64,000 nucleotides of DNA, taken from the NCBI RefSeq assembly GCF_050946405.1, contig NZ_JBMNUS010000013.1:71443-135442 (forward strand). The letters run 5' to 3'. The translations under genes were made by a program, and so were the position numbers. Shown in pieces: positions 1-64,000 of the stretch. This stretch comes from Pseudochelatococcus sp. (GTDB lineage: Bacteria > Pseudomonadota > Alphaproteobacteria > Rhizobiales > Beijerinckiaceae). Each line of letters starts with the position of its first letter. Within the stretch, counting starts at the first letter, position 1. The notes below the pieces were generated by a model. The model had not been told where the DNA came from. It did not search any database and saw nothing but the letters and a program-made list of their open reading frames with translations.

Positions 1-1
1 G

Positions 2-652
2 GCCGGCATGGCCGAATATGTCTGCGCCGGCGTCCTGCTCCTTCACCGCGATCTGATCGGCTACATCGCCGATCAGCGGAACGGGCGCTGGAACCCGCGG
101 CCGATCGTGCCGGCGGAGCAGCGGTGCGTCGGCGTCATGGGGCTCGGCGCGCTGGGCATGGCCGTCCTCGCGCCGCTGAAGGCGCTCGGCTTTCGGCTTG
201 CCGGATGGAACCGCTCGTCGCGCTCCATCGAGGGCGTCGAGACCTACGCGGGCGCGCAGGAGCGCGACGCCTTTCTCGCCCGGTGCGACATCCTGGTCTG
301 CCTGCTGCCGCTGACGCCCGAGACGCGCGGCTGCCTGAACGCCGATCTGTTCGCGAGACTGCCCGAGGGCGCCGGCATCGTGAACGTGGGGCGCGGCGGC
401 CATCTGGTCGAGGCGGATCTTCTGGCGGCGCTGGATCGCGGGCGGATCGGCGGCGCCGTTCTCGACGTCTTCGCGCAGGAGCCGCTGCCGCAGGAGCATC
501 GGTTCTGGCATCATCCGCGCGTGTTCCTGACCCCGCACATGGCCAGCATGACGCAGCCCGAGGGCGGCGCGCGCGCCGTCATCGCCAACATCCGCCGCCA
601 TCGCGCCGGCGAGCCGCTGCTCAACCGTGTCGACCGCTCGCGCGGCTATTGA
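2..652 (+). CDS. D-isomer-specific 2-hydroxyacid dehydrogenase (glyoxylate/hydroxypyruvate reductase-like), C-terminal part; the 5' end lies outside the window
   Basis: ORF 8..652 translation has an NAD-binding stretch VGVMGLGALG and a catalytic region GRGGHLVEADLLAAL..VLDVFAQEPLP..HPRVFLTPHMAS. The frame stays open to the window edge. Confidence 0.8.
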   Translation, partial: AGMAEYVCAGVLLLHRDLIGYIADQRNGRWNPRPIVPAEQRCVGVMGLGALGMAVLAPLKALGFRLAGWNRSSRSIEGVETYAGAQERDAFLARCDILVCLLPLTPETRGCLNADLFARLPEGAGIVNVGRGGHLVEADLLAALDRGRIGGAVLDVFAQEPLPQEHRFWHHPRVFLTPHMASMTQPEGGARAVIANIRRHRAGEPLLNRVDRSRGY

Positions 653-678
653 GGCGAGGCATGGGGAACGTCGCCAGC

Positions 679-1611
679 TCACGCCTTGCCGCCGACGATG
701 TTCCCCAGCTCCAGCTCGGGGTAGAGCGCATCGACGACGCTGACGTCGTGGCGCAGCTCGGCGATGATCCAGTCCTGCACGGCGGTGACGATGGGCCGCA
801 GCGGCTTGCGGCGCGAGCGGACGAACTGGCAGCGCCGCTGCGTCGTCGTCACGCGCGTGCCGGCCGGCACCAGCGCCCGCGTCCGCAGCCAGTGGGCGAC
901 GACATTGAGCCAGCCCAGCGCGACGCCCTGCCCGAGCAGCGCCGCCTGCACGACGATGGCGTAATCGAGGAAATTCATGGAATCGAAGCGCGTCGAATCG
1001 GCGCCCTCGCCGGCGAAGAACAGGCTCGACCACGCCGTGTGCCTGTCATCGGGGTCCGCCAGCATGTCGATGTCGCGGCTGTCGCCGCGATGCCGCAGAT
1101 GGTTTTCCCGATAATCGGCGTTGCTGATGGGAATCAGGATTTCCGGCATGATGTCGGCCGCTTCGTGCCGGGGATCGGGCGCGCTCACGAAGCGCATCCC
1201 GATGTCGACGTCGTGCACCTCGCCGGCCAGCTCGCCCATGACCAGTTGAAACCGCAGATCGACGGTCGGGAAAGTGCGTTTGAAATCCGCCATGCGCGGC
1301 ATCATCCAGTGCGTCGTGAAGCCCGTCGAGACGGACAACGTCACCGTCTCGATGCCGGTCTTGTGATCCTCGATCTCGCGCAGCGCATTCTCGATGCCGG
1401 AAAAACCGCGCGCGATGGCGTCGAACAGGATGCGCCCCGGCCCCGTCAGCGTCGCGCCGCCGGCCTGGCGCGCGAACAGCGCGACATCGAGATGTTCCTC
1501 CAGCCGCGAGACCATGCGGCTCACCGCGGCGGGGGTGACGTTCAGCTCCTCCGCCGCTTTCGAGAAGTTGCCGCAGCGCGCTGCGGCCTCGAAAGTGAAG
1601 AGGCTGTTCAT
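679..1611 (-). CDS. LysR-family transcriptional regulator
   Basis: N-terminal HTH MNSLFTFEAAARCGNFSKAAEELNVTPAAVSRMVSRLEEHL. It is divergent from the ABC ATPase gene. The start is taken at MNSLF (1611); the ORF extends to 1656. Confidence 0.85.
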   Translation of the reverse strand: MNSLFTFEAAARCGNFSKAAEELNVTPAAVSRMVSRLEEHLDVALFARQAGGATLTGPGRILFDAIARGFSGIENALREIEDHKTGIETVTLSVSTGFTTHWMMPRMADFKRTFPTVDLRFQLVMGELAGEVHDVDIGMRFVSAPDPRHEAADIMPEILIPISNADYRENHLRHRGDSRDIDMLADPDDRHTAWSSLFFAGEGADSTRFDSMNFLDYAIVVQAALLGQGVALGWLNVVAHWLRTRALVPAGTRVTTTQRRCQFVRSRRKPLRPIVTAVQDWIIAELRHDVSVVDALYPELELGNIVGGKA

Positions 1612-1874
1612 GGAAGGAAGGCGGCGTCTGAGTTTGTCCATTACATCATGTAACAACGGAGTGGATTATTTTTCAATTGCCTCGGTGACGGAACTTTGAT
1701 GAGGTAAGGACAACGAGGCGTTCAACGGCCTTAATTTATAACAAACAAGGGGAGCGCGGCAGCAGGCGACGACCGGAATATGGTCGAACATGCCGCTTGT
1801 TGTGCAGTTTCTTGCTCGTTCTGGTGTCAGTTGCATTTCAATGCTTCTGAACAGGCAATCTGTAGTGGGATAGC

Positions 1875-2963
1875 ATGGCGAAACTATCATTCCGGGAGCC
1901 CGTTGGCGTATCCGTGCGCTCGGCGACGAAATCTTACGGCGGCTTTCTCGCGCTGGACGACGTGAGCCTCGAAGTGGCTCCGGGCGAGTTCGTCTCCATT
2001 CTCGGGCCGTCGGGTTCCGGCAAGACGACGTTTCTCGGCATTCTGGGCGGTTTCGTGCAGCCGACGTCGGGGAGCATCCATCTGGGATCGGTGGATATTA
2101 CATTCGCGCCGCCGCACAAGCGGGACATCGGCATCGTGTTCCAGAACTACGCGCTGTTCCCGCACATGAGCGTGGCCGACAACATCACGTTTCCGCTGCG
2201 GGCGCGGCATCTGCCGAAGGCGCAATGGGCCGACAAGCTGGAGGCGGCGCTCGCCATGGTGGAGCTGTCGGGCTACGGCGGACGGCAGATCCACGAGCTT
2301 TCGGGCGGGCAGCGTCAGCGCGTGGCGCTGGCGCGGGCGATGATCTTCGAGCCGCGTCTGATCCTGATGGACGAACCGCTGTCGGCCCTCGACAAGCAGT
2401 TGCGCGAGACCATGCAGATCGAGCTGAAGCAGCTCCACAGGAAGCTCGACGCGACCATCATCTACGTCACCCACGACCAGCGCGAGGCGCTGACGATGAG
2501 CGACCGGATCGCGATCATGAACAAGGGCCGCATCGCCCAGATCGATACGCCCGAACGGCTGCACGACCGGCCGGCGGATTCCTTCGTCGCGAGCTTCATC
2601 GGCGAGGCGACGCTGCTGCCCGTAACCAGGGAGAGCGACGACACCGTCGTGCTCGGCGACACGCGCCTGCGTTCCGCGCAGCCCGTGCCGCGCGGCGATC
2701 GGCTGTTCCTCGCGGTGCATTCGGAAAAGCTCGTCGTCGCCGGCGAGGAGGGCGGCGAAACGCCCAACCTGCTGCGCGCGACCGTGACGGATACGCTTTA
2801 TCAGGGAGAAAGCATCCGTGTCTTCATCAGGCTCGGCAGCGGCGACCAGCTCAGTCTGCGGCTGCCGAGCAACCATTCCGGCCGGCGGCTTCTGAGGCAG
2901 CCCGGCGAATCCATTACGGTTGCGCTGCACCCGGACGACACCGTCGTGGTGCCGCAGGCGTAA
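1875..2963 (+). CDS. ABC transporter ATP-binding protein (PotA / spermidine-putrescine importer type)
   Basis: Walker A GPSGSGKTT, signature LSGGQRQRVALARA, Walker B LILMDEPLSALD, plus a C-terminal TOBE-like region. Confidence 0.9.
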   Translation: MAKLSFREPVGVSVRSATKSYGGFLALDDVSLEVAPGEFVSILGPSGSGKTTFLGILGGFVQPTSGSIHLGSVDITFAPPHKRDIGIVFQNYALFPHMSVADNITFPLRARHLPKAQWADKLEAALAMVELSGYGGRQIHELSGGQRQRVALARAMIFEPRLILMDEPLSALDKQLRETMQIELKQLHRKLDATIIYVTHDQREALTMSDRIAIMNKGRIAQIDTPERLHDRPADSFVASFIGEATLLPVTRESDDTVVLGDTRLRSAQPVPRGDRLFLAVHSEKLVVAGEEGGETPNLLRATVTDTLYQGESIRVFIRLGSGDQLSLRLPSNHSGRRLLRQPGESITVALHPDDTVVVPQA

Positions 2964-3096
2964 CGCGCTTCCGGGGAGGCGCCGCGCCGCCCTCCCGGAA
3001 CGACAATCGACGAAAGAAGACGAAACTCCGGGCGGGCGGGCGTTCGCCGGCGGCACGCGCGCATGCGCCCTCGTTCTTGCGGAAAGGCTATCGTAA

Positions 3097-3822
3097 ATGA
3101 AAATCACCGATTTCAAGGTCCTGACCTTCGACGTGGTCGGAACGCTGATCGACTTCGAGACGGGCGTGCTGGAAGCCGTGCGCGCGCTCGGGGGAGACAA
3201 GGCCCGGCAGGCGACGGACGACGAGATCTTCCAGCCGTATCTGCGCGGCCGGGCGAAGTTCTACGGCCGCTCGTCCTCGGCGATGAAGGATGTCTATCTG
3301 TCGCTGGCCGCCGAGACCGGATACCGCGCCGACGACGCCACCGCCGACGCCTTCCAGCTCGCCGTGCTGCGCTGGCCCGCCTTCGCGGATTCGGTCGCGG
3401 CGCTGGCCCGCCTGCGCCGCAATTTCCGCCTCGTCGCCATGACGAACGCCGACCGCACGGCCTTTTCCGCCTATGCCGAAACGCTCGGCAATCCGTTCCA
3501 CGACAGCGTGACCTGCGACGACACCGGCTATGCCAAGCCCGCGCCGGAGTTCTTCGCCTTCAACAAGGGCCGGCAATCGGCCGCCGGCTTCAGGCAGTCC
3601 GAGATCCTGCATGTGGCGCAGAGCCAGTATCACGATATCGGCATCGCCCGCGAGCTGGGCTATGCGACGTGCTGGATCGAGCGCCGGCAGGGCTTGCAGG
3701 GCTTCGGCGGCACGCCCGAGCCCAGGGAGGTGACGAAGCCCGACTTCCACTTCTCCAGCCTGAAGCAGCTCGCCGACGCCGTCGACGCCGAACACGCCCT
3801 CGACCGCAAAGTTGCGGCCTGA
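3097..3822 (+). CDS. HAD-superfamily hydrolase (haloacid dehalogenase type II-like)
   Basis: N-terminal HAD motif I FDVVGTLIDFE. Size of 241 aa fits. The overlapping 3063..5147 ORF is a frame shadow in this region. Confidence 0.7.
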   Translation: MKITDFKVLTFDVVGTLIDFETGVLEAVRALGGDKARQATDDEIFQPYLRGRAKFYGRSSSAMKDVYLSLAAETGYRADDATADAFQLAVLRWPAFADSVAALARLRRNFRLVAMTNADRTAFSAYAETLGNPFHDSVTCDDTGYAKPAPEFFAFNKGRQSAAGFRQSEILHVAQSQYHDIGIARELGYATCWIERRQGLQGFGGTPEPREVTKPDFHFSSLKQLADAVDAEHALDRKVAA

Positions 3823-3845
3823 AGGCCCGAAGCAGGGTGACGATC

Positions 3846-5147
3846 ATGGGCTCCCCACCGTTTCCGGATATCCGCTCGCTGTGGCAGGACACCGCCGCCG
3901 CCCGGCCCGCCTTCGGGCGGCTGGCGGGAGAGCATCGCTACGACGTGGCGATCGTCGGCGGCGGCTACACGGGGCTCAGCACCGCGCGCTATCTCGCCCT
4001 CGCCGGCTTGCGCCCGATCGTGCTGGAGGCAAGCCGCATCGGGTGGGGGGCGAGCGGCCGCAACGGCGGCGTCGTTTCCGGCAAGTTCCGCATCAGCTAC
4101 CCGGACATCGCCGCCCGTTTCGGCACGGAAACCGCGCGGCGGATGCACGACCTCGCGCTGGAGGCGATCGATCATGTGGGCGAGCTGACGCGGGTCTACG
4201 GCATCGCCGCCGCGGATTACCGGCCCAACGGCTCGCTGCGCTGCGCCCACAACGCCGTGAGCCTCGAGGCGCTGAAGCGCGAAACCCTGTGGCTGCGGCA
4301 GGAGCTGGGCGACACCGCCTGTTCCATCCTTTCCGCCGGGGCGGTGGCGGAAGAAACCGGCTCGCGCGATTTCGTCGGCGGCATGCTCAACACGCATGGC
4401 GGCATCGTTCACCCGCTGAATTTCGCCCTCGGACTGGCGGGCGGCCTCAAGGACGCGGGCGTCATCATCGCCGAGCAATCGCCCGTTACCGGCATTCGCC
4501 GCGATGAAAACGGCGTCGTCGTGGAAACGCCGGAAGGCGCGGTCAGGGCGCGCCAGGCCGTGATCGCCACGGACGGCTATTCCGATCTCACGGCGGCGAC
4601 GGCGGGCGTGCGCAAGGCGATCATCCCCTTCCGGTCGGCGATGATCGCCACGGAGCCCCTTGCCGGGACGCCCGGCGAGGGATTGTTGCGGACCGACCGC
4701 AGCTACACGGAGACGCGGCGCATGATGCGCTGGTTCCGCAAGTTCGACGGCCGGTTGCTGTATGGCGGCCGGGGCGCCTTCGGCAAGCAGGATTCGGAGA
4801 GCGCCTTCACCGCCCTGCGCAACGCGATGGTGCGCCAGTTCCCGGAGCTCGAATCCGTGCGGGTCACGCATCGCTGGTCCGGGCTGGTGGCGATGACGCT
4901 CGACAGCCTGCCCCATGCGGGCCGGCTCGACGACCGCATCGTGTATTGCCTCGGCTATAACGGCACGGGCGTCGCCATGGCCTCCAACATGGGCCGTTAC
5001 GTCGCGCGCATCGTCACCGGCGAGCGGCCGGATGTCGGCCTCGTGTCGGCGCTGCCGCTGAAGAACGTGCCGTTCTACACCCTGCGGGAGCCGGCCGTGA
5101 GGCTCGTGGCGGGATGGTATCAGTTCCTCGACGCCATCGGCCGCTAG
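3846..5147 (+). CDS. FAD-dependent oxidoreductase (DAO family; gamma-glutamylputrescine / amine oxidase-like)
   Basis: Dinucleotide fold YDVAIVGGGYTGLSTARYLA shortly after the ATG at 3846 (MGSPPFPDIRSLW). This is the downstream part of ORF 3063..5147. Confidence 0.85.
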   Translation: MGSPPFPDIRSLWQDTAAARPAFGRLAGEHRYDVAIVGGGYTGLSTARYLALAGLRPIVLEASRIGWGASGRNGGVVSGKFRISYPDIAARFGTETARRMHDLALEAIDHVGELTRVYGIAAADYRPNGSLRCAHNAVSLEALKRETLWLRQELGDTACSILSAGAVAEETGSRDFVGGMLNTHGGIVHPLNFALGLAGGLKDAGVIIAEQSPVTGIRRDENGVVVETPEGAVRARQAVIATDGYSDLTAATAGVRKAIIPFRSAMIATEPLAGTPGEGLLRTDRSYTETRRMMRWFRKFDGRLLYGGRGAFGKQDSESAFTALRNAMVRQFPELESVRVTHRWSGLVAMTLDSLPHAGRLDDRIVYCLGYNGTGVAMASNMGRYVARIVTGERPDVGLVSALPLKNVPFYTLREPAVRLVAGWYQFLDAIGR

Positions 5148-5277
5148 GGTGTGTTCCGGTTGGCGCGGGAGAAACATGGAGCGTTTCAGGGGAGGCTGCC
5201 GAACGAAAAAATATAAAGCGGCTGTCACGACCGTGCGGCCGGCAAATGCATCCGGAAAAGACCAGAGGAGAATAACG

Positions 5278-6318
5278 ATGATCGTGAAATTTACGCTGCT
5301 GACGATGCTGTCTTCCGTCGCCGCCCTCGCGGCCGGGACGGCGAGCGCGCAACAGATAACCTTCGTGTCGCAGGGGGGCGCCTATCAGGAGGCCCAGACC
5401 AGGGCGATTCTGGACCCCGTGGCGCAGTTGCTCGGCATCACCATCCGGCAGGACAGCTCGCCCGACGCCTGGCCCGTGATCCGCACCCAGGCGGCGACGG
5501 GAAAACCCATCTGGGACGTGATCGACACGCCGACGAAGGATTGCGTCCGGGGCGGCGAGCAGGGCTTCATCGAGAAGCTGGATTTTTCCCGGATTCCGAA
5601 TGCCGCCGACCTGCCGGAGCAGTACAAGAGCCCGTATTCCGTCGCTTATGAGTTCTATTCGAGCGTTCTCGCCTACAACAAGGACAAGTACGGCGATAAC
5701 CCGCCGCAGGGCTGGGCGGATTTCTGGAACGTGGAAAAGTTCCCCGGCACCCGCGCCCTGCGCAATCATCCGCTGGCGACGCTCGAGGCGGCGCTGATCG
5801 CCGATGGCGTTGCGCGCGACCAGCTCTATCCGCTGGATGTCGACCGCGCCTTCAGGAAGCTGGAGCAGATCAAGCCGCATGTCACCGTCTGGTGGACGTC
5901 CGGTGCGCAATCGGCCCAGCTTCTAGCCGACGGCGAGGCGGATCTGGTGATGGCGTGGAACGGCCGCGTGGCGGCCGTGCAGAAGGAAGGCGCGCCGGTG
6001 GGCTTCACCTTCGGCGACGGCCTGCTGCAATACACCTCGCTGTGCATCCTGAAGAACGCGCCGAATCTGGATACGGCGGTTCAATTCGTGAATGCCGCGC
6101 TGACGCCCGACATCCAGGCCAATTTCCCGACCTATATCGACTACGGCCCGGCCAATCCCGCCGCCTACGGCACCGGCAAGATCAGCCCGGAGCGCGCGGC
6201 GCAACTGCCGAGCTCTCCCGCGAACACAGCCGTGCAGGCGTTGATCTCCGAAGAATGGTGGAGCTCGCCGGCGGGCGAGGAGGCGCAGCGGCGCTGGGCC
6301 TCGTTCATCCAGCGCTGA
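5278..6318 (+). CDS. ABC transporter periplasmic substrate-binding protein (PotD/PotF polyamine-type)
   Basis: Signal peptide MIVKFTLLTMLSSVAALAAGTASAQ starts at the ATG at 5278, preceded by aggag. The length and context next to PotB/C-like permeases fit. Confidence 0.85.
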   Translation: MIVKFTLLTMLSSVAALAAGTASAQQITFVSQGGAYQEAQTRAILDPVAQLLGITIRQDSSPDAWPVIRTQAATGKPIWDVIDTPTKDCVRGGEQGFIEKLDFSRIPNAADLPEQYKSPYSVAYEFYSSVLAYNKDKYGDNPPQGWADFWNVEKFPGTRALRNHPLATLEAALIADGVARDQLYPLDVDRAFRKLEQIKPHVTVWWTSGAQSAQLLADGEADLVMAWNGRVAAVQKEGAPVGFTFGDGLLQYTSLCILKNAPNLDTAVQFVNAALTPDIQANFPTYIDYGPANPAAYGTGKISPERAAQLPSSPANTAVQALISEEWWSSPAGEEAQRRWASFIQR

Positions 6319-6382
6319 TCGTCGCCGACGCGGGGCGGCTTGCCGCCCCGCGCCTTTCGCTTCCATCGATGGAGGAATAACC

Positions 6383-7255
6383 ATGGCCGCCTGCCCTCCG
6401 GGTCCCGCAGTCCTTCATGAGCGGCGCGAACAGCGGCTGACGTTGCTGCTGCTCGCGCCGGCGCTCGCGGTCGTCGTCTGCCTGCTCGTGCTGCCGCTGC
6501 TCTGGCTGGCGTGGCAGTCGATCCGGGGCGACGGCGGCTTCACGCTGGTGAACTACCAGCGGTTTCTGACCGACGACATCTATCTGATCTCGTTTCTTCA
6601 GACCTTTCGGATCGCCGTGACGGTGACGGTCGCGACGCTGCTGCTCGGGTATCCGGTGGCCTATGCCGCCGCGCTGGCGCCGCGGCAATGGAGCCTGCTC
6701 ATCCTGGCGGCCGTGGTGCTGCCCTTCTGGACGAGCGTGCTGGTGCGCGCCTATGCCTGGCTCATCCTGCTGCAAAGGCGCGGCCTCGTGAATTCGGCAT
6801 TGACCGATCTCGGGTTGATCGACAGCCCGCTGCTGCTCGTCAACAACGAGTTCGGCACGGTGCTGGCGACGATACACATCCTGCTGCCGTTCATGGTGCT
6901 GCCGCTCTACGCCACCATGCAGAAGATCCCGCGCGAGCTGACGATGGCGGGCGCGAGTCTCGGCGGCAGCCCCTTCTTCGTCTTCACGCGCGTCTTCCTG
7001 CCGCTGTCCCTGCCGGGTGCGATCGCGGGCATGGTGCTGGTGTTCGTGCTGACGCTCGGTTTCTACATCACGCCGGAACTGCTCGGCGGCGGGCGCACCT
7101 TCATGGTGTCGATGCTGGTGTCGCGCAATATCGAACTCTATCACGAATGGGGCGCGGCCTCGTCCATCAGCATGGTGCTGCTCGCCAGCGTGTTCCTGAT
7201 CTTCCGTCTGTCGACAAGGCTCGTTCCCTTCGAGCGCATCATGGGTACGAGGTGA
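6383..7255 (+). CDS. ABC transporter permease (PotB-like)
   Basis: Multi-pass hydrophobic protein. It carries an EAA-like loop region MAGASLGGSPFFVFTRVFLPLSLPG. Confidence 0.85.
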   Translation: MAACPPGPAVLHERREQRLTLLLLAPALAVVVCLLVLPLLWLAWQSIRGDGGFTLVNYQRFLTDDIYLISFLQTFRIAVTVTVATLLLGYPVAYAAALAPRQWSLLILAAVVLPFWTSVLVRAYAWLILLQRRGLVNSALTDLGLIDSPLLLVNNEFGTVLATIHILLPFMVLPLYATMQKIPRELTMAGASLGGSPFFVFTRVFLPLSLPGAIAGMVLVFVLTLGFYITPELLGGGRTFMVSMLVSRNIELYHEWGAASSISMVLLASVFLIFRLSTRLVPFERIMGTR

Positions 7256-7258
7256 GCC

Positions 7259-8056
7259 ATGATACCCTCCCGTTTCTTCCTCTACGGCTTTGTCGCGCTG
7301 GTGCTCGTGTGGCTGATGGTCCCCGTCGTGATCATCGTGCCGATGTCGTTCTCGGATTCGCGCTTTCTCGCCTTTCCGCCGCCGGCGTGGTCGCTGCGCT
7401 GGTACGAGGCCTATCTGGGCAGCGCGGCGTGGATGCAGGCCACGCGCGTGAGCCTCATCGTCGCCTTCGCCAGCGCCGTCATCGCCACCGTCATGGGCAC
7501 CGCCGCCGCCTATGCGCTCAACATGACATCCTCCCGGCTGGTGCGTAACCTGCAAGTGATCCTGTTCCTGCCGCTCGTCGTGCCGATCGTCATCACGGCC
7601 GTGGGCATCTTCTTCATCTACGCCAACACCGGCCTGCTGGCGACGATGACGGGGCTCATCCTCGCCAACGTCATGCTGGGGCTGCCTTATGTGGTGACGT
7701 CGGTGCTGGTGGGCCTGCGCAAGTTCGATCCCGTGCAGGAAATGGTGTCGCGCAGCCTCGGCATGAACAGGTTCCGCACGTTCTTCATCGTGACCCTGCC
7801 GCAGATCCGGCCGAGCGTGATTTCCGGCATGCTGTTCGCCTTCATCTCCGCGCTCGACGAAACCGTCGTCGCGTTGTTCATCTCCGGCGGCGAATACCAG
7901 ACGCTGACCAAGCGCATGTTCACCGCCCTGCGGGACGAGATCGACCCGACCATCGCGGCCATCAGCTCCCTGCTGACGGCGACGTCCTTCATCATGGTGA
8001 TGCTGCTGTCGCTCAACGCGCGCAGCGCCGGGAACAGGCGGAACGAGGCGGCATGA
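7259..8056 (+). CDS. ABC transporter permease (PotC-like)
   Basis: Multi-pass hydrophobic protein with an EAA-like loop SRSLGMNRFRTFFIVTLPQIRPS. It starts 4 nt after the upstream permease. Confidence 0.85.
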   Translation: MIPSRFFLYGFVALVLVWLMVPVVIIVPMSFSDSRFLAFPPPAWSLRWYEAYLGSAAWMQATRVSLIVAFASAVIATVMGTAAAYALNMTSSRLVRNLQVILFLPLVVPIVITAVGIFFIYANTGLLATMTGLILANVMLGLPYVVTSVLVGLRKFDPVQEMVSRSLGMNRFRTFFIVTLPQIRPSVISGMLFAFISALDETVVALFISGGEYQTLTKRMFTALRDEIDPTIAAISSLLTATSFIMVMLLSLNARSAGNRRNEAA

Positions 8057-9741
8057 TGGCCGATCATCTCATTCTGGGCGGCGGGTCTGCGGGCTGCGTG
8101 CTGGCGGCGCGGCTTTCGGAGGATGCGCGGCGCGCCGTGATTCTGGTGGAGGCGGGCCGCAACATCGCCGCGGACGACGTTCCCGACGATATCCGCAGCC
8201 GCTATCCGGGCCGGGCCTATCTCGACACCTCCAACATATGGCAGGCGCTGCGGGCGCTGATGGGCGAGGCCATGCCGCGCCCGTCGCGGCGCTACGAGCA
8301 GGCGCGGCTGCTGGGCGGCGGCTCCGCCATCAACGCGCTGATGGCGAACCGGGGTGCGCCGGCGGATTACGACGAATGGGAGGCGCTCGGCGCCGCCGGC
8401 TGGAACTGGGACGCCTGCCTGCCCTTCTTCCTCGGCATCGAGGCCGACCGCGATTTCGACGGCCCGCTGCATGGCGCGAACGGCCCGCTCTCCATCCGCC
8501 GCATCGGCGACGACAGGATATCGCCATTCGTGGATGCGGTGCTGAAAACGCTCGACGCGCGCGGCCATCCGCAGCGTGCCGACCAGAACGGCGTCTGGCA
8601 GGACGGTGCGTTTCGCGGCGCCGTCGCCGTGAGCGACGCGGGCGAGCGGCTGCCCACGTCCATCGCCTATCTCACGCCGGAGGTCCGGCGCCGGCCCAAT
8701 CTCACGCTGCTCACCGGCCATCAGGCCGCCCGCATTCTCTTCGACGGCCGGCGGGCCGTGGGGGCGGAGATCGTCGGCCCGGACGGCGGTTCGCGCACGA
8801 TCCGCGCGCGCGAGGTCATCGTCGCGGCGGGCGCGATCCATACGCCGGCGCTGTTGCTGCGCTCGGGCGTCGGCCAGCCGGAGGCGCTGCGCGATATCGG
8901 CGTTCCGGTCGTGGCGTCCGCCGCGGGCGTGGGGCGCAACCTGATGGAGCATCCCTCCATCGCCGTCGCCGCCTATCTGCCGCCGGCGATGCGCGCGCCC
9001 GACCCGCGCGAGCACCATGAACAGGGCGTGTGGCGCTACTCCTCCGGCCTGCCGGAGACGCCGGCGGGCGACATGCACGCCGCCATCCTGTCGCGTTCCG
9101 GCTGGCATTCGGTGGGCGGGCGCATCGGCAGCCTGTTCTTCTGGGTCAACAAGTCGTACTCGCGCGGCTTTCTGAAGCTCGCGGACGCCGATCCCCGCGC
9201 CGAGCCCTTCGTCGATTTCCGCATGCTGTCCGACGCGCGCGATCTGGAGCGGCTGAAGACGGCGCTCCGGCTGGGCGCGGAAGTGCTCGCCGATCCGCGC
9301 CTTGCCGGCGGCATCGGCCCGGTCTTCCCGTCGAGCTATACGCCGCGCGTGGCGAAGATCGCGCTTCCCGGCCGCTGGAACGCCTTCCAGCGCGGCCTTC
9401 TCGCGGCGATGCTCGACGGGGCGGGGCCTCTGCGCGGCGCGCTCATCCATGCGCTCGTGACCCTCGGGACGACGATGGACGGCCTGCTGCGGGACGACGG
9501 GGCGCTGACGGATTTCGTGCGCCGCAACGTCGGCGGCACCTGGCACGCCTCCGGCACCTGCCGCATGGGCGCGGATGGCGATCCCGAAGCCGTCACCACG
9601 CCGCGGGGCAAGGTGCGGGGCGTCGAGGGCCTGCGCATCGCGGACGCCTCGCTCATGCCGTCGATTCCCCGTGCAAACACCAACATTCCGACGATCATGA
9701 TCGCGGAACGCATTGCCGATTTCGTCCGCAAGGGGTTTTAA
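8053..9741 (+). CDS. GMC-family FAD oxidoreductase (choline/alcohol dehydrogenase-like)
   Basis: N-terminal LILGGGSAGCVLAARLSED, and C-terminal GMC signature GTCRMG..VVD..GLRIADASLMPSIP. There is an ATGA start/stop overlap with the permease gene. Confidence 0.85.
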   Translation: MMADHLILGGGSAGCVLAARLSEDARRAVILVEAGRNIAADDVPDDIRSRYPGRAYLDTSNIWQALRALMGEAMPRPSRRYEQARLLGGGSAINALMANRGAPADYDEWEALGAAGWNWDACLPFFLGIEADRDFDGPLHGANGPLSIRRIGDDRISPFVDAVLKTLDARGHPQRADQNGVWQDGAFRGAVAVSDAGERLPTSIAYLTPEVRRRPNLTLLTGHQAARILFDGRRAVGAEIVGPDGGSRTIRAREVIVAAGAIHTPALLLRSGVGQPEALRDIGVPVVASAAGVGRNLMEHPSIAVAAYLPPAMRAPDPREHHEQGVWRYSSGLPETPAGDMHAAILSRSGWHSVGGRIGSLFFWVNKSYSRGFLKLADADPRAEPFVDFRMLSDARDLERLKTALRLGAEVLADPRLAGGIGPVFPSSYTPRVAKIALPGRWNAFQRGLLAAMLDGAGPLRGALIHALVTLGTTMDGLLRDDGALTDFVRRNVGGTWHASGTCRMGADGDPEAVTTPRGKVRGVEGLRIADASLMPSIPRANTNIPTIMIAERIADFVRKGF

Positions 9742-9774
9742 AAGGGTGTCATTCATCCACGGGGAGCAGACGAC

Positions 9775-11202
9775 ATGAAGAACGCACATCACTTCTACAT
9801 CGACGGCGCCTGGGTTGCCCCTCTGGGCGGGAGCGCGCTCGACGTCATCGATCCGGCCACGGAGCAGCCGTTCGCCTCGATCGCGCTCGGCACGGCGGCC
9901 GACGCCCGGCGTGCCGTCGCCGCCGCCCGCAAGGCGTTCCCAGCCTTCTCACAAAGCCCGCGCGCCGACAGGCTGGCGCTGCTCGAGCGCATCGCGGAAA
10001 TCCTCAAGCGGCGCAACGACGAGATCGGCGACATCATCTCGCGCGAGATGGGCGCTCCCCGGCAAATGGCGCGCGAGGAACAGGCGGGCAGCGGACGCTA
10101 CCATTTCAGGGAAACGATCCGCGCCTTCCGCGATTTCTCCTTCGAATACATGCAGGGTTCCACGCGCATCGTGCATGAGGCGGCCGGCGTCGTGGCCATG
10201 ATCACGCCGTGGAACTGGCCGCTCAACCAGATCGCCTGCAAGGTCGCGCCGGCGCTCGCCACCGGCTGCACGATGGTGCTGAAACCTTCCGAGATCGCAC
10301 CCCTCAACGCCGTGATCTTCGCGGAAGTGCTGGAAGAGGCGGGCGTGCCGCCGGGCGTGTTCAATCTCGTGCACGGCGACGGGCCGACCGTGGGCGCGGC
10401 GCTGTCGAGCGATCCCGACGTCGACATGGTGTCGTTCACCGGTTCCACCCGCGCCGGCATCGCCGTGGCGCACGCGGCGGCGCCCACGGTGAAGCGGGTG
10501 CATCAGGAACTGGGCGGCAAGTCGCCCAACATCGTCCTGCGAAGCGCGCCGTTCGAGGAGGCCGTGCGCGCGGGCGTTCTCAAGTGCTTCGACAATTCCG
10601 GCCAGTCGTGCAACGCGCCGACGCGCATGCTGGTGCCGCAGGAGCGCATGGACGACGCCGTCCGCATCGCCGCCGCCGCGGCGGACGCCCTGCGTGTCGG
10701 CCCGCCCGACGCGGCCGACACCGACCTCGGCCCGGTCGTCAGCCGCGCCCAGTTCGACCGCATCCAGGCGCTGATCGCCAGGGGCATCGAGGAAGGCGCG
10801 GAACTGGCCGCCGGCGGTCCCGGCCGGCCGGTGCACCTCAATGCGGGCTACTACGTCCGCCCGACGGTGTTCGGGCGCGTCACCAATGACATGACCATCG
10901 CGCGGGAGGAGATTTTCGGGCCGGTCCTCTCCATCATCGGCTACGGCGCCACGGAGGAGGCGGTGGCCATCGCCAACGATACGCCCTACGGTCTTGCCGC
11001 CTATGTGCAGGGCGCGCAGGAAGAGGCGCGCTCGCTTGCCCCGCTGCTGCGCGCCGGCGTGGTGCGGCTGAATGCCTCCGCCTGGGACGGCGCGGCGCCG
11101 TTCGGCGGCTACAAGCAATCCGGCAACGGGCGCGAATACGGCCGGTTCGGCCTGCACGAGTTCAGCGAGATCAAGGCCGTCGTCGGCTTCGACGAGGCGT
11201 GA
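9775..11202 (+). CDS. NAD(P)-dependent aldehyde dehydrogenase
   Basis: ALDH motifs FTGSTRAG, ELGGKSP, and a catalytic-Cys region NSGQSCNAPTR. Confidence 0.9.
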   Translation: MKNAHHFYIDGAWVAPLGGSALDVIDPATEQPFASIALGTAADARRAVAAARKAFPAFSQSPRADRLALLERIAEILKRRNDEIGDIISREMGAPRQMAREEQAGSGRYHFRETIRAFRDFSFEYMQGSTRIVHEAAGVVAMITPWNWPLNQIACKVAPALATGCTMVLKPSEIAPLNAVIFAEVLEEAGVPPGVFNLVHGDGPTVGAALSSDPDVDMVSFTGSTRAGIAVAHAAAPTVKRVHQELGGKSPNIVLRSAPFEEAVRAGVLKCFDNSGQSCNAPTRMLVPQERMDDAVRIAAAAADALRVGPPDAADTDLGPVVSRAQFDRIQALIARGIEEGAELAAGGPGRPVHLNAGYYVRPTVFGRVTNDMTIAREEIFGPVLSIIGYGATEEAVAIANDTPYGLAAYVQGAQEEARSLAPLLRAGVVRLNASAWDGAAPFGGYKQSGNGREYGRFGLHEFSEIKAVVGFDEA

Positions 11203-11240
11203 AAACGGCCGGCGACGGGCCATCATCAGGGGAAAGAACG

Positions 11241-12698
11241 ATGCTTGAGCTTCAGGATGCTTCGCTTCTCGTGTCCCGCTGCCTGATCGGCGGCGAATGG
11301 ATCGCGGGGGGCGGCGAGACGGTCGCGGTCGACGATCCGGCGACGGGCGGGATCGTCGGCCATGTGCCGGCCGCCGGGGAAGCGGAAACCGCGCAGGCGA
11401 TAGCCGCCGCCGCCACGGCGCTGAAGGAATGGCGCAAGCGCCCCGCCGCCGAGCGGGCGGCGCTGCTGGAACGCTGGCACGAACTCGTCCTCGCCAATGT
11501 CGAGGATCTCGCGCGCATCATGACGGCGGAGCAGGGCAAGCCGTTGCCGGAAGCGCGGGACGAGATCCGCTATGGCGCGTCCTTCATCAAGTGGTTCGCC
11601 GAGGAGGCGCGCCGCATCCACGGCGGCACGGTGCCCGCGCCCGCGAGCGACCGGCGCATCCTGACGCTGAAGGAGCCGGTCGGCGTCTGCGCCATCATCA
11701 CGCCGTGGAATTTTCCCAACGCCATGATCACCCGCAAGGTGGCGCCGGCGCTGGCGGCGGGCTGCACGGTGATCGTCAAGCCGTCCGAGTTCACGCCCTA
11801 TTCGGCGCTGGCGCTCGGCGTGCTGGCGGAGCGCGCGGGCATTCCCGGCGGCGTGATCAACATTCTCACCGGGCTGCCGCAGGCCATCGGCAAGACCCTG
11901 CTGGACAGCGACATCGTGCGCAAGGTGTCGTTCACCGGCTCCACGCGCGTGGGCTCGCTGCTGATGGCCGGCAGCGCGCCGACGGTCAAGCGGCTGTCGC
12001 TGGAACTGGGCGGCAACGCGCCCTTCATCGTCTTCGACGACGCCGATCTCGATGCCGCCGTCGAGGGCGCGCTGGCGTCGAAGTTCCGCAACGGCGGGCA
12101 GACCTGCGTCTGCGCCAACCGCCTGCTGGTGCACGAGCGCATCTACGACGCTTTCGCCGACAGGCTGGCGCAGCGGGTGAACGCGCTGAAGGTGGGGCCG
12201 GGCTTCGCCGAGGGCACGCAGATCGGCCCCATGATCAACGACGCCGCCGTGGAGAAGATCAACGACCACGTGGCGGACGCGCTGGCGCGGGGCGCCCGCA
12301 ACCTGACGCCGCGGACCGATCTGCCGCAGGGGCGCCGCTACGTCGCGCCCGTGGTGCTCGCCGATGCGGCCGCCGGCATGCGCCTCGCGGATGAGGAAAC
12401 CTTCGGCCCCGTGGCGCCGCTGTTCAGGTTCCGCACCGACGACGAGGCGATCGCCTTCGCCAACGGCACGCCCTTCGGCCTTGCCGCCTACTTCTTCACG
12501 CAGAACCTCAAGCGCGCCTTCACGGTGGGCGAGGCGCTGGAATTCGGCATGGTGGGGCTCAACACGGGCAGCATTTCCATGGCGGTCGCGCCGTTCGGCG
12601 GCGTGAAGCAATCGGGGCTCGGCCGGGAAGGCGGGCGCGAGGGCATCGAGGAATATCTTGAGACGAAGGCGTTCCACATCGGCGGCCTGAACGGCTGA
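11241..12698 (+). CDS. gabD: Succinate-semialdehyde dehydrogenase-like aldehyde dehydrogenase
   Basis: ITPWNFPNAMITRKVAPALAAGC, LELGGNAPFIVF and NGGQTCVCANR match the SSADH subfamily. The start is at MLELQD (11241), behind ggggaaag. Confidence 0.8.
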   Translation: MLELQDASLLVSRCLIGGEWIAGGGETVAVDDPATGGIVGHVPAAGEAETAQAIAAAATALKEWRKRPAAERAALLERWHELVLANVEDLARIMTAEQGKPLPEARDEIRYGASFIKWFAEEARRIHGGTVPAPASDRRILTLKEPVGVCAIITPWNFPNAMITRKVAPALAAGCTVIVKPSEFTPYSALALGVLAERAGIPGGVINILTGLPQAIGKTLLDSDIVRKVSFTGSTRVGSLLMAGSAPTVKRLSLELGGNAPFIVFDDADLDAAVEGALASKFRNGGQTCVCANRLLVHERIYDAFADRLAQRVNALKVGPGFAEGTQIGPMINDAAVEKINDHVADALARGARNLTPRTDLPQGRRYVAPVVLADAAAGMRLADEETFGPVAPLFRFRTDDEAIAFANGTPFGLAAYFFTQNLKRAFTVGEALEFGMVGLNTGSISMAVAPFGGVKQSGLGREGGREGIEEYLETKAFHIGGLNG

Positions 12699-12716
12699 AG
12701 CCTCCACGGAGTTGAG

Positions 12717-13793
12717 ATGAGCGACAGAACTTATGACATCGCGGTGATTCCCGGCGACGGCATCGGCAAGGAGGTGATGCCGGAGGGCGTGCGCGCGCTG
12801 GAAGCCGCCGCGCGCCGCTTCGGCTTCGGCATCAGGCAGACGTGGCACGATTTCGCCAGTTGCGATTACTACGCGAAGCACGGAAGCATGATGCCGGAGG
12901 ACTGGAAGGAGCGCCTGGGCCGCCCGTCCGCGTTGTTCTTCGGCGCGGTGGGCTGGCCGGATACGGTGCCCGATCATGTATCGCTGTGGGGATCGCTGCT
13001 GCAATTCCGCCGCGAATACGATCAATACGTCAACCTGCGGCCGGTACGCCTGATGGAGGGCGTGCCTTGCCCGCTCGCCGGTCGCAAGCCGGGCGACATC
13101 GATTTCTGGGTGGTGCGCGAGAACACGGAAGGCGAGTATTCGTCCGTCGGCGGGCGCATGTTCGCCGGCACGGAGCGCGAGATCGTGTTGCAGGAAACGG
13201 TGATGACGCGCCACGGCGTCGACCGCATCCTGCGCTTCGCCTTCGAGCTGGCCCGGAAGCGCCCGCGCCGGCAACTGACGTCGGCCACCAAATCGAACGG
13301 CATCGCCATCACCATGCCCTATTGGGACGAGCGGGTGGAGGCCATCGGCGCGGAATATCCCGAAGTGGCGCACAACAAGTTCCACATCGATATCCTCACC
13401 GCCAACTTCGTTCTCAAGCCGCAGATCTTCGATGTCGTCGTCGGCTCCAACCTGTTCGGCGACATCCTGTCCGATCTCGGCCCGGCGTGCGCCGGCACCA
13501 TCGGCATCGCGCCGTCCGGCAACATCAATCCCGAGGGCGATCATCCGTCGCTGTTCGAGCCCGTGCACGGCTCGGCGCCGGACATCGCCGGCCGGAACGT
13601 CGCCAACCCGATCGGACAGATATGGTCGGCGGCGATGATGCTCGACCATCTCGGCGAGGCGGAAGCCGCTGCGGCCATCGTGCAGGCCATCGAGGCGGTG
13701 CTGAAGGAGCCCGCCTTGCGCACCCGCGATCTCGGCGGCCGCGCCGATACCGTCACATGCGGCAAGGCGATCGCCGACGCCATCGGCGGATAG
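12717..13793 (+). CDS. Tartrate dehydrogenase/decarboxylase (D-malate dehydrogenase) family, isocitrate/isopropylmalate dehydrogenase fold
   Basis: YDIAVIPGDGIGKEVMPEG at the N-terminus, then NLFGDILSDLGPACAGTIGIAPSGNINP. Confidence 0.8.
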   Translation: MSDRTYDIAVIPGDGIGKEVMPEGVRALEAAARRFGFGIRQTWHDFASCDYYAKHGSMMPEDWKERLGRPSALFFGAVGWPDTVPDHVSLWGSLLQFRREYDQYVNLRPVRLMEGVPCPLAGRKPGDIDFWVVRENTEGEYSSVGGRMFAGTEREIVLQETVMTRHGVDRILRFAFELARKRPRRQLTSATKSNGIAITMPYWDERVEAIGAEYPEVAHNKFHIDILTANFVLKPQIFDVVVGSNLFGDILSDLGPACAGTIGIAPSGNINPEGDHPSLFEPVHGSAPDIAGRNVANPIGQIWSAAMMLDHLGEAEAAAAIVQAIEAVLKEPALRTRDLGGRADTVTCGKAIADAIGG

Positions 13794-13801
13794 AGCATCG
13801 T

Positions 13802-13833
13802 GCGTTCAAGCCGATCGATCGGCTTGAACGCAA
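13802..13833. repeat. Perfect 32-bp palindrome tgcgttcaagccgatc/gatcggcttgaacgca directly after the dehydrogenase stop codon
   Basis: Read directly. Each half is the exact reverse complement of the other. Confidence 0.9.
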
Positions 13834-13878
13834 ATTGCTCCGGTGTCGGTAAAATATATTTCAAATCAGCAGGATGCG

Positions 13879-13913
13879 GGACTTCCGCGTTTCGGGAAAA
13901 CGCGGAAGTCCCC
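13879..13913. repeat. Hairpin-forming inverted repeat: 15-bp arms gggacttccgcgttt / aaacgcggaagtccc with a 5-nt loop
   Basis: Read directly. It lies in the same intergenic space as the 32-bp palindrome and just upstream of the cupin ATG at 13931. Confidence 0.9.
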
Positions 13914-13930
13914 TGAACGGGAGAAGCTGG

Positions 13931-14284
13931 ATGAGCAACCTGATCGTGTTCGACCTTGAGAACCTCGGCGCGCCCGAGGAGAGCGAGGCCGCGCCGGAGC
14001 GCCTTGTCGAAGGCCGGCCGACCTACAAGACGTGGGAGAAGGATGTCGTCGACGACGGGCGCATCCGTTCCGGCGTGTGGGAAGCGACGCCCGGCGCCAC
14101 CCGCTCCGTGAAGGGCGAGACGTGGGAGTTCTGCACGATCCTCTCCGGCGTCGTCGAACTGGCGGAAGAGGGCGGCGAGACCCGCCGCCTTGCGGCGGGC
14201 GACACGTTCATCATGCGGCCGGGTTTCGTCGGCGTGTGGCGCACCATCGAGACGGTGCGCAAGCTGTGGGTGATCGTTTCCTGA
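13931..14284 (+). CDS. Small cupin-domain protein (DUF861 / EutQ-like cupin)
   Basis: The 117 aa protein has a cupin-like core GVWEATPGATRSVKGETWEFCTILSGVVELAEEGGETRRLAAGDTFIMRPGFVGVW. The start is moved to MSNLIV because the upstream ATG (13874) sits inside the hairpin repeat. Confidence 0.6.
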   Translation: MSNLIVFDLENLGAPEESEAAPERLVEGRPTYKTWEKDVVDDGRIRSGVWEATPGATRSVKGETWEFCTILSGVVELAEEGGETRRLAAGDTFIMRPGFVGVWRTIETVRKLWVIVS

Positions 14285-14344
14285 TACCCGCACGGCCGGG
14301 TTTGCGACCGCGCCGGCCCTGCTCAAGCCCGCGCGCAGGTCATC

Positions 14345-14377
14345 GGGCCGGATCGCGTCGATCCGGCCCTTTTTCTT
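14345..14377 (+). terminator. Rho-independent terminator candidate
   Basis: GC-rich stem gggccggatc / gatccggccc, a 5-nt loop gcgtc, then tttttctt. It lies between the convergent cupin and aminotransferase genes. Confidence 0.7.
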
Positions 14378-14388
14378 CGCCGCGTCGA

Positions 14389-15729
14389 TTACTGTGCGCG
14401 GTTGAGCGCATCGCCGAGGACGGACACGATCTCGCCGATCTGCTCGCGCTCCACGATCAGCGGCGGCGACAGCGCGATGATGTCGCCGGTGACGCGGATC
14501 AGCACGCCCCGGTTGAGGCAGTCGATGAACACGTCATACGCGCGCGCGCCGGCGGCGCCGGGGCGGGAGGAAAGCTCGATGCCCGCGACGAGGCCGAGGA
14601 CGCGGATGTCGATGACGTTCGCGGCGCTCTTCAGGCTGAAGATCGCCTCCTGCCATTCTTCCGCGAGGCTCGCGCCGCGCGTCAGCAGGCCCTCGTCGGC
14701 GTAGATGTCGAGCGTCGCGATGCCGGCGGCGCAGGCGGCGGGGTGGCCCGAATAGGTGTAGCCGTGGAAAAGCTCGATGGCCGCCTCGGGGCCGGTCATC
14801 AGCGCGTCGTGCACCTTCCGCTGCACGAACACGGCGCCCATCGGAATGGTGCCGTTGGTCAGGCCCTTGGCGGTCGTCACGATATCCGGCGTGACGCCGA
14901 AGTAGTCCGTGGCGAAGGGCGTGCCGAGACGCCCGAAGCCGGTGATCACCTCGTCGAAGATGAGCAGGATGCCGTGGCGCGTCGCGATTTCGCGCAGGCG
15001 CTCCAGATACCCCTTCGGCGGCGGCAGCACGCCCGCCGACCCCGCGAGCGGCTCCACGATGACGGCGGCGATGGTTTCCGCGCCGTGCAGCGCCACCAGC
15101 CGCTCGAGATCGTCGGCCAGTTCCGCGCCGTGCTCGGGCAGGCCCTTCGTGAAGGCGTTGCGGGCGGGGTCATGGGTGTGGCGCAGATGGTCGGCGCCCG
15201 GCAGCAGCGGAAACACGCGCCGGTTGTTGACCAGCCCGCCGACCGAAAGGCCGCCGAAGCCGACGCCGTGATACCCGCGCTCGCGGCCGATGACGCGCGT
15301 GCGCGTGCCCTGCCCGATGGCGCGCTGGTAGGCGATGGCGATCTTCAGCGCCGTGTCGACCGATTCCGAGCCCGAATTGGTGAAGAAGATGCGGTCGAGC
15401 TGCGCGTCCGCGCCGCCCGGCGCGACGGCGGCGAGGCGCTCGGCGAACTCGAAGGCGATCGGATGGCCCATCTGGAACGAGGGGGCGTAATCGAGCGTGG
15501 CGAGCTGGCGCTCCACCGCCGCCGTGATCTGCCGCCGCCCGTGACCGGCGTTGACGCACCACAGGCCGGCCGTGCCGTCCAGCACGCGGCGGCCGTCGAC
15601 CGTGGTGTAGTGCATGCCCTCCGCCGCGGCCAGCAGGCGCGGCGCCTTCTTGAATTGCCGATTGGCGGTGAAGGGCATCCAGTAGTTGTCGAGGGACGGC
15701 GTGTTCGGCCTGTCGGCGGCGGTCGTCAT
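14389..15729 (-). CDS. Class III (omega) aminotransferase, beta-alanine/omega-amino acid--pyruvate transaminase-like
   Basis: The translation from the ATG at 15729 reads MTTAADRPNTPSLDNYWMPFTANRQFKKAPRLL...GLWCVNAGHGRRQI. The rest of the 14389..16452 ORF is upstream read-through. Confidence 0.9.
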   Translation of the reverse strand: MTTAADRPNTPSLDNYWMPFTANRQFKKAPRLLAAAEGMHYTTVDGRRVLDGTAGLWCVNAGHGRRQITAAVERQLATLDYAPSFQMGHPIAFEFAERLAAVAPGGADAQLDRIFFTNSGSESVDTALKIAIAYQRAIGQGTRTRVIGRERGYHGVGFGGLSVGGLVNNRRVFPLLPGADHLRHTHDPARNAFTKGLPEHGAELADDLERLVALHGAETIAAVIVEPLAGSAGVLPPPKGYLERLREIATRHGILLIFDEVITGFGRLGTPFATDYFGVTPDIVTTAKGLTNGTIPMGAVFVQRKVHDALMTGPEAAIELFHGYTYSGHPAACAAGIATLDIYADEGLLTRGASLAEEWQEAIFSLKSAANVIDIRVLGLVAGIELSSRPGAAGARAYDVFIDCLNRGVLIRVTGDIIALSPPLIVEREQIGEIVSVLGDALNRAQ

Positions 15730-15966
15730 GATGAAAGCTCCTCTGGCGGTTTTTCCCGTGGCGGGTGCAGGCAGCGTAATCACGGTTATGATTTGCCAAC
15801 AAGTCCTTTTCTGATGACTGATAACACGTTGAAATATATGGTGGTGCGCGTGGCCGTGTTTCGGTTTTCGAAACGGCTGCAACGCCGGAGGCTTTTCGGT
15901 CTGACGCGTTTTTCTCGCGCGGAGCGGCATCCGCTTCGCTTGGAAACGCTTTATCGCGGGGAGGGA

Positions 15967-16518
15967 ATGTTGATCGACGATCTCGGCGGCCGGCTGCGCT
16001 ACGTCCGCACGCTTCACAATCTGTCGCAGCGGGAACTCGCCAAGCGGGTCGGCGTCACCAATTCCACCATCTCGCTGATCGAATCCAACACCAGCAACCC
16101 CTCGGTGGGCGCGCTGAAGCGCATTCTGGACGGCATCCCGATCAGCCTCGCGGACTTTTTCGGCCTTGAGCCGGCCGCGCCGAAGAAGGCGTTCTACCGC
16201 GAGGACGAGATGGTCGAGATCGGCAAGGGGCCGATATCCTACCGGCAGATCGGCGAGAACCTCGTGGGCCGCGCCATGCAGATTCTCAGGGAGCGTTACC
16301 AGCCCGGCGCGGATACAGGGGTGATTCCGCTGGTTCACGACGGCGAGGAAGGCGGCGTCGTTCTCAGCGGGCGGCTGGAGGTGACGGTGGACGGCGAGCG
16401 GCGCATTCTCGGCCCCGGCGACGCCTATTACTTCGAAAGTCGCCGCCCGCACCGCTTCCGCTGTCTCGGTCCCGTGCCGTGCGAGGTCGTGAGCGCCTGC
16501 ACGCCGCCTACATTCTAG
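15967..16518 (+). CDS. XRE-family HTH + cupin transcriptional regulator (PuuR-like)
   Basis: HTH LSQRELAKRVGVTNSTISLIESN, followed by a C-terminal cupin VVLSGRLEVTVDGERRILGPGDAYYFESRRPHRF. It is divergent from the aminotransferase gene. Confidence 0.85.
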   Translation: MLIDDLGGRLRYVRTLHNLSQRELAKRVGVTNSTISLIESNTSNPSVGALKRILDGIPISLADFFGLEPAAPKKAFYREDEMVEIGKGPISYRQIGENLVGRAMQILRERYQPGADTGVIPLVHDGEEGGVVLSGRLEVTVDGERRILGPGDAYYFESRRPHRFRCLGPVPCEVVSACTPPTF

Positions 16519-16566
16519 AGCGCGCTCCGTTCAAACGGAGAAGGAGTTTCCGGCGAGGCAGCCGGC

Positions 16567-17034
16567 TCATGTTCCGCGTCCGCGGGCGCGGGCGGCGAGC
16601 GCGTTGCGGATCGCGAAGCTCGAATGGATGCGCGACACGCCGGGCAGCGTCGACAGGATTTCGGTGTGAACGCGCTCGAACGCGGCGGCGTTCTCCACCT
16701 CCAAGCGCAGCAGGTAGTCGGCCGAACCCGTCATCAGATAGCACTCGCGAATCTCGGGATGCTTGCGCACCGCCGTCTCGAAACGGGCGAGATAATCTTC
16801 CGTCTGCCGCTCCAGCGTGATGTTGACGATGACGGCCATGGTGGCGTCCGGCAGCGCGTGGTCGATGATGGCCGTGTAGCCGCGAATCACGCCGCTGTGT
16901 TCGAGCTGCCTGATCCGCCGCAGGCAGGCGGAAGGCGACAGGCCGACTTCCCCGGCGAGTCTCGCGTTGCTCATGCGCGCGTCGAGACGCAGCAGGCGAA
17001 TGATGTTGCGGTCGACGGTGTCCAGGCCAGTCAT
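16567..17034 (-). CDS. Lrp/AsnC-family transcriptional regulator (DadR-like by context)
   Basis: MTGLDTVDRNIIRLLRLDARMSNARLAGEVGLSPSACLRRIRQLEHSGVIRGY. It is divergent from the alanine racemase gene. Confidence 0.85.
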   Translation of the reverse strand: MTGLDTVDRNIIRLLRLDARMSNARLAGEVGLSPSACLRRIRQLEHSGVIRGYTAIIDHALPDATMAVIVNITLERQTEDYLARFETAVRKHPEIRECYLMTGSADYLLRLEVENAAAFERVHTEILSTLPGVSRIHSSFAIRNALAARARGRGT

Positions 17035-17197
17035 GCAATAACCTTCCAATTCATCGTTTATTATTGCATGGAATTTCCATTGTTGAAACGATCGTGTGCA
17101 GTTTGCGCATCCATTGCGCGATCGTTGCGGTAGGCTCAATGCCGTTTCGCGGGGCTGCCCTTCGGGGTGGGCGCGGCCCTGCGCCGGGGGTGTTTTT

Positions 17198-18346
17198 ATG
17201 GTCGAAGACGTTTCTCCTGCCGTTGCGCGGCAGATATCCTGCGGCATCCTGACGGTCGATCTCGACGCGCTGGCGCGCAATTATCGCGCGCTGCGCGAGC
17301 GGCTCGCGGGCGTCGCCGCCGGGGCCGTCGTCAAGGCGGATGCCTATGGTCTCGGCGCGGAACAGGTCGCGCCCGTGCTCTATGATACCGGCTGCCGCGA
17401 CTTCTTCGTCGCCCATCTCGGCGAGGCGCTCGCGCTGCGGCCGGCACTGGATGATGACGCGCGGCTCTACGTATTGAACGGCCTGCTGCCGGGAGCGGAG
17501 AACCTGTGCGCCGACGCCGGTATCGTGCCCGTTCTCAACACGCCCGAGCAGGTGGCGAACTGGGCGGCGACGGCGCGGGCGCGCGGCCGGGAACTGCCGG
17601 CGGTGCTCCAGTTCGATACCGGCATGTCGCGGCTCGGGCTCTCCGGCGGCGAGGCGCAGGCGCTCGCGGCCGATCCCGCGCGGCTCGCCGGCGTGCGCGT
17701 CGCTTATCTGATGAGCCATCTCGCCTGCGCCGACGAGCCCGACAACCCGCAGAACGCCGATCAACTCGCGGCGATGCGCCGTTTCGCCGCCCTCTTTCCG
17801 GGGGTGCCGCCGTGCTTCGCCAATTCCGGCGGCATCTTTCTCGGCGCGGATTATCACGGCGCGCTGGCGCGCCCCGGCATCGCGCTCTACGGCGGCGCGC
17901 CGGCGGCGGGCGACGTCAACCCGATGGAACCGGTCGTGCGGCTCGACGTGCGCGTGATCCAGACCCGCACGGTGCCCGCCGGCGCCCGCGTCGGCTACGG
18001 CGGCGCCCACGTCACGGCGGGCGAAACGCGCCTCGCCACGATCGCGGCGGGTTATGCGGACGGCCTCTCCCGCCACCTCGGCGGTCGCGGCGCGGTTTAC
18101 GTCGACGGCGTGCGCCTGCCGATCGCCGGGCGCGTGTCGATGGACAGCATCACCGTCGACATATCGGCGCTGCCGCCGGGAACGTTGACGACCGGCAGCC
18201 TCGTGGAAGTGATCGGCCCGCATCAGACGCTGGAAGACGTCGCGGAAGCGGCCGGAACCATCGCCTACGAAATTCTGACCGCCCTCGGGTGGCGCTACCA
18301 TCGCGACTACGTTCGGACAGCGGAAAAAAACAGGGGAACCGCATGA
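17198..18346 (+). CDS. dadX: Alanine racemase (catabolic, DadX-type by context)
   Basis: PLP-Lys region [12 protein letters not shown], and a C-terminal region [21 protein letters not shown]. The start is the ATG at 17198 within ORF 17096..18346. Confidence 0.85.
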
Positions 18347-19602
18347 ACATCGTCATTCTCGGCGCGGGCGTGATCGGCGTCACCTCCGCCTATTATCTCG
18401 CCAGGGCGGGCCACAAGGTGACGGTGCTCGACCGCCAGCCCGGCCCGGCGCTCGAAACGAGCTTCGCCAACGCCGGCGAGATATCGCCCGGCTACGCCGC
18501 GCCATGGGCCGCGCCGGGCATTCCGCTCAAGGCGCTCAAGTGGCTGTTCATGACGCATGCGCCGCTGGTGATCCGCCCGCTGCCGGCCCTTGCCGCGTGG
18601 CGCTGGATGTTCGCCATGCTGCGCGAGTGCTCCGATGAGCGCTACAAGATCAACAAGGGGCGGATGGTGCGCCTGGCGGAATACAGCCGCGATTGCCTCA
18701 TCGTGCTGCGTGAGGAAACCGGCATCGCCTATGATCACCGCACGCAGGGCACCTTGCAGGTCTTCCGCACGCAAAAGCAGTTCGACGGCATCGCCAAGGA
18801 CATCGCGGTGCTGAAGGCGGACGGCGTGCCGTTCGAGGTGCTGGATGCGGCGGGCTGCGTCGCGGCGGAACCCGGCCTCGCGGGGGCGCGGGAGAAGATC
18901 GTCGGCGGCCTGCGCCTGCCCCACGACGAAACCGGCGATTGCTTCAAGTTCACCAACGAACTGCACCGGATCTGCGAGGGGCTCGGCGTCACGTTCCGCT
19001 TCGGCGTCGACATCCGCCGCCTGCGGGTGGCGGGCGGGCGCATCGCCGCCGTCGAAACGGCGGCCGGCGACGTCACCGCCGATGTTTTCGTCGCCGCGCT
19101 CGGCAGCTACGCGCCGGCGCTGCTCGCGCCGCTCGGCCTGCGCCTGCCGGTCTATCCGGTGAAGGGCTACTCGATCACGCTGCCCGTTGTCGACGAGGCC
19201 CGCGCGCCGGTTTCCACGGTGATGGACGAGACCTACAAGGTGGCGATCACGCGGCTCGGCGACCGCATCCGCGTGGGCGGCATGGCGGAGATCGCCGGCT
19301 TCAACCTCGATCTGCCGCCGGCGCGGCGCGCCACCCTCGAACATTCGGCCGAAGACCTTTTCGGCGGCGCGGGAGACCGGCAGCGGGCGACCTTCTGGAG
19401 CGGCCTGCGGCCGATGACGCCGGACGGCACGCCGGCCATCGGCCCGACGCGCTACGCGAATCTCTTCCTCAACGCCGGCCACGGCACGCTCGGCTGGACC
19501 ATGTCCTGCGGTTCGGGCCGCGTGTTGGCCGATCTCGTCGGGGGAACGAAGCCCGATATCGAAACGGCGGACCTCGCGCCCGGCCGCTACGAATCGCGCT
19601 GA
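18343..19602 (+). CDS. dadA: D-amino acid dehydrogenase small subunit
   Basis: [32 protein letters not shown] dinucleotide fold. There is an ATGA overlap with the racemase stop codon. C-terminal [19 protein letters not shown]. Confidence 0.9.
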
Positions 19603-19646
19603 CGCAGCCGGAATGTCCCTTCGTTACGATTGAAATGTAACGGCCG

Positions 19647-20207
19647 TTGCATTATAGGGGTGCCATGGTTTCCTTGGCATGGCTCCTCCTGACCTACAAG
19701 GTCCCCCCCGATCCCGCCGCGCGGCGGGTCGCGCTCTGGCGCAAGCTGAAGGGCATGGGCGCGGTCTATCTGCAAAACGGCGTCTGCCTGCTGCCGAAGA
19801 CCGACGATCACGCCCGCCGCCTGAAGATGATCGGGAACGACGTCGCCGAAATGGGCGGCGAGGCGGTCATTCTCGAAACCGTGGCGCTGGATCGCGGGCA
19901 GGAGGAAAAGGTCGTCGCGCGATTCAGGGCCGACCGCGACGAGCAATACCGGGAGTTCCTCGGGCGCTGCGCCGATTTCGAGGCGGAAATCGCCAAGGAA
20001 ATCGCCATCGGGAAATTCACCTACGCCGAGCTGGAGGAAGAGGACACCGACCTGAAGAAGCTTCAGGGGTGGCTGGAGAAGATCAGGAAGCTCGACTTCT
20101 ACGGCGCGCTGCTGGCGGAGGAAGCCGCCTCTCGCCTGCGAGCCTGCGAGGCGGTGCTCGAAAGCTATGCGCAGCGCGTCTTCGACGCCCATGACGAGAA
20201 CCGGTAG
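19647..20207 (+). CDS. ChrB N-terminal-domain protein (chromate-resistance regulator-like)
   Basis: WLLLTYKVPPDPAARRVALWRKLKGMGAVYLQNGVCLLPK matches my recollection of the ChrB_N family. An alternative start is the Met at 19665. Confidence 0.65.
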   Translation: MHYRGAMVSLAWLLLTYKVPPDPAARRVALWRKLKGMGAVYLQNGVCLLPKTDDHARRLKMIGNDVAEMGGEAVILETVALDRGQEEKVVARFRADRDEQYREFLGRCADFEAEIAKEIAIGKFTYAELEEEDTDLKKLQGWLEKIRKLDFYGALLAEEAASRLRACEAVLESYAQRVFDAHDENR

Positions 20208-20208
20208 T

Positions 20209-21429
20209 ATGGGCATTTTCAGGCGCGACGACGAGATGAAGGCATCGGCCGGCCGGCGCGGCATTCCCGCGGGCGTCTGGGCGCTCGGCTTTGTCTCCAT
20301 GCTGATGGATATCTCCTCCGAGATGATCCATGCGTTGCTGCCGGTCTACATGGTGGCGGTGCTCGGCACCTCCATGCTGACCGTCGGCATCATCGAAGGC
20401 ATCGCGGAGGCGACGGCCGCGATCACCAGGATCTTCTCCGGCGCGCTCAGCGACCGGCTCGGCCGGCGCAAGTTCCTCGCCGCGCTGGGCTACGGCCTCG
20501 CGGCCTTCACCAAGCCGATCTTTCCGCTGGCGCCGTCGATCGGCTGGCTCGTCGCCGCCCGTTTCATCGACCGCGTCGGCAAGGGCATTCGCGGGGCGCC
20601 GCGCGATGCGCTGGTCGCGGACATCGCGCCGCCCGAACTGCGCGGCGCGAGCTTCGGCCTGCGCCAGTCGCTCGACACGGTCGGCGCGTTCATCGGCCCG
20701 CTGCTCGCCATCGGCCTGATGTGGCTGACGGCGGATCATTTCCGGACGGTGTTCTGGATCGCGGTGATTCCGGCTTTCCTGTCGCTTGCCGTCATCCTCT
20801 TCGCGGTGAAGGAGCCGGAGCGGCCGCAGGAGCTGCGCCGCGTCCGCATGCCGCTGCGGCGCGAGGAACTGCGCCGCCTTGGCGCGGGCTACTGGCGGGT
20901 GGTCGCCGTCGCCGCCGTCTTCACGCTCGCCCGCTTCAGCGAGGCTTTCCTGATCCTGAAGGCGCAGTCCATCGGGCTGCCGCTGGCTCTCGTGCCGGTC
21001 GTTCTCGTCCTCATGAGCCTGGCCTATTCGTTGTCCGCCTATCCGGCGGGCGTGCTGTCGGACAGGATGGACCGGACGGCGATCCTGATCTGCGGCCTCG
21101 GCCTGCTCATCCTGGCCGATCTGGTGCTTGCCTTCGCCGGCGGGCTTGTCGGCCTGGGGATCGGCGTCGTGCTGTGGGGCCTGCACATGGGGCTGTCGCA
21201 GGGCATCCTGGCCACGCTCGTCGCGGATACGGCGCCGGCGGAACTGCGCGGGACGGCGTTCGGCATGTTCAATCTCGTGACCGGGTTCGCGCTGCTGGCC
21301 GCGAGCGTCATTGCGGGCGGTCTGTGGGATCTCGCCGGGCCGCGCGGCACGTTCCTCACCGGCGCGGCTTTCGCCACGCTGACGGTGGCGGGGCTGGCGA
21401 CATTGCGGCATCGGCGAGGCTCTCGCTGA
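20209..21429 (+). CDS. MFS transporter
   Basis: About 12 hydrophobic segments, and an MFS loop motif GALSDRLGRRKF. The ATG lies 1 nt after the ChrB-like stop codon. Confidence 0.8.
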   Translation: MGIFRRDDEMKASAGRRGIPAGVWALGFVSMLMDISSEMIHALLPVYMVAVLGTSMLTVGIIEGIAEATAAITRIFSGALSDRLGRRKFLAALGYGLAAFTKPIFPLAPSIGWLVAARFIDRVGKGIRGAPRDALVADIAPPELRGASFGLRQSLDTVGAFIGPLLAIGLMWLTADHFRTVFWIAVIPAFLSLAVILFAVKEPERPQELRRVRMPLRREELRRLGAGYWRVVAVAAVFTLARFSEAFLILKAQSIGLPLALVPVVLVLMSLAYSLSAYPAGVLSDRMDRTAILICGLGLLILADLVLAFAGGLVGLGIGVVLWGLHMGLSQGILATLVADTAPAELRGTAFGMFNLVTGFALLAASVIAGGLWDLAGPRGTFLTGAAFATLTVAGLATLRHRRGSR

Positions 21430-21557
21430 AGCCGTGCCGGGGCGCAAGAAATGTCGCATTCTGGCGGCGGCCGCCGCCGCCGACCGTGCGGATATCGGAT
21501 GGAATCGACACGGCCATGCCGTTCAGCGCCGGCACGGAGCGCGTTAACGCTCCTGAA

Positions 21558-21663
21558 ATTTCACGCATTTTCACGGATATTCAAGAGGTGCCTCATCAAT
21601 GGGCAGAGACTGCCTAATGGGTAGTCACATCGGCAAAAATTGCATGATAACGACAAAAATTGC
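21558..21663 (+). promoter_or_regulatory. Low-GC upstream region of the megasynthase gene with two pairs of direct repeats (candidate operator/promoter)
   Basis: ATTTCACG occurs at 21558 and 21568 (10-bp phasing). CAAAAATTGC occurs at 21634 and 21654 (20-bp phasing). This is the only AT-rich patch between the MFS gene and the FAAL domain. Confidence 0.3.
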
Positions 21664-21711
21664 GTCGCGGGGAGAGGCGGGCGCTTGCGTCGTCATCTCC
21701 CATATCGTTAC

Positions 21712-24700
21712 ATGTCGGCGACAATCAGGCAGACTTTCCCCTCCCGATCGGATCAGCCGTTCATGTGCTCGTTCAAAGCGCCGTCGACGCTCAATGACGC
21801 CCTTGTCTCAAATGCGGGCGTGTCGGAGATCGGAGTTGCGGGCATTGGCGATCCGCCGCGCGGCGTGACCTTTTTCGGGGCCGACCGCCAGCTCACGCAT
21901 GTTTCCTACGCGCAGTTGCTCGACCGCTCCCGCCGCTGGCTGTGGCATCTGACGCAGGGCGGCGTCCGCCCCGGCGACGAGGTGCTGATCGTCACCGACG
22001 ACCTGCCGCTGTTCACGACGGTTTTCTGGGCCTGCGTGCTCGGCGGCATCGTCGCCGTGCCGGTCTCGACACCCACGAACGACGAGGGGGCGCTCAAGAT
22101 CGCGCGTATCCGGGGCGTTCTGCGGCGTCCGTGGATCGTCTCGGACGCGCGGGTGCATGCTCGCCTCGCCGCCGTCGCGGACGGGATCGCGCCGGAACGC
22201 ACGGCGTGCGCCGGCGAGCGCTCGATCGCGGTTCCCGGCGTCGTGCTCGATTGTCCGGCGGCGCCGGTGGCATCCGTGGCGGCGTCGGATGTGGCCTTCA
22301 TCCAGTTTTCCTCCGGCTCGACGGGCGCGCCGAAGGGCGTGATCGTCACCCACGCCAACCTGATCGCCAATTGCACGGCCATTCTCAAGGGCATCCTTGC
22401 GAACGCGCCCGGTGAAAACGGAGAAGCCGCGCGCCTGTTGAGCTGGATGCCGCTGACGCATGACTTCGGCCTCATCTGGTTCCACATCCTGCCGACCGTC
22501 TTCGGGCTGGATCACGGCCTCGTCCCGACGAAGCTCTTCGTGCGCAACCCGCTGGTGTGGATGCAGGCGGCCTCCGACATGAAGGCGAGCGTGCTCGGCG
22601 GGCCGAATTTCTCTTACCGGCATTTCCTCAAGCATTTCGATGCCGGCAAGCCGCGCGACTGGGATCTGTCGCCGGTCCGCGTCATCGCCAACGGCGCGGA
22701 GCCCATCTCCTGCGAACTGGCGGAGGAGTTCACCGCGGCGCTCGCGCCTTGCGGACTCGATCGCGGGGCGATGACCGCCGCCTACGGGCTGGCGGAAGGC
22801 ACGCTGGTGGTGAGCATGGCGCAGCCCGGCGCGGGGCTCGGCCGGATTTCCGTCGACCGCAACCGCGTCAATCCCGGCGAGCGCGTCGCGCCGCTGGATG
22901 AAGGCGATGACGCCGCGGTGAGTTTCGCGGATGTCGGGACGCCGCTGGATTGCGTGTCGCTGCGCGTTGTCGACGAGGCGGGGCTGCCCTGCGCCGACGA
23001 TGTGGTCGGCCGCTTGCAGATAACCGGCGCGAGCGTGACCGCCGGTTACTACAACGACGACGAGGCGACGCGCGCCGCCTTCACGGCGGACGGCTGGCTG
23101 GATACGGGCGATCTGGGCTTCATGCGCGCCGGGCGTCTCGTCGTCACGGGCCGCCGCAAGGACGTGATCATCGTCAACGGGGTGAACTACTATCCGCAGG
23201 ACATCGAGCGCGTGGCCGGCGAGGCGGAAGGGCTCGACCTCAACATGGTGGTCGCCGGCGCGATCCCGCGCGGGGTTCTCGGCGAGGATCGGGAAGGCGT
23301 CGTGCTGTTCGTGCTGTTCCGGCGCGAGGTGGAGCGGTTCCTCCCGCTCGCCCGCGAGGTGCGCGACCGCGTGCTGCGCGAGATCGGCATTCCCGTCGAT
23401 CGCGTCATTCCGGTGGCCCGCATCGCCAAGACGACGAGCGGCAAGGTGCAGCGCTTTCAGATGGTGGGGCAGTTCGTCGCCGGTGCGTTCGATGAAGCGT
23501 TGCGCGCGCTCGATGCGGCGGATGCGGCCGAGGGCGCCGCGCTGCGCCGGGCGTGGGAGCGGGGCGACGAGGCCGCGCTGGTGGCGGAACTGGCGGCGTG
23601 GGGCGCGCGCATCGTGCCGGGCGGCGCGCTCGATCCGGGCCGGCCGCTCATGGAAAGCGGCTTCACGTCGCTGCGTCTCGTCGAACTGATGCGGCGCATC
23701 GGCCGCGCGCTCTCGCTGGACCTGCCGGTCACGCTCGCCTTCGAACAGCCGACGCTGGCGGCGCTCGCCGGCGCGCTCGTGCGCCTGCGCAGCGCCGATG
23801 CCGCGCCTGCGGAAGCGCCGCGCGCCGCGCCGGCGGCGGAGCGGGCGCGGATCGGCATCACCGGGCTGGCCTGCCGCCTGCCCGGCGGCGTTGAAAGCCC
23901 GGCCGGCTTCTGGCGGCTGCTTGAAGGCGGCGTCGATGCGACGGCGCCGGTCGCGCCCGGCCGCTGGCCGGCTTACGACGCCAGCCTGACCGTGACCGAT
24001 CGCGGCGGCTATCTGGCGGATATCGAAACCTTTCCGGCCCGGTTCTTCAATCTGACGCAGGTGGAGGCCGATGCCGTCGACCCGCAGCAACGGCTGCTGC
24101 TCATGACGGCCTGGGAGGCGCTGGAGCACGCGGGGATCGATCCGCTGTCGCTGAAGGGATCGCGCACCGGCGTGTTCGTGGGCATCAGCCCCGGCGATTA
24201 CGTGCAGGCGCAGGCGCGCGCCGGCCGGCTCGACGCCATCGGCCCGCATGCGTTTCTCGGCAGCGCAACGAGCGTCGCGGCCGGGCGCATCGCCTATGTG
24301 CTGGGGCTGGAGGGGCCGGCGCTGGCCGTCGACACGGCCTGTTCGTCGGCGCTCGCGGCGCTCCATCTCGCGGTGCGGGCGCTGCGGGCCGGCGAGTGCG
24401 ACCGCGCGCTGGTGGCGGGCGTCAATCTCATCCTCGGCCCCGAGATGCATGTGGGCCTCAGCCGCATGAACGCGCTGTCGCCCGCGGGGCGCTGCCGGGC
24501 TTTCGACGCGGCGGCGGACGGCTACGCGCGCGGCGAGGGCTGCGTCACGCTCGTGCTGGAGCGTCTCGATGCCGGAGATGCGCCACGTCCGCTCGCCCTT
24601 GTGCGCGGCACGGGCCTCAACCACGACGGCGCGTCGAACGGGCTCACCGCGCCCAACGGCGCGGCCCAGCGGGCGGTGATCGCCGCCGCGCTCGCGGATG

Positions 24701-27700
24701 CGGGCCTTGCGCCGGCCGATGTCGACTATGTGGAGGCGCACGGCACCGGCACGCCGCTCGGCGACCCGATCGAGGCGATGGCGCTGGCGGAAGCCTACGG
24801 CGCGGGGCGCGACGGCGAGCTGCGCGTCGGCTCCGTCAAGACCAACATCGGCCATCTGGAGGCCGCCGCCGGTCTTGCCGGCCTCGCCAAGGCGGTGCTC
24901 GCGCTCCGGCATGGCAGCCTGCCGGCCTCGCTGCATTTCGAGACGCCCAATCCGCTGATTCCGTGGCCGCAACTGCCCCTGCGCGTCGTCGACCGCGCCG
25001 AGCCGTGGCCGGCCGTGGCCGGGCGGGTGCGCCGGGCCGGCGTCAGCGCCTTCGGCATGAGCGGCACCAACGCGCATGTCATCATCGAGGAAGCACCGCC
25101 GGCGCCCGTGCCCGCGCATGACGACGCGCGGGCGACGGTGCTGCCGGTTTCCGCGCGCACGCCGGAGGAATGCGCCGCGCTGGCGGAGCGTTACGCGGCC
25201 GCGCTGGAGCGCGCCGACAGCGGCCGCATGCACGATCTGGCCCGCACGGCAGCGTGCGGCCGGGCGGCGATGGCGCATCGGCTGGCGGTGACGGGACGCG
25301 ATCCGGCGGAACTCGCCGCGAAGTTGCGGGCGAAGGCCGCCGCCGGGGCTGGCAGGCCCGATGCCGGCGCGCCCGTCGTCTTCCTGCTGCCGGGGCAGGG
25401 GGCGCATGCGCCGGAGGCGGTGCGCGCGCTCCATGCGCGCGAGCGCGTGTTCCGTGAGACGCTGGATGCGGCCGATGCGGCGCTTGAGGGCTTTCTGGAC
25501 CGGCGCCTGACCGATCTCCTGCTGTCGCCGGAGGGCGCGCCGCTTCTGGGGCGCACGGCCTACAACCAGCCGGCGACGGTGGCGGTGTCGCTGGCGGTGG
25601 CGGCGATGCTGCGGGCGTTCGGCGTGCGGCCCGATGCGGTCATCGGGCATTCGGCCGGCGAGATCGCGGCGGCGGCGCTCGCGGGCATGCTGGATCTGCC
25701 CACGGCGGTGCGGTTCGCGGCGGCGCGCGGCGCGGCCATGCAGGCGCTCGACGGCGGCGCGATGATCGCGGTGCGCGCGCCGGCGCAGACGATCAACGAC
25801 GTGATTGCGCAGACCCTGGCGCGGGTCGAGGGCGTGGGCGTCGCCGCCTGGAACGCGCCGGCGCGCGTCACGCTGTCGGGGCCGCGCGAGGCGGTGGCGC
25901 GGGCGGCCGCCGTCCTGCGCGAGGCAGGCGCGCGCGTGGCAGAGCTGCGCGTGGCGGAGCTGGACGTGTCGCACGCCTTCCACTCGCCGATGATGGACGG
26001 CGCGCTCGCCCCCATCCGCGAACTTGCCGCCGGCCTCACGGTGAGCGCGGCGACGGGGCGCATGATTTCCACGCTGACGGGCGGGCCGGTCGATGCCGGG
26101 GCGCTGCGCGATCCCGCCTATTGGGCGCGGCAGGCGCGCGAGCCGGTGGCCTTTGCCGCCGCCGTGTCGGCGGTGGGGGGCGATGCGCCCGACCGCGTCG
26201 ATCCGGTTCTGATCGATCTTGGCGCGCGGCCGGTGCTGGCGCCGCTCGCGGCGGAGGTGCTGCCGCAGGCGCGCTGCCTCGCCGTCTGCGACGCGCGCCG
26301 GCCCGACGAGCGGCTCATCGAGACGCTGGGCGAACTGTTCGAAGCCGGCCGGCCCGTGGCATGGCCCGCCGTCTTCGCGGAGCGTCCCGGCCGGCTCGCG
26401 GAAGCGCCGACCTATCCCTTCATCGGCAAGACGCGCGTGCTGCCGACGGCCGGTGCGGATTCCCGCGCCGGCGAAGCGCAGGCGGCCGGCCGGGCGGAAG
26501 CGCTGCCCGTGCCCGCGGCGACAGCCCCGGTGGCGGGGCGCGAGGCGGTTGCGCACGTCATCCGCAGCGTCCTGCGCGGCGTCGCCGGGCTCCAGCCGGA
26601 GGAGGTGGCGGGCGATGCGACATGGTTCAGCCTCGGCCTCGATTCGCTGCTGATCGTCCAGCTCCAGCAGGCGCTGGCGCGCGAATACGCCATCGACCTG
26701 CCGCTCGCCGCCGTCATGGAGAACGGCGATACGCTCGACCGGCTCGTGACCCTCGTGGTGGAGCGCCTGCCCCGCGTGGCGCAAGCGCCGGTGGAAGCGC
26801 CCGTTATGGAGACGCCCGCTGCGGCGGCGGCTGGCGGCGAAGGCGTCGAGGGGCTTCTCGCCCGGCAGATCGACGCCATGAGCGCGCTGTTCAGCCAGCA
26901 ACTCGCGTTGCTTCAGGGCGGAGTCCGGCCGGCGGTTTCGACGCCCGCCGCTATCCCGGACGTCGCAGTCGCCGGGCCGGCCCCGGCCGCGCCGAAACGC
27001 GAGATCAAGGGCCTGTTCAAGGCGCTGCCGGCGCGCAGGGAGCAGGCGAATCCGGCGCAGGAGGCGCATGTGCGCCGCCTTGCCGCCGCCTTCAACGCCC
27101 GCACGCGCTCCTCGAAGGAGCATACGGCTGCCTATCGTGGCGTCTACGCCAACCCGCGCGCCGTGATCGGCTTCCGCCCCGAGTGGAAGGAGCTGAACTA
27201 CCCCCTGCATGTGGAGCGGGCGGAAGGGCCGTATGTGTGGGATATCGACGGCCATCGTTATGTCGACATCACCATGGGTTTCGGCGTGACGCTGTTTGGC
27301 CACAACCCGCCCTTCGTGCGCGAGGCGCTGGCGGCGGAGCTTGCCGCCGGCTTTCCCGTCGGCCCGCAGAGCGCGCGGGCCGGGCGGGTCGCCGCCATGA
27401 TCAGCGCCATGACCGGCGTGGAGCGGGTGGCGCTGTTCACCACCGGCAGCGAGGCCGTCATGGTCGCGCTGCGGCTGGCGCGCGCGAAAACCGGCCGGCG
27501 CAAGATCGTGACCTTCGTCAATTCCTATCACGGCACGTTCGACGGCGTGCTGGCGGTGGGCTGGACCGAGGGCGCGCGCGTGACGACCATGCCCGTGAGC
27601 GAAGGTACGCCGCAAGGCATGGTCGATGACGTGATCGTGCTGCGCTACGGCGATCCGGCCGCGCTCGACGTCATCCGCCAGCACCTCGCCGAACTGGCGG

Positions 27701-30700
27701 CCGTGGTGGTGGAGCCGGTGCAGAGCCGCGACCCGGCGGTGCAGCCGCGCGCCTTCCTGCACGAGTTGCGGGCGCTGACGGCGCAGGCGGGCGTCGCGCT
27801 CGTTTTCGACGAGACGATCACCGGCTTTCGCGTGCATCCCGGCGGGGCGCAACGCCATTTCGGCATCGAGGCCGATATCGTCACCTACGGCAAGGTCGTC
27901 GGCGGCGGCATGCCGATCGGCGTCGTCTCGGGAAGGCGGCATTATCTCGACGGCGTCGACGGCGGCGACTGGCAGTATGGCGACGATTCCGTTCCTTCCG
28001 CCCGCACCGCCTTCGTGGCCGGCACCTTCAACAACCATCCCCTGACGGCGGCGGCGGCGGAGGCGGTGCTGAAGCACCTCGCCGCCGAGGGGCCGCAGTT
28101 GCAGGAGCGGCTGAACGCCCGCACCGCCGCGATGTGCGCCGAGCTAGACGCCCTGTTCGCGGCCGAGGACGTGCCCGTCCGCATGGCGCATTTCAGCTCG
28201 CTGTTCCGTTTCGAGTTCGCCGGCGACACCGAGATCCTCAACTATCACCTGCTCAACAACGGCGTTTTCGTCTGGGAGGGGCGCAACTGCTTCCTCTCCA
28301 CCGCCCACAGCGACGACGACATCCGCTTCATCGTCGAGGCGGTGCGCAAGGGCATCGCGGAGATGCGGGCCGGCGGATGGCTGCCGCCGTCGCCGGGCCG
28401 CGCCGCGCCCGAGGCGCGCCAAGAGCATGGTGCGCGCGAGGAGGCAGGACCGGCGCCGCTCGGCCGGGGGCAGGGCGAGATGCTGGCGCTGCTCGAAGCG
28501 CGGCCGGAGGCGACGCTCGCCTATAACGAGATGGTGGCCTTCGCGCTCGACGGCCCGCTCGACCGGGAGGCGCTGCGCCGCGCCTTCGCCGGGCTCGTGC
28601 GGCGCCACGAGGCGCTGCGTTGCGCGGGCATCGACGAGACCGGCTGGCGCGCGGCGGCTCTTCCGCCCGCCGACCTGCCGGCGGAAGAGCCGGCCGAAGA
28701 AGGAGCGGTGATGGCGCGCCTGGCGCGCGAACTCGAAACGCCGTTCGATCTGCAACGCGGGCCGCTCATGCGCGCGCTGCTGCTGCGCCTTGCGCCGCAG
28801 CGGCATGTGGTGGCTTTCACCGTGCATCACATCGTCGCCGACGGCTGGTCGCTCGGCCTGATGGCGGGCGAACTCGCGGCGCTTTACGCCGCCGAACGGG
28901 CCGGCGTGGCGGCGGCGCTGCCGCCGGCCGAATCGTTCCGCGCCTTCGTCGCCTGGACGCAGGGCTTGGACGGCGGCGCGTCTCCGATGGCGGAAGACAG
29001 CGCGCCCGTCGTCCTGCCGGCCGCCGATTTCCCGCATCGCGCGTCCTTCCGCGGCGGGCGCGTCCACCGCCGCCTGTCGGCGGGCGGGCGGGAAGGCGAA
29101 GGCGTGTTCGATGCCGCGAGGCGTTTCGCGCGCGCGCATGACACAAGCCCGTTCACGGTGCTGCTCGCGGCCTATGCGCTGCTGCTCGGCCGCCTGTCGG
29201 ACCAGCGCCGGCTGACCATCGGCATTCCCGTCGCCGGCCATACGGAGGCCGGCTTGCCGGTGATGGTGGGGCAGGCGTCGGCGGTGCTGCCGCTGACGCT
29301 GGAACTCGATCCGCAAGCGGATTTCGCAGCCCTCGTTGCCCATGTGAAGGCGGCGCTGGCCGATGCCCGGCACGGCGTCGGCGGGCTCTTCACCGCGCAG
29401 GGCGGGCGGGGCACCGATGTCAACGTGCTGTTCAACCTCGACCGCGGTTTCCGGCTCGATTTCGAGGGATTGGGGCTGACGTGGATATCGCCTCCGGTCA
29501 GCCGGCCGAAAAAGGACCTGTTCCTCAACGTGCTGGAGCTGAACGGCGAAGCGCTGCTCGATCTCGATCATGACGGTGCGCTGGGCGATTCCGCCACGGC
29601 GGAGCGCTGGCTCGATTCCTTCCTGTCGCTGCTCGCCGAGGGGCTGCGCGCGCCCGCGACGCCGATCGCGCGCCTGCCGCTCTCCGCCGCTGACCGGGCG
29701 GCACAGGCGGATGATGTGCGCACGCGCGACGGCTTCGGCGCGCCGGCCGCCATCGGCACGGTCGCGCCGGTGGAGGCGCGCGACGATGCGGGGCTTTGGG
29801 CCGACACGGGGCGGCTCGGCCGGCTGCGGGCGGATGGCGGCGTCGAGGTGCTGGGCGAGGCGCGGCGTTTCCTGCGCACGCGCGGCGGCTGGCTCGATCT
29901 CGACCTTCCGGCGCGGGTGCTGCGGGAACACCCGGCGCTGGCCGATGCCGCCGTGATCGCGGAATCCGGCGGGCTGACCGCCTTCGTGACGCCGCGCGCG
30001 GGCGGGCAGGTCGACGGGCAGGCGCTCGCCGCCTATGCGGCGCTGCGGCTGCCGCCCGAGGCGCGGCCGGCCGCCTTCGTCGTGACGGATATCGCGCGCG
30101 ATGCCGGGGGGCGCGCCCTCCTGCGCGCCGATCACGGCGAGCGTCTCGCCACGCGCGCCCTCACGCCCGCCCGCACCGATGCGGAGAAGGCGGTCGCGGC
30201 GATCTGGGCCGAGGTTCTCGGGCTGGAGGAAGTCGGCGTCCTCGACAGCTTCTTCGACCTCGGCGGTCACAGCCTCAAGGCGCTCGCCATCCTCGCGCGC
30301 GTCGAGGCGCGGCTCGGGCGCACCGTGCGGCTGCGCGCCTTCTTCGAGGAGCCGACCGTGGCGGGGCTCGCGTCACGTCTGGGCGCGGGCGAGGCGCATG
30401 CCGTCATTCCGACCGCGGCACCGGCGGCGCATTATCCGGCGTCGAACGCGCAGGCGCGGCTGTGGATGCTCGACCGGATCGATCCCGGCCTTGCCGCCTA
30501 CAACATCGGCTTTTCGCTGCGCAGCGCCGCGCCTCTCGACGAAACCGCGCTGCGGATCGCGCTGGCGGGCCTCGCCGGGCGGCACGAGAGCCTGCGCACG
30601 GCGCTCATCGACCATGACGGCCTGCCGCGCCAGACGATCCTGCCCGCGTTGCAGCCCGAGCTGCGCATCGAGGATGCGGTGGGCGCGGACGCGGCGGCGC

Positions 30701-33700
30701 TCGTCGCGCGGGAGCGGGCCATCGCCGCCGAGCCCTTCGCGCTGGAGCGCGCGCCGCTCTGGCGGGCGGTGCTGCTGCGCGGGGGGCAAGGGGATATCGA
30801 GCCGGCGGGCGACCGTCTGGTGTTCGTGCTGCATCATGCCATTGCCGATGTGTGGTCGGTCGGCGTTTTCGTGCGGGATTTTCTGGCGTTGTACGCAGAG
30901 GCCGGCGGCGCACGGCTGCCGGCGCTGGCGCTGCAATACCGGGATTATGCGGTCTGGCAGGTGGGGCGGCCGGAGCCGCATCTTGACTGGTGGGTCGCGG
31001 CGCTGGCGGATGCGCCCCGGCTGGAGCTGCGGCCCGACCGGCCGCGCCCGCCGCTCAAGACCTTCAACGGCGATCATGTCGTTCTCGATGTGCCGGGGCC
31101 GGTCGCGGCGGCCCTCAAGGCGCTTGCCGCCGTCAACGGCGCGAGCGCGTTCACGGCGGTGGTCGCGGCGCTCTGCAACCTGCTGTGGGAAGAGACGGAG
31201 GCGCGCGACATCGTCATCGGCACGGTGACGGCGGGGCGCGACCATCCGGCGCTCGCGGACCAGATCGGTTTCTTCGTCAACACGCTGGCGCTGCGCGCGC
31301 GGGTGGCGCCGGAGGCGGGCTTCCTGCCGCTGCTCGCGGGCGTGCGCGATGCGCTGCTGGCGGCGGCCGAACATGGCGATACGCCGCTCGACCGGGTGGT
31401 CGAGGCGTTGAACCGCCCGCGCGATCCGGCGCGCAATCCGCTGTTCGAGGTCGTCGTGGTCATGGACGACCGCGAGGAGATCGACCGGCTGCTCGCCGGC
31501 ACCGGCTTCGCGCTCGCGGAAATCGACACGGCGACGGCGCAGTTCGACCTCACGCTTTATGTCACCGACGGCGCGGACGGCATCCGCATCAAGGCGACCT
31601 ACAATACCGACCTGTTCGACCGCGCCCGCATCGAGGGACTGATGGCGCGGCTGGCGGGGCTGATGGCGGGGGCGGCCGCCGATCCGGCGCGCGCGCTCGC
31701 CGCGCGGGCGCAGGGGGGCAGGGCGGCGCATGGTTCCGCGCCTGGCCAACGGCAAGGCTACGCGCCGTCGCGCCATCAGGAGCGGCTGTGGTTCGTGGAT
31801 CACTTCGAGCGCGGCGTGCTCTATCCGTCCGGGCCGACCTATTACAACATGCCGTTCGTGGTGCGCGTCGACGGCGCGGTCGATGCCGCGCGGCTCGCGG
31901 CTGCCGCTGCGGCGCTTGCGGCGCGGCATGAGGCGCTGCGCGCGGCGCTCGTCACGCAGGGCGACCGTCCGGCCGTCGAGGTCGCGGCGGCTGCGGCGCT
32001 GCCGGTTGCGGAGATTGCGGCGCCGGCGGGGGCGGGGCTTGCCGCAGTCGAGGAGGCGAGCCGCGCGGCCTTCGACCTCGATACGCCGCCGCTCGCCCGT
32101 CTGACGCTCTGCCGCGAGGCGGGGAGCGGCGCCTGCTGGCTCGCCCTGACGGTTCATCACGCCATGGGCGACCGGGCGGCGCTGCGCACGCTGGCGGAGG
32201 AACTCGCCCGCCTTTATGCCGACCCGGCCGCCGCCCTGCCGGAAATCCGCCCCTTCGGCGCGGCCCATGCGCTGCCGGAGCGGGCGGTGGAGGCCGGCCA
32301 TGAGGCGGATGCCGCCTATTGGCGCGAGGCGCTGGCGGGCGTTTCCGCGCTCGTGCTGCCGACGGACCGGCCCCGCCCCGCGATCCACACCTTCACGGCG
32401 GGCCGCGTCGCGGGGCGGCTCGACGCGGCGCTGCGCGGGCGGATCGACGCGCTGGCGGCGGCGCTCGGCGTGAGCCGGGCGGATGTGCTGCGCGCCGGTT
32501 ATCAGGCGTTGCTGCATCGTCTTTCCGGCCAGCGGGATGTCGTCATCGGCGAGACCGTGCAGCCGCCGCAACCGGCGCGGACGGTCGGGCCGCTCGCCAA
32601 TCTCCTGCCCTTGCGGCTCGACGTGGAGGCCGGCGAGGGCTTTGCCGCGCTGGTGCGGCGCGCGGCGGCGCGGCGGCAGGCGGATGCGGCGCATGGCGCG
32701 ATCCCCTTCGATCTGCTGGTGCTGGCGGTGAAGCCGCGCAACGACATGAGCCGCACGGCGCTGTTCGATGTGCTGTTCCACCATGAGAATGCGACCGCCG
32801 CCCTGCCGGCCGGGTGGGCGGCGGTCGACACCGGGCTCGGCTGGGGCAAGTACGATTTCGTGCTGTCCGTGGTGCCGGATGGCGACGGGCTGGCGGTGAG
32901 CCTCGTCTACAACCGCGACCTTTTCGACGCCGCCAGCGCGCAGGCCGTCCACGCGCGCTACGGGCAACTGCTGGCGGCGGCGCTGGCGCAGCCGGAGCGG
33001 CCGCTGTCTGCGCTCGACATCATGCTGCCGGGAGAGCGCGCGGCGCTGCTGGCCGAAGCCGGCGAGGTGGCCGATTACCCGCGCGGCCTCACGCTCACGG
33101 CGCGTTTCGAGGAGATGGCGGCGCGCCACGGGGCGCGCATCGCCGTCACCGACACCGACGGGGAACTGACCTATGCGGCGCTCGACGCGCGCGCCAACCG
33201 GCTGGCGCATCGCCTGCGCGCGCTCGGCGCGGGACCGGAGGCGCTGGTCGGGCTGTTCGTGGGGCGCACCTGGCGCATTCCCGCTGGCATTCTCGGCATT
33301 CTCAAGGCGGGCGCGGGCTATGTGCCGATCGATCCCGCCTATCCCGACGAGCGCATCCGCTTCATGGTGGCGGATTCGGGCATGCGGCTCATCGTCACCG
33401 ACGCTGAAAACGCGGCGGCGGCGCACCGCCTCGGCATTGCTACGGTGGTGATCGATGATCTGGCGGAGGACCTGCCCGTCGCGGCGACACCCGAAAATGC
33501 CGCGCCCGAAAATGCTGCGCCCGAGAACGTCGCTTACGTCATCTACACGTCCGGTTCCACCGGCATGCCCAAGGGCTGCGTCATCGAGCACCGCAACGTC
33601 ATCCAGCTCTTCTTCCACGAGGGGCGGCCGTTCGCCTTCGGGCCGGATGACGTGTGGAGCCTGTTCCACTCCGCCTGTTTCGACTTCTCGACGTGGGAGA

Positions 33701-36354
33701 TCTACGGCGCGCTGCTCTTCGGCGGCCGGCTCGTCGTCGTGCCGCAGGCGCTGACGCGTGAGCCCGCCGCCTTTCTGGAACTCGTCGCCCGCGAGGGGGT
33801 GACGGTGCTGAGCCAGACGCCGACCGCCTTTTACGGGCTGATCGAGGCGGCCCGGCAGCGCCCCGGCCTGCATCTTGCGCTGCGCGAGATCGTCTTCGGC
33901 GGGGAAGCGCTGGCGCCGGCCCGGCTTGCCCCGTGGCGGGCGCTCCACCCGGCCGCGCGCCTCGTCAACATGTACGGCATCACCGAAACGACGGTGCATG
34001 TGACGTTCAGGGAGATCGGCGACGCCGAGATCGCGGAGGGCCGCAGCGTCATCGGCCGGCCGCTGCCGTCCTGCGGCGTGTTGCTCGTCGGCCCCGATCT
34101 CGCGCCCTGCCCGCGGGGCGTGGCCGGCGAGATCGTGGTCGCGGGCCACGGCGTCGCCCGCCGCTACCTGAACCGGCCGGAACTCACGGCGGAGCGCTTC
34201 ATCGCGCACCCGGACCTGCCCGGCGGGCGCGTCTACCGCTCCGGCGATCTCGGCCGGATCGGGCTTGACGGCGAGCTGGTCTATCTCGGCCGCATGGACG
34301 ATCAGGTCAAGATACGCGGCTTTCGCATCGAGCCTGGCGAGATCGAGCGCCGGCTGGTCGCGCATCCCGCGATCCGCGATGCGGCCGTTCTCGCCGAGGG
34401 CGGCGAGGGCGGCGAGGGCGCGGCGGGCGAGAGCCTCTGCGCCTGTGTCGTCACCGATGCGCCGCCCGGCCGCGAGGAGCTGTTTCACTATCTGGCGGAC
34501 AAGCTGCCCGACTACATGATTCCGTCGCGCTTCCTGCGCGTGGCGCGCATCCCGCTCACGGCCAACGGCAAGGCGGACCGCCGGCGGCTCGCGGCGGAGG
34601 GCGGCGAGGCGATCGGCGCGGGGGGCGGCGCGGAGGAAGGCCGGGCGCCGCGAACGCCACTGCAAAAGGCGGTGGCGCGCATCTGGTGCGAGGTGCTGGG
34701 CGTGCCGCAGGTGGGGCTCGACGACAATTTCTTCGCGCTCGGCGGCCATAGCCTCAAGGCCAATCAGGTCGTGGTGCGCATCCGCCAGCGCCTCGGCGGC
34801 AGTCTCGACCTGCGCGATTTCTTCAGCGCGCAGACGCTCGCCGTGCTGGTCGAGCTGATCGAGCGGCGCGGGCTCGGCGCGGCGGGCACTATTGCCCCGG
34901 CGCCGTCCGCGCCCGACTATCCGCTCTCCTTCGCGCAGCGCCGGCTGTGGCTGGTGCAGAACATGAACCCCGATAGGGTGGCCTACAACATGGCCGGCGC
35001 CTTCGTCGTGGAGGGGGCCGTCGACCGGGAGCGGCTGGCGGCGGCGTTCCGGGCGCTGGCGGTGCGCCACGAGATCCTGCGCACGCGCTTCGTCTCGCGC
35101 CACGGCGAGCCCCGGCAGGTGGTGGATGCCGGCATCGACGGGCATATGGCGGTGTTCGAGGCCGGCCATGACGCGGGAAGCGGCGGGATGGCGGCCGTGG
35201 AGCGGCTGCTCGCGGCGGAGCTTCGCCATGTCTTCGATCTCGCGCGCGGGCCGCTGGCGCGGGTGCATCTGGCGGAGCTGCCCGTCAAAGGGCACGGCGG
35301 CTGCGCCATCATCATCAACCTGCATCATATCGTCTCCGACGGCTGGTCGGTGACGGTCATGCTGCGCGAGCTGGAGGCGCTCTACCGCGCGGCGCTGGCT
35401 GCGCCGCAGGCGACGCCGGCGGAGATCGCGGCGCGGGCCGGGCTGCCGGCGCTGCCGGTCCAGTACCGGGACTATGCCTTGTGGCAGCACGGCGAGGCGG
35501 CGGGCGAAGGGTTGCGGGCGGCCCGCTCCTACTGGCTCGCCCGCTTCGAGGACGAGGCGCCGGCGCTGGAACTGCCGGCCGACCGGCCGCGTCCGCATAC
35601 GCCCGGCGGGGCCGGCGCCATCGTGCATGCCGTGCTCGACGAGGAACTGACGCAGGCGCTGAGGGACCTCGCGCGCCGCCACGACATGAGCCTGTTCGGC
35701 GTGCTCGCCGCGCTCGTGCGGGTGCAGCTCGCGCTCCTGTCGGGGCAGGACGACATCACCATCGGCACGCCGGTCGCCGGCCGCAACCTGCTGGAGCTGG
35801 AGGGGCAGATCGGCTTCTACCTCAACCTGCTGGCGCTGCGCGGCCGCATCGGGCCGCAGGATGCCTTCGGCGATGTCCTGAAGGCGGAGCGCACCCTGGT
35901 GCTCGACGCCTTCGCCCATGAAGCCTGTCCGTTCGACCTCCTGGTCGGGGAGCTGGGCGTCACGCCGGAGCGCGGCCGCCATCCGCTTTTCGACGTGCTG
36001 ATCATTCTCCAGAACAACGAGCCCGTGCGCCTCGACCTTGCCGGGAGCCGGGGCGCGCCGCTGCGCGATACCAGCATCAGCGCCAAATACGATCTCAACT
36101 ATATGTTCGAGGACCGGCCGGCGCTCGAACTGCTGCTGGAATACGCGGCGGATCTTTTCGATGCGGACACGGCCCGCCGCATCGCCGGGGATTTCGTCGC
36201 CCTCGCGCGGGCGGTCGCCGCCGATCCCTCCATCGGCGTCGACAGCCTGCGGGATCGCATGCAGCGGGCCGTGCCGCCGCCGGATGCGCCAGCGGCGGAT
36301 GTGCTGGCGCATGACGCGGCGCATGGTGCGGCTTTTGCCGATGACGGGTGGTGA
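21712..36354 (+). CDS. Hybrid FAAL-PKS-aminotransferase-NRPS megasynthase: FAAL-ACP-KS-AT-ACP-AMT-C-(A remnant)-PCP-C-C-A-PCP-C
   Basis: A single ORF (21640..36354; the 21640 codon is TTG) carries all the motifs listed in the domain features below. The most likely ATG starts are 21712 (MSATIRQ) or 21763 ([14 protein letters not shown]). Confidence 0.95.
   Translation: [4880 protein letters not shown]
21850..23490 (+). other. Domain: fatty acyl-AMP ligase / acyl ligase (FAAL-like adenylation domain)
   Basis: [22 protein letters not shown] (about 22290-22350), [37 protein letters not shown], and a terminal SGKVQRF. Confidence 0.85.
23560..23790 (+). other. Domain: ACP1
   Basis: [19 protein letters not shown]; the candidate Ppant Ser codon is at 23668..23670. 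Confidence 0.7.
23845..25110 (+). other. Domain: ketosynthase (KS)
   Basis: VDTACSS with Cys at 24340..24342, [27 protein letters not shown], and it ends at [10 protein letters not shown]. Confidence 0.9.
25370..26290 (+). other. Domain: acyltransferase (cis-AT, malonyl-type signature)
   Basis: [16 protein letters not shown] with Ser at 25651..25653, and SHAFHSP (the HAFH motif is associated with malonyl-CoA selection). Confidence 0.85.
26530..26770 (+). other. Domain: ACP2
   Basis: [18 protein letters not shown]; Ser codon at 26644..26646. Confidence 0.85.
27080..28390 (+). other. Domain: PLP-dependent class III aminotransferase (AMT, glutamate-1-semialdehyde aminomutase-like)
   Basis: [42 protein letters not shown], and [13 protein letters not shown] with the candidate PLP Lys at 27892..27894. 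Confidence 0.85.
28450..29690 (+). other. Domain: condensation C1
   Basis: HHIVADGWS at 28825. Confidence 0.85.
29700..30150 (+). other. Vestigial adenylation-domain remnant (C-terminal subdomain only, motifs decayed)
   Basis: There are only about 190 codons between the end of C1 and the PCP1 serine. WADTGRL stands in place of A7, [22 protein letters not shown] in place of A8, and DAGGRALLR in place of A10. No A1-A6 motifs are present. Confidence 0.7.
30170..30390 (+). other. Domain: PCP1
   Basis: [11 protein letters not shown]; Ser codon at 30271..30273. Confidence 0.9.
30420..31700 (+). other. Domain: condensation C2
   Basis: [16 protein letters not shown] at the start; HHAIADVWS at 30832. 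Confidence 0.85.
31760..33010 (+). other. Domain: condensation-like C3 (tandem to C2, atypical active-site context HHAMGDRAA)
   Basis: It starts [30 protein letters not shown], with HHAMGD at 32155. No carrier domain lies between C2 and C3. Confidence 0.75.
33070..34600 (+). other. Domain: adenylation A2 (by-eye code DFWSVGMVHK, Thr-like)
   Basis: [14 protein letters not shown] (about 33540), [51 protein letters not shown]. Confidence 0.85.
33490..33534 (+). repeat. In-frame 15-bp tandem repeat x3 ([15 protein letters not shown]) inside A2
   Basis: cccgaaaatgccgcg / cccgaaaatgctgcg / cccgagaacgtcgct, read directly. Confidence 0.9.
34650..34870 (+). other. Domain: PCP2
   Basis: [11 protein letters not shown]; Ser codon at 34750..34752. 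Confidence 0.9.
34915..36354 (+). other. Domain: C-terminal condensation C4
   Basis: [16 protein letters not shown] at the start; HHIVSDGWS at 35323. The protein ends about 340 codons later with no carrier or TE domain. Confidence 0.85.
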
Positions 36355-36357
36355 GCC

Positions 36358-38247
36358 ATGTGCGGCATCGTGGGATTTCTCGACCGGGATGGCGCGCCGC
36401 GCCCGCACGATCTGCTGCGCCGCATGGCGGAGGCCGTGCGCCACCGGGGGCCGGATGACGAGGGCTTCTTCACCGGCGACGATATCGGTCTCGGGTTCCG
36501 CCGTCTGTCGATCGTCGATCTGGAAGGCGGGCGGCAGCCGATGTTCGCCGGCGACGGGCGTGTGGCGGCCATCTGCAACGGCGAGATCTACAACCACGCC
36601 GAGCTGCGGGCCGATCTCACGGCGCGCGGCCACCGCTTCCGCACGCGCTGCGACACGGAGGTGATTCCGGCGCTGTTCCTCGAATACGGGCTCGACTTTC
36701 CGCGCCGCATCAATGGCCAGTTCGCCTTTGCCGTCTACGATCGGGAGACGCGCCGGCTGGTGCTGGGGCGCGACCATGTGGGCATCGCGCCGCTGTTTCA
36801 TGCCGAGGTCGGCGGGCTGCTGTTGTTCGGCTCGGAAATCCGGGCGCTGCTGTGCCATCCGGGCCTTGCCCGCGATGTCGACCTGACGGCGCTCGACCAG
36901 ATCCTGACCTTTCCGGGGCTGGTGAGCCCGCGCACGATCCTGGCGAACGTGCGCGCGCTGCCGCCGGGGCATCTGCTGGTGGCCGATCCCGGCCGGCCGC
37001 CGCGCCTCGATCGCTTCTGGGATCTCGATTTTCCGCGCCATGATGAGTTTCCGCGCCATGACGAGATCGGCCCGCCCGGCCGGGCGGACGATTACGTCGA
37101 CGAGCTGGACGCCGCGTTGCGGCAGGCGGTGCGCTACCGGTTGCAGGCCGATGTGCCGGTCGCCGGCTATCTGAGCGGCGGCCTCGACAGTTCGCTCGTC
37201 GCCGCCATCGTCGCCGATCTGGAGCCGGGGGCCACGCGGCATACGTTCTCCATCACCTTTCCCGACAGGGCGATCGACGAGCGCGAGCCGCAGCGCCTCG
37301 TCGCGGCGAGGCTCGGCACCGCCCATCACGAGCGGGAGATCGATCCCGCGCGACTCGCCGCCGGGCTCGACCGCATCGTGGGCTGTGCCGAAGCGCCGCT
37401 GCGCGAATCCTATAACGTATGCTCGCTGCATCTGTCGGGCATGGTGCGCGAGGCCGGGCTCAAGGTGGTGCTCACCGGCGAGGGCGCGGACGAGCTTTTC
37501 GGCGGCTATGTGGGCTACAGGCTCGATGCGGAGCGCGCGCCTGACGCGGACGACCCTTACGATCTCGACGCGCTGATCGAGGGCGAGTGGCGCGAGCGCC
37601 TGTGGGGAGACAGCCGTTTCTTCTACGAGAAGGATTATGGCGCGAGCCGCGACATCCGCCGCGAACTCTACGCGCCGGCGCTGGCCGAGCGCTTCGAGGC
37701 GTTCGACTGCCTCGCCCATCCGCTTGTCGACCGCGCGCAGATCGAGGGCCGGCATCCGTTTCATATCCGCTCGTATCTCGATTTCAAGCTGCGCCTGGCC
37801 GATCATCTGCTGGCGGATCACGGCGACAGGGTGAGCTTCGCCAATTCCGTCGAGGCGCGCTATCCGTTTCTGGACATCGGCGTCATCGACGTGGCGCGCC
37901 GCATCCCGCCCGCCCTCATGGTGCATCAGGGCGAGGAAAAGCATATCCTCAAGCGTCTCGCCCGGCGCTACCTGCCGGCGCAGATCGTGGAGCGCAAGAA
38001 GTTCAGCTTCGTCGCCCAGAGCAGCGCCACGCTGCTGCGCGAGGGCGTGCCGCGCGTGCGCGAGGTGCTCGACGAGGCACGCGTCGCGGCGGACGGCTAC
38101 TTCAGCCCGGAGGCGGTCGCGCATCTCAAGCAGCGGCACGCCGCGCCGGGCGCGGAACTCAACCAGACCTTCGAAGACGACTTCCTGATGGTCGCACTGA
38201 CCTTCGGGATCCTGCGCGAACAATTCGATCTGCCGAAACTCTCATGA
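36358..38247 (+). CDS. Asparagine synthetase B-type glutamine-dependent amidotransferase
   Basis: N-terminal nucleophile MCGIVG, the PP-loop SGGLDSS, and a length of 629 aa. It starts 4 nt after the megasynthase stop codon, and its stop overlaps the next NRPS start (ATGA). Confidence 0.9.
   Translation: MCGIVGFLDRDGAPRPHDLLRRMAEAVRHRGPDDEGFFTGDDIGLGFRRLSIVDLEGGRQPMFAGDGRVAAICNGEIYNHAELRADLTARGHRFRTRCDTEVIPALFLEYGLDFPRRINGQFAFAVYDRETRRLVLGRDHVGIAPLFHAEVGGLLLFGSEIRALLCHPGLARDVDLTALDQILTFPGLVSPRTILANVRALPPGHLLVADPGRPPRLDRFWDLDFPRHDEFPRHDEIGPPGRADDYVDELDAALRQAVRYRLQADVPVAGYLSGGLDSSLVAAIVADLEPGATRHTFSITFPDRAIDEREPQRLVAARLGTAHHEREIDPARLAAGLDRIVGCAEAPLRESYNVCSLHLSGMVREAGLKVVLTGEGADELFGGYVGYRLDAERAPDADDPYDLDALIEGEWRERLWGDSRFFYEKDYGASRDIRRELYAPALAERFEAFDCLAHPLVDRAQIEGRHPFHIRSYLDFKLRLADHLLADHGDRVSFANSVEARYPFLDIGVIDVARRIPPALMVHQGEEKHILKRLARRYLPAQIVERKKFSFVAQSSATLLREGVPRVREVLDEARVAADGYFSPEAVAHLKQRHAAPGAELNQTFEDDFLMVALTFGILREQFDLPKLS
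37030..37065 (+). repeat. In-frame 18-bp tandem duplication (FPRHDE FPRHDE) in the AsnB-like gene
   Basis: tttccgcgccatgatgag / tttccgcgccatgacgag, with one synonymous difference. Confidence 0.9.
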
Positions 38248-41200
38248 CAGGACAAGGCCCCGTGCACTCCACCATGCAGCCTCCCGTGCAGCGTCCCATG
38301 CAGCGTAGCTCCTACGTCGACCGGTTCGAGGAGAATGCACGGGCGCGCCCCGCCGCCGCCGCGCTGGCGACGGCGGCGGGTGAAGTGTCCTACGGCGCGC
38401 TCGACGCGCGGGCGCAGCGCCTCGCCCGGCGGCTCGCGCGGCTGGGGGCGGGGAAGGGCGTCATCGTCGGCCTGTTTCTGGACGCCGACGAAACCTATGT
38501 CGCGGCGCTGCTCGGCGCCGGCAAGACGGGCGGCGCCTTCCTGCCGCTGCCGCCGGACCTGCCGCCGCTGCGCGTCGCCGCCTGCCTCGCCAAAGCGGAA
38601 TGCGGGATCGTCGTGACGCTGGGCCGCCACCGCGCCGCGCTGGATGCGGCGCTGGCTGAAGCCGGCCGATCGGTCGCGGTCATCGAGGCGGATGCGCCGG
38701 ACGATGCCGGCGACGCCGCGCCGGTGGCGCGCGCCATCGGCCCTCACGATCCCTGCTACGTCATGTTCACGTCGGGCTCCACCGGCGCGCCGAAGGCCAT
38801 TCTGGGGCCGCATCGCAGCCTCTCCCACTTCCTGCGCTGGGAGGTCGGCGAGTTCGGGCTGGATGAGACGGTGCGCGGCTCGTGGCTCGCGCCCGTCACC
38901 TTCGATGTCAGCCTGCGCGACATCCTCGTGCCGCTCATGGCCGGGGGCACGCTCTGCATTCCCGATGCCGAGACGCGGATGGTGCCGCGCAAGCTGGTCG
39001 ACTGGCTGGCGCGCGAAAAGGTGACGCTGGTGCATTGCGTGCCGACGGTGCTGCGCCTGATCACGCGCGAGCTGGCCGACCGCGGCGGCGATGCCGGCCT
39101 TGCGGTGCGTCATCTGCTGGTGGCGGGCGAGCCGCTGCTCGGCGCGGATGTCGCGGCCTGGCGGGCGGCGGCAGGCGGGCGCGCCGAGGTCGTGAACCTC
39201 TATGGCCCGTCGGAAACCACGCTGGCGAAGGTGTTCCACCGCATCGGCGAATTGCCCGCCGATCCGCGGCGGGTGCTGCCCATCGGCCGGCCGCTGCCCG
39301 ACACATCGGTGCTCGTTCTTTCCAACGGCCGGCTTTGCGGCCCGCAGCAGATCGGCGAGATCCACATCCGCACCGCCTATCCCTCGCTCGGCTACCTGAA
39401 CGACGCGGCGCTGACGGCGGCGAGCTTCATCCGCAATCCGCTCGGCAACGACGATGCCGACATCGTCTACAAGACCGGCGATCTGGGGCGCTACCTGCCG
39501 GACGGCACCGTCGAATGCCTCGGCCGGCAGGACAATCAGGTCAAGGTCAATGGCGTGCGCATCGAGCTTGCCGAGATCGAGGTCGCGCTGCGCGCCGTCG
39601 CGGGCATCGCCAAAGCGGCGGCGGCGGTGCATGCGGGCGGCGGGGCCGATCCCGTGCTCGTGGGTTATTATGTGCCGGATGCCGGCGCGGCGCCGTCGGC
39701 GGAGGCGATCAAGGCGCAGCTCGGGCGCATCCTGCCGGCGGCCATGCTGCCGCACGTGCTGGTGCGTCTCGACGACCTGCCGCGCACCATCAGCGGCAAG
39801 CTCAATCGCAAGGCGTTGCCGCGCCCGGAGGAGCTGTTCTACGCCGAGCATGCCTATGTGGCGCCGCAGGGCGAGACGGAAGACAAGCTCGCGGCCATCT
39901 GGCGCGAGATCTTCGGCCTGACGCGCGTCGGCGTCGAGACCGCCTTTCACGATTTCGGCGGCGACAGCCTGCGGGCGATCCGCGCCGTGCAGAAGATCTT
40001 CCAGACATTCTCCGTCGAGATCAGCCTGAAGGATTTTCTCGCCGCCGCGACGATCCGGGAACTGGCGCGCCTCGTCGCGGCCGCAGTCCCCGCGCCGGTG
40101 AGCGCCATTGCGCGCGCGGCCGATGCGGCAAGCTATCCCGCCACCCCGGCCCAGAACCGGCTGTGGCGTCTCGACCGGCTCGGCATCGCCCCCACCGCCT
40201 ACAATCTGACGGAAGCGTGCGAGCTGCTGGGGCCGGTGAACGAGGCGGCGCTGGAGCGCGCCTTTCGCGACCTGATCGGCCGCCACGAATCGCTGCGCAC
40301 CACATTCGAGGAGGATGCGGACGGCAACGCGCGCCAGATCGTGCACCATGACACGCCCTGGCGGCTCGAACGCGTCGACCTGCGCCGCCATGCGGAGCCG
40401 GACCGCGCCGCCGCGCTGCTGGCGCGGGACAATGCCGGGCATCGCTTCGACCTGCATCGCGGCCCGCTGCTGCGCGTCGTGCTCGCCCGCCTGCCGGATG
40501 CGGAGGGCGCGGCGCGGCATGTGCTGCTGTTCAACATTCATCACATCGTCGCCGACGTGTGGTCGCTCGGCGTGCTGGTGCGCGAGGTGGCGGCGCTCTA
40601 TGCGGCGGCACTCGCCGGCCGCGACGCCGGCCTTGCGCCGCCGGCGCTGCAATTGCGGGATGTGGCCGTGTGGCAGGCCGGGCGGGCGGCCGCCGGCGCG
40701 CTGGACGGCGACCGCGCCTATTGGCTGGAGCGCTTCTCCGCGCTGCCCGCGCCGCTCGACCTGCCGGCCGACCGGCCGCGCCCGCCGGTGCAGACCTTCA
40801 ACGGCACCACGCGGCGCTTCCGCCTGCCGGCGGACCTGACCGGGCAGCTCGACGGCCTCGCGCGCCGGCACGGCACGACGCGCTTCGCCGTGGTCACGGC
40901 GCTGACGAAGGCGCTGCTGCACCGTTATACCGGACAGACGGATATCGTCGTCGGCAGCCCCGTCGCCGGCCGCACGGATGCGGCGCTGGCGGACCAGATC
41001 GGCTATTACGTCAACACGCTCGCGCTGCGCGACACTGCGGAGGCGGGAGCGCGCTTCGCCGACCTGCTCGCGCGCGTGGCGGCGACGGTGCGCGAGGGGC
41101 TCGCGCATCAGGATTACCCGTTCGACGCGCTGGTGCAGGAACTGCCGCTCGAACGCGACATGAGCCGCTCGCCGCTGTTCGACGTCATGGTCGTCGACCA

Positions 41201-44200
41201 CGCCTTCGAGGATGGCGACCTGCGGCTGGAGGGCGTGCGCGTCATGCCCTTCGGCGACCGGAACGCCTGGAACTTCAGCCGTTTCGATCTCGTCTTCCAT
41301 TTTCAGGACGAGGCGGACGAGCTGGTGCTCGATCTCAACTACAACACCGACCTGTTCGACGATGCGCGCATCCTGCGCATGGGCGCGCATTTTGCGGAGC
41401 TGGCGCGCGCCGCAGCCGGCGACGAGTCGCAGGCTGTCGGGGAACTTAACCTGCTGCCGGCGGACGAAAGCCGGGAACTGGCCGCTTTCACGCACGGGCC
41501 GGTCGTGGCGCGCGATGCGGCGGCGACCATCGTCTCGACCTTCGTGGCGGCGGCGCGCCGTCACGCCGGGCGCCCCGCCGTCATCGATGCCGGAGGGCGC
41601 GTGCTCTCCTATGGCGCGCTCGACGGGGCGACGGACCGGCTGGCGCACGATCTCATCGCGGCGCATGGCGTCGCCCCCGGCGAGCGCGTGGCGGTGTTCG
41701 CGAGGCGCACGCCGGAATCGGTCGCCGCCATGCTCGCGGTGATGAAGGCCGGCGGCGTCTATGTGCCGATCGATCCCGACTATCCGGCCGCGCGGATACG
41801 GTTCATGCTGCGCCAGGCCGGCTGCCGGCTGGCGCTCGCCGACAGCGGGGCGGCCCCGGTCGCGGATGTGCAGGTCGTCGCCGTCGCGCCCCGGCTCGCG
41901 GCCGGCGACGCGGCGCAGCCCGTCGACCGCAGCGGCGCGGGCGAGGCGGCCTATGTGATCTTCACCTCCGGGTCGTCGGGCGAGCCGAAGGGGGTGGCGG
42001 TCGCCCACGGCGGTTTCGTCAACATGTCGTCGGGGCAGATCGCCCTTTTCGGACTCACGCCCGAGGACCGGGTGTTGCAGTTCGCCTCGCCGTCCTTCGA
42101 CGCCTCGCTCGCCAACATGTTCATGGCGCTGTTCAGCGGCGCGGCGGTGGTGCTGCCGTCTGCCGGCGACATCAAGAACACGGCCGATTTCCTGGCGCTG
42201 CTGGCGCGGAGCGGCACCACGGCGCTCACCCTGCCGCCGACCTATCTGCGCGCGCTGCGGCGGGCGGAACTGGCCGGGGTGAGGGTGCTCATCACGGCGG
42301 GCGAGGAAGCGCCGGCCGCCGACCTGCTCCATTACGCGCAGCGGCTCGCCGCCTTCAACGCCTACGGCCCGACGGAGTTTTCGGTCTGCGCCACGGTGCA
42401 TGAGGTCAGCGAGCGAGACCGCGACCGCCTGCGCCTGCCCATCGGCCGGCCGTTGCCGAATACGAGCGTGCATGTTCTCGATGCCGCGCTCAAGCCCGTC
42501 CCGGTCGGGATCGCGGGGGAAATCTGGCTCGGCGGCAGCGGGCTCGCGCTCGGCTACGAGGGCGATGCGGCGCAGACCGCCGCGCGCTTCGTCACGCATC
42601 CGCACACGGGCGAGCGCCTCTACCGCACCGGCGATCGCGGCGCGTGGCGCGAGGACGGCGCGGTCGATTTCCTCGGCCGCGCCGACGATCAGGTGAAGGT
42701 GGCGGGCCACCGCATCGAGCCGGGCGAGATCGAGGCGGCGATGCGCGCGGTGCCGGGCGTGCGCGACGCCCATGTCGCCACAGTGGCGCGGGCCGACGGC
42801 TCCGCCGCGCTCGCCGCCTGGTACTGCGCGGACGAGCGCGTGGAGCTGTGGCCTTCGGTGGCGGAGTTCTACGTCTACGACGACATCGCCTATGGCAGCA
42901 TGGCCGCCGACGAGGGGCGCAACCGGCGCTACCGCGAGGCTTTCGCGCGCCACCTGCCCGGCAGGACGGTGGTGGATATCGGCACCGGGCCGGTGGCTAT
43001 CCTCGCGCGCCTCGCCATCGAGGCCGGCGCGCGCAAGGTCTACGCCATCGACAGGCTGGAGGCGACGGCGCGCAAGGCGCGGGAGACCGTGGCGGCGCTC
43101 GGCCTCGACGACCGCATCACGGTGATCCACGGCGACGCCCTGACCCTGGAGCTGCCCGAGACGGTGGATTTCTGCATCTCCGAGATCGTCGGCGCCATCG
43201 GCGGGGCGGAGGGCGCGGCGCGCATCATCAACGGCGCGCGCCGCTACCTGAAGGACCCGGCGGCCATGCTGCCGCAGTTCAGCGACACGCGCATCGCGGC
43301 GCTGGCGCTGCCTCACGACCGGCTCGCGCCGGGCTTTTCGGACATCGCGGCGCATTACGTCGACAAGATCTTCGCGGAGGTCGGCCAGCCGTTCGACCTG
43401 CGCCTGTGCCTCAAGAACCTGCCGCGCGAGGCCATCGTCTCCACCGACGCGCCGTTCGAATATCTGGACTACACGCGCGAGGTGCCGGTCGAGGCGACGC
43501 ACACGGTCGAACTCGTCGTCACGCGGGACAGCGAGATCACCGGCTTCCTCGTCTGGCTGCGGCTCGGCGTCGATGCGGATGCGGTGGTGGATATTCTCGA
43601 CAACCCCGGAAGCTGGCTGCCGGTGTGGCTGCCGGCCTTCGCCGTGCCGGTCGCGGTGGCGGCGGGCGACCGCATCGCCATCACCATCGCGCGGCGGCTT
43701 TGCGGCAACGGTTTCAACGTCGACTTCTTCCTCGACGGCACGGTGACGCGGGCGGCCGGCGAGGCGGTGCCGTTCGCCTGCCGCAGCGCGCATTTCGGCG
43801 ACGGCTTCCGCCGCACGCCCTTCCATGCGGGGCTGTTCGCGGGGGAAGGGGTGCCGCGCTTCGAGGCGCCGACGCCGGCCGTGGTGCGCCGTCACCTGCT
43901 GGGCGCGGTGCCGGCGCATGCCGTTCCGTCCTTCCTCGTGCCGCTCGACAGGCTGCCGGTGACGATCAACGGCAAGATCGATCGCGCCGCCCTGCCGGCC
44001 CCCGGCGATGTCGCGGAAGGAGCGCGCCGGGGAGAGGCGCTTGCGCCGCAGACGCCGCTGGAGCGGCAGGTGCTGGATGTGTGGCGCGAGATCATGAGCC
44101 GGCCGGACATGACGGCGGGCGATGATTTTTTCAGCATGGGCGGCGATTCCATCCGCGCCATCCAGATCGTCTCGCGCCTGCGCCAGCTCGGCTGGAAAGC

Positions 44201-45683
44201 CGAAATCCGCGACGTGTTCCAGAATCCGACCGTCGCGCAGTTTGCGGGCGTTCTCGCGCCGGTACGCGCGCGGGCCGATCAGGGCGCGGTTGTCGGCCCC
44301 GCGCCGCTGACGCCGGTGCAGCGCTGGTTTCTCGAAACGAGCGTGCGGCCGGACCATTTCAACCAGGCGGTGGTGTTGCATGCGGAGGCGATCGACGCGG
44401 CCGCGGCCCAGGCGGCGCTCGAAGCCGTCTGGCGTCATCACGACGCCCTGCGCGCGGTCTTCACCCATGATGGCGGCGGCTGGTCGCAGTCCCTGCTCCC
44501 GCCCGGCGAGCCGCCCCGCGTGGTGGAGATCGCAGCCGATGATCCGGCCGCCTTCGCGGAGGCGGCGCGCGCCGTACAGGCGGGTTTCCGCATCGACCGG
44601 GGGCCGCTGCTCGTGGCGGCGCTGCTGGCGCGCGGCGCGGCGACGACGGAGGATGCAGGGGGAAGCCGGCTGCTGCTCTGCGCGCACCATCTCGTGATGG
44701 ATATCGTGTCGTGGGGCATCCTGATCGAGGACTTCACGGCGGCCTACCTGGCTCATCAGGACGGCACGACGCCGCGCCTGCCGGACAAGACGGATTCCTG
44801 CCGCGACCATGCGCGGGCGCTGGAATCGATCGCGGCGCGGGTGGACTGGACCGGCCGGCTCGGCTACTGGCGCGCGCTGGAGCGGGATGCGCCGCTGCTG
44901 CCGGGCTTCGCCGGCCCGTTCCGCGTCGCGGATGCGTTCACCCTCCAGGGTGTGCTGGCCGCCGGGGTGACGGCGGCGCTGCTCGGCCCGGCCAATCACG
45001 CCTATACGACGGGAACGGAAGACCTGCTGCTCGCCGCTCTTGCTCTCGCGATCGAGCGGCATTTCAGCCGCGCCGGGGCGCTGGTGACGGTCGAGAGCCA
45101 CGGCCGCGAATACCCGCTGGCCGATCTTCTCGGCGATGGCGAGGCGCCCGACGTCACCCGCACGGTCGGCTGGTTCACGGCCTTCCATCCGTTCCGGCTG
45201 GAGGCGGCGTCCGGGATCGGCGAGACCGTGCGCGGCGTCAAGGAGGCGCTGCGCCGCGTGCCGGATCGCGGCTGGAGCCATCTCCTGATGCGGACGCTGC
45301 CGGCGGAATGGGTGGTGCCGGACCTGCGGCCGCAGATCGGCTTCAACTATCTCGGTCAGATGCGTTCGGCCCCCGCCGGCGTCGGCCCCTTCGCCGTCGA
45401 CTGGGACGCGCCCGGCGGCGCGGTGGCGGCGGATGCGCACCGTCCGCATGCGATCGACGTGCTGGCCATGGCGGTGGACGGGGAGCTGCGCGTCAGCCTC
45501 GACGTCGACGAGGCGGCGATCGGACGGGAGGCGGGCGAGGTGCTGCTGCGCCGCTTCCTCGCGGCGATCGAGGAAGTCGTCGCCCATTGCCTCGCGCGGG
45601 AAACCGCCGAGCTTACCCCGTCCGACATGACCTACGACAAGCTGTCGCTGGACGATCTCGATCGTCTGCTGCTGGCCGAATGA
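38244..45683 (+). CDS. NRPS: A-PCP-C-A(embedded methyltransferase)-PCP-E
   Basis: The start is the ATG at 38244 ([12 protein letters not shown]...), within ORF 37587..45683. Motifs are listed in the domain features below. Confidence 0.95.
   Translation: [2479 protein letters not shown]
38300..39830 (+). other. Domain: adenylation A3 (by-eye code DVRHLALLAK, not assignable)
   Basis: [67 protein letters not shown]. Confidence 0.85.
39870..40080 (+). other. Domain: PCP3
   Basis: [11 protein letters not shown]; Ser codon at 39966..39968. Confidence 0.9.
40130..41440 (+). other. Domain: condensation C5
   Basis: [16 protein letters not shown] at the start; HHIVADVWS at 40539. Confidence 0.85.
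41520..42830 (+). other. Domain: adenylation A4, N-terminal part through motif A8 (by-eye code DAATIAAVCK, Phe/Tyr-like)
   Basis: [69 protein letters not shown]. Confidence 0.85.
42831..43880 (+). other. Embedded class I SAM-methyltransferase domain with protein-arginine-methyltransferase (PRMT)-like motifs, inserted between A8 and A9 of A4
   Basis: [81 protein letters not shown]. The A domain resumes with [21 protein letters not shown]. Confidence 0.7.
43881..44000 (+). other. Domain: adenylation A4, C-terminal part (A9-A10)
   Basis: [30 protein letters not shown]. Confidence 0.8.
44050..44260 (+). other. Domain: PCP4
   Basis: [11 protein letters not shown]; Ser codon at 44148..44150. The GGDSI form is the one usually seen upstream of E domains. 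Confidence 0.9.
44290..45683 (+). other. Domain: epimerization (E), C-terminal, with a COM-donor-like tail
   Basis: E motifs [18 protein letters not shown] (44685), [38 protein letters not shown]. The tail reads [22 protein letters not shown]. Confidence 0.85.
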
Positions 45684-45723
45684 GGAGCGGAACGATGCGC
45701 GCCGGGCGGCTCGGGAGGGAGCC

Positions 45724-47364
45724 ATGAAGCTTCTGGATCTGCTGCGCAAGGAAGCGGGCATCGGCGGGCCGCGCTTCATCGGTTTCGCTGCCCTGTCGGG
45801 CCTGTCCAACGCCGCCATTCTGGCCATCATCAACCTTGCCGCCAGCAATGCGAGCGACAAGGGGGAGAATTTTCACAATCTGATCCTGTTCGGTCTCGCC
45901 ATCGCCGTCTTCGTCGTCACGCAGCGCGCGCTGATGATCGAGGTCTGCGAGAAGGTGGAGTTGCTGATCGACCGCATCCGGGTGCGGCTGATCGAGCGGG
46001 CGCGGCGGGCGGAGTTTCTGGAGCTGGAGGAGATCGGCCGTTCGGAGATCTACGCCTGCCTCACCCGCGAGACGCAGATCCTGTCGCAGGCGGCGCCCAA
46101 TGTCGTGATCGGGTTGCAGTCGGCTATCCTCGTGGTGTTCACGCTGCTTTACATGGCCTTTCTGTCGCAGACGGCCTTCTGGCTGTCGGTCGGCTTCACC
46201 GTCGTCGGCGCGATGATCCATCTGTCGCGCTCGGCGGAGGTCAAGCGCGAGCTGCGCGCCGCCTTCGAATGCGAGAACGCGCTGATCGAAAGCCTCGGCG
46301 ACATGCTCGACGGCTTCAAGGAAGTGAAGATGAGCACCGGCCGCTCCGCCGACATCGCGCACAGGATCGCGGAGATTTCGGCGCGGGTCGGCCGGATGCG
46401 AATCAGGACGCAGACGCTCTACGCGACGGATTTCGTGATGTCGCAGGTCACGTTCTTCATCATGACCGGCATCATGGTGTTCGTCGTGCCGACCATCAGC
46501 GACGCCTATATCGAGGTGGTGGTGATGACGACCACCGCGAGCCTGTTCCTGATCGGCCCGGTGTCGAACGTGGTCGGCAGCCTGCCCATCTTCTCCAACG
46601 CCAACGCCGCGGCGGAGAACGTGATGGCGCTGGAGGAGCGGCTCGGGCGCGTCAACGGCGAGGTGCGGGACGCCGGCGGCGGCTTCCCCGACTTCCGGCG
46701 GATCGCGCTCCAGGGAGCGAGTTTTTCGCACCGGCCTTCCGGCGGCGACAAGGGGTTCGCGGTCGGTCCGGTCGATTTCACGGTGGAGCGGGGAAAGACG
46801 ATCTTCCTCACCGGCGGCAACGGCTCCGGCAAGACCACGTTCATCCGCCTGCTGGTGGGGCTCTATCCGCCGGGCGGCGGCGTCATCCGCGTGGACGGCG
46901 CGCCCGTCGGCCCGGCCAATGCCGCCGATTACCGCAACCTGTTCTCCGTGATCTTCTCGGACAACCATCTGTTCACGGAGCTTTACGGCATCCCCTCCAT
47001 TGATGCCGATCAGGCGGCGGAATTGTTCGCGCTGCTCGAAATGCAGCACAAATCGCAGATCGCCGGCCGTCGCTTCACCACGGTGCGGCTTTCCGGCGGA
47101 CAGCGCAAGCGGCTCGCCCTCATCGCCGCCCTGCTGGAGAAACGGCCCGTCTGCGTGTTCGACGAATGGGCGGCGGATCAGGACCCGTATTTCCGCGAGA
47201 AATTCTACAGGATTATACTTCCGCGCCTGAAGGAAAAAGGCGTCACCGTCATCGCGATTACTCACGATGACGCCTATTTTGACATGGCCGATGTCCACAT
47301 CCACATGGACAATGGGCATCTGACCGTCGTGAAGGACGAATCCGTTCTTGAGGGAACCACCTGA
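45724..47364 (+). CDS. Cyclic-peptide export ABC transporter (SyrD/PvdE-type fused permease-ATPase)
   Basis: N-terminal MKLLDLLRKEAG..FIGFAALSGLSNAAILAIINLAA, Walker A GGNGSGKTT, LSGGQRKRLAL, and Walker B VCVFDEWAADQD. Confidence 0.9.
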   Translation: MKLLDLLRKEAGIGGPRFIGFAALSGLSNAAILAIINLAASNASDKGENFHNLILFGLAIAVFVVTQRALMIEVCEKVELLIDRIRVRLIERARRAEFLELEEIGRSEIYACLTRETQILSQAAPNVVIGLQSAILVVFTLLYMAFLSQTAFWLSVGFTVVGAMIHLSRSAEVKRELRAAFECENALIESLGDMLDGFKEVKMSTGRSADIAHRIAEISARVGRMRIRTQTLYATDFVMSQVTFFIMTGIMVFVVPTISDAYIEVVVMTTTASLFLIGPVSNVVGSLPIFSNANAAAENVMALEERLGRVNGEVRDAGGGFPDFRRIALQGASFSHRPSGGDKGFAVGPVDFTVERGKTIFLTGGNGSGKTTFIRLLVGLYPPGGGVIRVDGAPVGPANAADYRNLFSVIFSDNHLFTELYGIPSIDADQAAELFALLEMQHKSQIAGRRFTTVRLSGGQRKRLALIAALLEKRPVCVFDEWAADQDPYFREKFYRIILPRLKEKGVTVIAITHDDAYFDMADVHIHMDNGHLTVVKDESVLEGTT

Positions 47365-47401
47365 ACAGGCGGTTGCGTTTTGACGAGAGGCATGCAGGGG
47401 A

Positions 47402-50400
47402 ATGACGATCATGCTCGGGACATCGCAATGGCGTGAGGGCGGCGGAAGGTGGCTGCGCCGGTTCGCGCTCGGATCGGCCGCCGCGGCGGCGGTGACGGGA
47501 ACGGCGCTGGCCGCCGATGTTTCGCAGGTGGGGCCGGTCTTGCAGGGGTTTCTCGATGCGACGGCCTCGCAAGGCACGCTTCAGGGGGTCGCGATCGGCG
47601 TCGACCTGCCGGGTGGCGAAGGGAGCTGGTTCGGCGGGGGCGGCTATCGCGACATCGCCCGCACCGAGCCGCTCGGCGCCGACCTGCAATTCCGCATCGG
47701 CAGCGCGTCGAAGACCTTCACCGGCACGGCGGTGTTGCAGCAGGTGGATCAGGGGCTGATCGGGCTCGGCGATTCGATCGACAAATGGGTGCCCGATCTC
47801 AACGTGCCCGGCGGCGACCGGATCACCGTCGAGAACCTGCTCAGCATGACGAGCGGCATTCCCGACTATCTGGGCGCGGAGTCGATCCATAGCCCCGGTA
47901 ATACGATATTGCAGGAATGGGCCAACTTCCACGGCCCGGCCGGTTCCCACGGCAACGCCGACTACACGCCCGAGCAGCTCGTGGGCGCGGTGGTCGACAG
48001 TCTCGGGGCCAGCTTCGGGCCGGTCGGCGAGATGTTCTATTCCAACACCAATTTCGCCCTGCTCGGCATCATCGCGCAACGCGCGTCGTGCCTCGGAGCC
48101 TCCGGTTGCCGGACGATCGACGAAATGGTCAACGGCATCGCCGCTTCCATGGGGCTTGCCGACACGGTCTTTCCCGCTTCGTCCGCCTTCACGGCGCCTT
48201 ATGCGGAAACGGCGCAGGTCGTCATCGGCGACGCTTCCTATTACGGCGTTCCGCCCGGCAGCAGCTTCGACATGACCTTCCTCGATCCGCGCGTGCCGTG
48301 GGCGGCGGGCGCGGTGTTGTCGACGCCGGCGGATGAACTGAAATGGGTGCGCCAGCTCGCGACCAACAGCGACGGGCTGCTGTCGGCGCAGACGCAGGCC
48401 GAGCGTGTCGGCGTGGCGGAGCCCGGCGAGGTGAGCGGCGTGCCGGTGTTCTACGGCCTCGCCCTCTATGCCATGCCCGGCGTGGGGAGCGGCACCTATC
48501 TGACCGGCCACAGCGGGCTGATCGGCGGCGACACGGCGTCGCTGTTCTACAATCCGGCGCTGGACGTGGCCTATGCCGTCAATTTTCTCGGCTATCAGGC
48601 CAATGCATTGCCATGGTTTCCGCTCTACGGCGCCTCCGACGCCCTGGGCCGTTACGTTTATGCGGGAAGGGAAGGGGGCAATTACAGCTCCGTCATGATC
48701 CTGTGGGCGCTCGACCGCAACGTCACGCTGGCGCTCACCGCGCAGGGCTCGTGCAGCTACGGGGCCGGCCCGCAGGGCGCGGGCGGCGACAGGACCTGTG
48801 CGGGCGACAGCGTGCGCACGACGCCGATCGCCGTCACTGATGGCACGCTGACCATCGCCCCGTCCCACCTGACCATGGGCAATTACTACATCGATCCCGT
48901 CACCGGCGCCGTTTCGCTGGCGCAGGTGGCGCGGCCGAGCCTTGCGATGTTCGGCAGCCATTCCGCCGCGGTGGCGTTGCAGGGCGGGGCCTCGCTCGTG
49001 CTGCCGCAAGGGGCGACGGCCGAGCTGTGGGGCACGAACTCCGCCACCGTCAGCATGACCGGCGCGGACAATGCCGCGCACATCGGCGGCACGCTTCTCA
49101 CCTACGGCGTGGATTCGGTGGCGGTGCGGATTATGGGCGACCGCAACCGGGTGAACGTGCTGCCGACCGGCGCTGTGGTCGGCGCCAGCGCGCCCGCCAT
49201 CGCCATGAGCGGCCGCGACAACGCCGCCGTCATCGGCGGCAGCGTGACGACCTACGGCCACGGCATCGAGCGGATCGCCATCGCGGGCGAAGGCGGCGGC
49301 AATCGCGTGGAGGTGGAGCCCACCGGCTATGTCGGCGGCGACATCGCGCTCGCCGGCGACGGCAACCGGGTGAGGGTCGACGGCATCGTCTCGGGCCATG
49401 TGCCGATGGCGGGAGGCGACGCGGTGCTGAGCGGCGAGGGCGTGATCACCGGCGTCGTGGGCGGCGGCGGCACGGTGGCGCCGGGCAATGGCATCGGCAC
49501 GCTTACCGTCGGCGGCTATGCCGGGCGCGATACCCGGCTGATGATCGAGACCGGGCCGGGCGGCGCGAGCGACCTGCTCGCGGTGGCTGGCCCCGCTTCC
49601 CTGACCGGCGGCAGCCTGCATGTCACGCCGCCGCCGGCGGCGGCGAGCGGCATCTACAATGTCCTCTCCGCCGGCGCGGTGGAAGGGGCGTTCGCCGCCG
49701 CCACCACCGGCGGCCGCGTGGGCCTTGGCGTGCAATACACGCCGACGGCGGTCAATGTCGCGGCGGTCAACCCCTTCCTGTTCGATGCGGCGGTGCGCAC
49801 CGGCGCGGCCGATACCCTGCGCAATCTCGACCTGTTCGAGGAGCGGGCGGCGGCGTTCGCCGCTTCAGCTACTTCCGCCGCGCCGGCCGGTGCGGCACGT
49901 GGGCCTGCCGCCGGCGCGCAGGCCGAAAACCTGAAGGAATGGTTCTCGCGGCGCGGCGCGTCGGCGGCGGGTTCCCGCGCGGCGGGGGCGGCGGTCTGGG
50001 CTTCGGCCTACGGCGCCTTCGACCGCCATGCCGCGGATGGGCCGGTGCCGACCATCGCGTCGGAGGGCGGCGGCGTCGCGGTGGGCGCCGATGCCGAACC
50101 CCTGCCCGGCCTGCTTGTGGGCGCGATGGGCGCCTACAGCCGCACCCAGGCGACGACGCCGGCGAATCCGGGAATGAAGTTCTCCTCCGACGCCTACAAG
50201 GCCGGCGTCTACGGCGCTTACGAGGCCGGGCGCGTGCTGTTCAGCGCCTCGCTGCTCGCCGGCCGGGGCGACGACACCACCACGCGCGCGGTGGAATCGG
50301 GAGCGCTCGCCGGTGTGGCGCAGGGCAGCTTCGACGATTTCCGCCTCGCCGCCCGCGTGGGGGCGCGCGCGACCTTCGATGTGGGCGCGGGCGTGCGCCT

Positions 50401-50836
50401 GACGCCGCGCGCCGCCGTCACGCTGCTGCGGATCGAGCAGGACGCCCATCGCGAGATCGGCGGCATTCCGGGCTACGGCTTCGGCATCGGCATCGGGGCA
50501 AGCACGTATGAACAGGTGCGGTCCGAGGCATCCCTTGCGGTTGCGAAGACTTTCGACGTTTCCCTGGGCGGCTGGAGCGGCCGGCTCACGGGCGAGCTTC
50601 GCGCCGGCCTCGCGCGCGACATCGTGCTGAAGAGCGCGAACGGATGGGTCGACGTGCCCGGTTTCAGCCCCGTCGTCACCGGCGGCTTCAAGCGGAACGC
50701 CTGGGTGATGCCGGTCGGCGGCCGGCTGGAGCTGGCGGCGAGCGACTCGCTCTCCGTCTTCGCCGCCTACGATGGCGCGTTCTCCAGCCTCGGTGGCGTC
50801 AATACGGTGCGCGGCGGCTTACACTGGCGTTTCTGA
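47402..50836 (+). CDS. Autotransporter with a beta-lactamase-fold (S12 / class C / family VIII esterase-like) serine hydrolase passenger
   Basis: Signal peptide ...AAAVTGTALAADV. SxxK = SASK (Ser at 47702), YSN (48038), HSG (48509). Passenger repeats such as GNGIGTLTVGGYAG lie near 49490. The C-terminal beta-barrel (about 49990-50836) ends in GGLHWRF. Confidence 0.85.
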   Translation: MTIMLGTSQWREGGGRWLRRFALGSAAAAAVTGTALAADVSQVGPVLQGFLDATASQGTLQGVAIGVDLPGGEGSWFGGGGYRDIARTEPLGADLQFRIGSASKTFTGTAVLQQVDQGLIGLGDSIDKWVPDLNVPGGDRITVENLLSMTSGIPDYLGAESIHSPGNTILQEWANFHGPAGSHGNADYTPEQLVGAVVDSLGASFGPVGEMFYSNTNFALLGIIAQRASCLGASGCRTIDEMVNGIAASMGLADTVFPASSAFTAPYAETAQVVIGDASYYGVPPGSSFDMTFLDPRVPWAAGAVLSTPADELKWVRQLATNSDGLLSAQTQAERVGVAEPGEVSGVPVFYGLALYAMPGVGSGTYLTGHSGLIGGDTASLFYNPALDVAYAVNFLGYQANALPWFPLYGASDALGRYVYAGREGGNYSSVMILWALDRNVTLALTAQGSCSYGAGPQGAGGDRTCAGDSVRTTPIAVTDGTLTIAPSHLTMGNYYIDPVTGAVSLAQVARPSLAMFGSHSAAVALQGGASLVLPQGATAELWGTNSATVSMTGADNAAHIGGTLLTYGVDSVAVRIMGDRNRVNVLPTGAVVGASAPAIAMSGRDNAAVIGGSVTTYGHGIERIAIAGEGGGNRVEVEPTGYVGGDIALAGDGNRVRVDGIVSGHVPMAGGDAVLSGEGVITGVVGGGGTVAPGNGIGTLTVGGYAGRDTRLMIETGPGGASDLLAVAGPASLTGGSLHVTPPPAAASGIYNVLSAGAVEGAFAAATTGGRVGLGVQYTPTAVNVAAVNPFLFDAAVRTGAADTLRNLDLFEERAAAFAASATSAAPAGAARGPAAGAQAENLKEWFSRRGASAAGSRAAGAAVWASAYGAFDRHAADGPVPTIASEGGGVAVGADAEPLPGLLVGAMGAYSRTQATTPANPGMKFSSDAYKAGVYGAYEAGRVLFSASLLAGRGDDTTTRAVESGALAGVAQGSFDDFRLAARVGARATFDVGAGVRLTPRAAVTLLRIEQDAHREIGGIPGYGFGIGIGASTYEQVRSEASLAVAKTFDVSLGGWSGRLTGELRAGLARDIVLKSANGWVDVPGFSPVVTGGFKRNAWVMPVGGRLELAASDSLSVFAAYDGAFSSLGGVNTVRGGLHWRF

Positions 50837-51586
50837 CCGGGTGTTTCCGAGCCGCATATGCGCGAGGACTTGCGCGTGAAACTCGTCCGCGTTCTCGCGC
50901 AGGAAGAAGTGCCCGCCCGCGATCGTCACCAGCTCGAAACCATCGCCCGCGACCGCCGCCCAGCCGGCGATCTCGCGCGGCGAGACGAGCGGATCGTCCG
51001 CGCCGGCGAAGGCGACGACCGGACAGGTCAGGCGCTCGACCGGAAAGGGCAGGGACGTTTCCGCCAGGGCGAAATCCGCCCTGAGCGTGCGCTCGAACAA
51101 TTCTCGGAACTCCGCGTTGCGCACGATTTCCTCCGGCGTGCCGTTGTAGGAGGACAGCCGGCGCCAGAATTCTTCGGAAGGCAGGTCATGCAGCGGCGGC
51201 ATGCGGGGCGGGGCGCCGGGAGGGCGATGCGCGGCGACCATGACGCAGGCGGGCGCGGGAAGACCGAGACGATCCGCCGCCCGCGCGAGACAATAGGCGA
51301 CGCGCGCGCCAAGCGAGTAGCCGAGCAGGACGTAGGGACGATCGAGCAGCGGCGTGAGCGCCTCGATGAGGCGCGCCAGCAGGAGGGGCATCGAGGCAAT
51401 GGGGGTCTCCGAAAAGCGGCTTTCGCGGCCGGGGAACTGCGCGGGCAGGACTTCGAGCCGCTCATGAGCGCGCGCATGCGCCCGCAATCCGGCGAAGGCG
51501 GATACGCCGCCACCCGCGAAGGGCAGACAGATCAGCCGCATGGCAGGGCGACCCGTACCCCCGGCGGCGGGAAACCAACGGCGCAT
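50819..51586 (-). CDS. Type II thioesterase (GrsT/TEII family alpha/beta hydrolase)
   Basis: RLICLPFAGGG, GYSLGARVAYCLA (GxSxG), and a C-terminal GGHFFL. The start is uncertain (ORF extends to 51703; the Met at 51586 gives a typical length of about 255 aa). Confidence 0.85.
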   Translation of the reverse strand: MRRWFPAAGGTGRPAMRLICLPFAGGGVSAFAGLRAHARAHERLEVLPAQFPGRESRFSETPIASMPLLLARLIEALTPLLDRPYVLLGYSLGARVAYCLARAADRLGLPAPACVMVAAHRPPGAPPRMPPLHDLPSEEFWRRLSSYNGTPEEIVRNAEFRELFERTLRADFALAETSLPFPVERLTCPVVAFAGADDPLVSPREIAGWAAVAGDGFELVTIAGGHFFLRENADEFHAQVLAHMRLGNTRSETPV

Positions 51587-51882
51587 GGCCGCAGCAGAGA
51601 CGGACGGTTCCGCTCCTTCTTCGCCAGCAGCGGTAATGTCTCTCTCCATTGCCATCATGTCTTCGGGGTATCGGATCGTGCGCATTATTATAGCAGGCGA
51701 CAAAGGTATAGCTCTCGACTCCGATGGTCAACTATGATAGGTGTAGGATATTACTTTCATGAAATAGAAAGTGTTCTGGACAGTGTGCGCCGGTTGCGTC
51801 GGGGCGGGGCCTGAAAGCGGTGGGCGGTGGACTGTCACGGTTGCGAATTCCATCTCGTTTCATACTCCCGGAGGAGAGCATC

Positions 51883-52512
51883 ATGGTTGCCGAGGCGCAG
51901 AACAGTGTCGGGGAAGAAGTCGCGGCAGCCGAGCCTGCCAGCCGCCAGAAGGCCGAGCAGATCATTCGCAAATATACGCTGTGGGCGACGGGCGCGGGCC
52001 TCATTCCGGTTCCCGTGCTGGACGCCGTCGGCGTGGCGGGCGTGCAATATGCGCTGGTCAACGATCTGGCGTCGCTCTACGGCGTGCCGTTCTCGAAGGA
52101 GCGCGTGCGCGCGCTCGTCGCCGGCCTGGTCGGCGGCGGCGTTCCGGCGCTGCTGACCACCGGCGGGCTCGCCAGCGCGGCGAAGGCCGTTCCGTTCGTG
52201 GGCTCGCTGCTCGGCGCGGCGGTGTTTCCCGCGCTTTCGGCCGCCGCGACCGTGGCGCTCGGCCGGGTGTTCACGCAGCACTTCGAGGCCGGCGGCACGC
52301 TGCTTGACTTCGACGCCGAGAAGACGCGCGCTTTCTTCGCGGAAGAGTTCGAGAACGCCCGCAAGGAAGTGGGCGAGACGCTGGCAAGCGCGGGTGTCGG
52401 CGTGGCCGGAAAAGCCAAGGCGGCAGATGCCCCGGCTGCTCCCGTTCCTGCCGCCGCTGCTCCTGCTTCGGCGGCGAAGAAGGAAACGGCTGCCGCGCCC
52501 GCCGCCGTGTGA
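51883..52512 (+). CDS. DUF697-family membrane-associated protein
   Basis: IIRKYTLWATGAGLIPVPVLDAVGVAGVQYALVNDLASLYGVPFSKE. The ATG at 51883 is preceded by ggaggagag. The C-terminal tail is Ala/Pro-rich. Confidence 0.65.
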   Translation: MVAEAQNSVGEEVAAAEPASRQKAEQIIRKYTLWATGAGLIPVPVLDAVGVAGVQYALVNDLASLYGVPFSKERVRALVAGLVGGGVPALLTTGGLASAAKAVPFVGSLLGAAVFPALSAAATVALGRVFTQHFEAGGTLLDFDAEKTRAFFAEEFENARKEVGETLASAGVGVAGKAKAADAPAAPVPAAAAPASAAKKETAAAPAAV

Positions 52513-52625
52513 GGCTGCGAGCGCGTCGGCATCGTGCCGGCGCGCCTTGCCGGAATGGGCGCCTTCCGATCGTAACGGGTGGGAGACACGCTGACGCCGG
52601 GGCGGGTTGACGAGAAAGAACGCGA

Positions 52626-52817
52626 ATGGCTGTCGTCATTTACTTTATGCTGTGCGTGCTTGTCGGGATACTCGGCCTCGGTTATTGGGGCGGCTTTCTT
52701 CTGTACTTCATTCTCGCGCTCGCCATGACGCCGCTTGTCGCCTTGCTGGTGCTCATCATCGTGGGATCGAGCGAGGGGCGGCGCGGCTTCGCGCGGTTCA
52801 GGAAGCCGGAGCCCTGA
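52626..52817 (+). CDS. Hypothetical small membrane protein (63 aa, two predicted TM helices)
   Basis: ORF MAVVIYFMLCVLVGILGLGYWGGFLLYFILALAMTPLVALLVLIIVGSSEGRRG.. is strongly hydrophobic. No family was recognised. Confidence 0.35.
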   Translation: MAVVIYFMLCVLVGILGLGYWGGFLLYFILALAMTPLVALLVLIIVGSSEGRRGFARFRKPEP

Positions 52818-52914
52818 CGATATCCCTGCCCGCATGGCCGGGCGCGGCCGGGTTGCGCCGCGCATTCGATGAACGTTCATGGCCGGCCTTGCCGCCGGTG
52901 CGTCACGGAAGACG

Positions 52915-54318
52915 ATGACACAACAAGATCTTTTCACCCCGGATGCCGGTGTCGCGCCTGCGCGGCACTGGCGCCGGTTTCGTCTGCCGCGCCGCCGCGA
53001 TCTTATGCTGTGCGTGCTTGTCGTGCTGCTTTGCGTGACGTTTCTCGCGCCCTACATGGTCGTCAATATTCCGGCCGGGTCCGCCGGCGTGATATGGCGT
53101 CGCTTCGGCGGAGGCACCGATACGGAGATGGTGCTGCACGAGGGCATCGCGCTGATCTGGCCGTGGAACCGCGTGCAGCTCTATGACCTGCGTCTCCAGA
53201 GCGAAAGCATCGATATCGTCGCGATTTCCCAGGACGGGCTGAACATCACCATCGGCCTGACCTTCCGCTGGTTCGTCAACCCCAAGTTCGTCGGCTGGTT
53301 GCACAAGATCGCGGGCCCCCAATACATGCAAAGAATTCTCCTGCCGGAACTGAACTCATCGACAAGACAGGAGTTTTCGAAGTTCAGGATGGTGGATTAT
53401 TATGGCCCGAACCGGGAAGAAATGCTTTCCCGCGTTTACAGCACCGTCGTCGATCGCGGATTTCCCAACTTCATTTTCGCGCCGAAGGATCTCGATACGG
53501 TCAATGCCGGTCTCAAGGTCAACGACGGCCTGATCATGCTGACCGATGTCCTGATTCGCGAAGTGGTGATGCCGCCCCGCGTCGTTGCCGCGGTGCAGGC
53601 GAAAATCGAGCAGCAGCAACTCGTTCAGGAAATGCAGCACCGGGTGGAGCGCGAGCGCTTCGAGAACCAGCGCAAGGAAATCGAGGCGGAAGGGATTCGC
53701 AAGTTTCAGCAGATCGTGCAGACGGGGATTTCCGAAGCCTATCTCAAGTGGCGCGGCATCGAGGCGACGGTCCTGCTGGCGAACTCGCCCAATGCCAAGA
53801 CGATCGTTCTCGGCGGCAACGGCGGCCTGCCTCTCATTCTGAACACCGGCGACGCGGGGACGCCGGCGGCGGTTGCGGCCGCGCCGTCCGCGCCTCCCGC
53901 CCCCGAGGGCAAGAACGGCGCGGCCAGATATCTCGGTTCCGTCGACATCTCGCGGCCGGACATGCGCAATCGGGAATCGAAGGGATTGGGCCTCGGCGCG
54001 ACGCTGCATCCGGCGCAGGGCGCGTGGTCCCGCGATGTCGCCGCCATCGGGCCTACCGCGACCTCCGGCATCGCCGGTTCCGCGAACGCGGCCGGCCCTG
54101 ACGCGAGCCGGGTTCCCGGCGTTTCTCCCGCCGGCCCCGGCAATGTGGAGGCCGGCGCGCTGTCGATGCCCGCGCCGCGTCCGCCGGGCGTGCTGCCGAT
54201 CATGTCGCCGTTCATCGGCGTCGGCGGCACGGTTTCGTTCTGGCAGAAGCTTTCCAGCCTCTTCGGTATCGCGGACCCGCCCGGCGGGCAGGCCGAGACC
54301 GGGCCGCCCACGCCCTGA
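52915..54318 (+). CDS. SPFH/band-7 (prohibitin/flotillin-like) membrane protein with a C-terminal Pro/Ala/Gly-rich tail of about 160 aa
   Basis: The N-terminal TM segment LMLCVLVVLLCVTFLAPYMVV is followed by an SPFH core: GSAGVIWRRFGGGTDTEMVLHEGIALIWPWNRVQLYDLRLQSESIDIVAISQDGLNITIGLTFRW, then a coiled region QAKIEQQQLVQEMQHRVERERFENQRKEIEAEGIRKFQ. Confidence 0.75.
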   Translation: MTQQDLFTPDAGVAPARHWRRFRLPRRRDLMLCVLVVLLCVTFLAPYMVVNIPAGSAGVIWRRFGGGTDTEMVLHEGIALIWPWNRVQLYDLRLQSESIDIVAISQDGLNITIGLTFRWFVNPKFVGWLHKIAGPQYMQRILLPELNSSTRQEFSKFRMVDYYGPNREEMLSRVYSTVVDRGFPNFIFAPKDLDTVNAGLKVNDGLIMLTDVLIREVVMPPRVVAAVQAKIEQQQLVQEMQHRVERERFENQRKEIEAEGIRKFQQIVQTGISEAYLKWRGIEATVLLANSPNAKTIVLGGNGGLPLILNTGDAGTPAAVAAAPSAPPAPEGKNGAARYLGSVDISRPDMRNRESKGLGLGATLHPAQGAWSRDVAAIGPTATSGIAGSANAAGPDASRVPGVSPAGPGNVEAGALSMPAPRPPGVLPIMSPFIGVGGTVSFWQKLSSLFGIADPPGGQAETGPPTP

Positions 54319-54331
54319 TCCGGCCGGGCAC

Positions 54332-57300
54332 ATGTCCGCGGCGGGCCGGCAGCGGGCAGGACGTCACCAGCAACTTCCAAACCGTAATGGCGAAACCGTG
54401 CTCTCCCGCGACAACATCAAGGACATCTATCCGCTGACGCCTTTTCAGGAAGGGGTCGTCTTTCACGATCTCATGGAGCGCGAGGCGGCGCACGAGGGCC
54501 AGCGCGCCTACTTTCAGCAGATGAGCTTCACCGTGCGCGGGCCGCTGGATATCGCGGCCTTCCGGCGCGCCTGGCAATTCCTGGTGGACCGGCATGACGT
54601 GCTGCGCACCGTCTTCCGGCCGACAGGCGCGGAGCGGCCGTTGCAAATCGTGCTGAAGGCGCGTGAACTCGTGCCGGATGTCGTCGACTGCCGCGCTCTC
54701 GGCCCGGATGCCGCCGGCGCGACCTGCGAGCGCTACGAGGCGGAGCAGCGGCAGCGCCCGTTCGATCTGCGGCGCGACCTGCTGGTGCGGCTCGGCCTGC
54801 TGCTGATCGCCCCGGAGGAGACCCGCGTCGTGTTCGGCTTCCATCATGTGCTGATGGACGGCTGGTGCATCGGCATCTTGCAGGACGACCTGACGCGCGC
54901 CTATCAGGCTTTTACGCGCGGCGATGCGCCGCGTCTGCCCGCCGCCGTTCAGTTCGGCGGTTTCGTCAAGGCGAGCGAGCGGCGGCGCACGGCGCGGGCG
55001 CTGGATTTCTGGCGCGATTATCTCGCGGATTACGAGACCGCCGTGGCGCTCCCCGGCCGCCGCCCCGTCGCCCTCGACGGGCCGCGGGACAGCCTCACGC
55101 ACGAGGCGGCGCTGGGCGAGGCGCTGACGGCGCAACTCGATGCGCGGGCGCGCGCGCTCGGGGTGACGCCGGGCACGCTGGCGCAGGCGCTCTGGGGCGT
55201 GCTGCTGGCGAAGATGGAGAATCGGCGGGATGTCGTCTTCGGCACCATGGCCTCGACGCGCCTGCCCGATCTTCCGGGCGGCGAGGCCGTGCTGGGGCCG
55301 TGCATCGGCATGCTGCCGCTGCGCATCCGCTACGCGCCATCCGAAACCTTCGCGGAACTCGTGGCGCAGGTCCATGCGCAACGGCCCGGCTGGCTCGGGC
55401 ACGTGCATTGCGCGCTGGCCGACATCCAGCAGGCGAGCGCGCCGCGCGGCGCGTTGATCGGACATTATTTCGTCTATGAGAACTACCCGCTCGACGCGCG
55501 TTTCCGGGGCGAGGCGCAGGTGCTCGCGCCCGGCGTGACGATCCATGACGTGCGGATGTTCCAGACCGGCAATTACGATTTCGGGGCGCTCATGCTGCCG
55601 GGCGAAAGCGCGCGCCTCGTGTTGACCTTCAACAGCCGGGCGGTCGATCCGGCGGCCGTGGCGCGCATCGGGCGCTGGTTCGTGCGGCTGGCGCGGCAGG
55701 CCGCCGGGGAGCCGGACTGCGCCATCGATGCCATGACCCTGCTCGATGACGAAGAGGCGGCGCGAATCGAGGCGTGGGGCCGGGGGGCGGAGCCCGGCGT
55801 GCTTGCGCCCGACATCGCGGCGCTGCGGCGCGATGTCGTGGCCCGTAGGGGCGAGGCCCCGGCTGTGCGGGCCGGCGGGCGCACGCTCTCGCACGCGGAA
55901 CTGGAAGCGCGGGCGCGCGGGCTCGCGGCCTGGTTTCGCCGCGCGCACGGGATCGGGCCGGGCGATCCGGTCGCGCTGCATCTGCCTGCCGGAGAGGGGC
56001 TGGTGACGGCGATGCTGGCCTGCCTGCTGCTCGGCGCGCCGTTCGTGCCGCTCGACCCCGGCAATCCGGCGCTGCGCACGGCCCATATCCTGAAGGACAG
56101 CGGGGCGCGGCTCGTGCTGGCGCAGGGCGCGCTGCCGGAAGAGGCGGCGGCCGGCGTGCCGGTGGCGCAATCGCCGGCCGATCCCGGCGCGCTCGACGGG
56201 GAAGCGCTGCCGGCCGTCGACGCCGACGCGACGGCCTACATCATCTATACTTCCGGCACGACGGGCGTGCCGAAGGGGGTGCGCGTCGGCCAGTCCGCGC
56301 TCATCAATTATGTCGGCTGGTTCGGCACGCTGTCCGGCGCCGGGCCTGACATGCGCACGGCGCTCGTGACCTCGGCGGCCTTCGATCTCGGCTATACCGG
56401 CCTGTTCGGCGCGCTGCTCGGCGGCGGCTGCGTGTCGCTTCCCGACGAGGACGAGCGCCGCGATCCGGCCCATGTGCTCGCCCTGCTGGCCGACCACGGC
56501 ATCATGGTGCTCAAGACGACGCCCTCCTATCTGTCGATGCTCCTCGCGACGCCGGGCGGGGAGGCGCGTCTTGCCGGGGCGGGCGCGCTGCGCCTGCTGC
56601 TGCTCGGCGGCGAGCCGCAGAATTTCGCCGAGCTGCGGCGTCTGCGGCAACGGCTTCCGGGCCTGCGCATCTACAATCATTACGGGCCGACCGAGGCCAC
56701 CATCGGCTGCGCCGCCGGCCCGCTCGACGATCTGGCGGATCGCGGCGAGGGGCCGCAACGTCTCGGCCGGCCGATCGCGGGCGTGCGCCTTTTCGTGTGT
56801 GACGCCGCGCTGCGGCCCGTGCCGCCCGGCGTGCCGGGCGAACTGCTCGTGGCCGGGCGCGGCCTCGCGCAGGGATATGTGAACGCCTCGCCCGCCGACG
56901 CCGCCCGCTTCGCCGTCCTGCCATGGTGCGGCGGGCTGCGCGTCTACCGCACCGGCGACCGCGTGCGCTGGGCCGATGACGGCACGCTGGAGTTTCTCGG
57001 GCGCGTCGACGATCAGGTGAAGGTGCGCGGCTATCGCGTCTCGCTGAAGGAGGTCGAGGCGGCGCTGACGGCGCTTGAGTGCGTGCGTGACGCGGCGGTG
57101 GTGACGGATGCGCGCGGCGGCGCGACCGAGCTTGTCGCCTATGTCGTCCCGGAAGGGGAAAGGCCGGAAGGGGAAACGACGCCGGCCGCCATCCGCGCCG
57201 CTCTGGCGCGGCGTCTGCCGCCGCCGATGATACCGGCGCGCTTCATCGCCGTGTCGCGCTTCCCGCTGACCGCCAACGGCAAGACCGACCGCAAGGCGCT

Positions 57301-58387
57301 GACCGAACACCGGCGGCCGCAGGCTCCCGCGCCCGGAGCGCCGGAGGCGGGAAACGAGACGGAGGAGAAACTGCGCGCGATCTGGCGCGAGGTGCTGTTT
57401 CTCGACCATGTGGGCCTCGACGACGATTTCTTCGCGCTCGGCGGCCACAGCCTGAAGGCGATCCTCGTCGCCTCGAAGGCGCGGGCGGTGTTCGAACGCC
57501 CGCTCACGCTGCGCAGCCTGTTCGATCACCCCACCGTGCGCCGACTCGCCGTGCATATTGTCGGCGGCGCCACGCCCACGCCTGTCGGCGGCGATCGGGT
57601 GCTGCCGCTGCGCGCGGGATCGTCCGACGCGCCGCTCGCCGTCTTTTTCCCGCCGGCGCTCGGCACGTCGACCCCCTACCGCGATCTGGTCGAGCCTCTC
57701 GCGGGCGATGTCGCCTGCATCGGGATGCAGGCGCCGGGTTTCGACCGCGACGAGCCGTTCGCGGAAAATGTGGCGGACTGCGCCGGACATTTCGTGCGGG
57801 CCTTGCGGCCGCTGATCGGACAGGGGCGGAGACTTCGACTGGTCGGCTGGTCCATGGGTGCGCATTTCGCACTGGAGACGGCGTTGCAGTTGGAGGCGGA
57901 AAACGGAGGGCATCGGAGCCCGGCGCTCGAACTGATCCTGCTGGACAGCGCCCCGCCGGCGGCGGACGACGGAACGAACGATGCGTCGGACGGCTTGCCG
58001 GGCTTCGCGGCGTTACGCACGCGCCCTTATTGGGGCCGCGTGCTGGCGATCATGGATGCGATGCCCCCGGCCGATCTCGCGCGCATCGAGCGTCTCGCCC
58101 GGCACAATCATGCCGCGGTGCGGCGACATCGCTTCACCGGCGTCGTTCACAGCCCCGTCACCTGCCTGGAGGCCGCCGATGCGCTTCCCCGCGCGGGCAT
58201 GGAAGGCTTCCGCCGATTCGCGGCCGGGCGATTCGCCGTGCATGAGGTCGGTGGCGATCATTACTCGATGTTCCATCCGCCGCATCTGAACACGGTGCTG
58301 TCGTGGCTTGAACAACTGCTGACGGCCAGCGGCAGCGGCGCGGGCGCGACACCGGCCGCCAGCGCACCGGGATCGCTGACGGCATAG
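54332..58387 (+). CDS. NRPS termination module: C-A-PCP-TE
   Basis: This is the in-frame part of ORF 53873..58387. The ATG at 54332 lies 13 nt after the SPFH stop codon. An alternative start is the GTG at 54398, immediately before LSRDNIKDIYPLTPFQEGVVFH. Confidence 0.95.
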   Translation: MSAAGRQRAGRHQQLPNRNGETVLSRDNIKDIYPLTPFQEGVVFHDLMEREAAHEGQRAYFQQMSFTVRGPLDIAAFRRAWQFLVDRHDVLRTVFRPTGAERPLQIVLKARELVPDVVDCRALGPDAAGATCERYEAEQRQRPFDLRRDLLVRLGLLLIAPEETRVVFGFHHVLMDGWCIGILQDDLTRAYQAFTRGDAPRLPAAVQFGGFVKASERRRTARALDFWRDYLADYETAVALPGRRPVALDGPRDSLTHEAALGEALTAQLDARARALGVTPGTLAQALWGVLLAKMENRRDVVFGTMASTRLPDLPGGEAVLGPCIGMLPLRIRYAPSETFAELVAQVHAQRPGWLGHVHCALADIQQASAPRGALIGHYFVYENYPLDARFRGEAQVLAPGVTIHDVRMFQTGNYDFGALMLPGESARLVLTFNSRAVDPAAVARIGRWFVRLARQAAGEPDCAIDAMTLLDDEEAARIEAWGRGAEPGVLAPDIAALRRDVVARRGEAPAVRAGGRTLSHAELEARARGLAAWFRRAHGIGPGDPVALHLPAGEGLVTAMLACLLLGAPFVPLDPGNPALRTAHILKDSGARLVLAQGALPEEAAAGVPVAQSPADPGALDGEALPAVDADATAYIIYTSGTTGVPKGVRVGQSALINYVGWFGTLSGAGPDMRTALVTSAAFDLGYTGLFGALLGGGCVSLPDEDERRDPAHVLALLADHGIMVLKTTPSYLSMLLATPGGEARLAGAGALRLLLLGGEPQNFAELRRLRQRLPGLRIYNHYGPTEATIGCAAGPLDDLADRGEGPQRLGRPIAGVRLFVCDAALRPVPPGVPGELLVAGRGLAQGYVNASPADAARFAVLPWCGGLRVYRTGDRVRWADDGTLEFLGRVDDQVKVRGYRVSLKEVEAALTALECVRDAAVVTDARGGATELVAYVVPEGERPEGETTPAAIRAALARRLPPPMIPARFIAVSRFPLTANGKTDRKALTEHRRPQAPAPGAPEAGNETEEKLRAIWREVLFLDHVGLDDDFFALGGHSLKAILVASKARAVFERPLTLRSLFDHPTVRRLAVHIVGGATPTPVGGDRVLPLRAGSSDAPLAVFFPPALGTSTPYRDLVEPLAGDVACIGMQAPGFDRDEPFAENVADCAGHFVRALRPLIGQGRRLRLVGWSMGAHFALETALQLEAENGGHRSPALELILLDSAPPAADDGTNDASDGLPGFAALRTRPYWGRVLAIMDAMPPADLARIERLARHNHAAVRRHRFTGVVHSPVTCLEAADALPRAGMEGFRRFAAGRFAVHEVGGDHYSMFHPPHLNTVLSWLEQLLTASGSGAGATPAASAPGSLTA
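54400..55720 (+). other. Domain: condensation C6 (follows an E domain in the assembly order)
   Basis: IKDIYPLTPFQEGVVFH; HHVLMDGWC at 54842. Confidence 0.85.
55790..57310 (+). other. Domain: adenylation A5 (by-eye code DLTKLGHIGK, 9/10 to the canonical Asp code DLTKVGHIGK)
   Basis: YIIYTSGTTGVPKG, AFDLGYTG, VLKTTPSY, NHYGPTEATIGCA, YRTGDRV, GRVDDQVKVRGYRVSLKEVE, NGKTDRKAL. Confidence 0.85.
57149..57178 (+). repeat. In-frame 15-bp tandem duplication (PEGER PEGET) inside A5
   Basis: ccggaaggggaaagg / ccggaaggggaaacg, read directly. Confidence 0.85.
57350..57560 (+). other. Domain: PCP5
   Basis: FFALGGHSLKA; Ser codon at 57449..57451. Confidence 0.9.
57590..58387 (+). other. Domain: thioesterase (TE)
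   Basis: GWSMG with Ser at 57851..57853, and a C-terminal His context VGGDHYSMF. Confidence 0.85.
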
Positions 58388-59166
58388 GCGGTGAGGCGCG
58401 GCCGCTCGCCGGCGCGCAGGAGCATGGTGAGCGCGAAGGCGTGGCCCGAAGCGAGCAGACCGCTCTGGACGTGCCAGACGCCCGCGCGGCGCAGGTCTTC
58501 GTCGAGATGGGCGAAGCCGAGACGGGTGAAGCCGAGACTGGCGAAGGTTGGCTGATCGAGCGAGAAACCGGCGCAGGTCAGCGGGCGGGAAAGGCCCTGG
58601 CCAAGGCCCTTCACCACGCTTTCCTTCAGCGTCCACAGCCTGAAGAAGCGCTCCGCCATCGGTGTCGGGCAGTCGCCGTGAGCGGAATCCGGCTGGATGG
58701 GAGAGCGTTCCAGCGCGGCAAGGCCGGCCAGTTCCGCCGCCGTGCAGAAGCTTTGCGCCAGTTCGATCGTCGCCGTCGCCGGCGTCACGCGCTCGACATC
58801 GACGCCGGTCTCGCGGCCCTCGCACAACGCGACCGCCACGCAGCCCGCCGTGTGCGACAGGCTGAAGCGCACGTCAGGCATCCCCGGCGCGCGCACGATG
58901 CACGGCTTGCCGAGGGGCGAGGCGGTAAAGCGCCATGCCGCCGGCCCCGTTCCGGCGATATGGCGGGACAGCGCCCCCCGCAGCAGGCCGTGCGCGGCGA
59001 CGAATGTCTCGCGATCGCGCTCGAAACGGAAACGGCCCGCCCGCGCGGTCTCCTGCGCGTCGAGCCACGCTGCCGCCCGCCCGCCGGCGATCCCGGCCGG
59101 AGCCGCGATGTAAACCGATACCGGAATGTCCCGTATGGACGCCGGACTGTCGTGCATTATATCCAT
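58261..59166 (-). CDS. 4'-phosphopantetheinyl transferase (Sfp/EntD type)
   Basis: RFRFERDRETFVAAHGLLR, FSLSHTAGCVAVA, GVDVE, FRLWTLKESVVKGLG. Its 3' end overlaps the NRPS TE-coding region. Confidence 0.85.
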   Translation of the reverse strand: MDIMHDSPASIRDIPVSVYIAAPAGIAGGRAAAWLDAQETARAGRFRFERDRETFVAAHGLLRGALSRHIAGTGPAAWRFTASPLGKPCIVRAPGMPDVRFSLSHTAGCVAVALCEGRETGVDVERVTPATATIELAQSFCTAAELAGLAALERSPIQPDSAHGDCPTPMAERFFRLWTLKESVVKGLGQGLSRPLTCAGFSLDQPTFASLGFTRLGFAHLDEDLRRAGVWHVQSGLLASGHAFALTMLLRAGERPRLTAYAVSDPGALAAGVAPAPLPLAVSSCSSHDSTVFRCGGWNIE

Positions 59167-59348
59167 ACCCGTTATCGCTTCGACGGAAAAACCACCGGAA
59201 AACCCTTATGCCGGCGGATGGCGGGACGCATCCTATCATGCGCGGCCGGGCGGGCGCGACGGCGCAGGAATGCTCTTGACCGACGCAAGCGTTGACGCGA
59301 CGTTATCGCCGATGGTCGCCGCAATCTATGGCGCGGTGCGGTGATAGT

Positions 59349-60407
59349 ATGACATTTATGCGGAGCGGTCGGATGAAAATATGGTCGGGCTTTCCGGCGC
59401 TCGCGGCAGCGGCTTTCATGACGGGCTTGCCGGCAAATCCGCCGGCATGGGGAGCGGATGCGGCGCCGTTCGACCAGTCGCCCTATGAGCGGCCGGCGTC
59501 GCTCGTCGAGGTGGGCGATGGGCAACGGCTCAATCTCGTCTGCCGGGGCGAAGGTTTTCCGACGGTTCTTCTCGAAGCGGGTTTCGGCGAAAGCGCGGTG
59601 ACGTGGCGCGACGTTCAGCCGGAAATCGCCAAAGTGACGCGCGTCTGCGCCTATGACCGGGCCGGGCTCGGTTTCAGCGATCCCGCCAGGGCGGCGCAGG
59701 ATGTGGCGGGCATGGCCGCGCGGCTGCGGGCTCTTGTCGACGCGGGCGGTATCGGCCGCCCGTTCGTTTTGGTGGCGCATTCGATGGGCGGGTTGATCGC
59801 GGCCCGGTATGCCGACGAGAATCCGCGCGATCTGGCGGGGCTGGTGCTCGTCGATCCCGCCGTGGCGCATCAGGAGCGGCACATGGCCGCCGTCACCCGC
59901 TCCTATTTCATCGCGAACGCGCAGCAACGCGCCGTGATTCTCGCCTGTCTGGATGCCGCGAAAGCCGGCGATATGACGCCGGGCAGTTCTCTGCCGGCCG
60001 AATGCGGCAACCCGACACCCGGTGCCGGCCCGGTGCTGGCGGCGGCGGAAAGCGCGCGGATGAAGAAGGTTTCCTATTGGGAGGCGCTGCTTTCCGAACA
60101 TGAAAACATGTTCTCCATGCAGGAGGACAGCTCGACCGTGGATGACATCCAGCTCACCGGCTCCACCCGGCGATATGGAACCTTGCCGCTGATCGTTCTC
60201 ACCGCCGGGAATGCGTTGCCCGATATGCCGGAGGCCGAAAAAGACCCCGCCAATACATTGTGGATGAAGCTGCATGACGAACTGGCGGCGCGCTCCGACC
60301 GGGGCGTGAATCGCCTGGCCCCGCAATCGGGGCATTATATCCAGAACGACGCGCCGCAGGAGGTGATCGCGGCCGTGCTCGAAGTCGTCACCGCCACGCG
60401 GCGGTGA
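59349..60407 (+). CDS. Secreted alpha/beta-fold hydrolase
   Basis: Signal-like N-terminus MKIWSGFPALAAAAFMTGLPANPPAWG, then LLEAGFGES and the nucleophile elbow VAHSMGG. The start could be 59349 or 59373. Confidence 0.7.
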   Translation: MTFMRSGRMKIWSGFPALAAAAFMTGLPANPPAWGADAAPFDQSPYERPASLVEVGDGQRLNLVCRGEGFPTVLLEAGFGESAVTWRDVQPEIAKVTRVCAYDRAGLGFSDPARAAQDVAGMAARLRALVDAGGIGRPFVLVAHSMGGLIAARYADENPRDLAGLVLVDPAVAHQERHMAAVTRSYFIANAQQRAVILACLDAAKAGDMTPGSSLPAECGNPTPGAGPVLAAAESARMKKVSYWEALLSEHENMFSMQEDSSTVDDIQLTGSTRRYGTLPLIVLTAGNALPDMPEAEKDPANTLWMKLHDELAARSDRGVNRLAPQSGHYIQNDAPQEVIAAVLEVVTATRR

Positions 60408-60432
60408 CAGTTCGCGGACAGCGCGCGAGCCC

Positions 60433-61446
60433 TTACCTGACCGGGCAGGAATTGCCGTTGGCGCTGTAATTGATGACCTTGATCTTGCCGCCGATGATGT
60501 CGTCTCGTATGGCGACGATCTTCTTTTCCATATCGGCTGTCACGAGCTTGCGGTTGTTGTCGTCCAGCGCCCAGTCGACGCCGCCTTCCTTCAGGCCGAG
60601 GGAGATGGTGCCCGGTTTCCAGGTGCCGTTCTTCGCATCCTGAAACGCACCGTAAACCGCGTTGTCGACGCGCTTGAGCATGGAGGTCAGCACCGTGCCG
60701 GGCTGTATGTGATTCTGGTTGCTGTCCACGCCGATGGCCAGTTTGCCCTTGTCCTTCGCCGCCTGCATCACGCCGATTCCGGTGCCGCCGGCGGCGGCGA
60801 AAATGACATCCACGCCGCGGCCGAACTGCGCGTCGGCAAGATCCGCGCCCTTCGCCGGGTCGCGCCACACGGAAGGGGTGGTGCCGACCATGTCCGCGAT
60901 ATATTCGATCTGCGGATTGATATATTTTCCTCCCTGGGCGTAACCGCAGCCGAAAGCTTGTATCGGCGGAATATCCATGCCGCCGATGAAGCCCAGCTTG
61001 CCGCTTTTCGAGGCCATCGCGGCCAGCGCACCCACGAGGAAGGAGCCTTCCTCGTCCTTGAACACGATCGACTGAACGTTCGGCGCCTCGATCACGGAAT
61101 CGATGATGACGAACTTCACGTCGGGAAACCGCGGCGCGACCTTTTCAAGCGCGGGCTTCTGCGCGGAGCCGACCGAGACCACCACGCTCACGCCGCGCCG
61201 GGCGAGATTGGTCAGCGCCTGTTCGCGCTGGTTCTCGCCGGTGATCTCGAATTCGCGATAAGCGGCGCCGGTTTCCTTCCTGAACCGCTCCGCGCCATTA
61301 TATGCGGCTTCGTTGAAGCTCTTGTCGAACTTGCCGCCCATGTCGAACACGATGGCCGGGCCGGAACTCTGGGCCGGAGCGGAGACGCTCGTCATCATTA
61401 AAGCAATTCCGGCAAAAGCCGATGCCGCAATTCCGATATGGCGCAT
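60433..61446 (-). CDS. BMP-family (Med / basic membrane protein) ABC-transporter substrate-binding protein
   Basis: Signal peptide MRHIGIAASAFAGIALMMTSVSAPAQS, then VFDMGGKFDKSFNEAAYNG and FIGGMDIPPI. Confidence 0.85.
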   Translation of the reverse strand: MRHIGIAASAFAGIALMMTSVSAPAQSSGPAIVFDMGGKFDKSFNEAAYNGAERFRKETGAAYREFEITGENQREQALTNLARRGVSVVVSVGSAQKPALEKVAPRFPDVKFVIIDSVIEAPNVQSIVFKDEEGSFLVGALAAMASKSGKLGFIGGMDIPPIQAFGCGYAQGGKYINPQIEYIADMVGTTPSVWRDPAKGADLADAQFGRGVDVIFAAAGGTGIGVMQAAKDKGKLAIGVDSNQNHIQPGTVLTSMLKRVDNAVYGAFQDAKNGTWKPGTISLGLKEGGVDWALDDNNRKLVTADMEKKIVAIRDDIIGGKIKVINYSANGNSCPVR

Positions 61447-61834
61447 GATCAATTCCTTTCGCTGACGGCCTCCGGCCGGAGCGCGGGTTCGCTCTTGTGA
61501 TGTCGGAGCGATTTCCCGATCAACGAAAGAGATCGAGAAATCGCTGAAAATCAAAGGCTTGTGTGTAGTTTGACCCGATATCCCGAAACGGTCGCGCTCC
61601 CGGAGTCTGGCCGATGAGACAAATATGGCGCGCTTACGTGGCCCTTTTACGAAACCGCCCGCAAGTTATGGGAGAAAATGTCCAGAGCAGCGCTAAAACG
61701 TTTAAAATGCATCGTAAATGTCAGATATGACATGAGAGATCACGGCGTGTATGGCGCAAATCGGTCATTATTATCACAAAACCGCAATGCTTCATGGCTA
61801 CTGTTTTTCGAGCAGTAGCGGAGAGGGTTCGGTT

Positions 61835-63853
61835 ATGGCGTTTTCTGGTCCCGCCATCGGCATTCGCGGCCGTTTGTGGTTGGCATTCGGCGTCATTTCG
61901 ACATTGCCGATTCTGGCGGCGCTGGTTGCGTGGCTGGCTTTCAACGATGTGGCCGAACGCATGGATCAGGTCGCCCAGCGGCGATTGCCGCAGATCGAGG
62001 CTGCGCTGCGGCTGGCCGCGACGGCGGAGCGGCTGGTCGGTTATGGTCCGCAGATCGTGGCGGCGCCGGGCGCCGATGCGCGCGAGGCCATCTGGCGGCG
62101 TGTCGATCCCATCCGGGATGAAGGCCGCAGCCTGATCGAAGCCCTGCGCGGCACGACGGATGCGGTGGAGATCACCGATTACATCTCGTATATCGACGAC
62201 ATGAGCCGGATGTTGACCGATATTCATAATCTGGTGAACGCCATTGGCGAAAACAGAGCCGAATTTGTCCGGCTGATGCAGAAGGTCGAGCCGGCGGCCG
62301 GTGATTTCGACCGGGTGGCGGAGCAACTGGACGATATCGAAGCCGGCGCCTTGCTCGGACAACTGAATGTAAAGCTGGTGGGCGCCTTGCTGGGCTTGCC
62401 GGTTCTGACCGATCTGGATGCGGTCGACCGCGCCAGAGCCGGCGTGGAGGAGCATCGGGCGGAGCTCGTGCGTCTGGTCGGGGGGCTGGAGGCGGCCGAT
62501 GCGGAGCGAATCGCGCCGGTTCGCGATGCGTGGCTGGCAGTTCTGGATGCCCAGCCGTTTCAGATGCAGAGCGATTTTCTGCTCGACGGGGAAGATCGCG
62601 ATCTGCTGCTCGTTTCAAACGCCACCGTTGCGGAGCGCCTGCGAGAGCGGACGGCCGGTCTGGTGGCGGACGCCAGCAACGGCGCGCGGGCGGCGGCCGC
62701 GGATGTGCGCACGGTCATTGCCGATGGCGTATGGAAGCTCTTCGGCGTCGCGATCGGCGCCGTGGTGCTGGCGATTGCAATCGGCTGGCTGTATGTCAAC
62801 CGCCTGCTCATCCGCAGCCTGACACGCCTCATCGATATCATGCGCCGGTTGTCGCAAGGCGAGCGCGAGATCGCGATTCCCGATCTGCACCGGCGCGACG
62901 AAATCGGCGCCATGGCCGCCGCGCTGGAGGTGTTCAAGCAAAATGCCATCGAGCGCCATCATCTGGAAGAGAATCAGCGCCATGCAAGCGAGGCCCAGGC
63001 GCAACGCGTTGATGCCGTCGAGGCGCTGATTCGCGATTTCGACGATGAGATGGTCAACGTGCTCGCCCTGATCAGGGCCTCGTCCGAATCGCTCGAGAGC
63101 ACCGCCCGATCCCTCAATACGACCGCGGACGCAAGCTCCGGCAATGTCGTCAATGTTTCGACGGCTGCCGAGCAGGCATCGGCAAACGTGCAGAATGTCG
63201 CATCGGCCTCTGAACAACTCGCCGCCTCGATCAACGAGATTTCCCGTCAGATCAGTGATTCGCGTCAGATCGCCGATCAGGCGCTCGCGTCCGTGCGCGA
63301 AACGGACGGCACGGCCCGTCAGCTTCTGAGCGCGAGCGAGCGAATCAACGAGATCGTGGCGCTGATCAGCACCATCGCCCAGCAAACGAATCTGCTGGCG
63401 CTTAACGCCACGATCGAGGCGGCCCGTGCGGGCAACGCCGGCAAGGGCTTCGCCGTGGTGGCGTCGGAGGTCAAGTCCCTGGCTGATCAGACCGAACGCG
63501 CGACGGGCGACATATCCGAGCATCTCAGAGCGATTCAGACGGTTTCGCAAACGGCCGTTTCCGCCATTCATGGCGTCGGCGAGATCATCGAGCGAATCAA
63601 CGTGATCTTTTCGGAGATCTCTCAGGCGGTATCGCAGCAAGGAGCTGCGACTCGCGAAATCGCCGAAAGCGTTCAGCAGGCGGCTACGGGCACGCAACAG
63701 GTTTCGGTGAAGATGCGGGATATTTCCCAGGGTGTGAGCGACACCCGCCAGCATGCCGCCGATGTGCTCGGTTCCGCCTCCGGGCTGGCGAAGGAAGCCC
63801 AGGGCGTGCGCCATACGGTCGAGCGATTTTTCGACGAAATCCGTGCTGCGTAA
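61835..63853 (+). CDS. Methyl-accepting chemotaxis protein
   Basis: Two TM segments flank a periplasmic region. A HAMP region ([27 protein letters not shown]) follows, then the conserved signalling hairpin [37 protein letters not shown]. Confidence 0.85.
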
Positions 63854-63904
63854 GGCGTTGTGGGGATCGGACGTTCCTTTCGTCAAGAAAGTTTCATTTT
63901 TGGA

Positions 63905-63933
63905 TTGACATGGATATTTGTGTGATCTAGATA
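63905..63933 (+). promoter_or_regulatory. Sigma-70-like promoter candidate (TTGACA-N17-TAGATA) with no ORF behind it inside the window
   Basis: ttgaca at 63905..63910, a 17-nt spacer, then tagata at 63928..63933. It lies in the AT-richer tail after the MCP gene. Confidence 0.35.
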
Positions 63934-64000
63934 GGGGTCACACCGGCGCTGCGGCTTACGAGTTTTGCGGCGACGGACTGGTTTTTCTTTAGGTTGCGTC

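Follow-up and report, generated by a model that had tools for sequence, protein, structure and literature searches.

A megasynthase ending in a condensation domain before an asnB-like gene: probable splitting of an elongation module at the C-A linker

The window, a 64,000-nucleotide stretch of Pseudochelatococcus sp. DNA, encodes a hybrid assembly line that is broken between a terminal condensation (C) domain and an adenylation (A) domain, A3. The features around this break are listed below, with the basis of each assignment in brackets.

21763..36354, + strand, hybrid PKS/NRPS megasynthase (Pfam on overlapping 700-aa chunks, motif scan, gene call)
34669..34860, + strand, PCP2 (GGHSL), carrying the donor chain of the terminal C domain (PF00550, 63 bits)
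34915..36246, + strand, terminal C domain, LCL-type elongation (PF00668, 280 bits)
36247..36354, + strand, C-terminal tail of the megasynthase and stop codon (alignments to cis C-A junctions)
36358..38247, + strand, asnB-like glutamine-dependent amidotransferase, 629 aa (Pfam GATase_7 and Asn_synthase)
38244..45683, + strand, NRPS2: A3, PCP3, C4, A4 containing an inserted methyltransferase, PCP4, E (Pfam chunks)
38325..39800, + strand, A3, acceptor-side adenylation domain (code DVRHLALLAK, GrsA-PheA numbering)
39882..40076, + strand, PCP3, atypical signature FGGDSLRAIRAV (PF00550)
54332..58387, + strand, NRPS3: C5 (DCL clade), A5, PCP5, TE (Pfam, code, tree, start codon)

The open reading frame of the megasynthase is open from TTG 21640, and the gene-caller start is ATG 21763, so that the protein has 4,863-4,904 aa depending on the start; on an identical contig the gene is called at 4863 aa. 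Its domains run in the order acyl-AMP ligase, ACP, KS, AT, ACP, class-III aminotransferase, C1, vestigial A remnant, PCP1, C_a, C_b, A2 (Thr-type, code DFWSVGMVHK), PCP2 and the terminal C domain, which PCP2 immediately precedes. It was described from the sequence alone that the megasynthase finishes with a full C domain after PCP2 and a short acidic/Ala tail, and both statements held. The C domain (aa 4426-4869 of ORF 21640..36354) covers the full Pfam Condensation profile (4-443/456) at 280 bits, with HHIVSDGWS at 35323-35349 and the full set of core motifs C1-C6. It is followed by an Ala/acidic tail of 35 residues and TGA at 36352-36354.

The asnB-like gene begins 3 nt past the megasynthase stop, and its own stop overlaps ATG 38244 of NRPS2; it is translationally coupled on both sides. 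The product has Cys2 (MCGIVG) and the PP-loop SGGLDS. Its score with TIGR01536 was 434.7 bits (cut-off 267), a generic asparagine synthase score, and that with NF006949, the E. coli-type AsnB, was below the cut-off. The best PDB matches were the hydroxyamidotransferase TsnB9 (7ylz) and AsnB (1ct9). Its best 120 homologues were stand-alone proteins in all cases (597-656 aa).

NRPS2 starts with MTGQGPVHSTMQ...SYVDRFEEN, and AMP-binding begins at residue 28. Alternative starts are GTG 38262 and ATG 38298; no C domain was detected at the N-terminus by Pfam, whichever start is used. The starts of the orthologues correspond to MQRSSYVDRFE (nt 38298), and therefore the true start may lie 18 codons downstream. 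The earlier statement that the next NRPS opens with an A domain and without an N-terminal C was correct, except that NRPS2 is not the immediately next gene, the asnB-like gene lying between. NRPS2 ends in an E domain, placed in the E clade by the tree, followed by a COM-donor-like helix in the tail ...TPSDMTYDKLSLDDLDRLLLAE. NRPS3 carries A5 (code DLTKLGHICK, Asp-like) and the single TE of the whole assembly line.

An assembly error or another gene order had been named as what would refute the arrangement. The junction GGGTGGTGAGCCATGTGCGGC was identical in three independent SRA assemblies of this organism (one 100%, two 99.8% identical to the window), and the break is no assembly artefact. 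Besides these assemblies, the ...C / AsnB / A-PCP... junction was found in at least 15 loci of other genera, including the nearest relatives (Rhizobiales bacterium 32-66-11, Azospirillum TSH100 and Endothiovibrio) as well as Pseudoalteromonas, Thiorhodococcus, Sulfitobacter, Puniceibacterium and Halieaceae. Architectures unrelated to this one carry it too: Nisaea and Vicinamibacterales have PKS-PCP-C / AsnB / A-PCP / C-A, and Desulfatirhabdium has A-PCP-E-C / AsnB / A-PCP-C. In six loci (L096, L092, L114, L089, L091, L100), A domains of the same code are fused in cis after a C domain. In Sphaerotilus (L001) and Limnohabitans (L002), there is no C domain before AsnB, the upstream protein stopping at the aminotransferase; further downstream, a gene begins with a C1-like domain, and there the locus ends.

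The break was aligned to four in-cluster cis C-A junctions and four metagenomic cis C-A(DxRH) junctions, and it differed from them solely by some 34 additional residues at the point of the cut. The polypeptide break falls within the C-A linker. The tail of the terminal C domain is about 23 residues longer than the cis linkers and has an acidic/aromatic end, ...FADDGW. Similar tails (..LMDAW, ..LDDAW, ..IEDEEW, ..IDEDF, ..IEQDF, ..STDY) occur on most C-ending proteins that precede an A-starting protein (about 17 of 19 cases, the pattern being judged by eye). The megasynthase tail is possibly a docking peptide.

Among solved structures, the best matches of the terminal C domain were Txo1/Txo2, TycC6 and the fuscachelin PCP-C (199-237 bits); SrfA-C (58 bits), the CDA starter C (41 bits) and the fungal TqaA C_T (29 bits) scored lower. 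Its identity was 40% to the in-cluster C4 vs 21-23% to E2 and C5. The phylogeny, which the sequence-only reading had proposed as a check, placed it in the LCL elongation clade with orthologous pre-AsnB C domains. By these comparisons it is an ordinary LCL-type elongation domain, and it is catalytically complete. As no E domain lies upstream, the donor on PCP2 is L-configured, and the LCL type fits such a donor. The pre-AsnB C domains formed no separate clade: those preceded by E (L003, L038), and DCL-type for that reason, grouped with DCL, the rest with LCL. They behave like elongation domains, unlike a release clade.

Two unranked readings had been offered, namely a C/A-split module working in trans to give one lipopeptide, and offloading, in which the terminal C domain frees a short lipopeptide and the remaining NRPSs make a separate tripeptide. 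Good support was found for the former, and nothing positive for the latter. The terminal C domain most likely supplies the condensing part of an otherwise normal elongation module, from whose A3-PCP3 part it is split at the C-A linker, as its LCL type, the linker break, the cross-genus junction, the stereochemically matched C domains, the fused versions and the single TE all suggest. Offloading is disfavoured by the LCL type and the lack of a release clade; the sole TE is on NRPS3, and NRPS2 has no C domain of its own for module 3. In its favour, an A-PCP of the A3 type serves as initiation module elsewhere (zeamine Zmn16; L005, L041; actinobacterial L022-34), and NRPS2 could therefore in principle begin its own chain. 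On the side of the split module, one locus (L010) has chained A(DARH)-PCP-C proteins whose tails bear the same acidic/aromatic ending; such chains are functional only with elongating C/A junctions.

In the split module, the terminal C domain would use the PCP2-bound (beta-amino-acyl)-X-Thr chain as its donor and join it to the alpha-amino group of the A3-loaded amino acid on PCP3. The chain would then pass via C4, the N-methylating module 4 and E over a classical E/C COM junction, formed by the COM-like helix at the NRPS2 end and the DCL-clade C domain at the NRPS3 start, and C5-A5-PCP5-TE would release one lipopeptide. The split itself would be a trait of the following A3-PCP3 unit, code D-x-R-H-L-A-L-L-A-K.

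The asnB-like gene had been treated as incidental, but it occupies the exact break and pairs with the A3 type; no other feature of the locus is as informative as this tie. Among loci that were sampled by way of their AsnB homologue, all 38 D-x-R-H A domains lacked a cis C domain, vs 1/80 other A domains, and 31 of the 38 lay directly downstream of AsnB. The A3 code is identical at 9 of 10 positions to DPRHLALLAK of zeamine Zmn16-A1 (PMC3547906), for which the residue found was side-chain-linked Asp (PMC5811116). A3 probably activates Asp at the side-chain carboxyl, judging by this code and by the Asp/Glu racemase and methylaspartate mutase genes that flank its relatives. This likeness, the polypeptide-start rule for D-x-R-H (38/38) and the genes of the AsnB slot in AsnB-less loci are new here.

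The AsnB homologue may amidate the free alpha-carboxylate of the beta-linked Asp, on PCP3 or after release, to give an isoasparagine-type residue. Action on PCP3 would parallel that of AsnB homologues elsewhere that amidate carrier-bound malonyl/succinyl units; GbnC and MgsD have been shown to amidate carrier-bound carboxylates (bioRxiv 10.64898/2026.04.24.720606). Where a locus lacks AsnB, its slot is taken by genes for an Asp/Glu racemase or a methylaspartate mutase; TauD genes also occupy it in other loci. Asp/Glu racemases act on free amino acids, and hence the gene position is no proof of on-carrier action by AsnB. In favour of the proposed amidation, the window contains no A domain bearing the standard Asn code, DLTKLGEVGK, for AsnB to supply. 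Against it stand the generic TIGR01536 score and the related code DPRHVSLLAK, listed as 'Asn-activating' in one survey (PMC12283262). The PCP3 signature FGGDSLRAIRAV was common to most PCPs after this A type, GGDS occurring in 25 and GGHS in 3 of the 37 D-x-R-H-associated PCPs.

The domain content of the megasynthase was mapped by running Pfam on overlapping 700-aa pieces of the protein, which is encoded by a single very long ORF on the + strand. As the sequence-only reading had held, the protein finishes after PCP2 with a full condensation domain (hereafter terminal C). The short acidic, Ala-containing tail described there was found to be a stretch of 35 residues rich in Ala, Pro and Asp, which ends in ...AFADDGW and is followed by a TGA. 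The next NRPS (NRPS2) had been said to begin directly with an A domain, and Pfam and the orthologues agree. No N-terminal C is present whichever start codon is used, be it the ATG at 38244 or a possible start 18 codons later, at nt 38298 (MQRSSYVDRFE), to whose equivalent the starts of the orthologues correspond.

Features of the assembly line and of its borders
21640..36354, + strand: megasynthase ORF
Megasynthase N-terminal part, + strand (Pfam): AMP-binding (acyl ligase), PP-binding, KS, AT, PP-binding, class-III aminotransferase
Megasynthase middle, + strand (Pfam): C1, a 170-aa stretch with a faint AMP-binding_C remnant only, PP-binding (PCP1)
Megasynthase C-terminal part, + strand (Pfam): two consecutive Condensation domains (C_a, C_b), AMP-binding (A2), PP-binding (PCP2), final Condensation
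34915..36246 (aa 4426-4869), + strand: terminal C (PF00668)
From 35323, + strand: active-site motif HHIVSDGWS of terminal C (motif scan)
36358..38247, + strand: asnB-like gene (product AsnB; GATase_7 + Asn_synthase), starting three bases past the megasynthase stop
38244..45683, + strand: NRPS2, its ATG overlapped by the AsnB stop; A (A3), PCP (PCP3), C (C4), A with inserted methyltransferase, PCP, C-fold domain
54332..58387, + strand: NRPS3, opening with a DCL-clade C (C5) and carrying the sole TE of the line
17096-18346: alanine-racemase-family gene, just upstream of the cluster
14389-16452, - strand: stand-alone class-III aminotransferase, just upstream of the cluster
58261-59166, - strand: Sfp-type PPTase, right edge of the cluster

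The partner genes of the C|A split are not adjacent; the 1.9-kb asnB-like gene lies between them, and all three are translationally coupled. When the split pair was joined and aligned to about eight cis C-A junctions (three or four of this cluster and four of metagenomic A3 relatives), the cut mapped inside the C-A linker, with about 34 extra residues in an otherwise colinear alignment. At its other end, NRPS2 closes with a C-fold domain that falls among the epimerases in the tree described below, and its C-terminal end (...TPSDMTYDKLSLDDLDRLLLAE) is a COM-donor-like helix.

Terminal C matched PF00668 with 280 bits (profile 4-443/456). Its core motifs C1-C6 were present by pattern, and a C7-like RGRHPLFD was recognised by eye. 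The subtype was assigned from a ranking against solved structures, a neighbour-joining tree that included 123 C/E domains of the window and of related loci, and an identity matrix. The best structural matches were Txo1/Txo2 of teixobactin (237/229 bits), TycC6 (220) and fuscachelin PCP-C (199), compared with 58 bits for the DCL domain of SrfA-C, 41 for the starter C of CDA and 29 for the fungal C_T of TqaA. Within the cluster, terminal C is 40% identical to C4, but only 21-23% to the E domain and C5. In the tree, which answers the proposal that the subtype be classified by phylogeny, it lies with its orthologues in the LCL part. On its donor side stands A2-PCP2 (A2 code DFWSVGMVHK, Thr-type) with no E domain; as the preceding module has no epimerase, an LCL domain is what colinearity requires. 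Terminal C thus has the look of a canonical LCL elongation domain, neither degenerate nor specialised. The sequence-only reading would have fallen had the domain clustered with inactive or degenerate C domains; its motif is canonical and it groups with elongation domains. It forms no distinct clade and has no altered active-site motif such as might mark an offloading C, and NRPS2 and the TE-bearing NRPS3 follow on the same strand.

The specificity code of A3 is DVRHLALLAK in GrsA-PheA numbering (D-x-R-H type). It was mapped with a GrsA reference fragment, for which DAWTIAAICK was reproduced. The code is identical at 9/10 positions to that of the initiation A domain of Zmn16 from zeamine biosynthesis (DPRHLALLAK), for which NRPSpredictor called 2-aminoadipate (PMC3547906); by NMR and MS of prezeamine, the residue there is "gamma-aspartate" (PMC5811116). 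The term means Asp linked via its side-chain carboxyl. From the prezeamine data, together with the racemase and methylaspartate-mutase genes beside relatives of A3, we infer that A3 incorporates Asp via the beta-carboxyl.

The AsnB protein was scanned against one genome per species, which gave 80 loci whose domains were assigned by BLAST and HMM. These loci contained 38 A domains with a D-x-R-H/T code, 31 of them directly downstream of AsnB and the others elsewhere in the same locus. A cis upstream C was found for 0/38 of these A domains, as against 79/80 of the other A domains (Fisher p = 3e-30, uncorrected for relatedness). Among loci that contained any A domain, 35/40 had one of D-x-R-H type, and the standard D[LA]TK (D-L-T-K) Asp/Asn-type occurred in only one. 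In the loci sampled through AsnB, its homologues are recurrently linked, across phyla, with a D-x-R-H A-PCP on its own polypeptide.

Since these loci had been picked through AsnB, a control sample was drawn from metagenome contigs through A3 itself. Six of its 14 D-x-R-H A domains were fused behind a C domain in one ORF, as in L096 (C-A-PCP-C-A(DVRHFALLA)-PCP), L092 and L114, and eight start a polypeptide; AsnB lay within 6 kb at one locus only. The idea that every D-x-R-H A domain is polypeptide-initial was ruled out by the six fusions. The split rate was 38/38 in the AsnB-sampled loci versus 7/13 where no AsnB was nearby (p = 1e-4), the remaining 6/13 being fused. Hence the split is not intrinsic to the A type but goes with AsnB, a rule limited to the AsnB-sampled loci, and this A type pairs normally with a C domain in elongation modules. 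The fused relatives are the strongest in-silico argument for taking terminal C and A3-PCP3 as one module.

The whole architecture recurs in Pseudoalteromonas, Thiorhodococcus, Sulfitobacter, two species of Puniceibacterium and a Halieaceae MAG, in the order aminotransferase, C, PCP, C, C, A, PCP, C / AsnB / A, PCP, C, A(MT), PCP, E. The closest AsnB homologues, from Rhizobiales bacterium 32-66-11 (73%), Azospirillum sp. TSH100 (66%) and Endothiovibrio diazotrophicus (65%), lie in the same architecture. The triad of a C-ending protein, AsnB and an A-PCP-starting protein was also found in assembly lines of a very different layout. Nisaea and a Vicinamibacterales MAG have PKS-...-PCP-C / AsnB / A-PCP / C-A..., Desulfatirhabdium has A-PCP-E-C / AsnB / A-PCP-C-A-PCP-E, and the triad as such occurs in a Polyangiaceae MAG (L038). 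The arrangement with an asnB homologue precisely in the C|A break of a beta-Asp-type module, and with the A-PCP always on its own polypeptide, spans Proteobacteria, Acidobacteriota, Bacteroidota, Actinomycetota, Bacillota, Lentisphaerota, Verrucomicrobiota and Myxococcota. The C domains that precede AsnB do not form one clade: those of L003 and L038, which come after an E domain, group with DCL domains including C5, and the rest with LCL. Because the clade tracks the upstream module, this is ordinary elongation behaviour, unlike that of a dedicated release domain.

C-ending proteins that precede an A-starting partner nearly all end, as judged by eye, in an acidic stretch with a terminal aromatic or aliphatic residue (..FADDGW, ..ELMDAW, ..DLDDAW, ..IEDEEW, ..PLLGAL, ..NLDEVF, ..TIDEDF, ..DIEQDF, ..ISTDY). 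Such a tail is also present in L010 with no AsnB in between; other endings are seen where a C-fold domain comes before a C-starting partner or closes an E-COM junction. The tail is a possible docking element.

Module 1 of the megasynthase (29680-30378) has no adenylation core. Between C1 and an intact PCP1 (GGHSL) there is only a degenerate remnant of the A C-terminal subdomain, with another sequence where the A8 motif would stand, and this gap is kept in every orthologue. As the window genes examined yielded no stand-alone A domain, loading of PCP1 must take place in trans through some other A domain, for which CmnI in capreomycin offers a comparison (PMC12400406). Between PCP1 and A2 lie the tandem domains C_a and C_b (30427-33051), a pair likewise kept in all orthologues. 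C_a is a canonical LCL domain (HHAIADVWS); C_b is divergent, with no Gly after the Asp of the motif and 133 bits to Txo1 versus 237 for terminal C. C_a had been considered as an E domain, but it is 44% identical to the LCL domain C4 and lies within the C clades. With the supposed E domain being an LCL-like C, the idea of a colibactin-like acyl-D-Asn prodrug cleaved by an S12 peptidase was dropped.

On the basis of the conserved synteny, the fused homologues and the single TE, it is most likely that terminal C and A3-PCP3 constitute one elongation module working in trans. The acyl ligase, PKS and aminotransferase would provide a beta-amino fatty acyl primer by the start logic of MycA (PMC3039948, PMC11411415). 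C1 would join this primer to the unit loaded in trans on the A-less PCP1, and one of the tandem C domains would hand the chain to Thr-PCP2. Terminal C would then condense the chain in trans onto the alpha-amine of beta-aspartyl-S-PCP3, to be followed by C4, the N-methylating module 4 (code DAATIAAVC, aromatic-like), the E domain and, at the end, the TE of NRPS3. The product to seek would be a single lipopeptide in which a beta-amino fatty acid bears about five residues, rather than two fragments.

Three other accounts of the junction were weighed against this one. C-terminal C domains can be release catalysts, as the rhabdopeptide-type and fungal C_T domains are, and terminal C might likewise release a lipo-dipeptide (beta-amino-acyl-X-Thr), with a free amine, ammonia or an internal nucleophile as acceptor, leaving NRPS2 and NRPS3 to make a separate tripeptide initiated on the Asp-type A3-PCP3. 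An A domain of this type does start chains in Zmn16, apparently also in L005 and L041 (as a stand-alone A-PCP) and in L022-34, and L001 and L002 have AsnB / A-PCP without a C directly upstream. We nevertheless hold such offloading to be improbable: terminal C groups with elongation LCL domains and is remote from TqaA, the C domains before AsnB alternate between LCL and DCL by their upstream module without any release clade, the break falls in a C-A linker for which fused relatives exist, the three genes are translationally coupled, and the window genes examined were found to include neither a decarboxylase nor an amine-supply gene. A non-colinear or iterative line, in which terminal C serves the A-less PCP1 or an external carrier and C_a or C_b serves A3-PCP3, would account for the A-less module and for the one C domain beyond colinear need (C1, C_a, C_b and terminal C for PCP1-PCP3). 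It is very improbable in our estimate, as C_b and A2 are joined in cis like any ordinary C-A pair, it is terminal C whose synteny with AsnB / A-PCP recurs across several unrelated architectures, and the tail motifs correlate with A-starting partners. It can hardly be supposed, finally, that the break is a frameshift or a pseudogenising stop, or that it arose when asnB was inserted into a formerly continuous gene and inactivated the pathway. The family is not free of such errors, an apparent frameshift inside C_a being present in the Rhizobiales bacterium 32-66-11 MAG (L084). There the megasynthase is broken at about 5100-5130, after the C5 motif and with overlapping ORFs, which is probably a frameshift error or a pseudogene and not a domain boundary. 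At the present junction, however, the exact AsnB protein was recovered on three independently assembled SRA contigs (100%, 99.8% and 99.8% identical to the window) with identical junction sequence, which disposes of the concern, raised with the sequence-only reading, that a frameshift or misassembly had altered the gene arrangement. The flanking domains are all intact, GC3 is 0.85-0.88 in the megasynthase, asnB and NRPS2 genes, and the stop-to-start gap upstream of AsnB is kept at 1-7 nt in 15/18 junctions checked.

AsnB has the Pfam GATase and synthetase domains, with MCGIVG (Cys2 nucleophile) and the PP-loop YLSGGLDSS; with Cys2 and the PP-loop present, it should transfer glutamine-derived ammonia to an adenylated carboxylate. 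It scored 434.7 bits for TIGR01536 (cut-off 267) and failed the E. coli-type AsnB equivalog NF006949 (295.9 bits vs a cut-off of 499). None of its 120 best homologues is fused to NRPS domains. In the least secure step of the mechanism, its target would be the alpha-carboxylate left free by the beta-linked Asp, giving an isoasparagine-type residue. As AsnB-linked and AsnB-less A domains share a code, the substrate of the A domain would be the acid, with amidation afterwards. Action on the released peptide or on free Asp is possible, the latter being conceivable since free amino acids are the substrates of the racemases that occupy this slot in other loci. The AsnB/A-PCP association points to a tailoring step in NRPS, the amidation of iso-linked Asp. 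We propose tentatively, as an idea with a fair way to go before it would be probable, that C / AsnB / A(beta-Asp)-PCP is an undescribed, widespread three-gene NRPS module, in which AsnB amidates the beta-aspartyl alpha-carboxylate on the PCP or the nascent peptide and the separation of A-PCP from C is required.

The module might instead be split as proposed while AsnB is a precursor-supply asparagine synthetase, or unrelated, and A3 loads Asn or plain alpha-linked Asp. This we consider unlikely, though it has points in its favour: the TIGR01536 score is above the equivalog cut-off, accessory genes in the same slot of other loci act on free amino acids, and one survey (PMC12283262) gives the related code DPRHVSLLAK as that of an Asn-activating domain. 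No A domain with the standard Asn code was found in the window, and AsnB tracks the D-x-R-H type and not the Asn/Asp-type (35/40 loci against one), which makes a pure Asn-supply role unlikely. In addition, the Arg239/His278 pocket goes with a retained free alpha-carboxylate, as documented for Zmn16-A1 (PMC3547906, PMC5811116). The sharing of one code by AsnB-linked and AsnB-less A domains also argues for an acid substrate. The same pocket with a free alpha-carboxylate is found in McyE, McyB2 and the Aad module of ACVS.

The start of the line is like that of the iturin family (MycA/MycB/MycC, ItuA/B/C), where acyl ligase, ACP, KS, ACP, aminotransferase and C build a beta-amino fatty acid primer; the same order was found by Pfam in the megasynthase, plus an integrated AT. 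MycA reportedly ends in C and MycB begins with A, a natural C|A split that Duitman et al. are said to have described in 1999. Unlike the iturin lines, the present one has the AT integrated, an A-less module 1, a tandem C-C and an asnB-like gene in the C|A break, and it belongs to a high-GC proteobacterium and predicts a shorter peptide. In the iso-linked D-MeAsp/D-Glu modules of microcystin, where code position 239 is Arg, it is the side-chain carboxyl that becomes the thioester, and the alpha-carboxylate remains free. Their Asp racemase and MeAsp supply genes resemble those beside A(DxRH) in L088, L090 and L092; however, the microcystin modules are cis fusions whose carboxylate is left free, no amidotransferase being involved. 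Rhabdopeptide-type C and fungal C_T domains are, like terminal C, the last domain of a polypeptide, but there it is the last of the whole line and the fungal ones form their own clade, whereas here a canonical LCL domain is followed by the rest of the line and a TE in the same operon.

For the amidation itself, OxyD of oxytetracycline is an AsnB-like amide synthetase that acts on a carrier-bound acid. GbnC of gladiolin, for which there is genetic and labelling evidence, and MgsD of the glutarimides are AsnB-like and amidate malonyl-/succinyl-ACP (bioRxiv 10.64898/2026.04.24.720606). These three resemble the present AsnB as stand-alone glutamine-dependent homologues encoded beside the carrier that they service, and they amidate the free carboxylate of a thioester-tethered unit. 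Their substrates, in contrast, are malonyl- or succinyl-ACP PKS starter units, and in the literature no description was found of an aminoacyl-PCP as the substrate of an AsnB-like enzyme inside an NRPS elongation module. Zmn16 A1-T of zeamine/fabclavine shares with A3 the 9/10 code, the A without cis C and, in prezeamine, the side-chain-linked Asp (PMC3547906, PMC5811116). It differs in being chain-starting, with free alpha-amine and alpha-carboxylate and no AsnB homologue, whereas A3 lies in the middle of the line, is preceded by a trans C and has AsnB as its companion. The only route to isoasparagine that surfaced in the literature was the AMDH domain of cystobactamid (PMC7966384).

The C|A break, the MycA-type primer, LCL domains, AsnB-family amidotransferases and side-chain-linked Asp modules are each known; the question of split or offload therefore resolves to a known kind of arrangement. 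For an asnB homologue in the C|A break of a beta-Asp-type module, no description was found in the literature, searches by code string included. For genome mining, a C-ending protein should not be taken as a chain-release signal when the next, A-starting gene has a D-x-R-H code, and this code is to be read as side-chain-linked Asp or MeAsp and not as 2-aminoadipate, the NRPSpredictor call for zeamine (PMC3547906). If the proposed amidation module is real, it would be a genetically compact, portable engineering cassette.

Several of the related loci vary the theme. In split loci without AsnB, the slot between the C-ending protein and the A gene holds an Asp/Glu racemase (L090, L092). The metagenomic operon L088 (386-9183) reads AsnB / TauD-family dioxygenase / Asp/Glu racemase / fused methylaspartate mutase / A(DARHFALMA)-PCP-C, a full toolkit for hydroxylated or methylated, racemised and amidated Asp. 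These racemase and mutase neighbours fit an Asp or methyl-Asp substrate, and the iso-linked D-MeAsp of microcystin with its McyF racemase is a parallel. In Sphaerotilus (L001, 2876-21866) and Limnohabitans (L002), the order is acyl ligase-KS-AT-aminotransferase (stop) / AsnB / A-PCP-C-A(MT)-PCP-E, with no C before AsnB. A gene from about 21251 of L001, close to the end of the locus, opens with a domain 40.6% identical to C1 of this cluster, which suggests that the C1...C segment has been relocated downstream. A Chitinophagaceae MAG (L010, 1-21875) has three A(DARH)-PCP-C proteins, each A-first, plus one AsnB gene, so that several Asp-type residues seem to be served by one non-adjacent amidotransferase.

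In Lentisphaerae and Verrucomicrobia MAGs (L005 8953-9993, L041 8858-9988), a NAD-synthase-like PP-loop enzyme is encoded between the stand-alone A(DVRH)-PCP and AsnB, a second ATP-dependent enzyme of amidating type by the same carrier. The Streptomyces/Kitasatospora loci (L022-L034, L068) show AsnB / A(DARHLALMT)-PCP / C-A-PCP-C-A..., downstream of a divergently transcribed type II TE; their second A domain has the code DATQLALLA, with Thr/Gln where the related code has Arg/His. A frame of about 270 aa upstream of the A domain in these loci gave no Pfam match and so is probably not coding.

The carrier proteins that follow D-x-R-H A domains, PCP3 (39882-40076) among them, mostly read GGDSL(K/R)AI(R/K)..IY(K/Q/R) and not the usual GGHSL (GGDS in 25/37, GGHS in 3/37), though a C rather than an E domain follows. 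This signature may be one that a partner working in trans, for instance AsnB, recognises.

Directly after a cyclic-peptide-type ABC exporter (45724-47364), the window encodes a serine beta-lactamase/S12-fold domain (SASK at residue 101, YSN at 213) fused to an autotransporter beta-barrel (47402-50836). S12-fold genes also lie beside AsnB in L015, L016, L017 (two copies), L037 (fused to an ABC transporter) and L084. The protein could act on the product at the cell surface, as a maturation peptidase or amidase. By analogy with GbnC/GbnM of gladiolin, there is the possibility that the amide is a cryptic mask, removed later by this surface-exposed S12 autotransporter.

It may be noted that the first part of the window (1-20000), with ABC transporter, GMC oxidoreductase and aldehyde dehydrogenase genes, is 75-78% identical to replicons of Ancylobacter, Rhizobium, Agrobacterium and Shinella.

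Follow-up and report, generated by a model that had tools for sequence, protein, structure and literature searches.

The AsnB homologues MgsD and GbnC have been assigned to the amidation of malonyl- or succinyl-ACP on genetic and isotope-labelling evidence (bioRxiv 10.64898/2026.04.24.720606). MgsD belongs to the iso-migrastatin (glutarimide) and GbnC to the gladiolin trans-AT polyketide synthase (PKS) systems. Each is a stand-alone protein with glutamine as its nitrogen donor, is found beside a dedicated carrier, and has as its proposed role the conversion of the free carboxylate in a dicarboxylic acyl thioester to an amide before chain extension.

In GatCAB transamidation and in peptidoglycan amidation by LtsA/AsnB1, an acidic residue is attached to a carrier or scaffold first and then receives ammonia derived from glutamine. 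Neither involves an NRPS carrier; GatCAB is an enzyme of another family, and the substrate of LtsA/AsnB1 is a lipid-linked peptidoglycan precursor. TsnB9 of the trichostatin pathway (PDB 7YLZ, approximately 620 residues) uses a hydroxylamine donor, and its substrate is a free polyketide acid. Lipopeptide assembly lines of the iturin layout have a C domain at the end of the first megasynthase and an A domain at the start of the protein that follows. To our knowledge, the Bacillus iturin and mycosubtilin clusters have no amidotransferase gene at this C/A break.

Here we describe an AsnB-type, glutamine-dependent amidotransferase gene that lies at a C/A break in a 64,000-nucleotide stretch of DNA from Pseudochelatococcus sp. 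(the window, to which all coordinates refer; every feature described is on the forward strand). Its product combines an intact glutaminase with a position next to a dedicated carrier, as in MgsD and GbnC, and we group it with the carrier-linked AsnB-like amide synthetases by description and gene context, not by sequence; its action on a carrier-tethered substrate is putative. In place of an AT-loaded ACP, the partner in this case is an A-PCP unit of NRPS type that would load an amino acid, and the residue is internal rather than a starter. The surrounding genes are of NRPS and cis-AT PKS type, and therefore the trans-AT PKS context of MgsD and GbnC is not reproduced.

The gene and its junctions

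The gene, asnB (36358 to 38247), is not a chance open reading frame, and its GC3 does not differ from that of the adjoining genes. The first-pass annotation had proposed a 629-residue AsnB homologue with the Cys nucleophile in MCGIVG and the PP-loop SGGLDSS. Translation gives exactly this protein, with MCGIVG at the N-terminus and YLSGGLDSS inside, and Pfam recognizes GATase_7 (PF13537, 5e-41) and Asn_synthase (PF00733, 3e-76). The Ntn glutaminase domain occupies approximately residues 2 to 200 and the PP-loop synthetase domain residues 249 to 599. The ATP pyrophosphatase motif itself (37174 to 37194, residues 273 to 279) is invariant across all homologues.

The gene was also said to begin just after the megasynthase stop codon, and three nucleotides (GCC) indeed separate the TGA at 36352 to 36354 from the asnB ATG at 36358. 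Its placement exactly at the C/A break holds as well, since the megasynthase ends in a C domain (residues 4426 to 4869) and the following NRPS protein starts with an A domain (residues 28 to 519). An overlap between the asnB stop codon and the start of this NRPS had been proposed. The ATGA at 38244 to 38247 is real in the sequence, yet the start used could be another: 38244, 38262, 38274 and 38298 are all candidates. In the orthologues L006 and L007 (the latter from Azospirillum sp. TSH100, GCA_003115975.1, a cultivable relative that has this operon) the downstream NRPS starts 14 nucleotides past the asnB stop, which is homologous to the GTG at 38262, and the conserved N-terminus MQRxSYVD maps to the ATG at 38298 in the window; the overlapping ATG may therefore not be the start in use. 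Another orthologue, L004, retains a GTGA overlap at this junction. Under any candidate start the gap between asnB and the NRPS gene is at most 50 nucleotides.

The surrounding assembly line

The hybrid megasynthase upstream (21640 to 36354) has the order FAAL-ACP-KS-AT-ACP-AMT-C1-[A relic]-PCP1-C-C-A2-PCP2-C4, where A2 has a Thr-like code (DFWSVGMVHK). C4 (34915 to 36246; YPLSFAQRRLW, HHIVSDGWS) is a terminal LCL-type condensation domain and makes up the C half of module 3, which is split between two proteins. The A half opens the second NRPS (38244 to 45683, given its ambiguous start), which reads A3-PCP3-C5-A4-PCP4-E. Here A3 (38325 to 39800) is N-terminal in its own protein and has the code DVRHLALLAK; PCP3 (39882 to 40076), the proposed site of amidation, carries the ACP-like motif FGGDSLRAI; C5 (40131 to 41480) is LCL-like with HHIVADVWS, in which the Gly of HHxxxDG is replaced; and A4 (DAATIAAVCK) contains an N-methyltransferase insert. 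An ABC transporter gene (45724 to 47364) follows directly, as it also does in orthologous clusters. The third NRPS (53873 to 58387 as the longest open reading frame, with the true start probably later) consists of a DCL-type C6, A5, PCP and TE. The C6 motif IYPLTPFQEG agrees with the E domain that ends the second NRPS, and the code DLTKLGHIGK of A5, already read in the first pass, is confirmed. The A-domain codes in the cluster are thus Thr-like (A2), DVRHLALLAK (A3), Phe/Tyr-like, and Asp-like (A5).

Module 1 had been described as having no functional A domain, and this is the case: C1 is followed by about 170 residues of relic and then PCP1 (relic and PCP1 together at 29710 to 30378), with no A core. 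The relic (residues 2691 to 2850, before PCP1 at 2851 to 2913) derives from the C-terminal portion of an A domain and finds its best match in A3 residues 382 to 499 (blastp E = 1e-4), with A2 and A5 matched too. The domain after PCP1 was considered as an E domain in an acyl-D-Asn (ClbP-like) prodrug motif, which would have suited the nearby beta-lactamase-fold gene. We rejected this reading, as the sequence (HHAIADVWS) is that of a C domain, 43% identical to C5, and the two share HHxxADVWS.

The term 'iturin-class' used in the first pass is fair for part of this arrangement. The front end, FAAL-ACP-KS-(AT)-ACP-AMT-C with a beta-amino fatty acyl starter, is common to the iturin and mycosubtilin (MycA/MycB) systems, and the C/A split is shared as well. 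In contrast, those systems have a functional Asn A domain in module 1 and codes rich in Asn and Gln; here module 1 lacks its A core, C domains occur in tandem, and the codes are not of Asn or Gln types.

A gene encoding a beta-lactamase-fold protein lies in the neighbourhood of asnB. A parallel between this gene and GbnM, the gladiolin amidase, was rejected because GbnM is malonamidase-like.

Enzyme family and active site

The protein belongs to the class II (Ntn) glutamine amidotransferase and asparagine synthase family. It passes the asparagine synthase model TIGR01536 (434.7 bits against a cut-off of 267.1), and alignment to E. coli AsnB (PDB 1CT9, whose numbering is used here) shows the same two-domain architecture with conservation of Cys1, R49, N74, E76, D98, the PP-loop, E348, D351, Y357, K429 and K449. 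The Cys immediately after the initiator Met is kept in all 46 members of the clade described below and in nearly all other homologues. The generic model is passed, and the chemistry of free Asp to Asn is therefore compatible with this assignment.

However, the protein differs from E. coli AsnB by an insertion of approximately 70 residues, by restriction to NRPS clusters and by several positions around the substrate. K376, which binds Asp in E. coli, varies in the clade and is replaced by Glu here; R387, with the same role, is an invariant His in the clade. D384 is present here but in only about half of the members associated with A3-type domains, and the T322–R325 loop (TTIRAS) is replaced, here by RESYNVCS. 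Because of the insertion, the alignment around K376, D384 and R387 is less certain than elsewhere. The housekeeping equivalog PRK09431 is not reached (295.9 bits against 499, with the match in three separate stretches).

Specialized relatives of AsnB do not fit either. Cys1, the loss of which marks beta-lactam and carbapenam synthetases, is present and the matches to the beta-lactam synthetase (BLS)/CarA structures 1JGT (47 bits) and 1Q15 (25 bits) are weak; the lasso-peptide isopeptide cyclase model NF033535 scores 202 bits against 525, and the neighbours are NRPS and PKS genes rather than a RiPP precursor and protease; the XrtA/PEP-CTERM amidotransferase model TIGR03108 scores 397 against 817, and the NAGGN amidotransferase model TIGR03104 scores 334 against 570. 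The best solved homologue is TsnB9 (200.6 bits over residues 1 to 556), which has the same insertion but is only a distant relative, and no genes for the synthesis of a hydroxylamine-type donor are present here. Among the best 150 matches of a HMMER search against 1.84 billion representatives, no fusion of AsnB to an NRPS or to a carrier was seen, and hence there is no Rosetta-stone evidence.

A conserved cassette of asnB and an A3-type A-PCP unit

We compared 83 homologue loci, of which 45 belong to the same clade (approximately 40% identity or more) and 38 are more distant; the closest relatives were obtained by exact and near look-ups. In a neighbour-joining tree, the NRPS-associated homologues form one clade that is spread over many phyla. 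Its signature residues are P186, G187, Y271, E350, Y352, N353, G386, R471, H483 and H488. NRPS loci account for 42 of the 45 clade members, and NRPS domains occur in none of the 38 loci outside it. An A3-type A-PCP unit lies directly downstream of the amidotransferase gene in 30 clade loci and nearby in five more; seven have other NRPS domains, and three are on short contigs. Five loci (L022, L023, L032, L033 and L035) lack an A3-type domain within 10 kb, although they too have NRPS neighbours. The order megasynthase, asnB, NRPS, ABC transporter is retained in other genera at AsnB identities of 79%, 73% and 66%. The cassette spans Proteobacteria, Acidobacteriota, Actinomycetota, Bacillota and myxobacteria. 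In full-text literature we found no published work that pairs an AsnB with an NRPS A-PCP unit and no characterized member of the clade; the one relevant precedent was the preprint on GbnC and MgsD.

The database annotation of the protein is 'asparagine synthase (glutamine-hydrolyzing)', which would suit an ordinary asparagine synthetase of the organism that happens to be situated in this operon. We consider this extremely unlikely, given the score below the equivalog cut-off, the NRPS-cluster synteny conserved across phyla in a monophyletic, NRPS-restricted clade, and a GC3 equal to that of the adjoining genes. The clade stands nearly always beside one special module that loads an amino acid, and amidation of the acidic residue of that module in the course of synthesis, a non-housekeeping function, is therefore probable.

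The partner unit is distinctive in three respects. Its A-domain code, D[VAP]RH[LF][AS]L[LM]xK, is kept in approximately 40 loci, from Proteobacteria to Streptomyces, Lachnospiraceae and myxobacteria. A3-type A domains begin their own open reading frame in at least 22 of 33 cases, compared with three of 75 other A domains, and in Streptomyces and Kitasatospora they are free A-PCP didomains. An A domain that is split off in this way, or a free A-PCP didomain, is the usual layout for tailoring on the carrier. Finally, the carrier motif is GGDSL or GGNSL in 34 of the 43 PCPs that follow A3-type domains at AsnB loci, whereas 41 other PCPs without a following E domain have GGHSL; L026 and L043 are GGHSL exceptions among the PCPs of AsnB loci. 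The ACP-like DSL motif of PCP3 is a further likeness to the carriers of MgsD and GbnC.

A metagenome scan with an alignment of A3-type domains returned mostly unrelated A domains, and only L089 to L094 were informative. At five metagenome loci with 6-kb flanks, DxRH A domains without AsnB within 6 kb are mostly part of fused C-A modules, and their PCPs are of the GGHSL type; this sample is small, so that an AsnB gene farther off is possible.

An Asp_Glu_race or TIGR00035-type racemase gene lies within or beside the cassette at 13 loci from four phyla. Members from actinobacteria, acidobacteria, Bacteroidota and myxobacteria show this association, which suggests an acidic amino acid. The C domains after A3-PCP are all LCL-like, with or without a racemase. 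The cassette is also seen as asnB, A-PCP, C and racemase, or as AsnB and A-PCP-BtrH_N, where a full peptide line is missing.

The substrate of A3 is probably Asp, to judge from its Arg/His-lined pocket, the racemase neighbourhood of related cassettes and a putative likeness to the microcystin McyB2 and McyE codes. The microcystin and nodularin codes, which we take to be DARHVGIFVK and DPRHSGVVGK, begin with D-x-R-H as do the A3-type codes. The D-MeAsp and D-Glu modules of these pathways work with an Asp-type racemase (McyF) and join the acid to the chain by its side-chain carboxylate; the alpha-carboxylate of these residues stays free, and AsnB plays no part. Among solved structures, A3 best matches ordinary NRPS A domains (LgrA module 2) and is no closer to beta-amino-acid ligases.

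Proposed amidation on PCP3

From these sequence comparisons, we propose that asnB encodes a pathway-dedicated, glutamine-dependent amidotransferase that forms a functional pair with A3-PCP3 and amidates the residue loaded by A3, most likely while tethered, to Asn or isoAsn. We give this reading roughly even credence. A3 would activate an acidic amino acid and load it onto PCP3; Asp is the most probable substrate. Glutamine would be hydrolysed in the N-terminal domain of the amidotransferase, the PP-loop domain would adenylate the remaining free carboxylate of the residue, and delivery of ammonia to that carboxylate would convert the tethered residue to Asn if alpha-linked or isoAsn if beta-linked. 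C4 and C5 would then build it into the beta-amino-fatty-acyl peptide. We infer the identity of the amino acid, the carboxylate concerned, and the stage at which the enzyme acts (on the carrier, as opposed to earlier on the free amino acid or later on the released product). The first-pass suggestion that an Asp residue is amidated to Asn or isoAsn is thus favoured, with a change of target: the clade tracks A3-type A-PCP units, and so the likely substrate is the A3-loaded residue rather than that of the terminal DLTKLGHIGK module.

The enzyme might instead act before loading, as a building-block supplier that converts free L-Asp or D-Asp to Asn, D-Asn or isoAsn, with A3 a non-canonical Asn-type domain that activates the amide. 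The AsnB catalytic residues are all intact and TIGR01536 is passed; a racemase, AsnB and an A domain would make a coherent route to D-Asn; and the adjacency of the genes fits action before loading as well as after. However, the A3 pocket has Arg239 and His278 rather than the Lys and Glu of Asn codes, the canonical Asn code DATKVGEVGK is absent from the approximately 40 clusters read, and the Asp-binding K376 and R387 are not kept. DxRH A domains also occur in ordinary fused modules without AsnB within 6 kb, and the PCP motif varies with the presence of AsnB. No racemase gene occurs in the window, and a supply of L-Asn would therefore duplicate primary metabolism. Precursor supply, the second role offered in the first pass, is accordingly disfavoured, and we regard it as unlikely.

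Amidation could also follow assembly, on a carboxylate that is still free once the peptide is released or fully assembled (for example that of the terminal Asp from module 5, or the one pendant on residue 3), as with TsrC-, PdmN- and TsnB9-type enzymes on free acids. The cluster does contain a canonical Asp module, and the best solved relative, 7YLZ, is a hydroxyamidotransferase that acts on a free acid. Such late tailoring is nevertheless distinctly improbable. The clade co-occurs across phyla with A3-type A-PCP units and not with modules bearing canonical Asp codes or with TE domains, the cassette is found where there is no full peptide line, and the correlation with the PCP motif is likewise contrary to it.

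A third role, the charging of the A-less PCP1, would proceed either directly through the acyl-adenylate of AsnB or with A3 and AsnB serving both PCP1 and PCP3 in trans. Module 1 holds only an A-domain relic whose best match is A3, and the C domain after PCP1 resembles C5, which follows PCP3, in sequence and in its altered motif. PCP1 itself, however, is of the GGHSL type and nearest to PCP2 (52% identity, compared with 34% to PCP3), and most clusters bearing this clade have no A-less module. The glutaminase domain is intact, which argues for ammonia transfer rather than thioester formation. As a conserved function this role is unsupported, and we consider it very unlikely.

Returning to amidation on PCP3, we also put forward a wider version, more tentatively and at somewhat less than even chances. 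The combination of a DxRH A domain, an ACP-like GGDSL carrier and an AsnB homologue may be the first example on an NRPS of carrier-dependent transamidation, in which Asp (or D-Asp at loci with a racemase), possibly loaded through its beta-carboxylate, would be amidated in situ. The amide could be permanent or a cryptic protecting group, and the pair may also serve PCP1. No amidase for the removal of a cryptic amide was identified.

Implications

If the enzyme merely supplies Asn or D-Asn, the result is a modest refinement of annotation. Should the proposed function of the cassette hold, NRPS biosynthesis would gain a new on-line tailoring step, in which an aminoacyl thioester is amidated, and the recurrent, odd separation of C and A domains would be explained. 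A rule for genome mining would also follow, in which a gene of this AsnB clade together with a DxRHLALLAK code and a GGDSL PCP predicts an Asn- or isoAsn-type residue, for which current predictors would give a wrong call or none. The analysis also flags an orphan family of lipopeptide clusters in Azospirillum-like alphaproteobacteria, roseobacters, Burkholderiales, actinomycetes and rumen Lachnospiraceae.

The asnB gene and its cluster

The biosynthetic operon in the window (65–75% G+C) consists of co-directional genes, the layout of which was derived from Pfam scans in chunks and motif alignments. A megasynthase (21640–36354), with the order FAAL-ACP-KS-AT-ACP-AMT-C1, a stretch of about 170 aa, then PCP1-C-C-A2-PCP2-C4, precedes the AsnB-type amidotransferase gene asnB (36358–38247). 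This gene is followed by NRPS 2 (38244–45683; A3-PCP3-C5-A4(N-MT)-PCP4-E), and the terminal NRPS 3 (ending at 58387) carries a DCL-type C6-A5-PCP-TE. As the first-pass annotation proposed, a C/A break falls at asnB, with the megasynthase ending in C4 and NRPS 2 opening with A3; the last module has a near-canonical Asp code (A5, DLTKLGHIGK); and module 1 lacks a functional A domain. Its 170-aa stretch is a decayed C-terminal piece of one, with degenerate A7–A10 motifs and a blastp match to residues 382–499 of A3 (E = 1e-4). The codes of A2 (DFWSVGMVHK) and A4 (DAATIAAVCK) are Thr-like and Phe/Tyr-like, respectively. We know of no substrate assignment for that of A3, DVRHLALLAK.

Tandem C domains stand between PCP1 and A2 (30427–33054; megasynthase residues 2930–3805). 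Of these, the first resembles C5 (HHAIADVWS), and the second, which precedes the Thr-type A domain, is divergent (HHAMGDRAA) and may be a modifying C domain, for example a dehydrating one. A similar PCP-C-C order follows a module resembling that of A3 (A3-type) in a metagenome locus (L091, 7429–9829). Past the ABC transporter gene (45724–47364), the plus strand encodes a 1144-aa protein (47402–50836) with an N-terminal beta-lactamase/PBP fold (class C/AmpH-like) and a C-terminal autotransporter beta-barrel. It is kept directly past the transporter in the orthologous clusters L004 and L006, has weaker relatives near the AsnB homologue in L022–L024, and may be a surface-displayed hydrolase maturing or detoxifying the product. 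DUF697 (51820–52512) and SPFH/Band-7 (52879–54318) genes separate NRPS 2 from NRPS 3, and a type II thioesterase (50819–51703) and an Sfp-type phosphopantetheinyl transferase (58261–59166) are encoded inside the cluster on the minus strand. Upstream (16567–19602), an AsnC/Lrp-type regulator (minus strand), an alanine racemase (17096–18346), the sole racemase in the window, and a D-amino-acid-oxidase-family gene resemble a catabolic unit of the dadAX type that probably has no connection with the cluster.

The 4904-aa megasynthase ORF ends with TGA at 36352–36354, 3 nt before the asnB ATG, and asnB has the same GC3 (0.86) as its neighbours. Translational coupling had been suggested for asnB. It is tightly packed with the adjoining genes (gaps of at most 50 nt), and the ATGA overlap at 38244–38247 is present. 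However, coupling through that overlap is only possible, since NRPS 2 most likely starts at GTG 38262, a predicted start homologous to that lying 14 nt past the asnB stop in loci L006 and L007. The conserved N-terminus of the NRPS (MQRxSYVD) begins at ATG 38298 by orthologue comparison, and L004 keeps a GTGA overlap at this junction. Relative to L006 and L007, the 5' end of NRPS 2 contains a 36-nt in-frame insertion (38262–38300) with a near-repeat of ATGCAGC(G/C), which yields several alternative in-frame start codons.

Classification of the enzyme

The 629-aa product begins with MCGIVG, contains the PP-loop YLSGGLDSS, as had been noted, and matches GATase_7 (5e-41), Asn_synthase (3e-76) and TIGR01536 (434.7 bits; cut-off 267). 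Because every glutaminase residue (C1, R49, N74, E76, D98) and ATP/adenylation residue (PP-loop, E348, D351, Y357, K429, K449) of E. coli AsnB is conserved, it appears to function as a Gln-dependent amidotransferase. It belongs to the AsnB superfamily but is not a housekeeping AsnB: it scores 296 bits against the housekeeping equivalog (cut-off 499) and lacks K376, R387 and the T322–R325 loop, which we take to be the contacts of the E. coli enzyme with free aspartate. The R387 position is an invariant His across the clade described below, and D384 is kept here but not consistently in that clade. Among solved structures, 7YLZ, a hydroxyamidotransferase, is nearest (200.6 bits, against 179 for E. 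coli AsnB). A housekeeping role is extremely improbable. A cyclase or beta-lactam synthetase is ruled out, as those enzymes lack the Cys1 present here; BLS and CarA give only weak matches, the lasso-cyclase model gives 202 bits (cut-off 525), and the PEP-CTERM and NAGGN amidotransferase models both fail.

Distribution of the asnB/A-PCP cassette

The same megasynthase-asnB-NRPS-ABC order accompanies the exact protein and relatives with 79%, 73% and 66% identity (from a JGI metagenome, Rhizobiales bacterium 32-66-11 and Azospirillum sp. TSH100). We searched a further 80 homologue loci, taken from GTDB species genomes, using the domains of the window as tblastn queries. Across the whole comparison, flanks of 6–10 kb were covered. 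Homologues of at least about 40% identity form a single clade in a neighbor-joining distance tree (85 sequences, rooted on E. coli AsnB), with members in Alpha-, Beta-, Gamma- and Deltaproteobacteria, Acidobacteriota, Verrucomicrobiota, Lentisphaerota, Chitinophagaceae, Streptomyces/Kitasatospora, Acidimicrobiales, Lachnospiraceae, other Bacillota, and myxobacteria. An A3-like A-PCP lies directly downstream in 30 of 45 clade loci and nearby in five; seven have other NRPS domains, and the last three lie on short contigs. NRPS domains are absent from all 38 loci that fall outside the clade. The finding is real and broader than first supposed. We found no AsnB-NRPS fusion among the best 150 representatives of a HMMER search, and no report on the cassette in a literature search.

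A common code, D[VAP]RH[LF][AS]L[LM]xK, characterises the partner A domains. At least 22 of 33 stand at the start of a separate polypeptide, compared with 3 of 75 other A domains at the same loci, so the C/A break goes with such modules across their range. In Streptomyces and Kitasatospora the partner is a free-standing 592-aa A-PCP.

Timing of the proposed amidation

Of 43 carrier domains after A3-type domains, 34 read GGDSL or GGNSL, an ACP-like or E-partner-like motif, yet a C domain comes next; 41 other PCPs without a following E domain read GGHSL. A metagenome scan gave a small sample of five loci that have A domains with codes beginning DxRH and no AsnB within 6 kb, so this A-domain type can exist alone. 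Four of the five have a C-A fusion, and the PCPs after the DxRH A domains read GGHSL (5/6) or GAHSL (1/6). Split architecture and DSL carrier accompany AsnB. This pattern would be expected if AsnB acts on the loaded carrier. It would be hard to explain if AsnB only made the A domain's substrate, and supply of Asn from free (D-)Asp before loading, one of the routes first envisaged, is accordingly a possible but less favoured alternative. Amidation after release of the product is unlikely.

On comparative evidence throughout, we favour amidation on the carrier. A3 would adenylate Asp and load PCP3; the AsnB homologue would hydrolyse Gln, adenylate the tethered residue's free carboxylate and transfer ammonia to it. 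C4 would couple the amine of this residue to the beta-amino-acyl-X1-Thr chain arriving from upstream, C5 would hand the chain to an N-methylated aromatic residue, and E, C6, A5 (Asp) and TE would complete the product, probably cyclising it. A role in charging the A-less PCP1 had also been suggested. The C domain after PCP1 is C5-like (43% identity), in keeping with service by A3 and AsnB; however, PCP1 itself has the usual GGHSL motif and is most similar to PCP2, and we consider this role quite improbable.

In its logic, the enzyme most resembles amide synthetases that act on carrier-bound PKS starter units, although here an internal NRPS module would be served. There is a published precedent in the AsnB homologues MgsD and GbnC, which amidate malonyl- or succinyl-ACP, the evidence for GbnC being genetic and isotopic, not in vitro (bioRxiv 10.64898/2026.04.24.720606).

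Likely substrate and variants of the partner module

An Asp/Glu-racemase-family gene (PF01177; best NCBIfam matches cysteate racemase and TIGR00035) lies between or beside asnB and the A-PCP at 13 loci in Actinomycetota, Acidobacteriota, Bacteroidota and myxobacteria. This neighbour and the Arg239/His278 pair lining the A-domain pocket suggest that A3-type domains take an acidic amino acid, in the simplest case Asp. None of the A domains in the roughly 40 clusters read has a canonical Asn code. The racemase association, the unusual HHxxxD[VA]W motif of C domains downstream of A3-PCP, and the iso-linked D-MeAsp and D-Glu modules of microcystin, the codes of which presumably also start D-x-R-H, hint that Asp is tethered by its beta-carboxyl (giving isoAsn) rather than its alpha-carboxyl (giving Asn).

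Several loci depart from the window's arrangement. In rumen Lachnospiraceae (L036, 11894–14749) and in locus L038, the A3-type A-PCP is fused to BtrH_N (butirosin acyl-carrier:acceptor transferase-like) and adjoins asnB, a second A-PCP and a glycosyltransferase; C domains are absent. The amidated residue may pass from carrier to a non-peptide acceptor. The plasmid NZ_CP108680.1 of Streptomyces sp. NBC_01216 (locus L169, 20001–26693 and 33563–41052) has a compact asnB/A-PCP/C/amino-acid racemase operon beside a tyrosine 2,3-aminomutase, a stand-alone C protein, an AMP-binding protein and a 4-HPA-3-hydroxylase-like gene, a set that recalls the beta-tyrosine cassette of enediyne clusters. In Sphaerotilus and Limnohabitans (L008, 3035–12007, and L009), the PKS part stops right past the aminotransferase domain, before asnB and A3-PCP, with no C domain for coupling the first residue to the beta-amino acyl chain. 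Farther upstream in L008, two ORFs (832–1866 and 1866–3167, the second of 434 aa) have no Pfam match. Finally, Streptomyces/Kitasatospora clusters (L029–L041, L075) have at about 19.4–20.6 kb a second A3-like A domain, the code of which (DATQLALLAK) is identical except for Thr/Gln in place of Arg239/His278. This DVRH-/DATQ-type pair could show what positions 239 and 278 recognise.

What the first reader, a model, noticed from the sequence alone, without database searches (positions are those of the whole stretch)
42831..43880. Adenylation domain interrupted by a PRMT-like methyltransferase
**Seen in sequence.**
- A4 runs normally through motif A8 (GRADDQVKVAGHRIEPGEIE) and the following strand (LAAWYCAD).
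- It is then interrupted for about 350 codons.
- It resumes with A9/A10 (VPAHAVPSFLVPLDRLPVTINGKIDR).
- The insert does not look like the usual NRPS N-methyltransferase (no VLEIGxGxG-type context).
- Instead it lines up by eye with protein arginine methyltransferases at several points.
  - Pre-motif: FYVYDDIAYGSMAADEGRNRRYREAF, against PRMT1 [28 protein letters not shown].
  - Motif I plus post-I: VVDIGTGPVAILARLAIEAGARKVYAIDR, against [27 protein letters not shown].
  - Motif II / double-E region: ITVIHGDALTLELPETVDFCISEIVG, against [27 protein letters not shown].
- The A4 pocket reads DAATIAAVCK, close to the Phe/Tyr-type codes (DAWTIAAICK) and not an Arg code.

**Established knowledge.**
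- Interrupted A domains with M inserts between a8 and a9 are known for backbone N-, O- and S-methylation.
- I am not aware of a described PRMT-fold insert.

**Inference.**
- This is a new class of embedded tailoring domain.
- Its target atom (side-chain N/O or backbone N) is unknown.
Basis: partly seen in the sequence, partly recalled or inferred. Interest (0 to 1): 0.8.

Follow-up and report, generated by a model that had tools for sequence, protein, structure and literature searches.

The report
Known tyrosine O-methyltransferase domain inside NRPS
The 350-residue insert in this peptide-synthetase adenylation domain really does have the fold of protein arginine methyltransferases, but it is an ordinary member of an already catalogued, widespread family of embedded domains linked to O-methyl-tyrosine residues, not a new class.

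Summary

The inference of a new class does not hold. The insert carries the size and three of the four motifs, plus the fourth with one substitution, of the "type III M domain, Ms(O,Tyr,a8-a9)" of family 2b interrupted A domains (Lundy et al. 2020, PMC8341866).
- It is 46-48% identical to the equivalent domain in the Tistrella mobilis plasmid pTM3, the didemnin producer (N,O-dimethyl-Tyr).
- The same holds for an NRPS of Nostoc ATCC 53789, the cryptophycin producer (O-methyl-D-Tyr).
- A 2023 paper already noted the resemblance to arginine methyltransferases.

The family is common: 168 species-representative genomes and at least 932 clusters at 50% identity. Most host A domains have Tyr-type pockets, as here (DAATIAAVC).

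Most likely function: SAM-dependent O-methylation of PCP-bound tyrosine in a C-A(M)-T-E module, giving O-methyl-D-Tyr in an uncharacterised lipopeptide. The chemistry is inferred, not shown.

The parts
38241..45683 (+). NRPS gene, domain order A-T-C-A(M)-T-E. A gene caller on an identical contig starts it 21 nt further in, near 38262.
   Evidence: ORF list, translation, Pfam Condensation/AMP-binding/PP-binding/Methyltransf_25, motif map, called genes on contig L084.
40131..41480 (+). Condensation domain of the tyrosine module.
   Evidence: Pfam PF00668 residues 631-1080 of the protein counted from 38241; HHIVADV motif at residue 767.
41508..42830 (+). N-terminal part of the interrupted adenylation domain (motifs a1-a8), pocket code DAATIAAVC. 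Ends with the strand LAAWYCA.
   Evidence: Pfam AMP-binding 1103-1439; A3, A4, A5, A7 and A8 motifs; code by alignment. PDB A domains, including the interrupted TioS 5wmm, align only to this part (query 6-438).
42831..43880 (+). Embedded methyltransferase: type III M domain (Tyr O-MT type) with the PRMT fold, 350 aa.
   Evidence: PRMT homology and fold. (type III motifs). (48% identity to the Tistrella pTM3 domain, 46% to the Nostoc ATCC 53789 NRPS).
42969..42998 (+). SAM-binding motif I, VVDIGTGPVA (type III motif i, GxGxxA).
   Evidence: Regex match. G51 and G53 are 100% conserved in 81 family members. Aligns with PRMT6 VLDVGAGTGIL.
43131..43214 (+). Type III motif ii, GDALTLELPETVDFCISEIVGAI, running into the double-E loop (SEIVGAIGGAEG; E118 and E127).
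   Evidence: Regex. E118 conserved in 81/81 and E127 in 79/81. Both align with the PRMT6 and PRMT1 double-E glutamates.
43368..43403 (+). Type III motif iii, IFAEVGQPFDLR. It lies where PRMTs carry the dimerisation arm (inference).
   Evidence: Regex. F181, G185, F188, D189 and R191 are 98-100% conserved. Position relative to the PRMT6 alignment. Helix 171-184 in the model.
43614..43634 (+). Type III motif iv, WLPVWLP (published form WLPV(F/Y)(F/L)P). The Trp sits where the PRMT THW loop lies, but T-H is not kept.
   Evidence: Regex: strict form fails, form relaxed at one residue matches. W262 conserved in 80/81 and P264 in 81/81; positions 260-261 vary. The correspondence with THW is by spacing only (inference).
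43881..44000 (+). C-terminal remainder of the adenylation domain (a9/a10: LP..VPSFLVPLDRLPVTINGKIDR).
   Evidence: Translation; A10 NGKIDR at residue 1910. The same resumption is seen in most related loci.
44067..44252 (+). Carrier (T/PCP) domain, GGDSI serine.
   Evidence: Pfam PP-binding 1943-2004; motif at 1966.
44298..45680 (+). C-terminal condensation-fold domain, read as an epimerisation domain (HHLVMDIVSW).
   Evidence: Second Pfam Condensation stretch; motif in the translation. The E-type assignment is inferred from the HHxxxDxVSW signature. The Nostoc NRPS of the same architecture has HHLAVDGVS.

Best explanation
The insert is a type III methylation domain (Ms(O,Tyr,a8-a9)), which makes A4 a family 2b interrupted adenylation domain.

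Proposed mechanism:
1. The A domain, with a Tyr-type pocket (DAATIAAVC), adenylates L-tyrosine or a close para-substituted Phe analogue and loads it on the following carrier domain.
2. The embedded SAM-dependent methyltransferase sits in the loop between a8 and a9 of the mobile C-terminal A subdomain. It methylates the phenolic oxygen of the carrier-bound residue.
3. The upstream C domain condenses the residue and the downstream E domain epimerises it. The module therefore contributes O-methyl-D-tyrosine.

The product would be a beta-amino-fatty-acyl lipopeptide made by the hybrid PKS/NRPS cluster at about 20-60 kb.

The domain descends from the same stock as protein arginine methyltransferases. 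It keeps their two-domain fold, SAM site and double-E loop.

Shown here: homology, fold, motifs, architecture and the pocket correlation. Inferred: the substrate, the atom methylated, the timing (aminoacyl-S-T versus peptidyl-S-T) and the epimerisation.
For: **Family motifs and size.** Lundy et al. 2020 give 350 +/- 10 aa and four motifs. The window has 350 aa, VVDIGTGPVA, GDALTLELPETVDFCISEIVGAI, IFAEVGQPFDLR and WLPVWLP.

**Similarity to domains in producers of O-Me-Tyr compounds.**
- tblastn gives 48.4% identity over 99% of the insert to Tistrella mobilis plasmid pTM3. There the domain is followed by a canonical N-MT and the host code is DASTLAAVC. This is the DidJ arrangement A8-MIII-MI-A9.
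- It gives 46% identity to the 1943-aa NRPS lying between a PKS and a large synthetase gene annotated as an SDR-family oxidoreductase on a plasmid of Nostoc sp. ATCC 53789. That NRPS has A(M)-T-E downstream of the insert, as here. The strain makes cryptophycins, whose unit B is 3-chloro-O-methyl-D-tyrosine (PMC6835634).

**Host pockets.** Among 70 related loci from species-representative genomes that could be read, 14 have DASTVAAVC, 12 DASTIAAVC and 11 DAATIAAVC. DASTVAAVCK is the Stachelhaus Tyr code (established knowledge).

**Intact catalytic apparatus.** G51, G53, E118, R30, Y34, Y71 and D189 are 100% conserved. D74 is the acidic post-I residue (E or D in 81/81). E127 is conserved in 79/81.

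**Not the other insert types.**
- BLASTP against the type I N-MT domains of L060, L065 and L068 gives E > 0.3, and no type I or II motifs are present.
- TioS 5wmm aligns only with the A part.

**Abundance.** 168 relatives were found in 185,579 species genomes. An exhaustive search found 932 clusters at 50% identity with E <= 1e-30, and most of the best 150 are embedded in longer, multidomain-sized proteins.
Against: - No type III M domain has been assayed in vitro in any paper I could find. The O-methyl-Tyr assignment rests on product structures of a few pathways.
- The window's pocket has Ala, not Ser, at position 239, so the exact substrate (Tyr, Phe or another para-substituted Phe) is not fixed.
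- A minority of family members sit in A domains with clearly non-Tyr codes, such as DVEDLGCIS and DIWHFGLII. The family is therefore not strictly tied to Tyr.
- Both PRMT guanidinium-binding glutamates are conserved, which phenol O-methylation does not obviously require.
- Motif iv has Trp where the published motif allows Phe or Tyr.
- The product of this cluster is unknown.
Confidence: 0.8

Rival explanations
1. One reading: a new class of embedded PRMT-type domain that methylates a nitrogen nucleophile (a guanidino or amino side chain, for example p-amino-Phe) through the retained double-E loop.
For: - Double-E glutamates E118 and E127 are conserved in 81/81 and 79/81 members, with PRMT spacing.
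- The full PRMT fold is present.
- Stand-alone Streptomyces homologues (35% identity) include one next to an arginine deiminase-family gene.
- Ala239 deepens the pocket.
Against: - The domain is not new.
- Domains 46-48% identical sit in the Tistrella pTM3 and Nostoc ATCC 53789 synthetases, whose products carry O-methyl-Tyr.
- The pocket is not Arg-like.
- No p-aminophenylalanine, hydroxylase or halogenase genes appear among the annotated ORFs of the window.
Confidence: 0.05
2. The domain is the same type III O-methyltransferase but acts on a different phenolic or aromatic residue than plain L-Tyr (for example a modified Tyr). Alternatively it acts after condensation on the peptidyl intermediate.
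For: - The code DAATIAAVC differs from the Tyr codes DAST[IV]AAVC at position 239.
- PchF methylates after condensation.
Against: - No tailoring genes for modified Tyr lie in the cluster.
- The DAAT code is also found in Pseudoalteromonas and Komarekiella members, which otherwise have the same interrupted a8-a9/a10 layout.
- ColG, a characterised a8-a9 interrupted A domain, acts on aminoacyl-S-T.
Confidence: 0.1
3. Backbone N-methyltransferase of the usual NRPS kind (type I, TioS/PchF-like).
For: Same insertion site between a8 and a9.
Against: - No similarity to type I domains (BLASTP E > 0.3; the type III profile scores about 0 bits on them).
- Type I motifs are absent.
- 5wmm aligns only with the A core.
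- In family 5b proteins the two types occur side by side, which implies different jobs.
Confidence: 0.02
4. An inactive relic that only serves as a structural spacer.
For: None specific. Motif iv deviates by one residue.
Against: All SAM-binding and family-invariant residues are intact. The domain shows 83% amino-acid identity to Methylobacterium orthologues and 77% to Xanthobacter orthologues over the full length. The model is confidently folded.
Confidence: 0.03

Closest known systems
Type III M domain, Ms(O,Tyr,a8-a9), of family 2b/5b interrupted adenylation domains (ThxA2 module 6, DidJ, VatN; Lundy, Mori and Garneau-Tsodikova 2020, PMC8341866). By my reading of locus L082, also the Nostoc ATCC 53789 NRPS taken here to be cryptophycin CrpC, and LynB3/LynB5-OMT (PMC10127204).
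   Same: - Insertion point (after L-A-A-W/Y/F-xxx, before a9), length 350 aa and motifs i-iii exactly; motif iv with one conservative change.
- 46-48% identity to the Tistrella and Nostoc domains.
- Tyr-type host pocket.
- A(M)-T-E order downstream of the insert identical to the Nostoc NRPS.
   Different: - Trp instead of Phe/Tyr in motif iv.
- Ala instead of Ser at pocket position 239.
- The host cluster is an uncharacterised FAAL-PKS-aminotransferase/NRPS lipopeptide pathway. Its nearest relatives are in Methylobacterium and Xanthobacter.
Protein arginine methyltransferases, type I/II/III PRMTs (PRMT6, CARM1, PRMT2, PRMT1).
   Same: - N-terminal M..D..R...Y helix, motif I and an acidic post-I residue.
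- Double-E loop with identical E-x8-E spacing.
- A Trp where the THW loop lies, and an FD-containing segment where the dimerisation arm lies.
   Different: - Only about 20-27% identity.
- Embedded in an NRPS A domain rather than free-standing.
- The T-H of the THW loop is not kept.
- The substrate is inferred to be a carrier-bound tyrosine phenol, not a protein arginine guanidinium.
- Oligomeric state unknown.
Type I backbone N-methyltransferase inserts (TioS A4-M-A4, PDB 5wmm; PchF; McyA).
   Same: Same a8-a9 insertion site, class I SAM-dependent Rossmann core, and action within an NRPS module.
   Different: Different family. There is no detectable sequence similarity beyond the glycine loop, a different C-terminal half, different motifs (VLEIGxGxG, NELxxFRY) and a different atom methylated.
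Type II Ser/Thr O-methyltransferase inserts (KtzH, ColG).
   Same: Side-chain O-methylation by a domain inserted between a8 and a9.
   Different: None of the five type II motifs is present. Type II domains are about 290 aa, and their substrate is Ser/Thr.

Membership tests
Type III M domain / family 2b interrupted A domain | M domain inserted between A motifs a8 and a9, after the boundary strand L(V/A/I)(A/G)(Y/F)xxx | tested here: met
   a8 GRADDQVKVAGHRI at residue 1479 and A10 NGKIDR at 1910. The boundary is LAAWYCA, with Trp in place of Tyr/Phe. Boundary definition.
Type III M domain / family 2b interrupted A domain | Length 350 +/- 10 residues | tested here: met
   350 residues between LAAWYCA and the a9 region. 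Size from Table 1 of PMC8341866.
Type III M domain / family 2b interrupted A domain | Motif i V(V/L)(E/D)(I/V)GxGxxA; motif ii GDxxxxx(L/I)PEx(A/V)(D/E)xC(V/I)SEI(V/I/F)GxI; motif iii (I/V)FxxxxxxFDLR | tested here: met
   Regex matches at insert residues 47, 101 and 180.
Type III M domain / family 2b interrupted A domain | Motif iv WLPV(F/Y)(F/L)P | tested here: inconclusive
   The window has WLPVWLP. The strict regex fails on one residue (Trp for Phe/Tyr), and the relaxed form matches. W262 and P264 are conserved in 80/81 and 81/81 members.
Type III M domain / family 2b interrupted A domain | Homology to the domains of named O-Me-Tyr pathways | tested here: met
   48.4% identity over 99% coverage to the Tistrella mobilis pTM3 domain, and 46.0% over 95% to the Nostoc sp. 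ATCC 53789 NRPS. Both carry all four motifs.
Type III M domain / family 2b interrupted A domain | Host A domain predicted to activate Tyr or an analogue | tested here: met
   The code is DAATIAAVC. It is shared with 10 related loci and lies one residue from DASTIAAVC (12 loci); DASTVAAVC (14 loci) differs at two positions.
Type III M domain / family 2b interrupted A domain | Catalyses O-methylation of the Tyr side chain | not testable with these tools
   Needs biochemistry or the product structure. Even for the family this is inferred from natural-product structures.
Protein arginine methyltransferase (PRMT) superfamily | Rossmann SAM domain plus C-terminal beta-barrel | tested here: met
   [not shown]
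Protein arginine methyltransferase (PRMT) superfamily | Double-E loop (two Glu nine positions apart, E-x8-E) | tested here: met
E118 is conserved in 81/81 and E127 in 79/81.
Protein arginine methyltransferase (PRMT) superfamily | THW loop | tested here: inconclusive
   Only the Trp is kept (G-S-W in the window; Y/H then C/S then W in the family). The correspondence rests on spacing from the aligned strand (LdGfLvWl against LHGFAVWF), not on a residue-level structural alignment.
Protein arginine methyltransferase (PRMT) superfamily | Dimerisation arm and obligate dimer | not testable with these tools
   A conserved helix and FDLR segment occupies the arm's position. No multimer prediction was possible.
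Protein arginine methyltransferase (PRMT) superfamily | Methylates arginine guanidino nitrogen in proteins | not testable with these tools
   The context argues against it: the domain is embedded in an NRPS A domain with an aromatic pocket, and related pathways give O-Me-Tyr. The domain is therefore filed as a PRMT-fold homologue, not as a PRMT.
Type I backbone N-MT insert (TioS/PchF type) | Motifs GW.S.Y, VLE(I/L)GxGxG and NE(L/M)x(K/R/Q)(F/Y/H)RY; homology to TioS M | tested here: not met
   All three motifs are absent. BLASTP against three type I domains gives E > 0.3. 5wmm aligns only to query residues 6-438.
Type II Ser/Thr O-MT insert (KtzH/ColG type) | Motifs EIFxxxxYxxxG, DVGx(N/H)xG(L/M)F, FT(Y/F)YP.., (I/V)DLLK.D, W..I.Q...EVH | tested here: not met
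   None of the five motifs is present.

The most novel reading that the evidence does not exclude
Type III M domains keep an essentially complete PRMT catalytic core: both double-E glutamates, the Trp of the THW loop, and the segment that forms the PRMT dimerisation arm. Two less ordinary readings are therefore not excluded. In one, this member, with its deeper Ala239 pocket, methylates a nitrogen nucleophile rather than a phenol. In the other, the domain dimerises through the arm as PRMTs must, forcing two NRPS modules together. No structure or in vitro assay of any type III domain turned up to rule either out. No PDB chain matches both the A core and this insert, and literature searches found no assay.
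Probability: 0.07. Interest if true: 0.6.

Novelty: new member of a known kind. Interest (0 to 1): 0.2.

Why it matters
For the scan, this removes a false "new class" flag. The domain type was catalogued in 2020 and is present in hundreds of synthetases.

What remains of modest value:
- The PRMT ancestry of the NRPS tyrosine O-methyltransferase insert is barely mentioned in the literature (one sentence in a 2023 paper, none in the 2020 catalogue). Here it is shown at the level of the whole fold, the double-E loop and possibly the dimerisation arm. The PRMT alignment places the ribose-binding acidic residue at E/D74 (end of strand 2) rather than at the Asp of motif ii suggested in 2020. It also points to E118 and E127 as candidate catalytic residues for mutagenesis.
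- The cluster itself predicts an undescribed lipopeptide containing O-methyl-D-Tyr. It comprises a FAAL-PKS-aminotransferase starter, an A-less C-T module next to an AsnB-like gene, and Thr-like, unknown, Tyr-like and Asp-like A domains. Its nearest relatives are in Methylobacterium and Xanthobacter genomes.

Tried and rejected
- **Word-indexed protein search.** It returned only 23 hits and at first suggested a rare family. The exhaustive profile search and the genome scan showed it is common, so rarity was rejected.
- **Literature searches for pocket codes.** DAATIAAVCK, DASTIAAVCK and DASTVAAVCK returned nothing. The Tyr assignment of DASTVAAVCK therefore rests on my knowledge of Stachelhaus et al. 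1999.
- **Aligning PRMT1 to the family HMM.** The local alignment stopped at profile position 177, so it did not resolve the THW loop. PDB profile hits to PRMT1 and PRMT8 extend to positions 326-332, but those alignments were not printed.
- It reproduced the published nine pocket residues DAWTIAAIC but missed Lys517. Only nine positions are reported.
- **MbtH-like partner.** A regex search of all six frames found none. This is weak negative evidence.
- **Source organism.** The look-up of encoding contigs found identical contigs only in unnamed SRA-run assemblies. The Methylobacterium-like origin is inferred from the 83% best hits.
- **Other insert types.** Type I N-MT and type II Ser/Thr O-MT were considered and rejected.
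- **Substrate-supply genes.** I looked for p-aminophenylalanine, hydroxylase or halogenase genes that might change the substrate. The 1-20 kb flank is an unrelated transport and oxidoreductase region.
Full report
**1. What is in the sequence**

The + strand ORF 37587-45683 contains an NRPS gene. Its likely start is MTGQG at 38241; a gene caller on an identical contig puts it 21 nt further in.

Pfam finds two AMP-binding, two PP-binding and two Condensation stretches, plus a methyltransferase hit at residues 1577-1671. A core-motif scan gives the order A-T-C-A-T-(C-like). In the second A domain, A3, A4 (FDASLAN), A5, A7 and A8 (GRADDQVKVAGHRI, residue 1479) are separated from A10 (NGKIDR, residue 1910) by about 430 residues.

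The translation shows the strand LAAWYCA, then 350 residues encoded by 42831-43880, then VVRRHLLGAVPAHAVPSFLVPLDRLPVTINGKIDR. The last domain carries HHLVMDIVSW, which I read as an epimerisation-domain signature (inference).

**2. Is the insert PRMT-like?**

Yes, on sequence and on predicted fold.

- Against all PDB sequences, the insert's best hits are exclusively protein arginine methyltransferases: PRMT6 2e-17, CARM1 6e-13, PRMT7 and PRMT1 3e-8.
- A profile of the insert and 15 homologues raises this to 3e-30. Alignments reach profile positions 326-332 for PRMT1 and PRMT8, well into the C-terminal half.
- AlphaFold2 with that alignment gives a confident model: pLDDT 91.4, pTM 0.90, a Rossmann half followed by an all-beta half.
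- Foldseek against the PDB returns only PRMT6, CARM1 and an Arabidopsis PRMT4-type enzyme among the top 50, at E about 1e-23 and TM 0.70 over about 330 columns.

The PRMT hallmarks are retained:
- the N-terminal M..D..R...Y segment;
- motif I (VVDIGTGPVA, with G51 and G53 invariant);
- an acidic residue at the end of strand 2 (D74; Glu in 71 of 81 family members);
- the double-E loop, SEIVGAIGGAE, which aligns residue for residue with PRMT6 SEWMGYGLLHE. E118 is conserved in 81/81 members and E127 in 79/81.

The THW loop is kept only as its Trp: W262 in 80/81, with variable residues before it. That correspondence rests on spacing, not on a superposition.

**3. Is it a new class?**

No. Lundy, Mori and Garneau-Tsodikova (RSC Chem Biol 2020, PMC8341866) sorted bacterial interrupted A domains into seven families and six M-domain types.

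Their type III, Ms(O,Tyr,a8-a9), is 350 +/- 10 residues long and sits between a8 and a9 after a strand L(V/A/I)(A/G)(Y/F)xxx. It has these four motifs:
- V(V/L)(E/D)(I/V)GxGxxA
- GDxxxxx(L/I)PEx(A/V)(D/E)xC(V/I)SEI(V/I/F)GxI
- (I/V)FxxxxxxFDLR
- WLPV(F/Y)(F/L)P

The window has 350 residues, VVDIGTGPVA, GDALTLELPETVDFCISEIVGAI, IFAEVGQPFDLR and WLPVWLP. That is three exact matches and one with Trp for Phe/Tyr.

The authors counted 79 single-M members (family 2b) and nine N,O-double-M members (family 5b). Their representatives are ThxA2 (thaxteramide), DidJ (didemnin) and VatN (vatiamide), each tied to O-methylated Tyr in the product.

That paper never mentions PRMTs. The lyngbyapeptin paper does say that the embedded Tyr O-MT domain of LynB3 shows about 30% similarity to arginine methyltransferases, citing PRMT7 and PRMT5 structures (PMC10127204).

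**4. Direct comparison with named systems**

tblastn of the insert against plasmid records hits two producers.

- *Tistrella mobilis* KA081020-065 pTM3: 48.4% identity, 99% coverage. The domain carries all four motifs, its host pocket reads DASTLAAVC, and it is followed by a canonical N-MT (GWNSSYTG, NELxxFRY), then A10 and T. This is the DidJ arrangement.
- A plasmid of *Nostoc* sp. ATCC 53789: 46.0% identity, 95% coverage. The domain lies in a 1943-aa NRPS between a type I PKS gene and a large synthetase gene annotated as an SDR-family oxidoreductase, and is followed by A10-T-E. This strain makes cryptophycins from crpA/B (PKS) and crpC/D (NRPS), and their unit B is 3-chloro-O-methyl-D-tyrosine (PMC6835634). 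Equating this NRPS with CrpC is my inference from strain and gene order.

The window's A(M)-T-E order downstream of the insert therefore has an exact architectural precedent that yields O-methyl-D-Tyr.

**5. How common, and in what hosts?**

One scan of species-representative genomes found 168 loci encoding a relative.
- The nearest are Methylobacterium sp. EM32 and M. frigidaeris (83%), Xanthobacter (75-77%) and a Bradyrhizobium MAG (63%).
- At 39-59% identity come members of Acidobacteriota, Cyanobacteria, Chloroflexota, Gemmatimonadota, Bacteroidota, Gamma- and Betaproteobacteria and others.

The exhaustive profile search of 1.84 billion representatives found 932 clusters at E <= 1e-30. The best 150 all score above 527 bits and are mostly internal to proteins of 1,000-7,000 residues. 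The profile includes a little A-domain flank, so the looser counts are inflated.

In most of the 80 retrieved loci the domain is flanked by an ..LVAY.. strand and by LP.YM.P...PLT.NGK.DR. Host pocket codes could be read in 70 loci:
- 14 DASTVAAVC, 12 DASTIAAVC and 11 DAATIAAVC, plus several one-off variants of these;
- a minority differ (DVEDLGCIS, DIWHFGLII, DAVVVAAVY) or belong to hosts lacking Asp235.

Three loci (L060, L065, L068) have a type I N-MT straight after the type III domain. The window insert shows no significant similarity to those N-MTs (BLASTP E > 0.3), against E about 1e-103 to the type III domains of the same proteins.

The solved interrupted A domain TioS (5wmm) aligns only with the A core, query residues 6-438. 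None of the type I or type II motifs is present.

**6. Context**

The window's 1-20 kb region encodes an ABC uptake system, FAD and GMC oxidoreductases, two aldehyde dehydrogenases and an isocitrate/isopropylmalate-type dehydrogenase. This is unrelated to the cluster.

The cluster runs from about 20.1 to 60.4 kb:
- MFS transporter, 20167-21429.
- A 4904-aa hybrid, 21640-36354. Order: FAAL-ACP-KS-AT-ACP-aminotransferase-C-T-C-A(DFWSVGMVH, Thr-like)-T-C. No A-domain motif lies between the C at residue about 2396 and the T at 2874.
- An AsnB-type asparagine synthase, 36358-38247.
- The A(DVRHLALLA)-T-C-A(M)-T-E gene discussed here.
- An ABC exporter.
- A beta-lactamase-fold/autotransporter protein.
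- DUF697 and SPFH proteins.
- A C-A(DLTKLGHIG, Asp-like)-T-TE gene, 53873-58387.
- An alpha/beta hydrolase.

(Searches cover this gene list.) This predicts a beta-amino-fatty-acyl peptide. I found no described product.

**7. Mechanism, and what is shown versus inferred**

Shown:
- homology to type III M domains and to PRMTs;
- the predicted fold;
- intact SAM-binding and family-invariant residues;
- the insertion site and module order;
- the correlation of the family with Tyr-type pockets.

Inferred from the literature on related pathways, and from characterised a8-a9 interrupted A domains such as ColG, which acts on aminoacyl-S-T:
1. A4 loads Tyr on T4.
2. The embedded domain transfers a methyl group from SAM to the phenolic oxygen.
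3. C4 condenses and the E domain epimerises the residue.
4. The next module adds an Asp-like residue and the TE releases the product.

The role of the two conserved glutamates in phenol methylation is unknown. They could act as a base, or they could bind the alpha-amino group. I found no in vitro assay or structure for any type III domain. This is the main reason confidence stops at about 0.8.

**8. Verdict**

The PRMT resemblance is real and extends to the whole fold. The claim of a new class is not supported.

This is a new, ordinary member of a known and widespread family, in an uncharacterised cluster. Interest is low (0.2). The residual value lies in the little-appreciated PRMT ancestry of NRPS tyrosine O-methyltransferase inserts and in the residues it nominates for mechanistic work.

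Noticed in passing
window 21640-36354 and 36358-38247: The 4904-aa hybrid megasynthase reads FAAL-ACP-KS-AT-ACP-aminotransferase-C-T-C-A-T-C. It has a C-T pair with no adenylation-domain motifs between C (residue about 2396) and T (residue 2874). An AsnB-type asparagine synthase gene is wedged between the two megasynthase genes. It may supply or amidate the residue of the A-less module.
   Followed up: partly
loci L058, L077, L079, L051 (DVEDLGCIS/DVEDIGCIS); L078, L064; L062, L073, L039 (DIWHFGLII/DIFHFGLII); L013, L017 (DAV[IV]VAA[IV]Y): Some type III M domains sit in otherwise normal a8-a9 interrupted A domains whose pocket codes are clearly not Tyr-type. The family may therefore methylate other residues in some pathways.
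   Followed up: no
loci L020, L022, L045, L046, L054, L042, L056: In these loci (Acidobacteriota, Acidimicrobiia, Thiomargarita) the M domain lies in a host that lacks Asp235. The a8 motif was not found, and the A10 is degenerate (for example EGAIDR, with the catalytic Lys lost). The upstream junction is conserved as ..RFQQLQEP.. in five of them (L020, L022, L045, L046, L054). This is a different, undescribed architecture.
   Followed up: no
L083 7923-9026 (Streptomyces sp. F2 plasmid pFRL4) and hits H4-H9: Stand-alone homologues are about 35% identical over 95% of the insert and are annotated only as class I SAM-dependent methyltransferases. On pFRL4 the gene lies beside an arginine deiminase-family gene and a nitroreductase gene. 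This hints at free-arginine chemistry in the nearest non-NRPS relatives.
   Followed up: partly
window 47402-50836: A 1144-aa protein inside the cluster combines a beta-lactamase/esterase-fold domain with an autotransporter beta-domain, next to an ABC exporter (45724-47364).
   Followed up: no
window 43368-43403 (insert residues 176-191): Type III motif iii (IFxxxxxxFDLR; Y176, F181, G185, F188, D189 and R191 are 98-100% conserved) lies where PRMTs have the dimerisation arm. It resembles PRMT1 VYGFDMS. This raises the question of whether these NRPS inserts dimerise.
   Followed up: partly
window 38241-39900 (first A domain of the NRPS): The pocket code DVRHLALLA does not match any specificity code I know, and the residue it activates is unpredicted.
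   Followed up: no
whole window: No MbtH-like ORF was found by a signature regex in six frames. Several characterised interrupted A domains need such a partner.
   Followed up: partly
P0004 (Nostoc sp. WHI, 439 aa): This is a free-standing version of the same methyltransferase, fused to a TubC-type N-terminal docking domain. It suggests a trans-acting form that docks on an assembly line.
   Followed up: no
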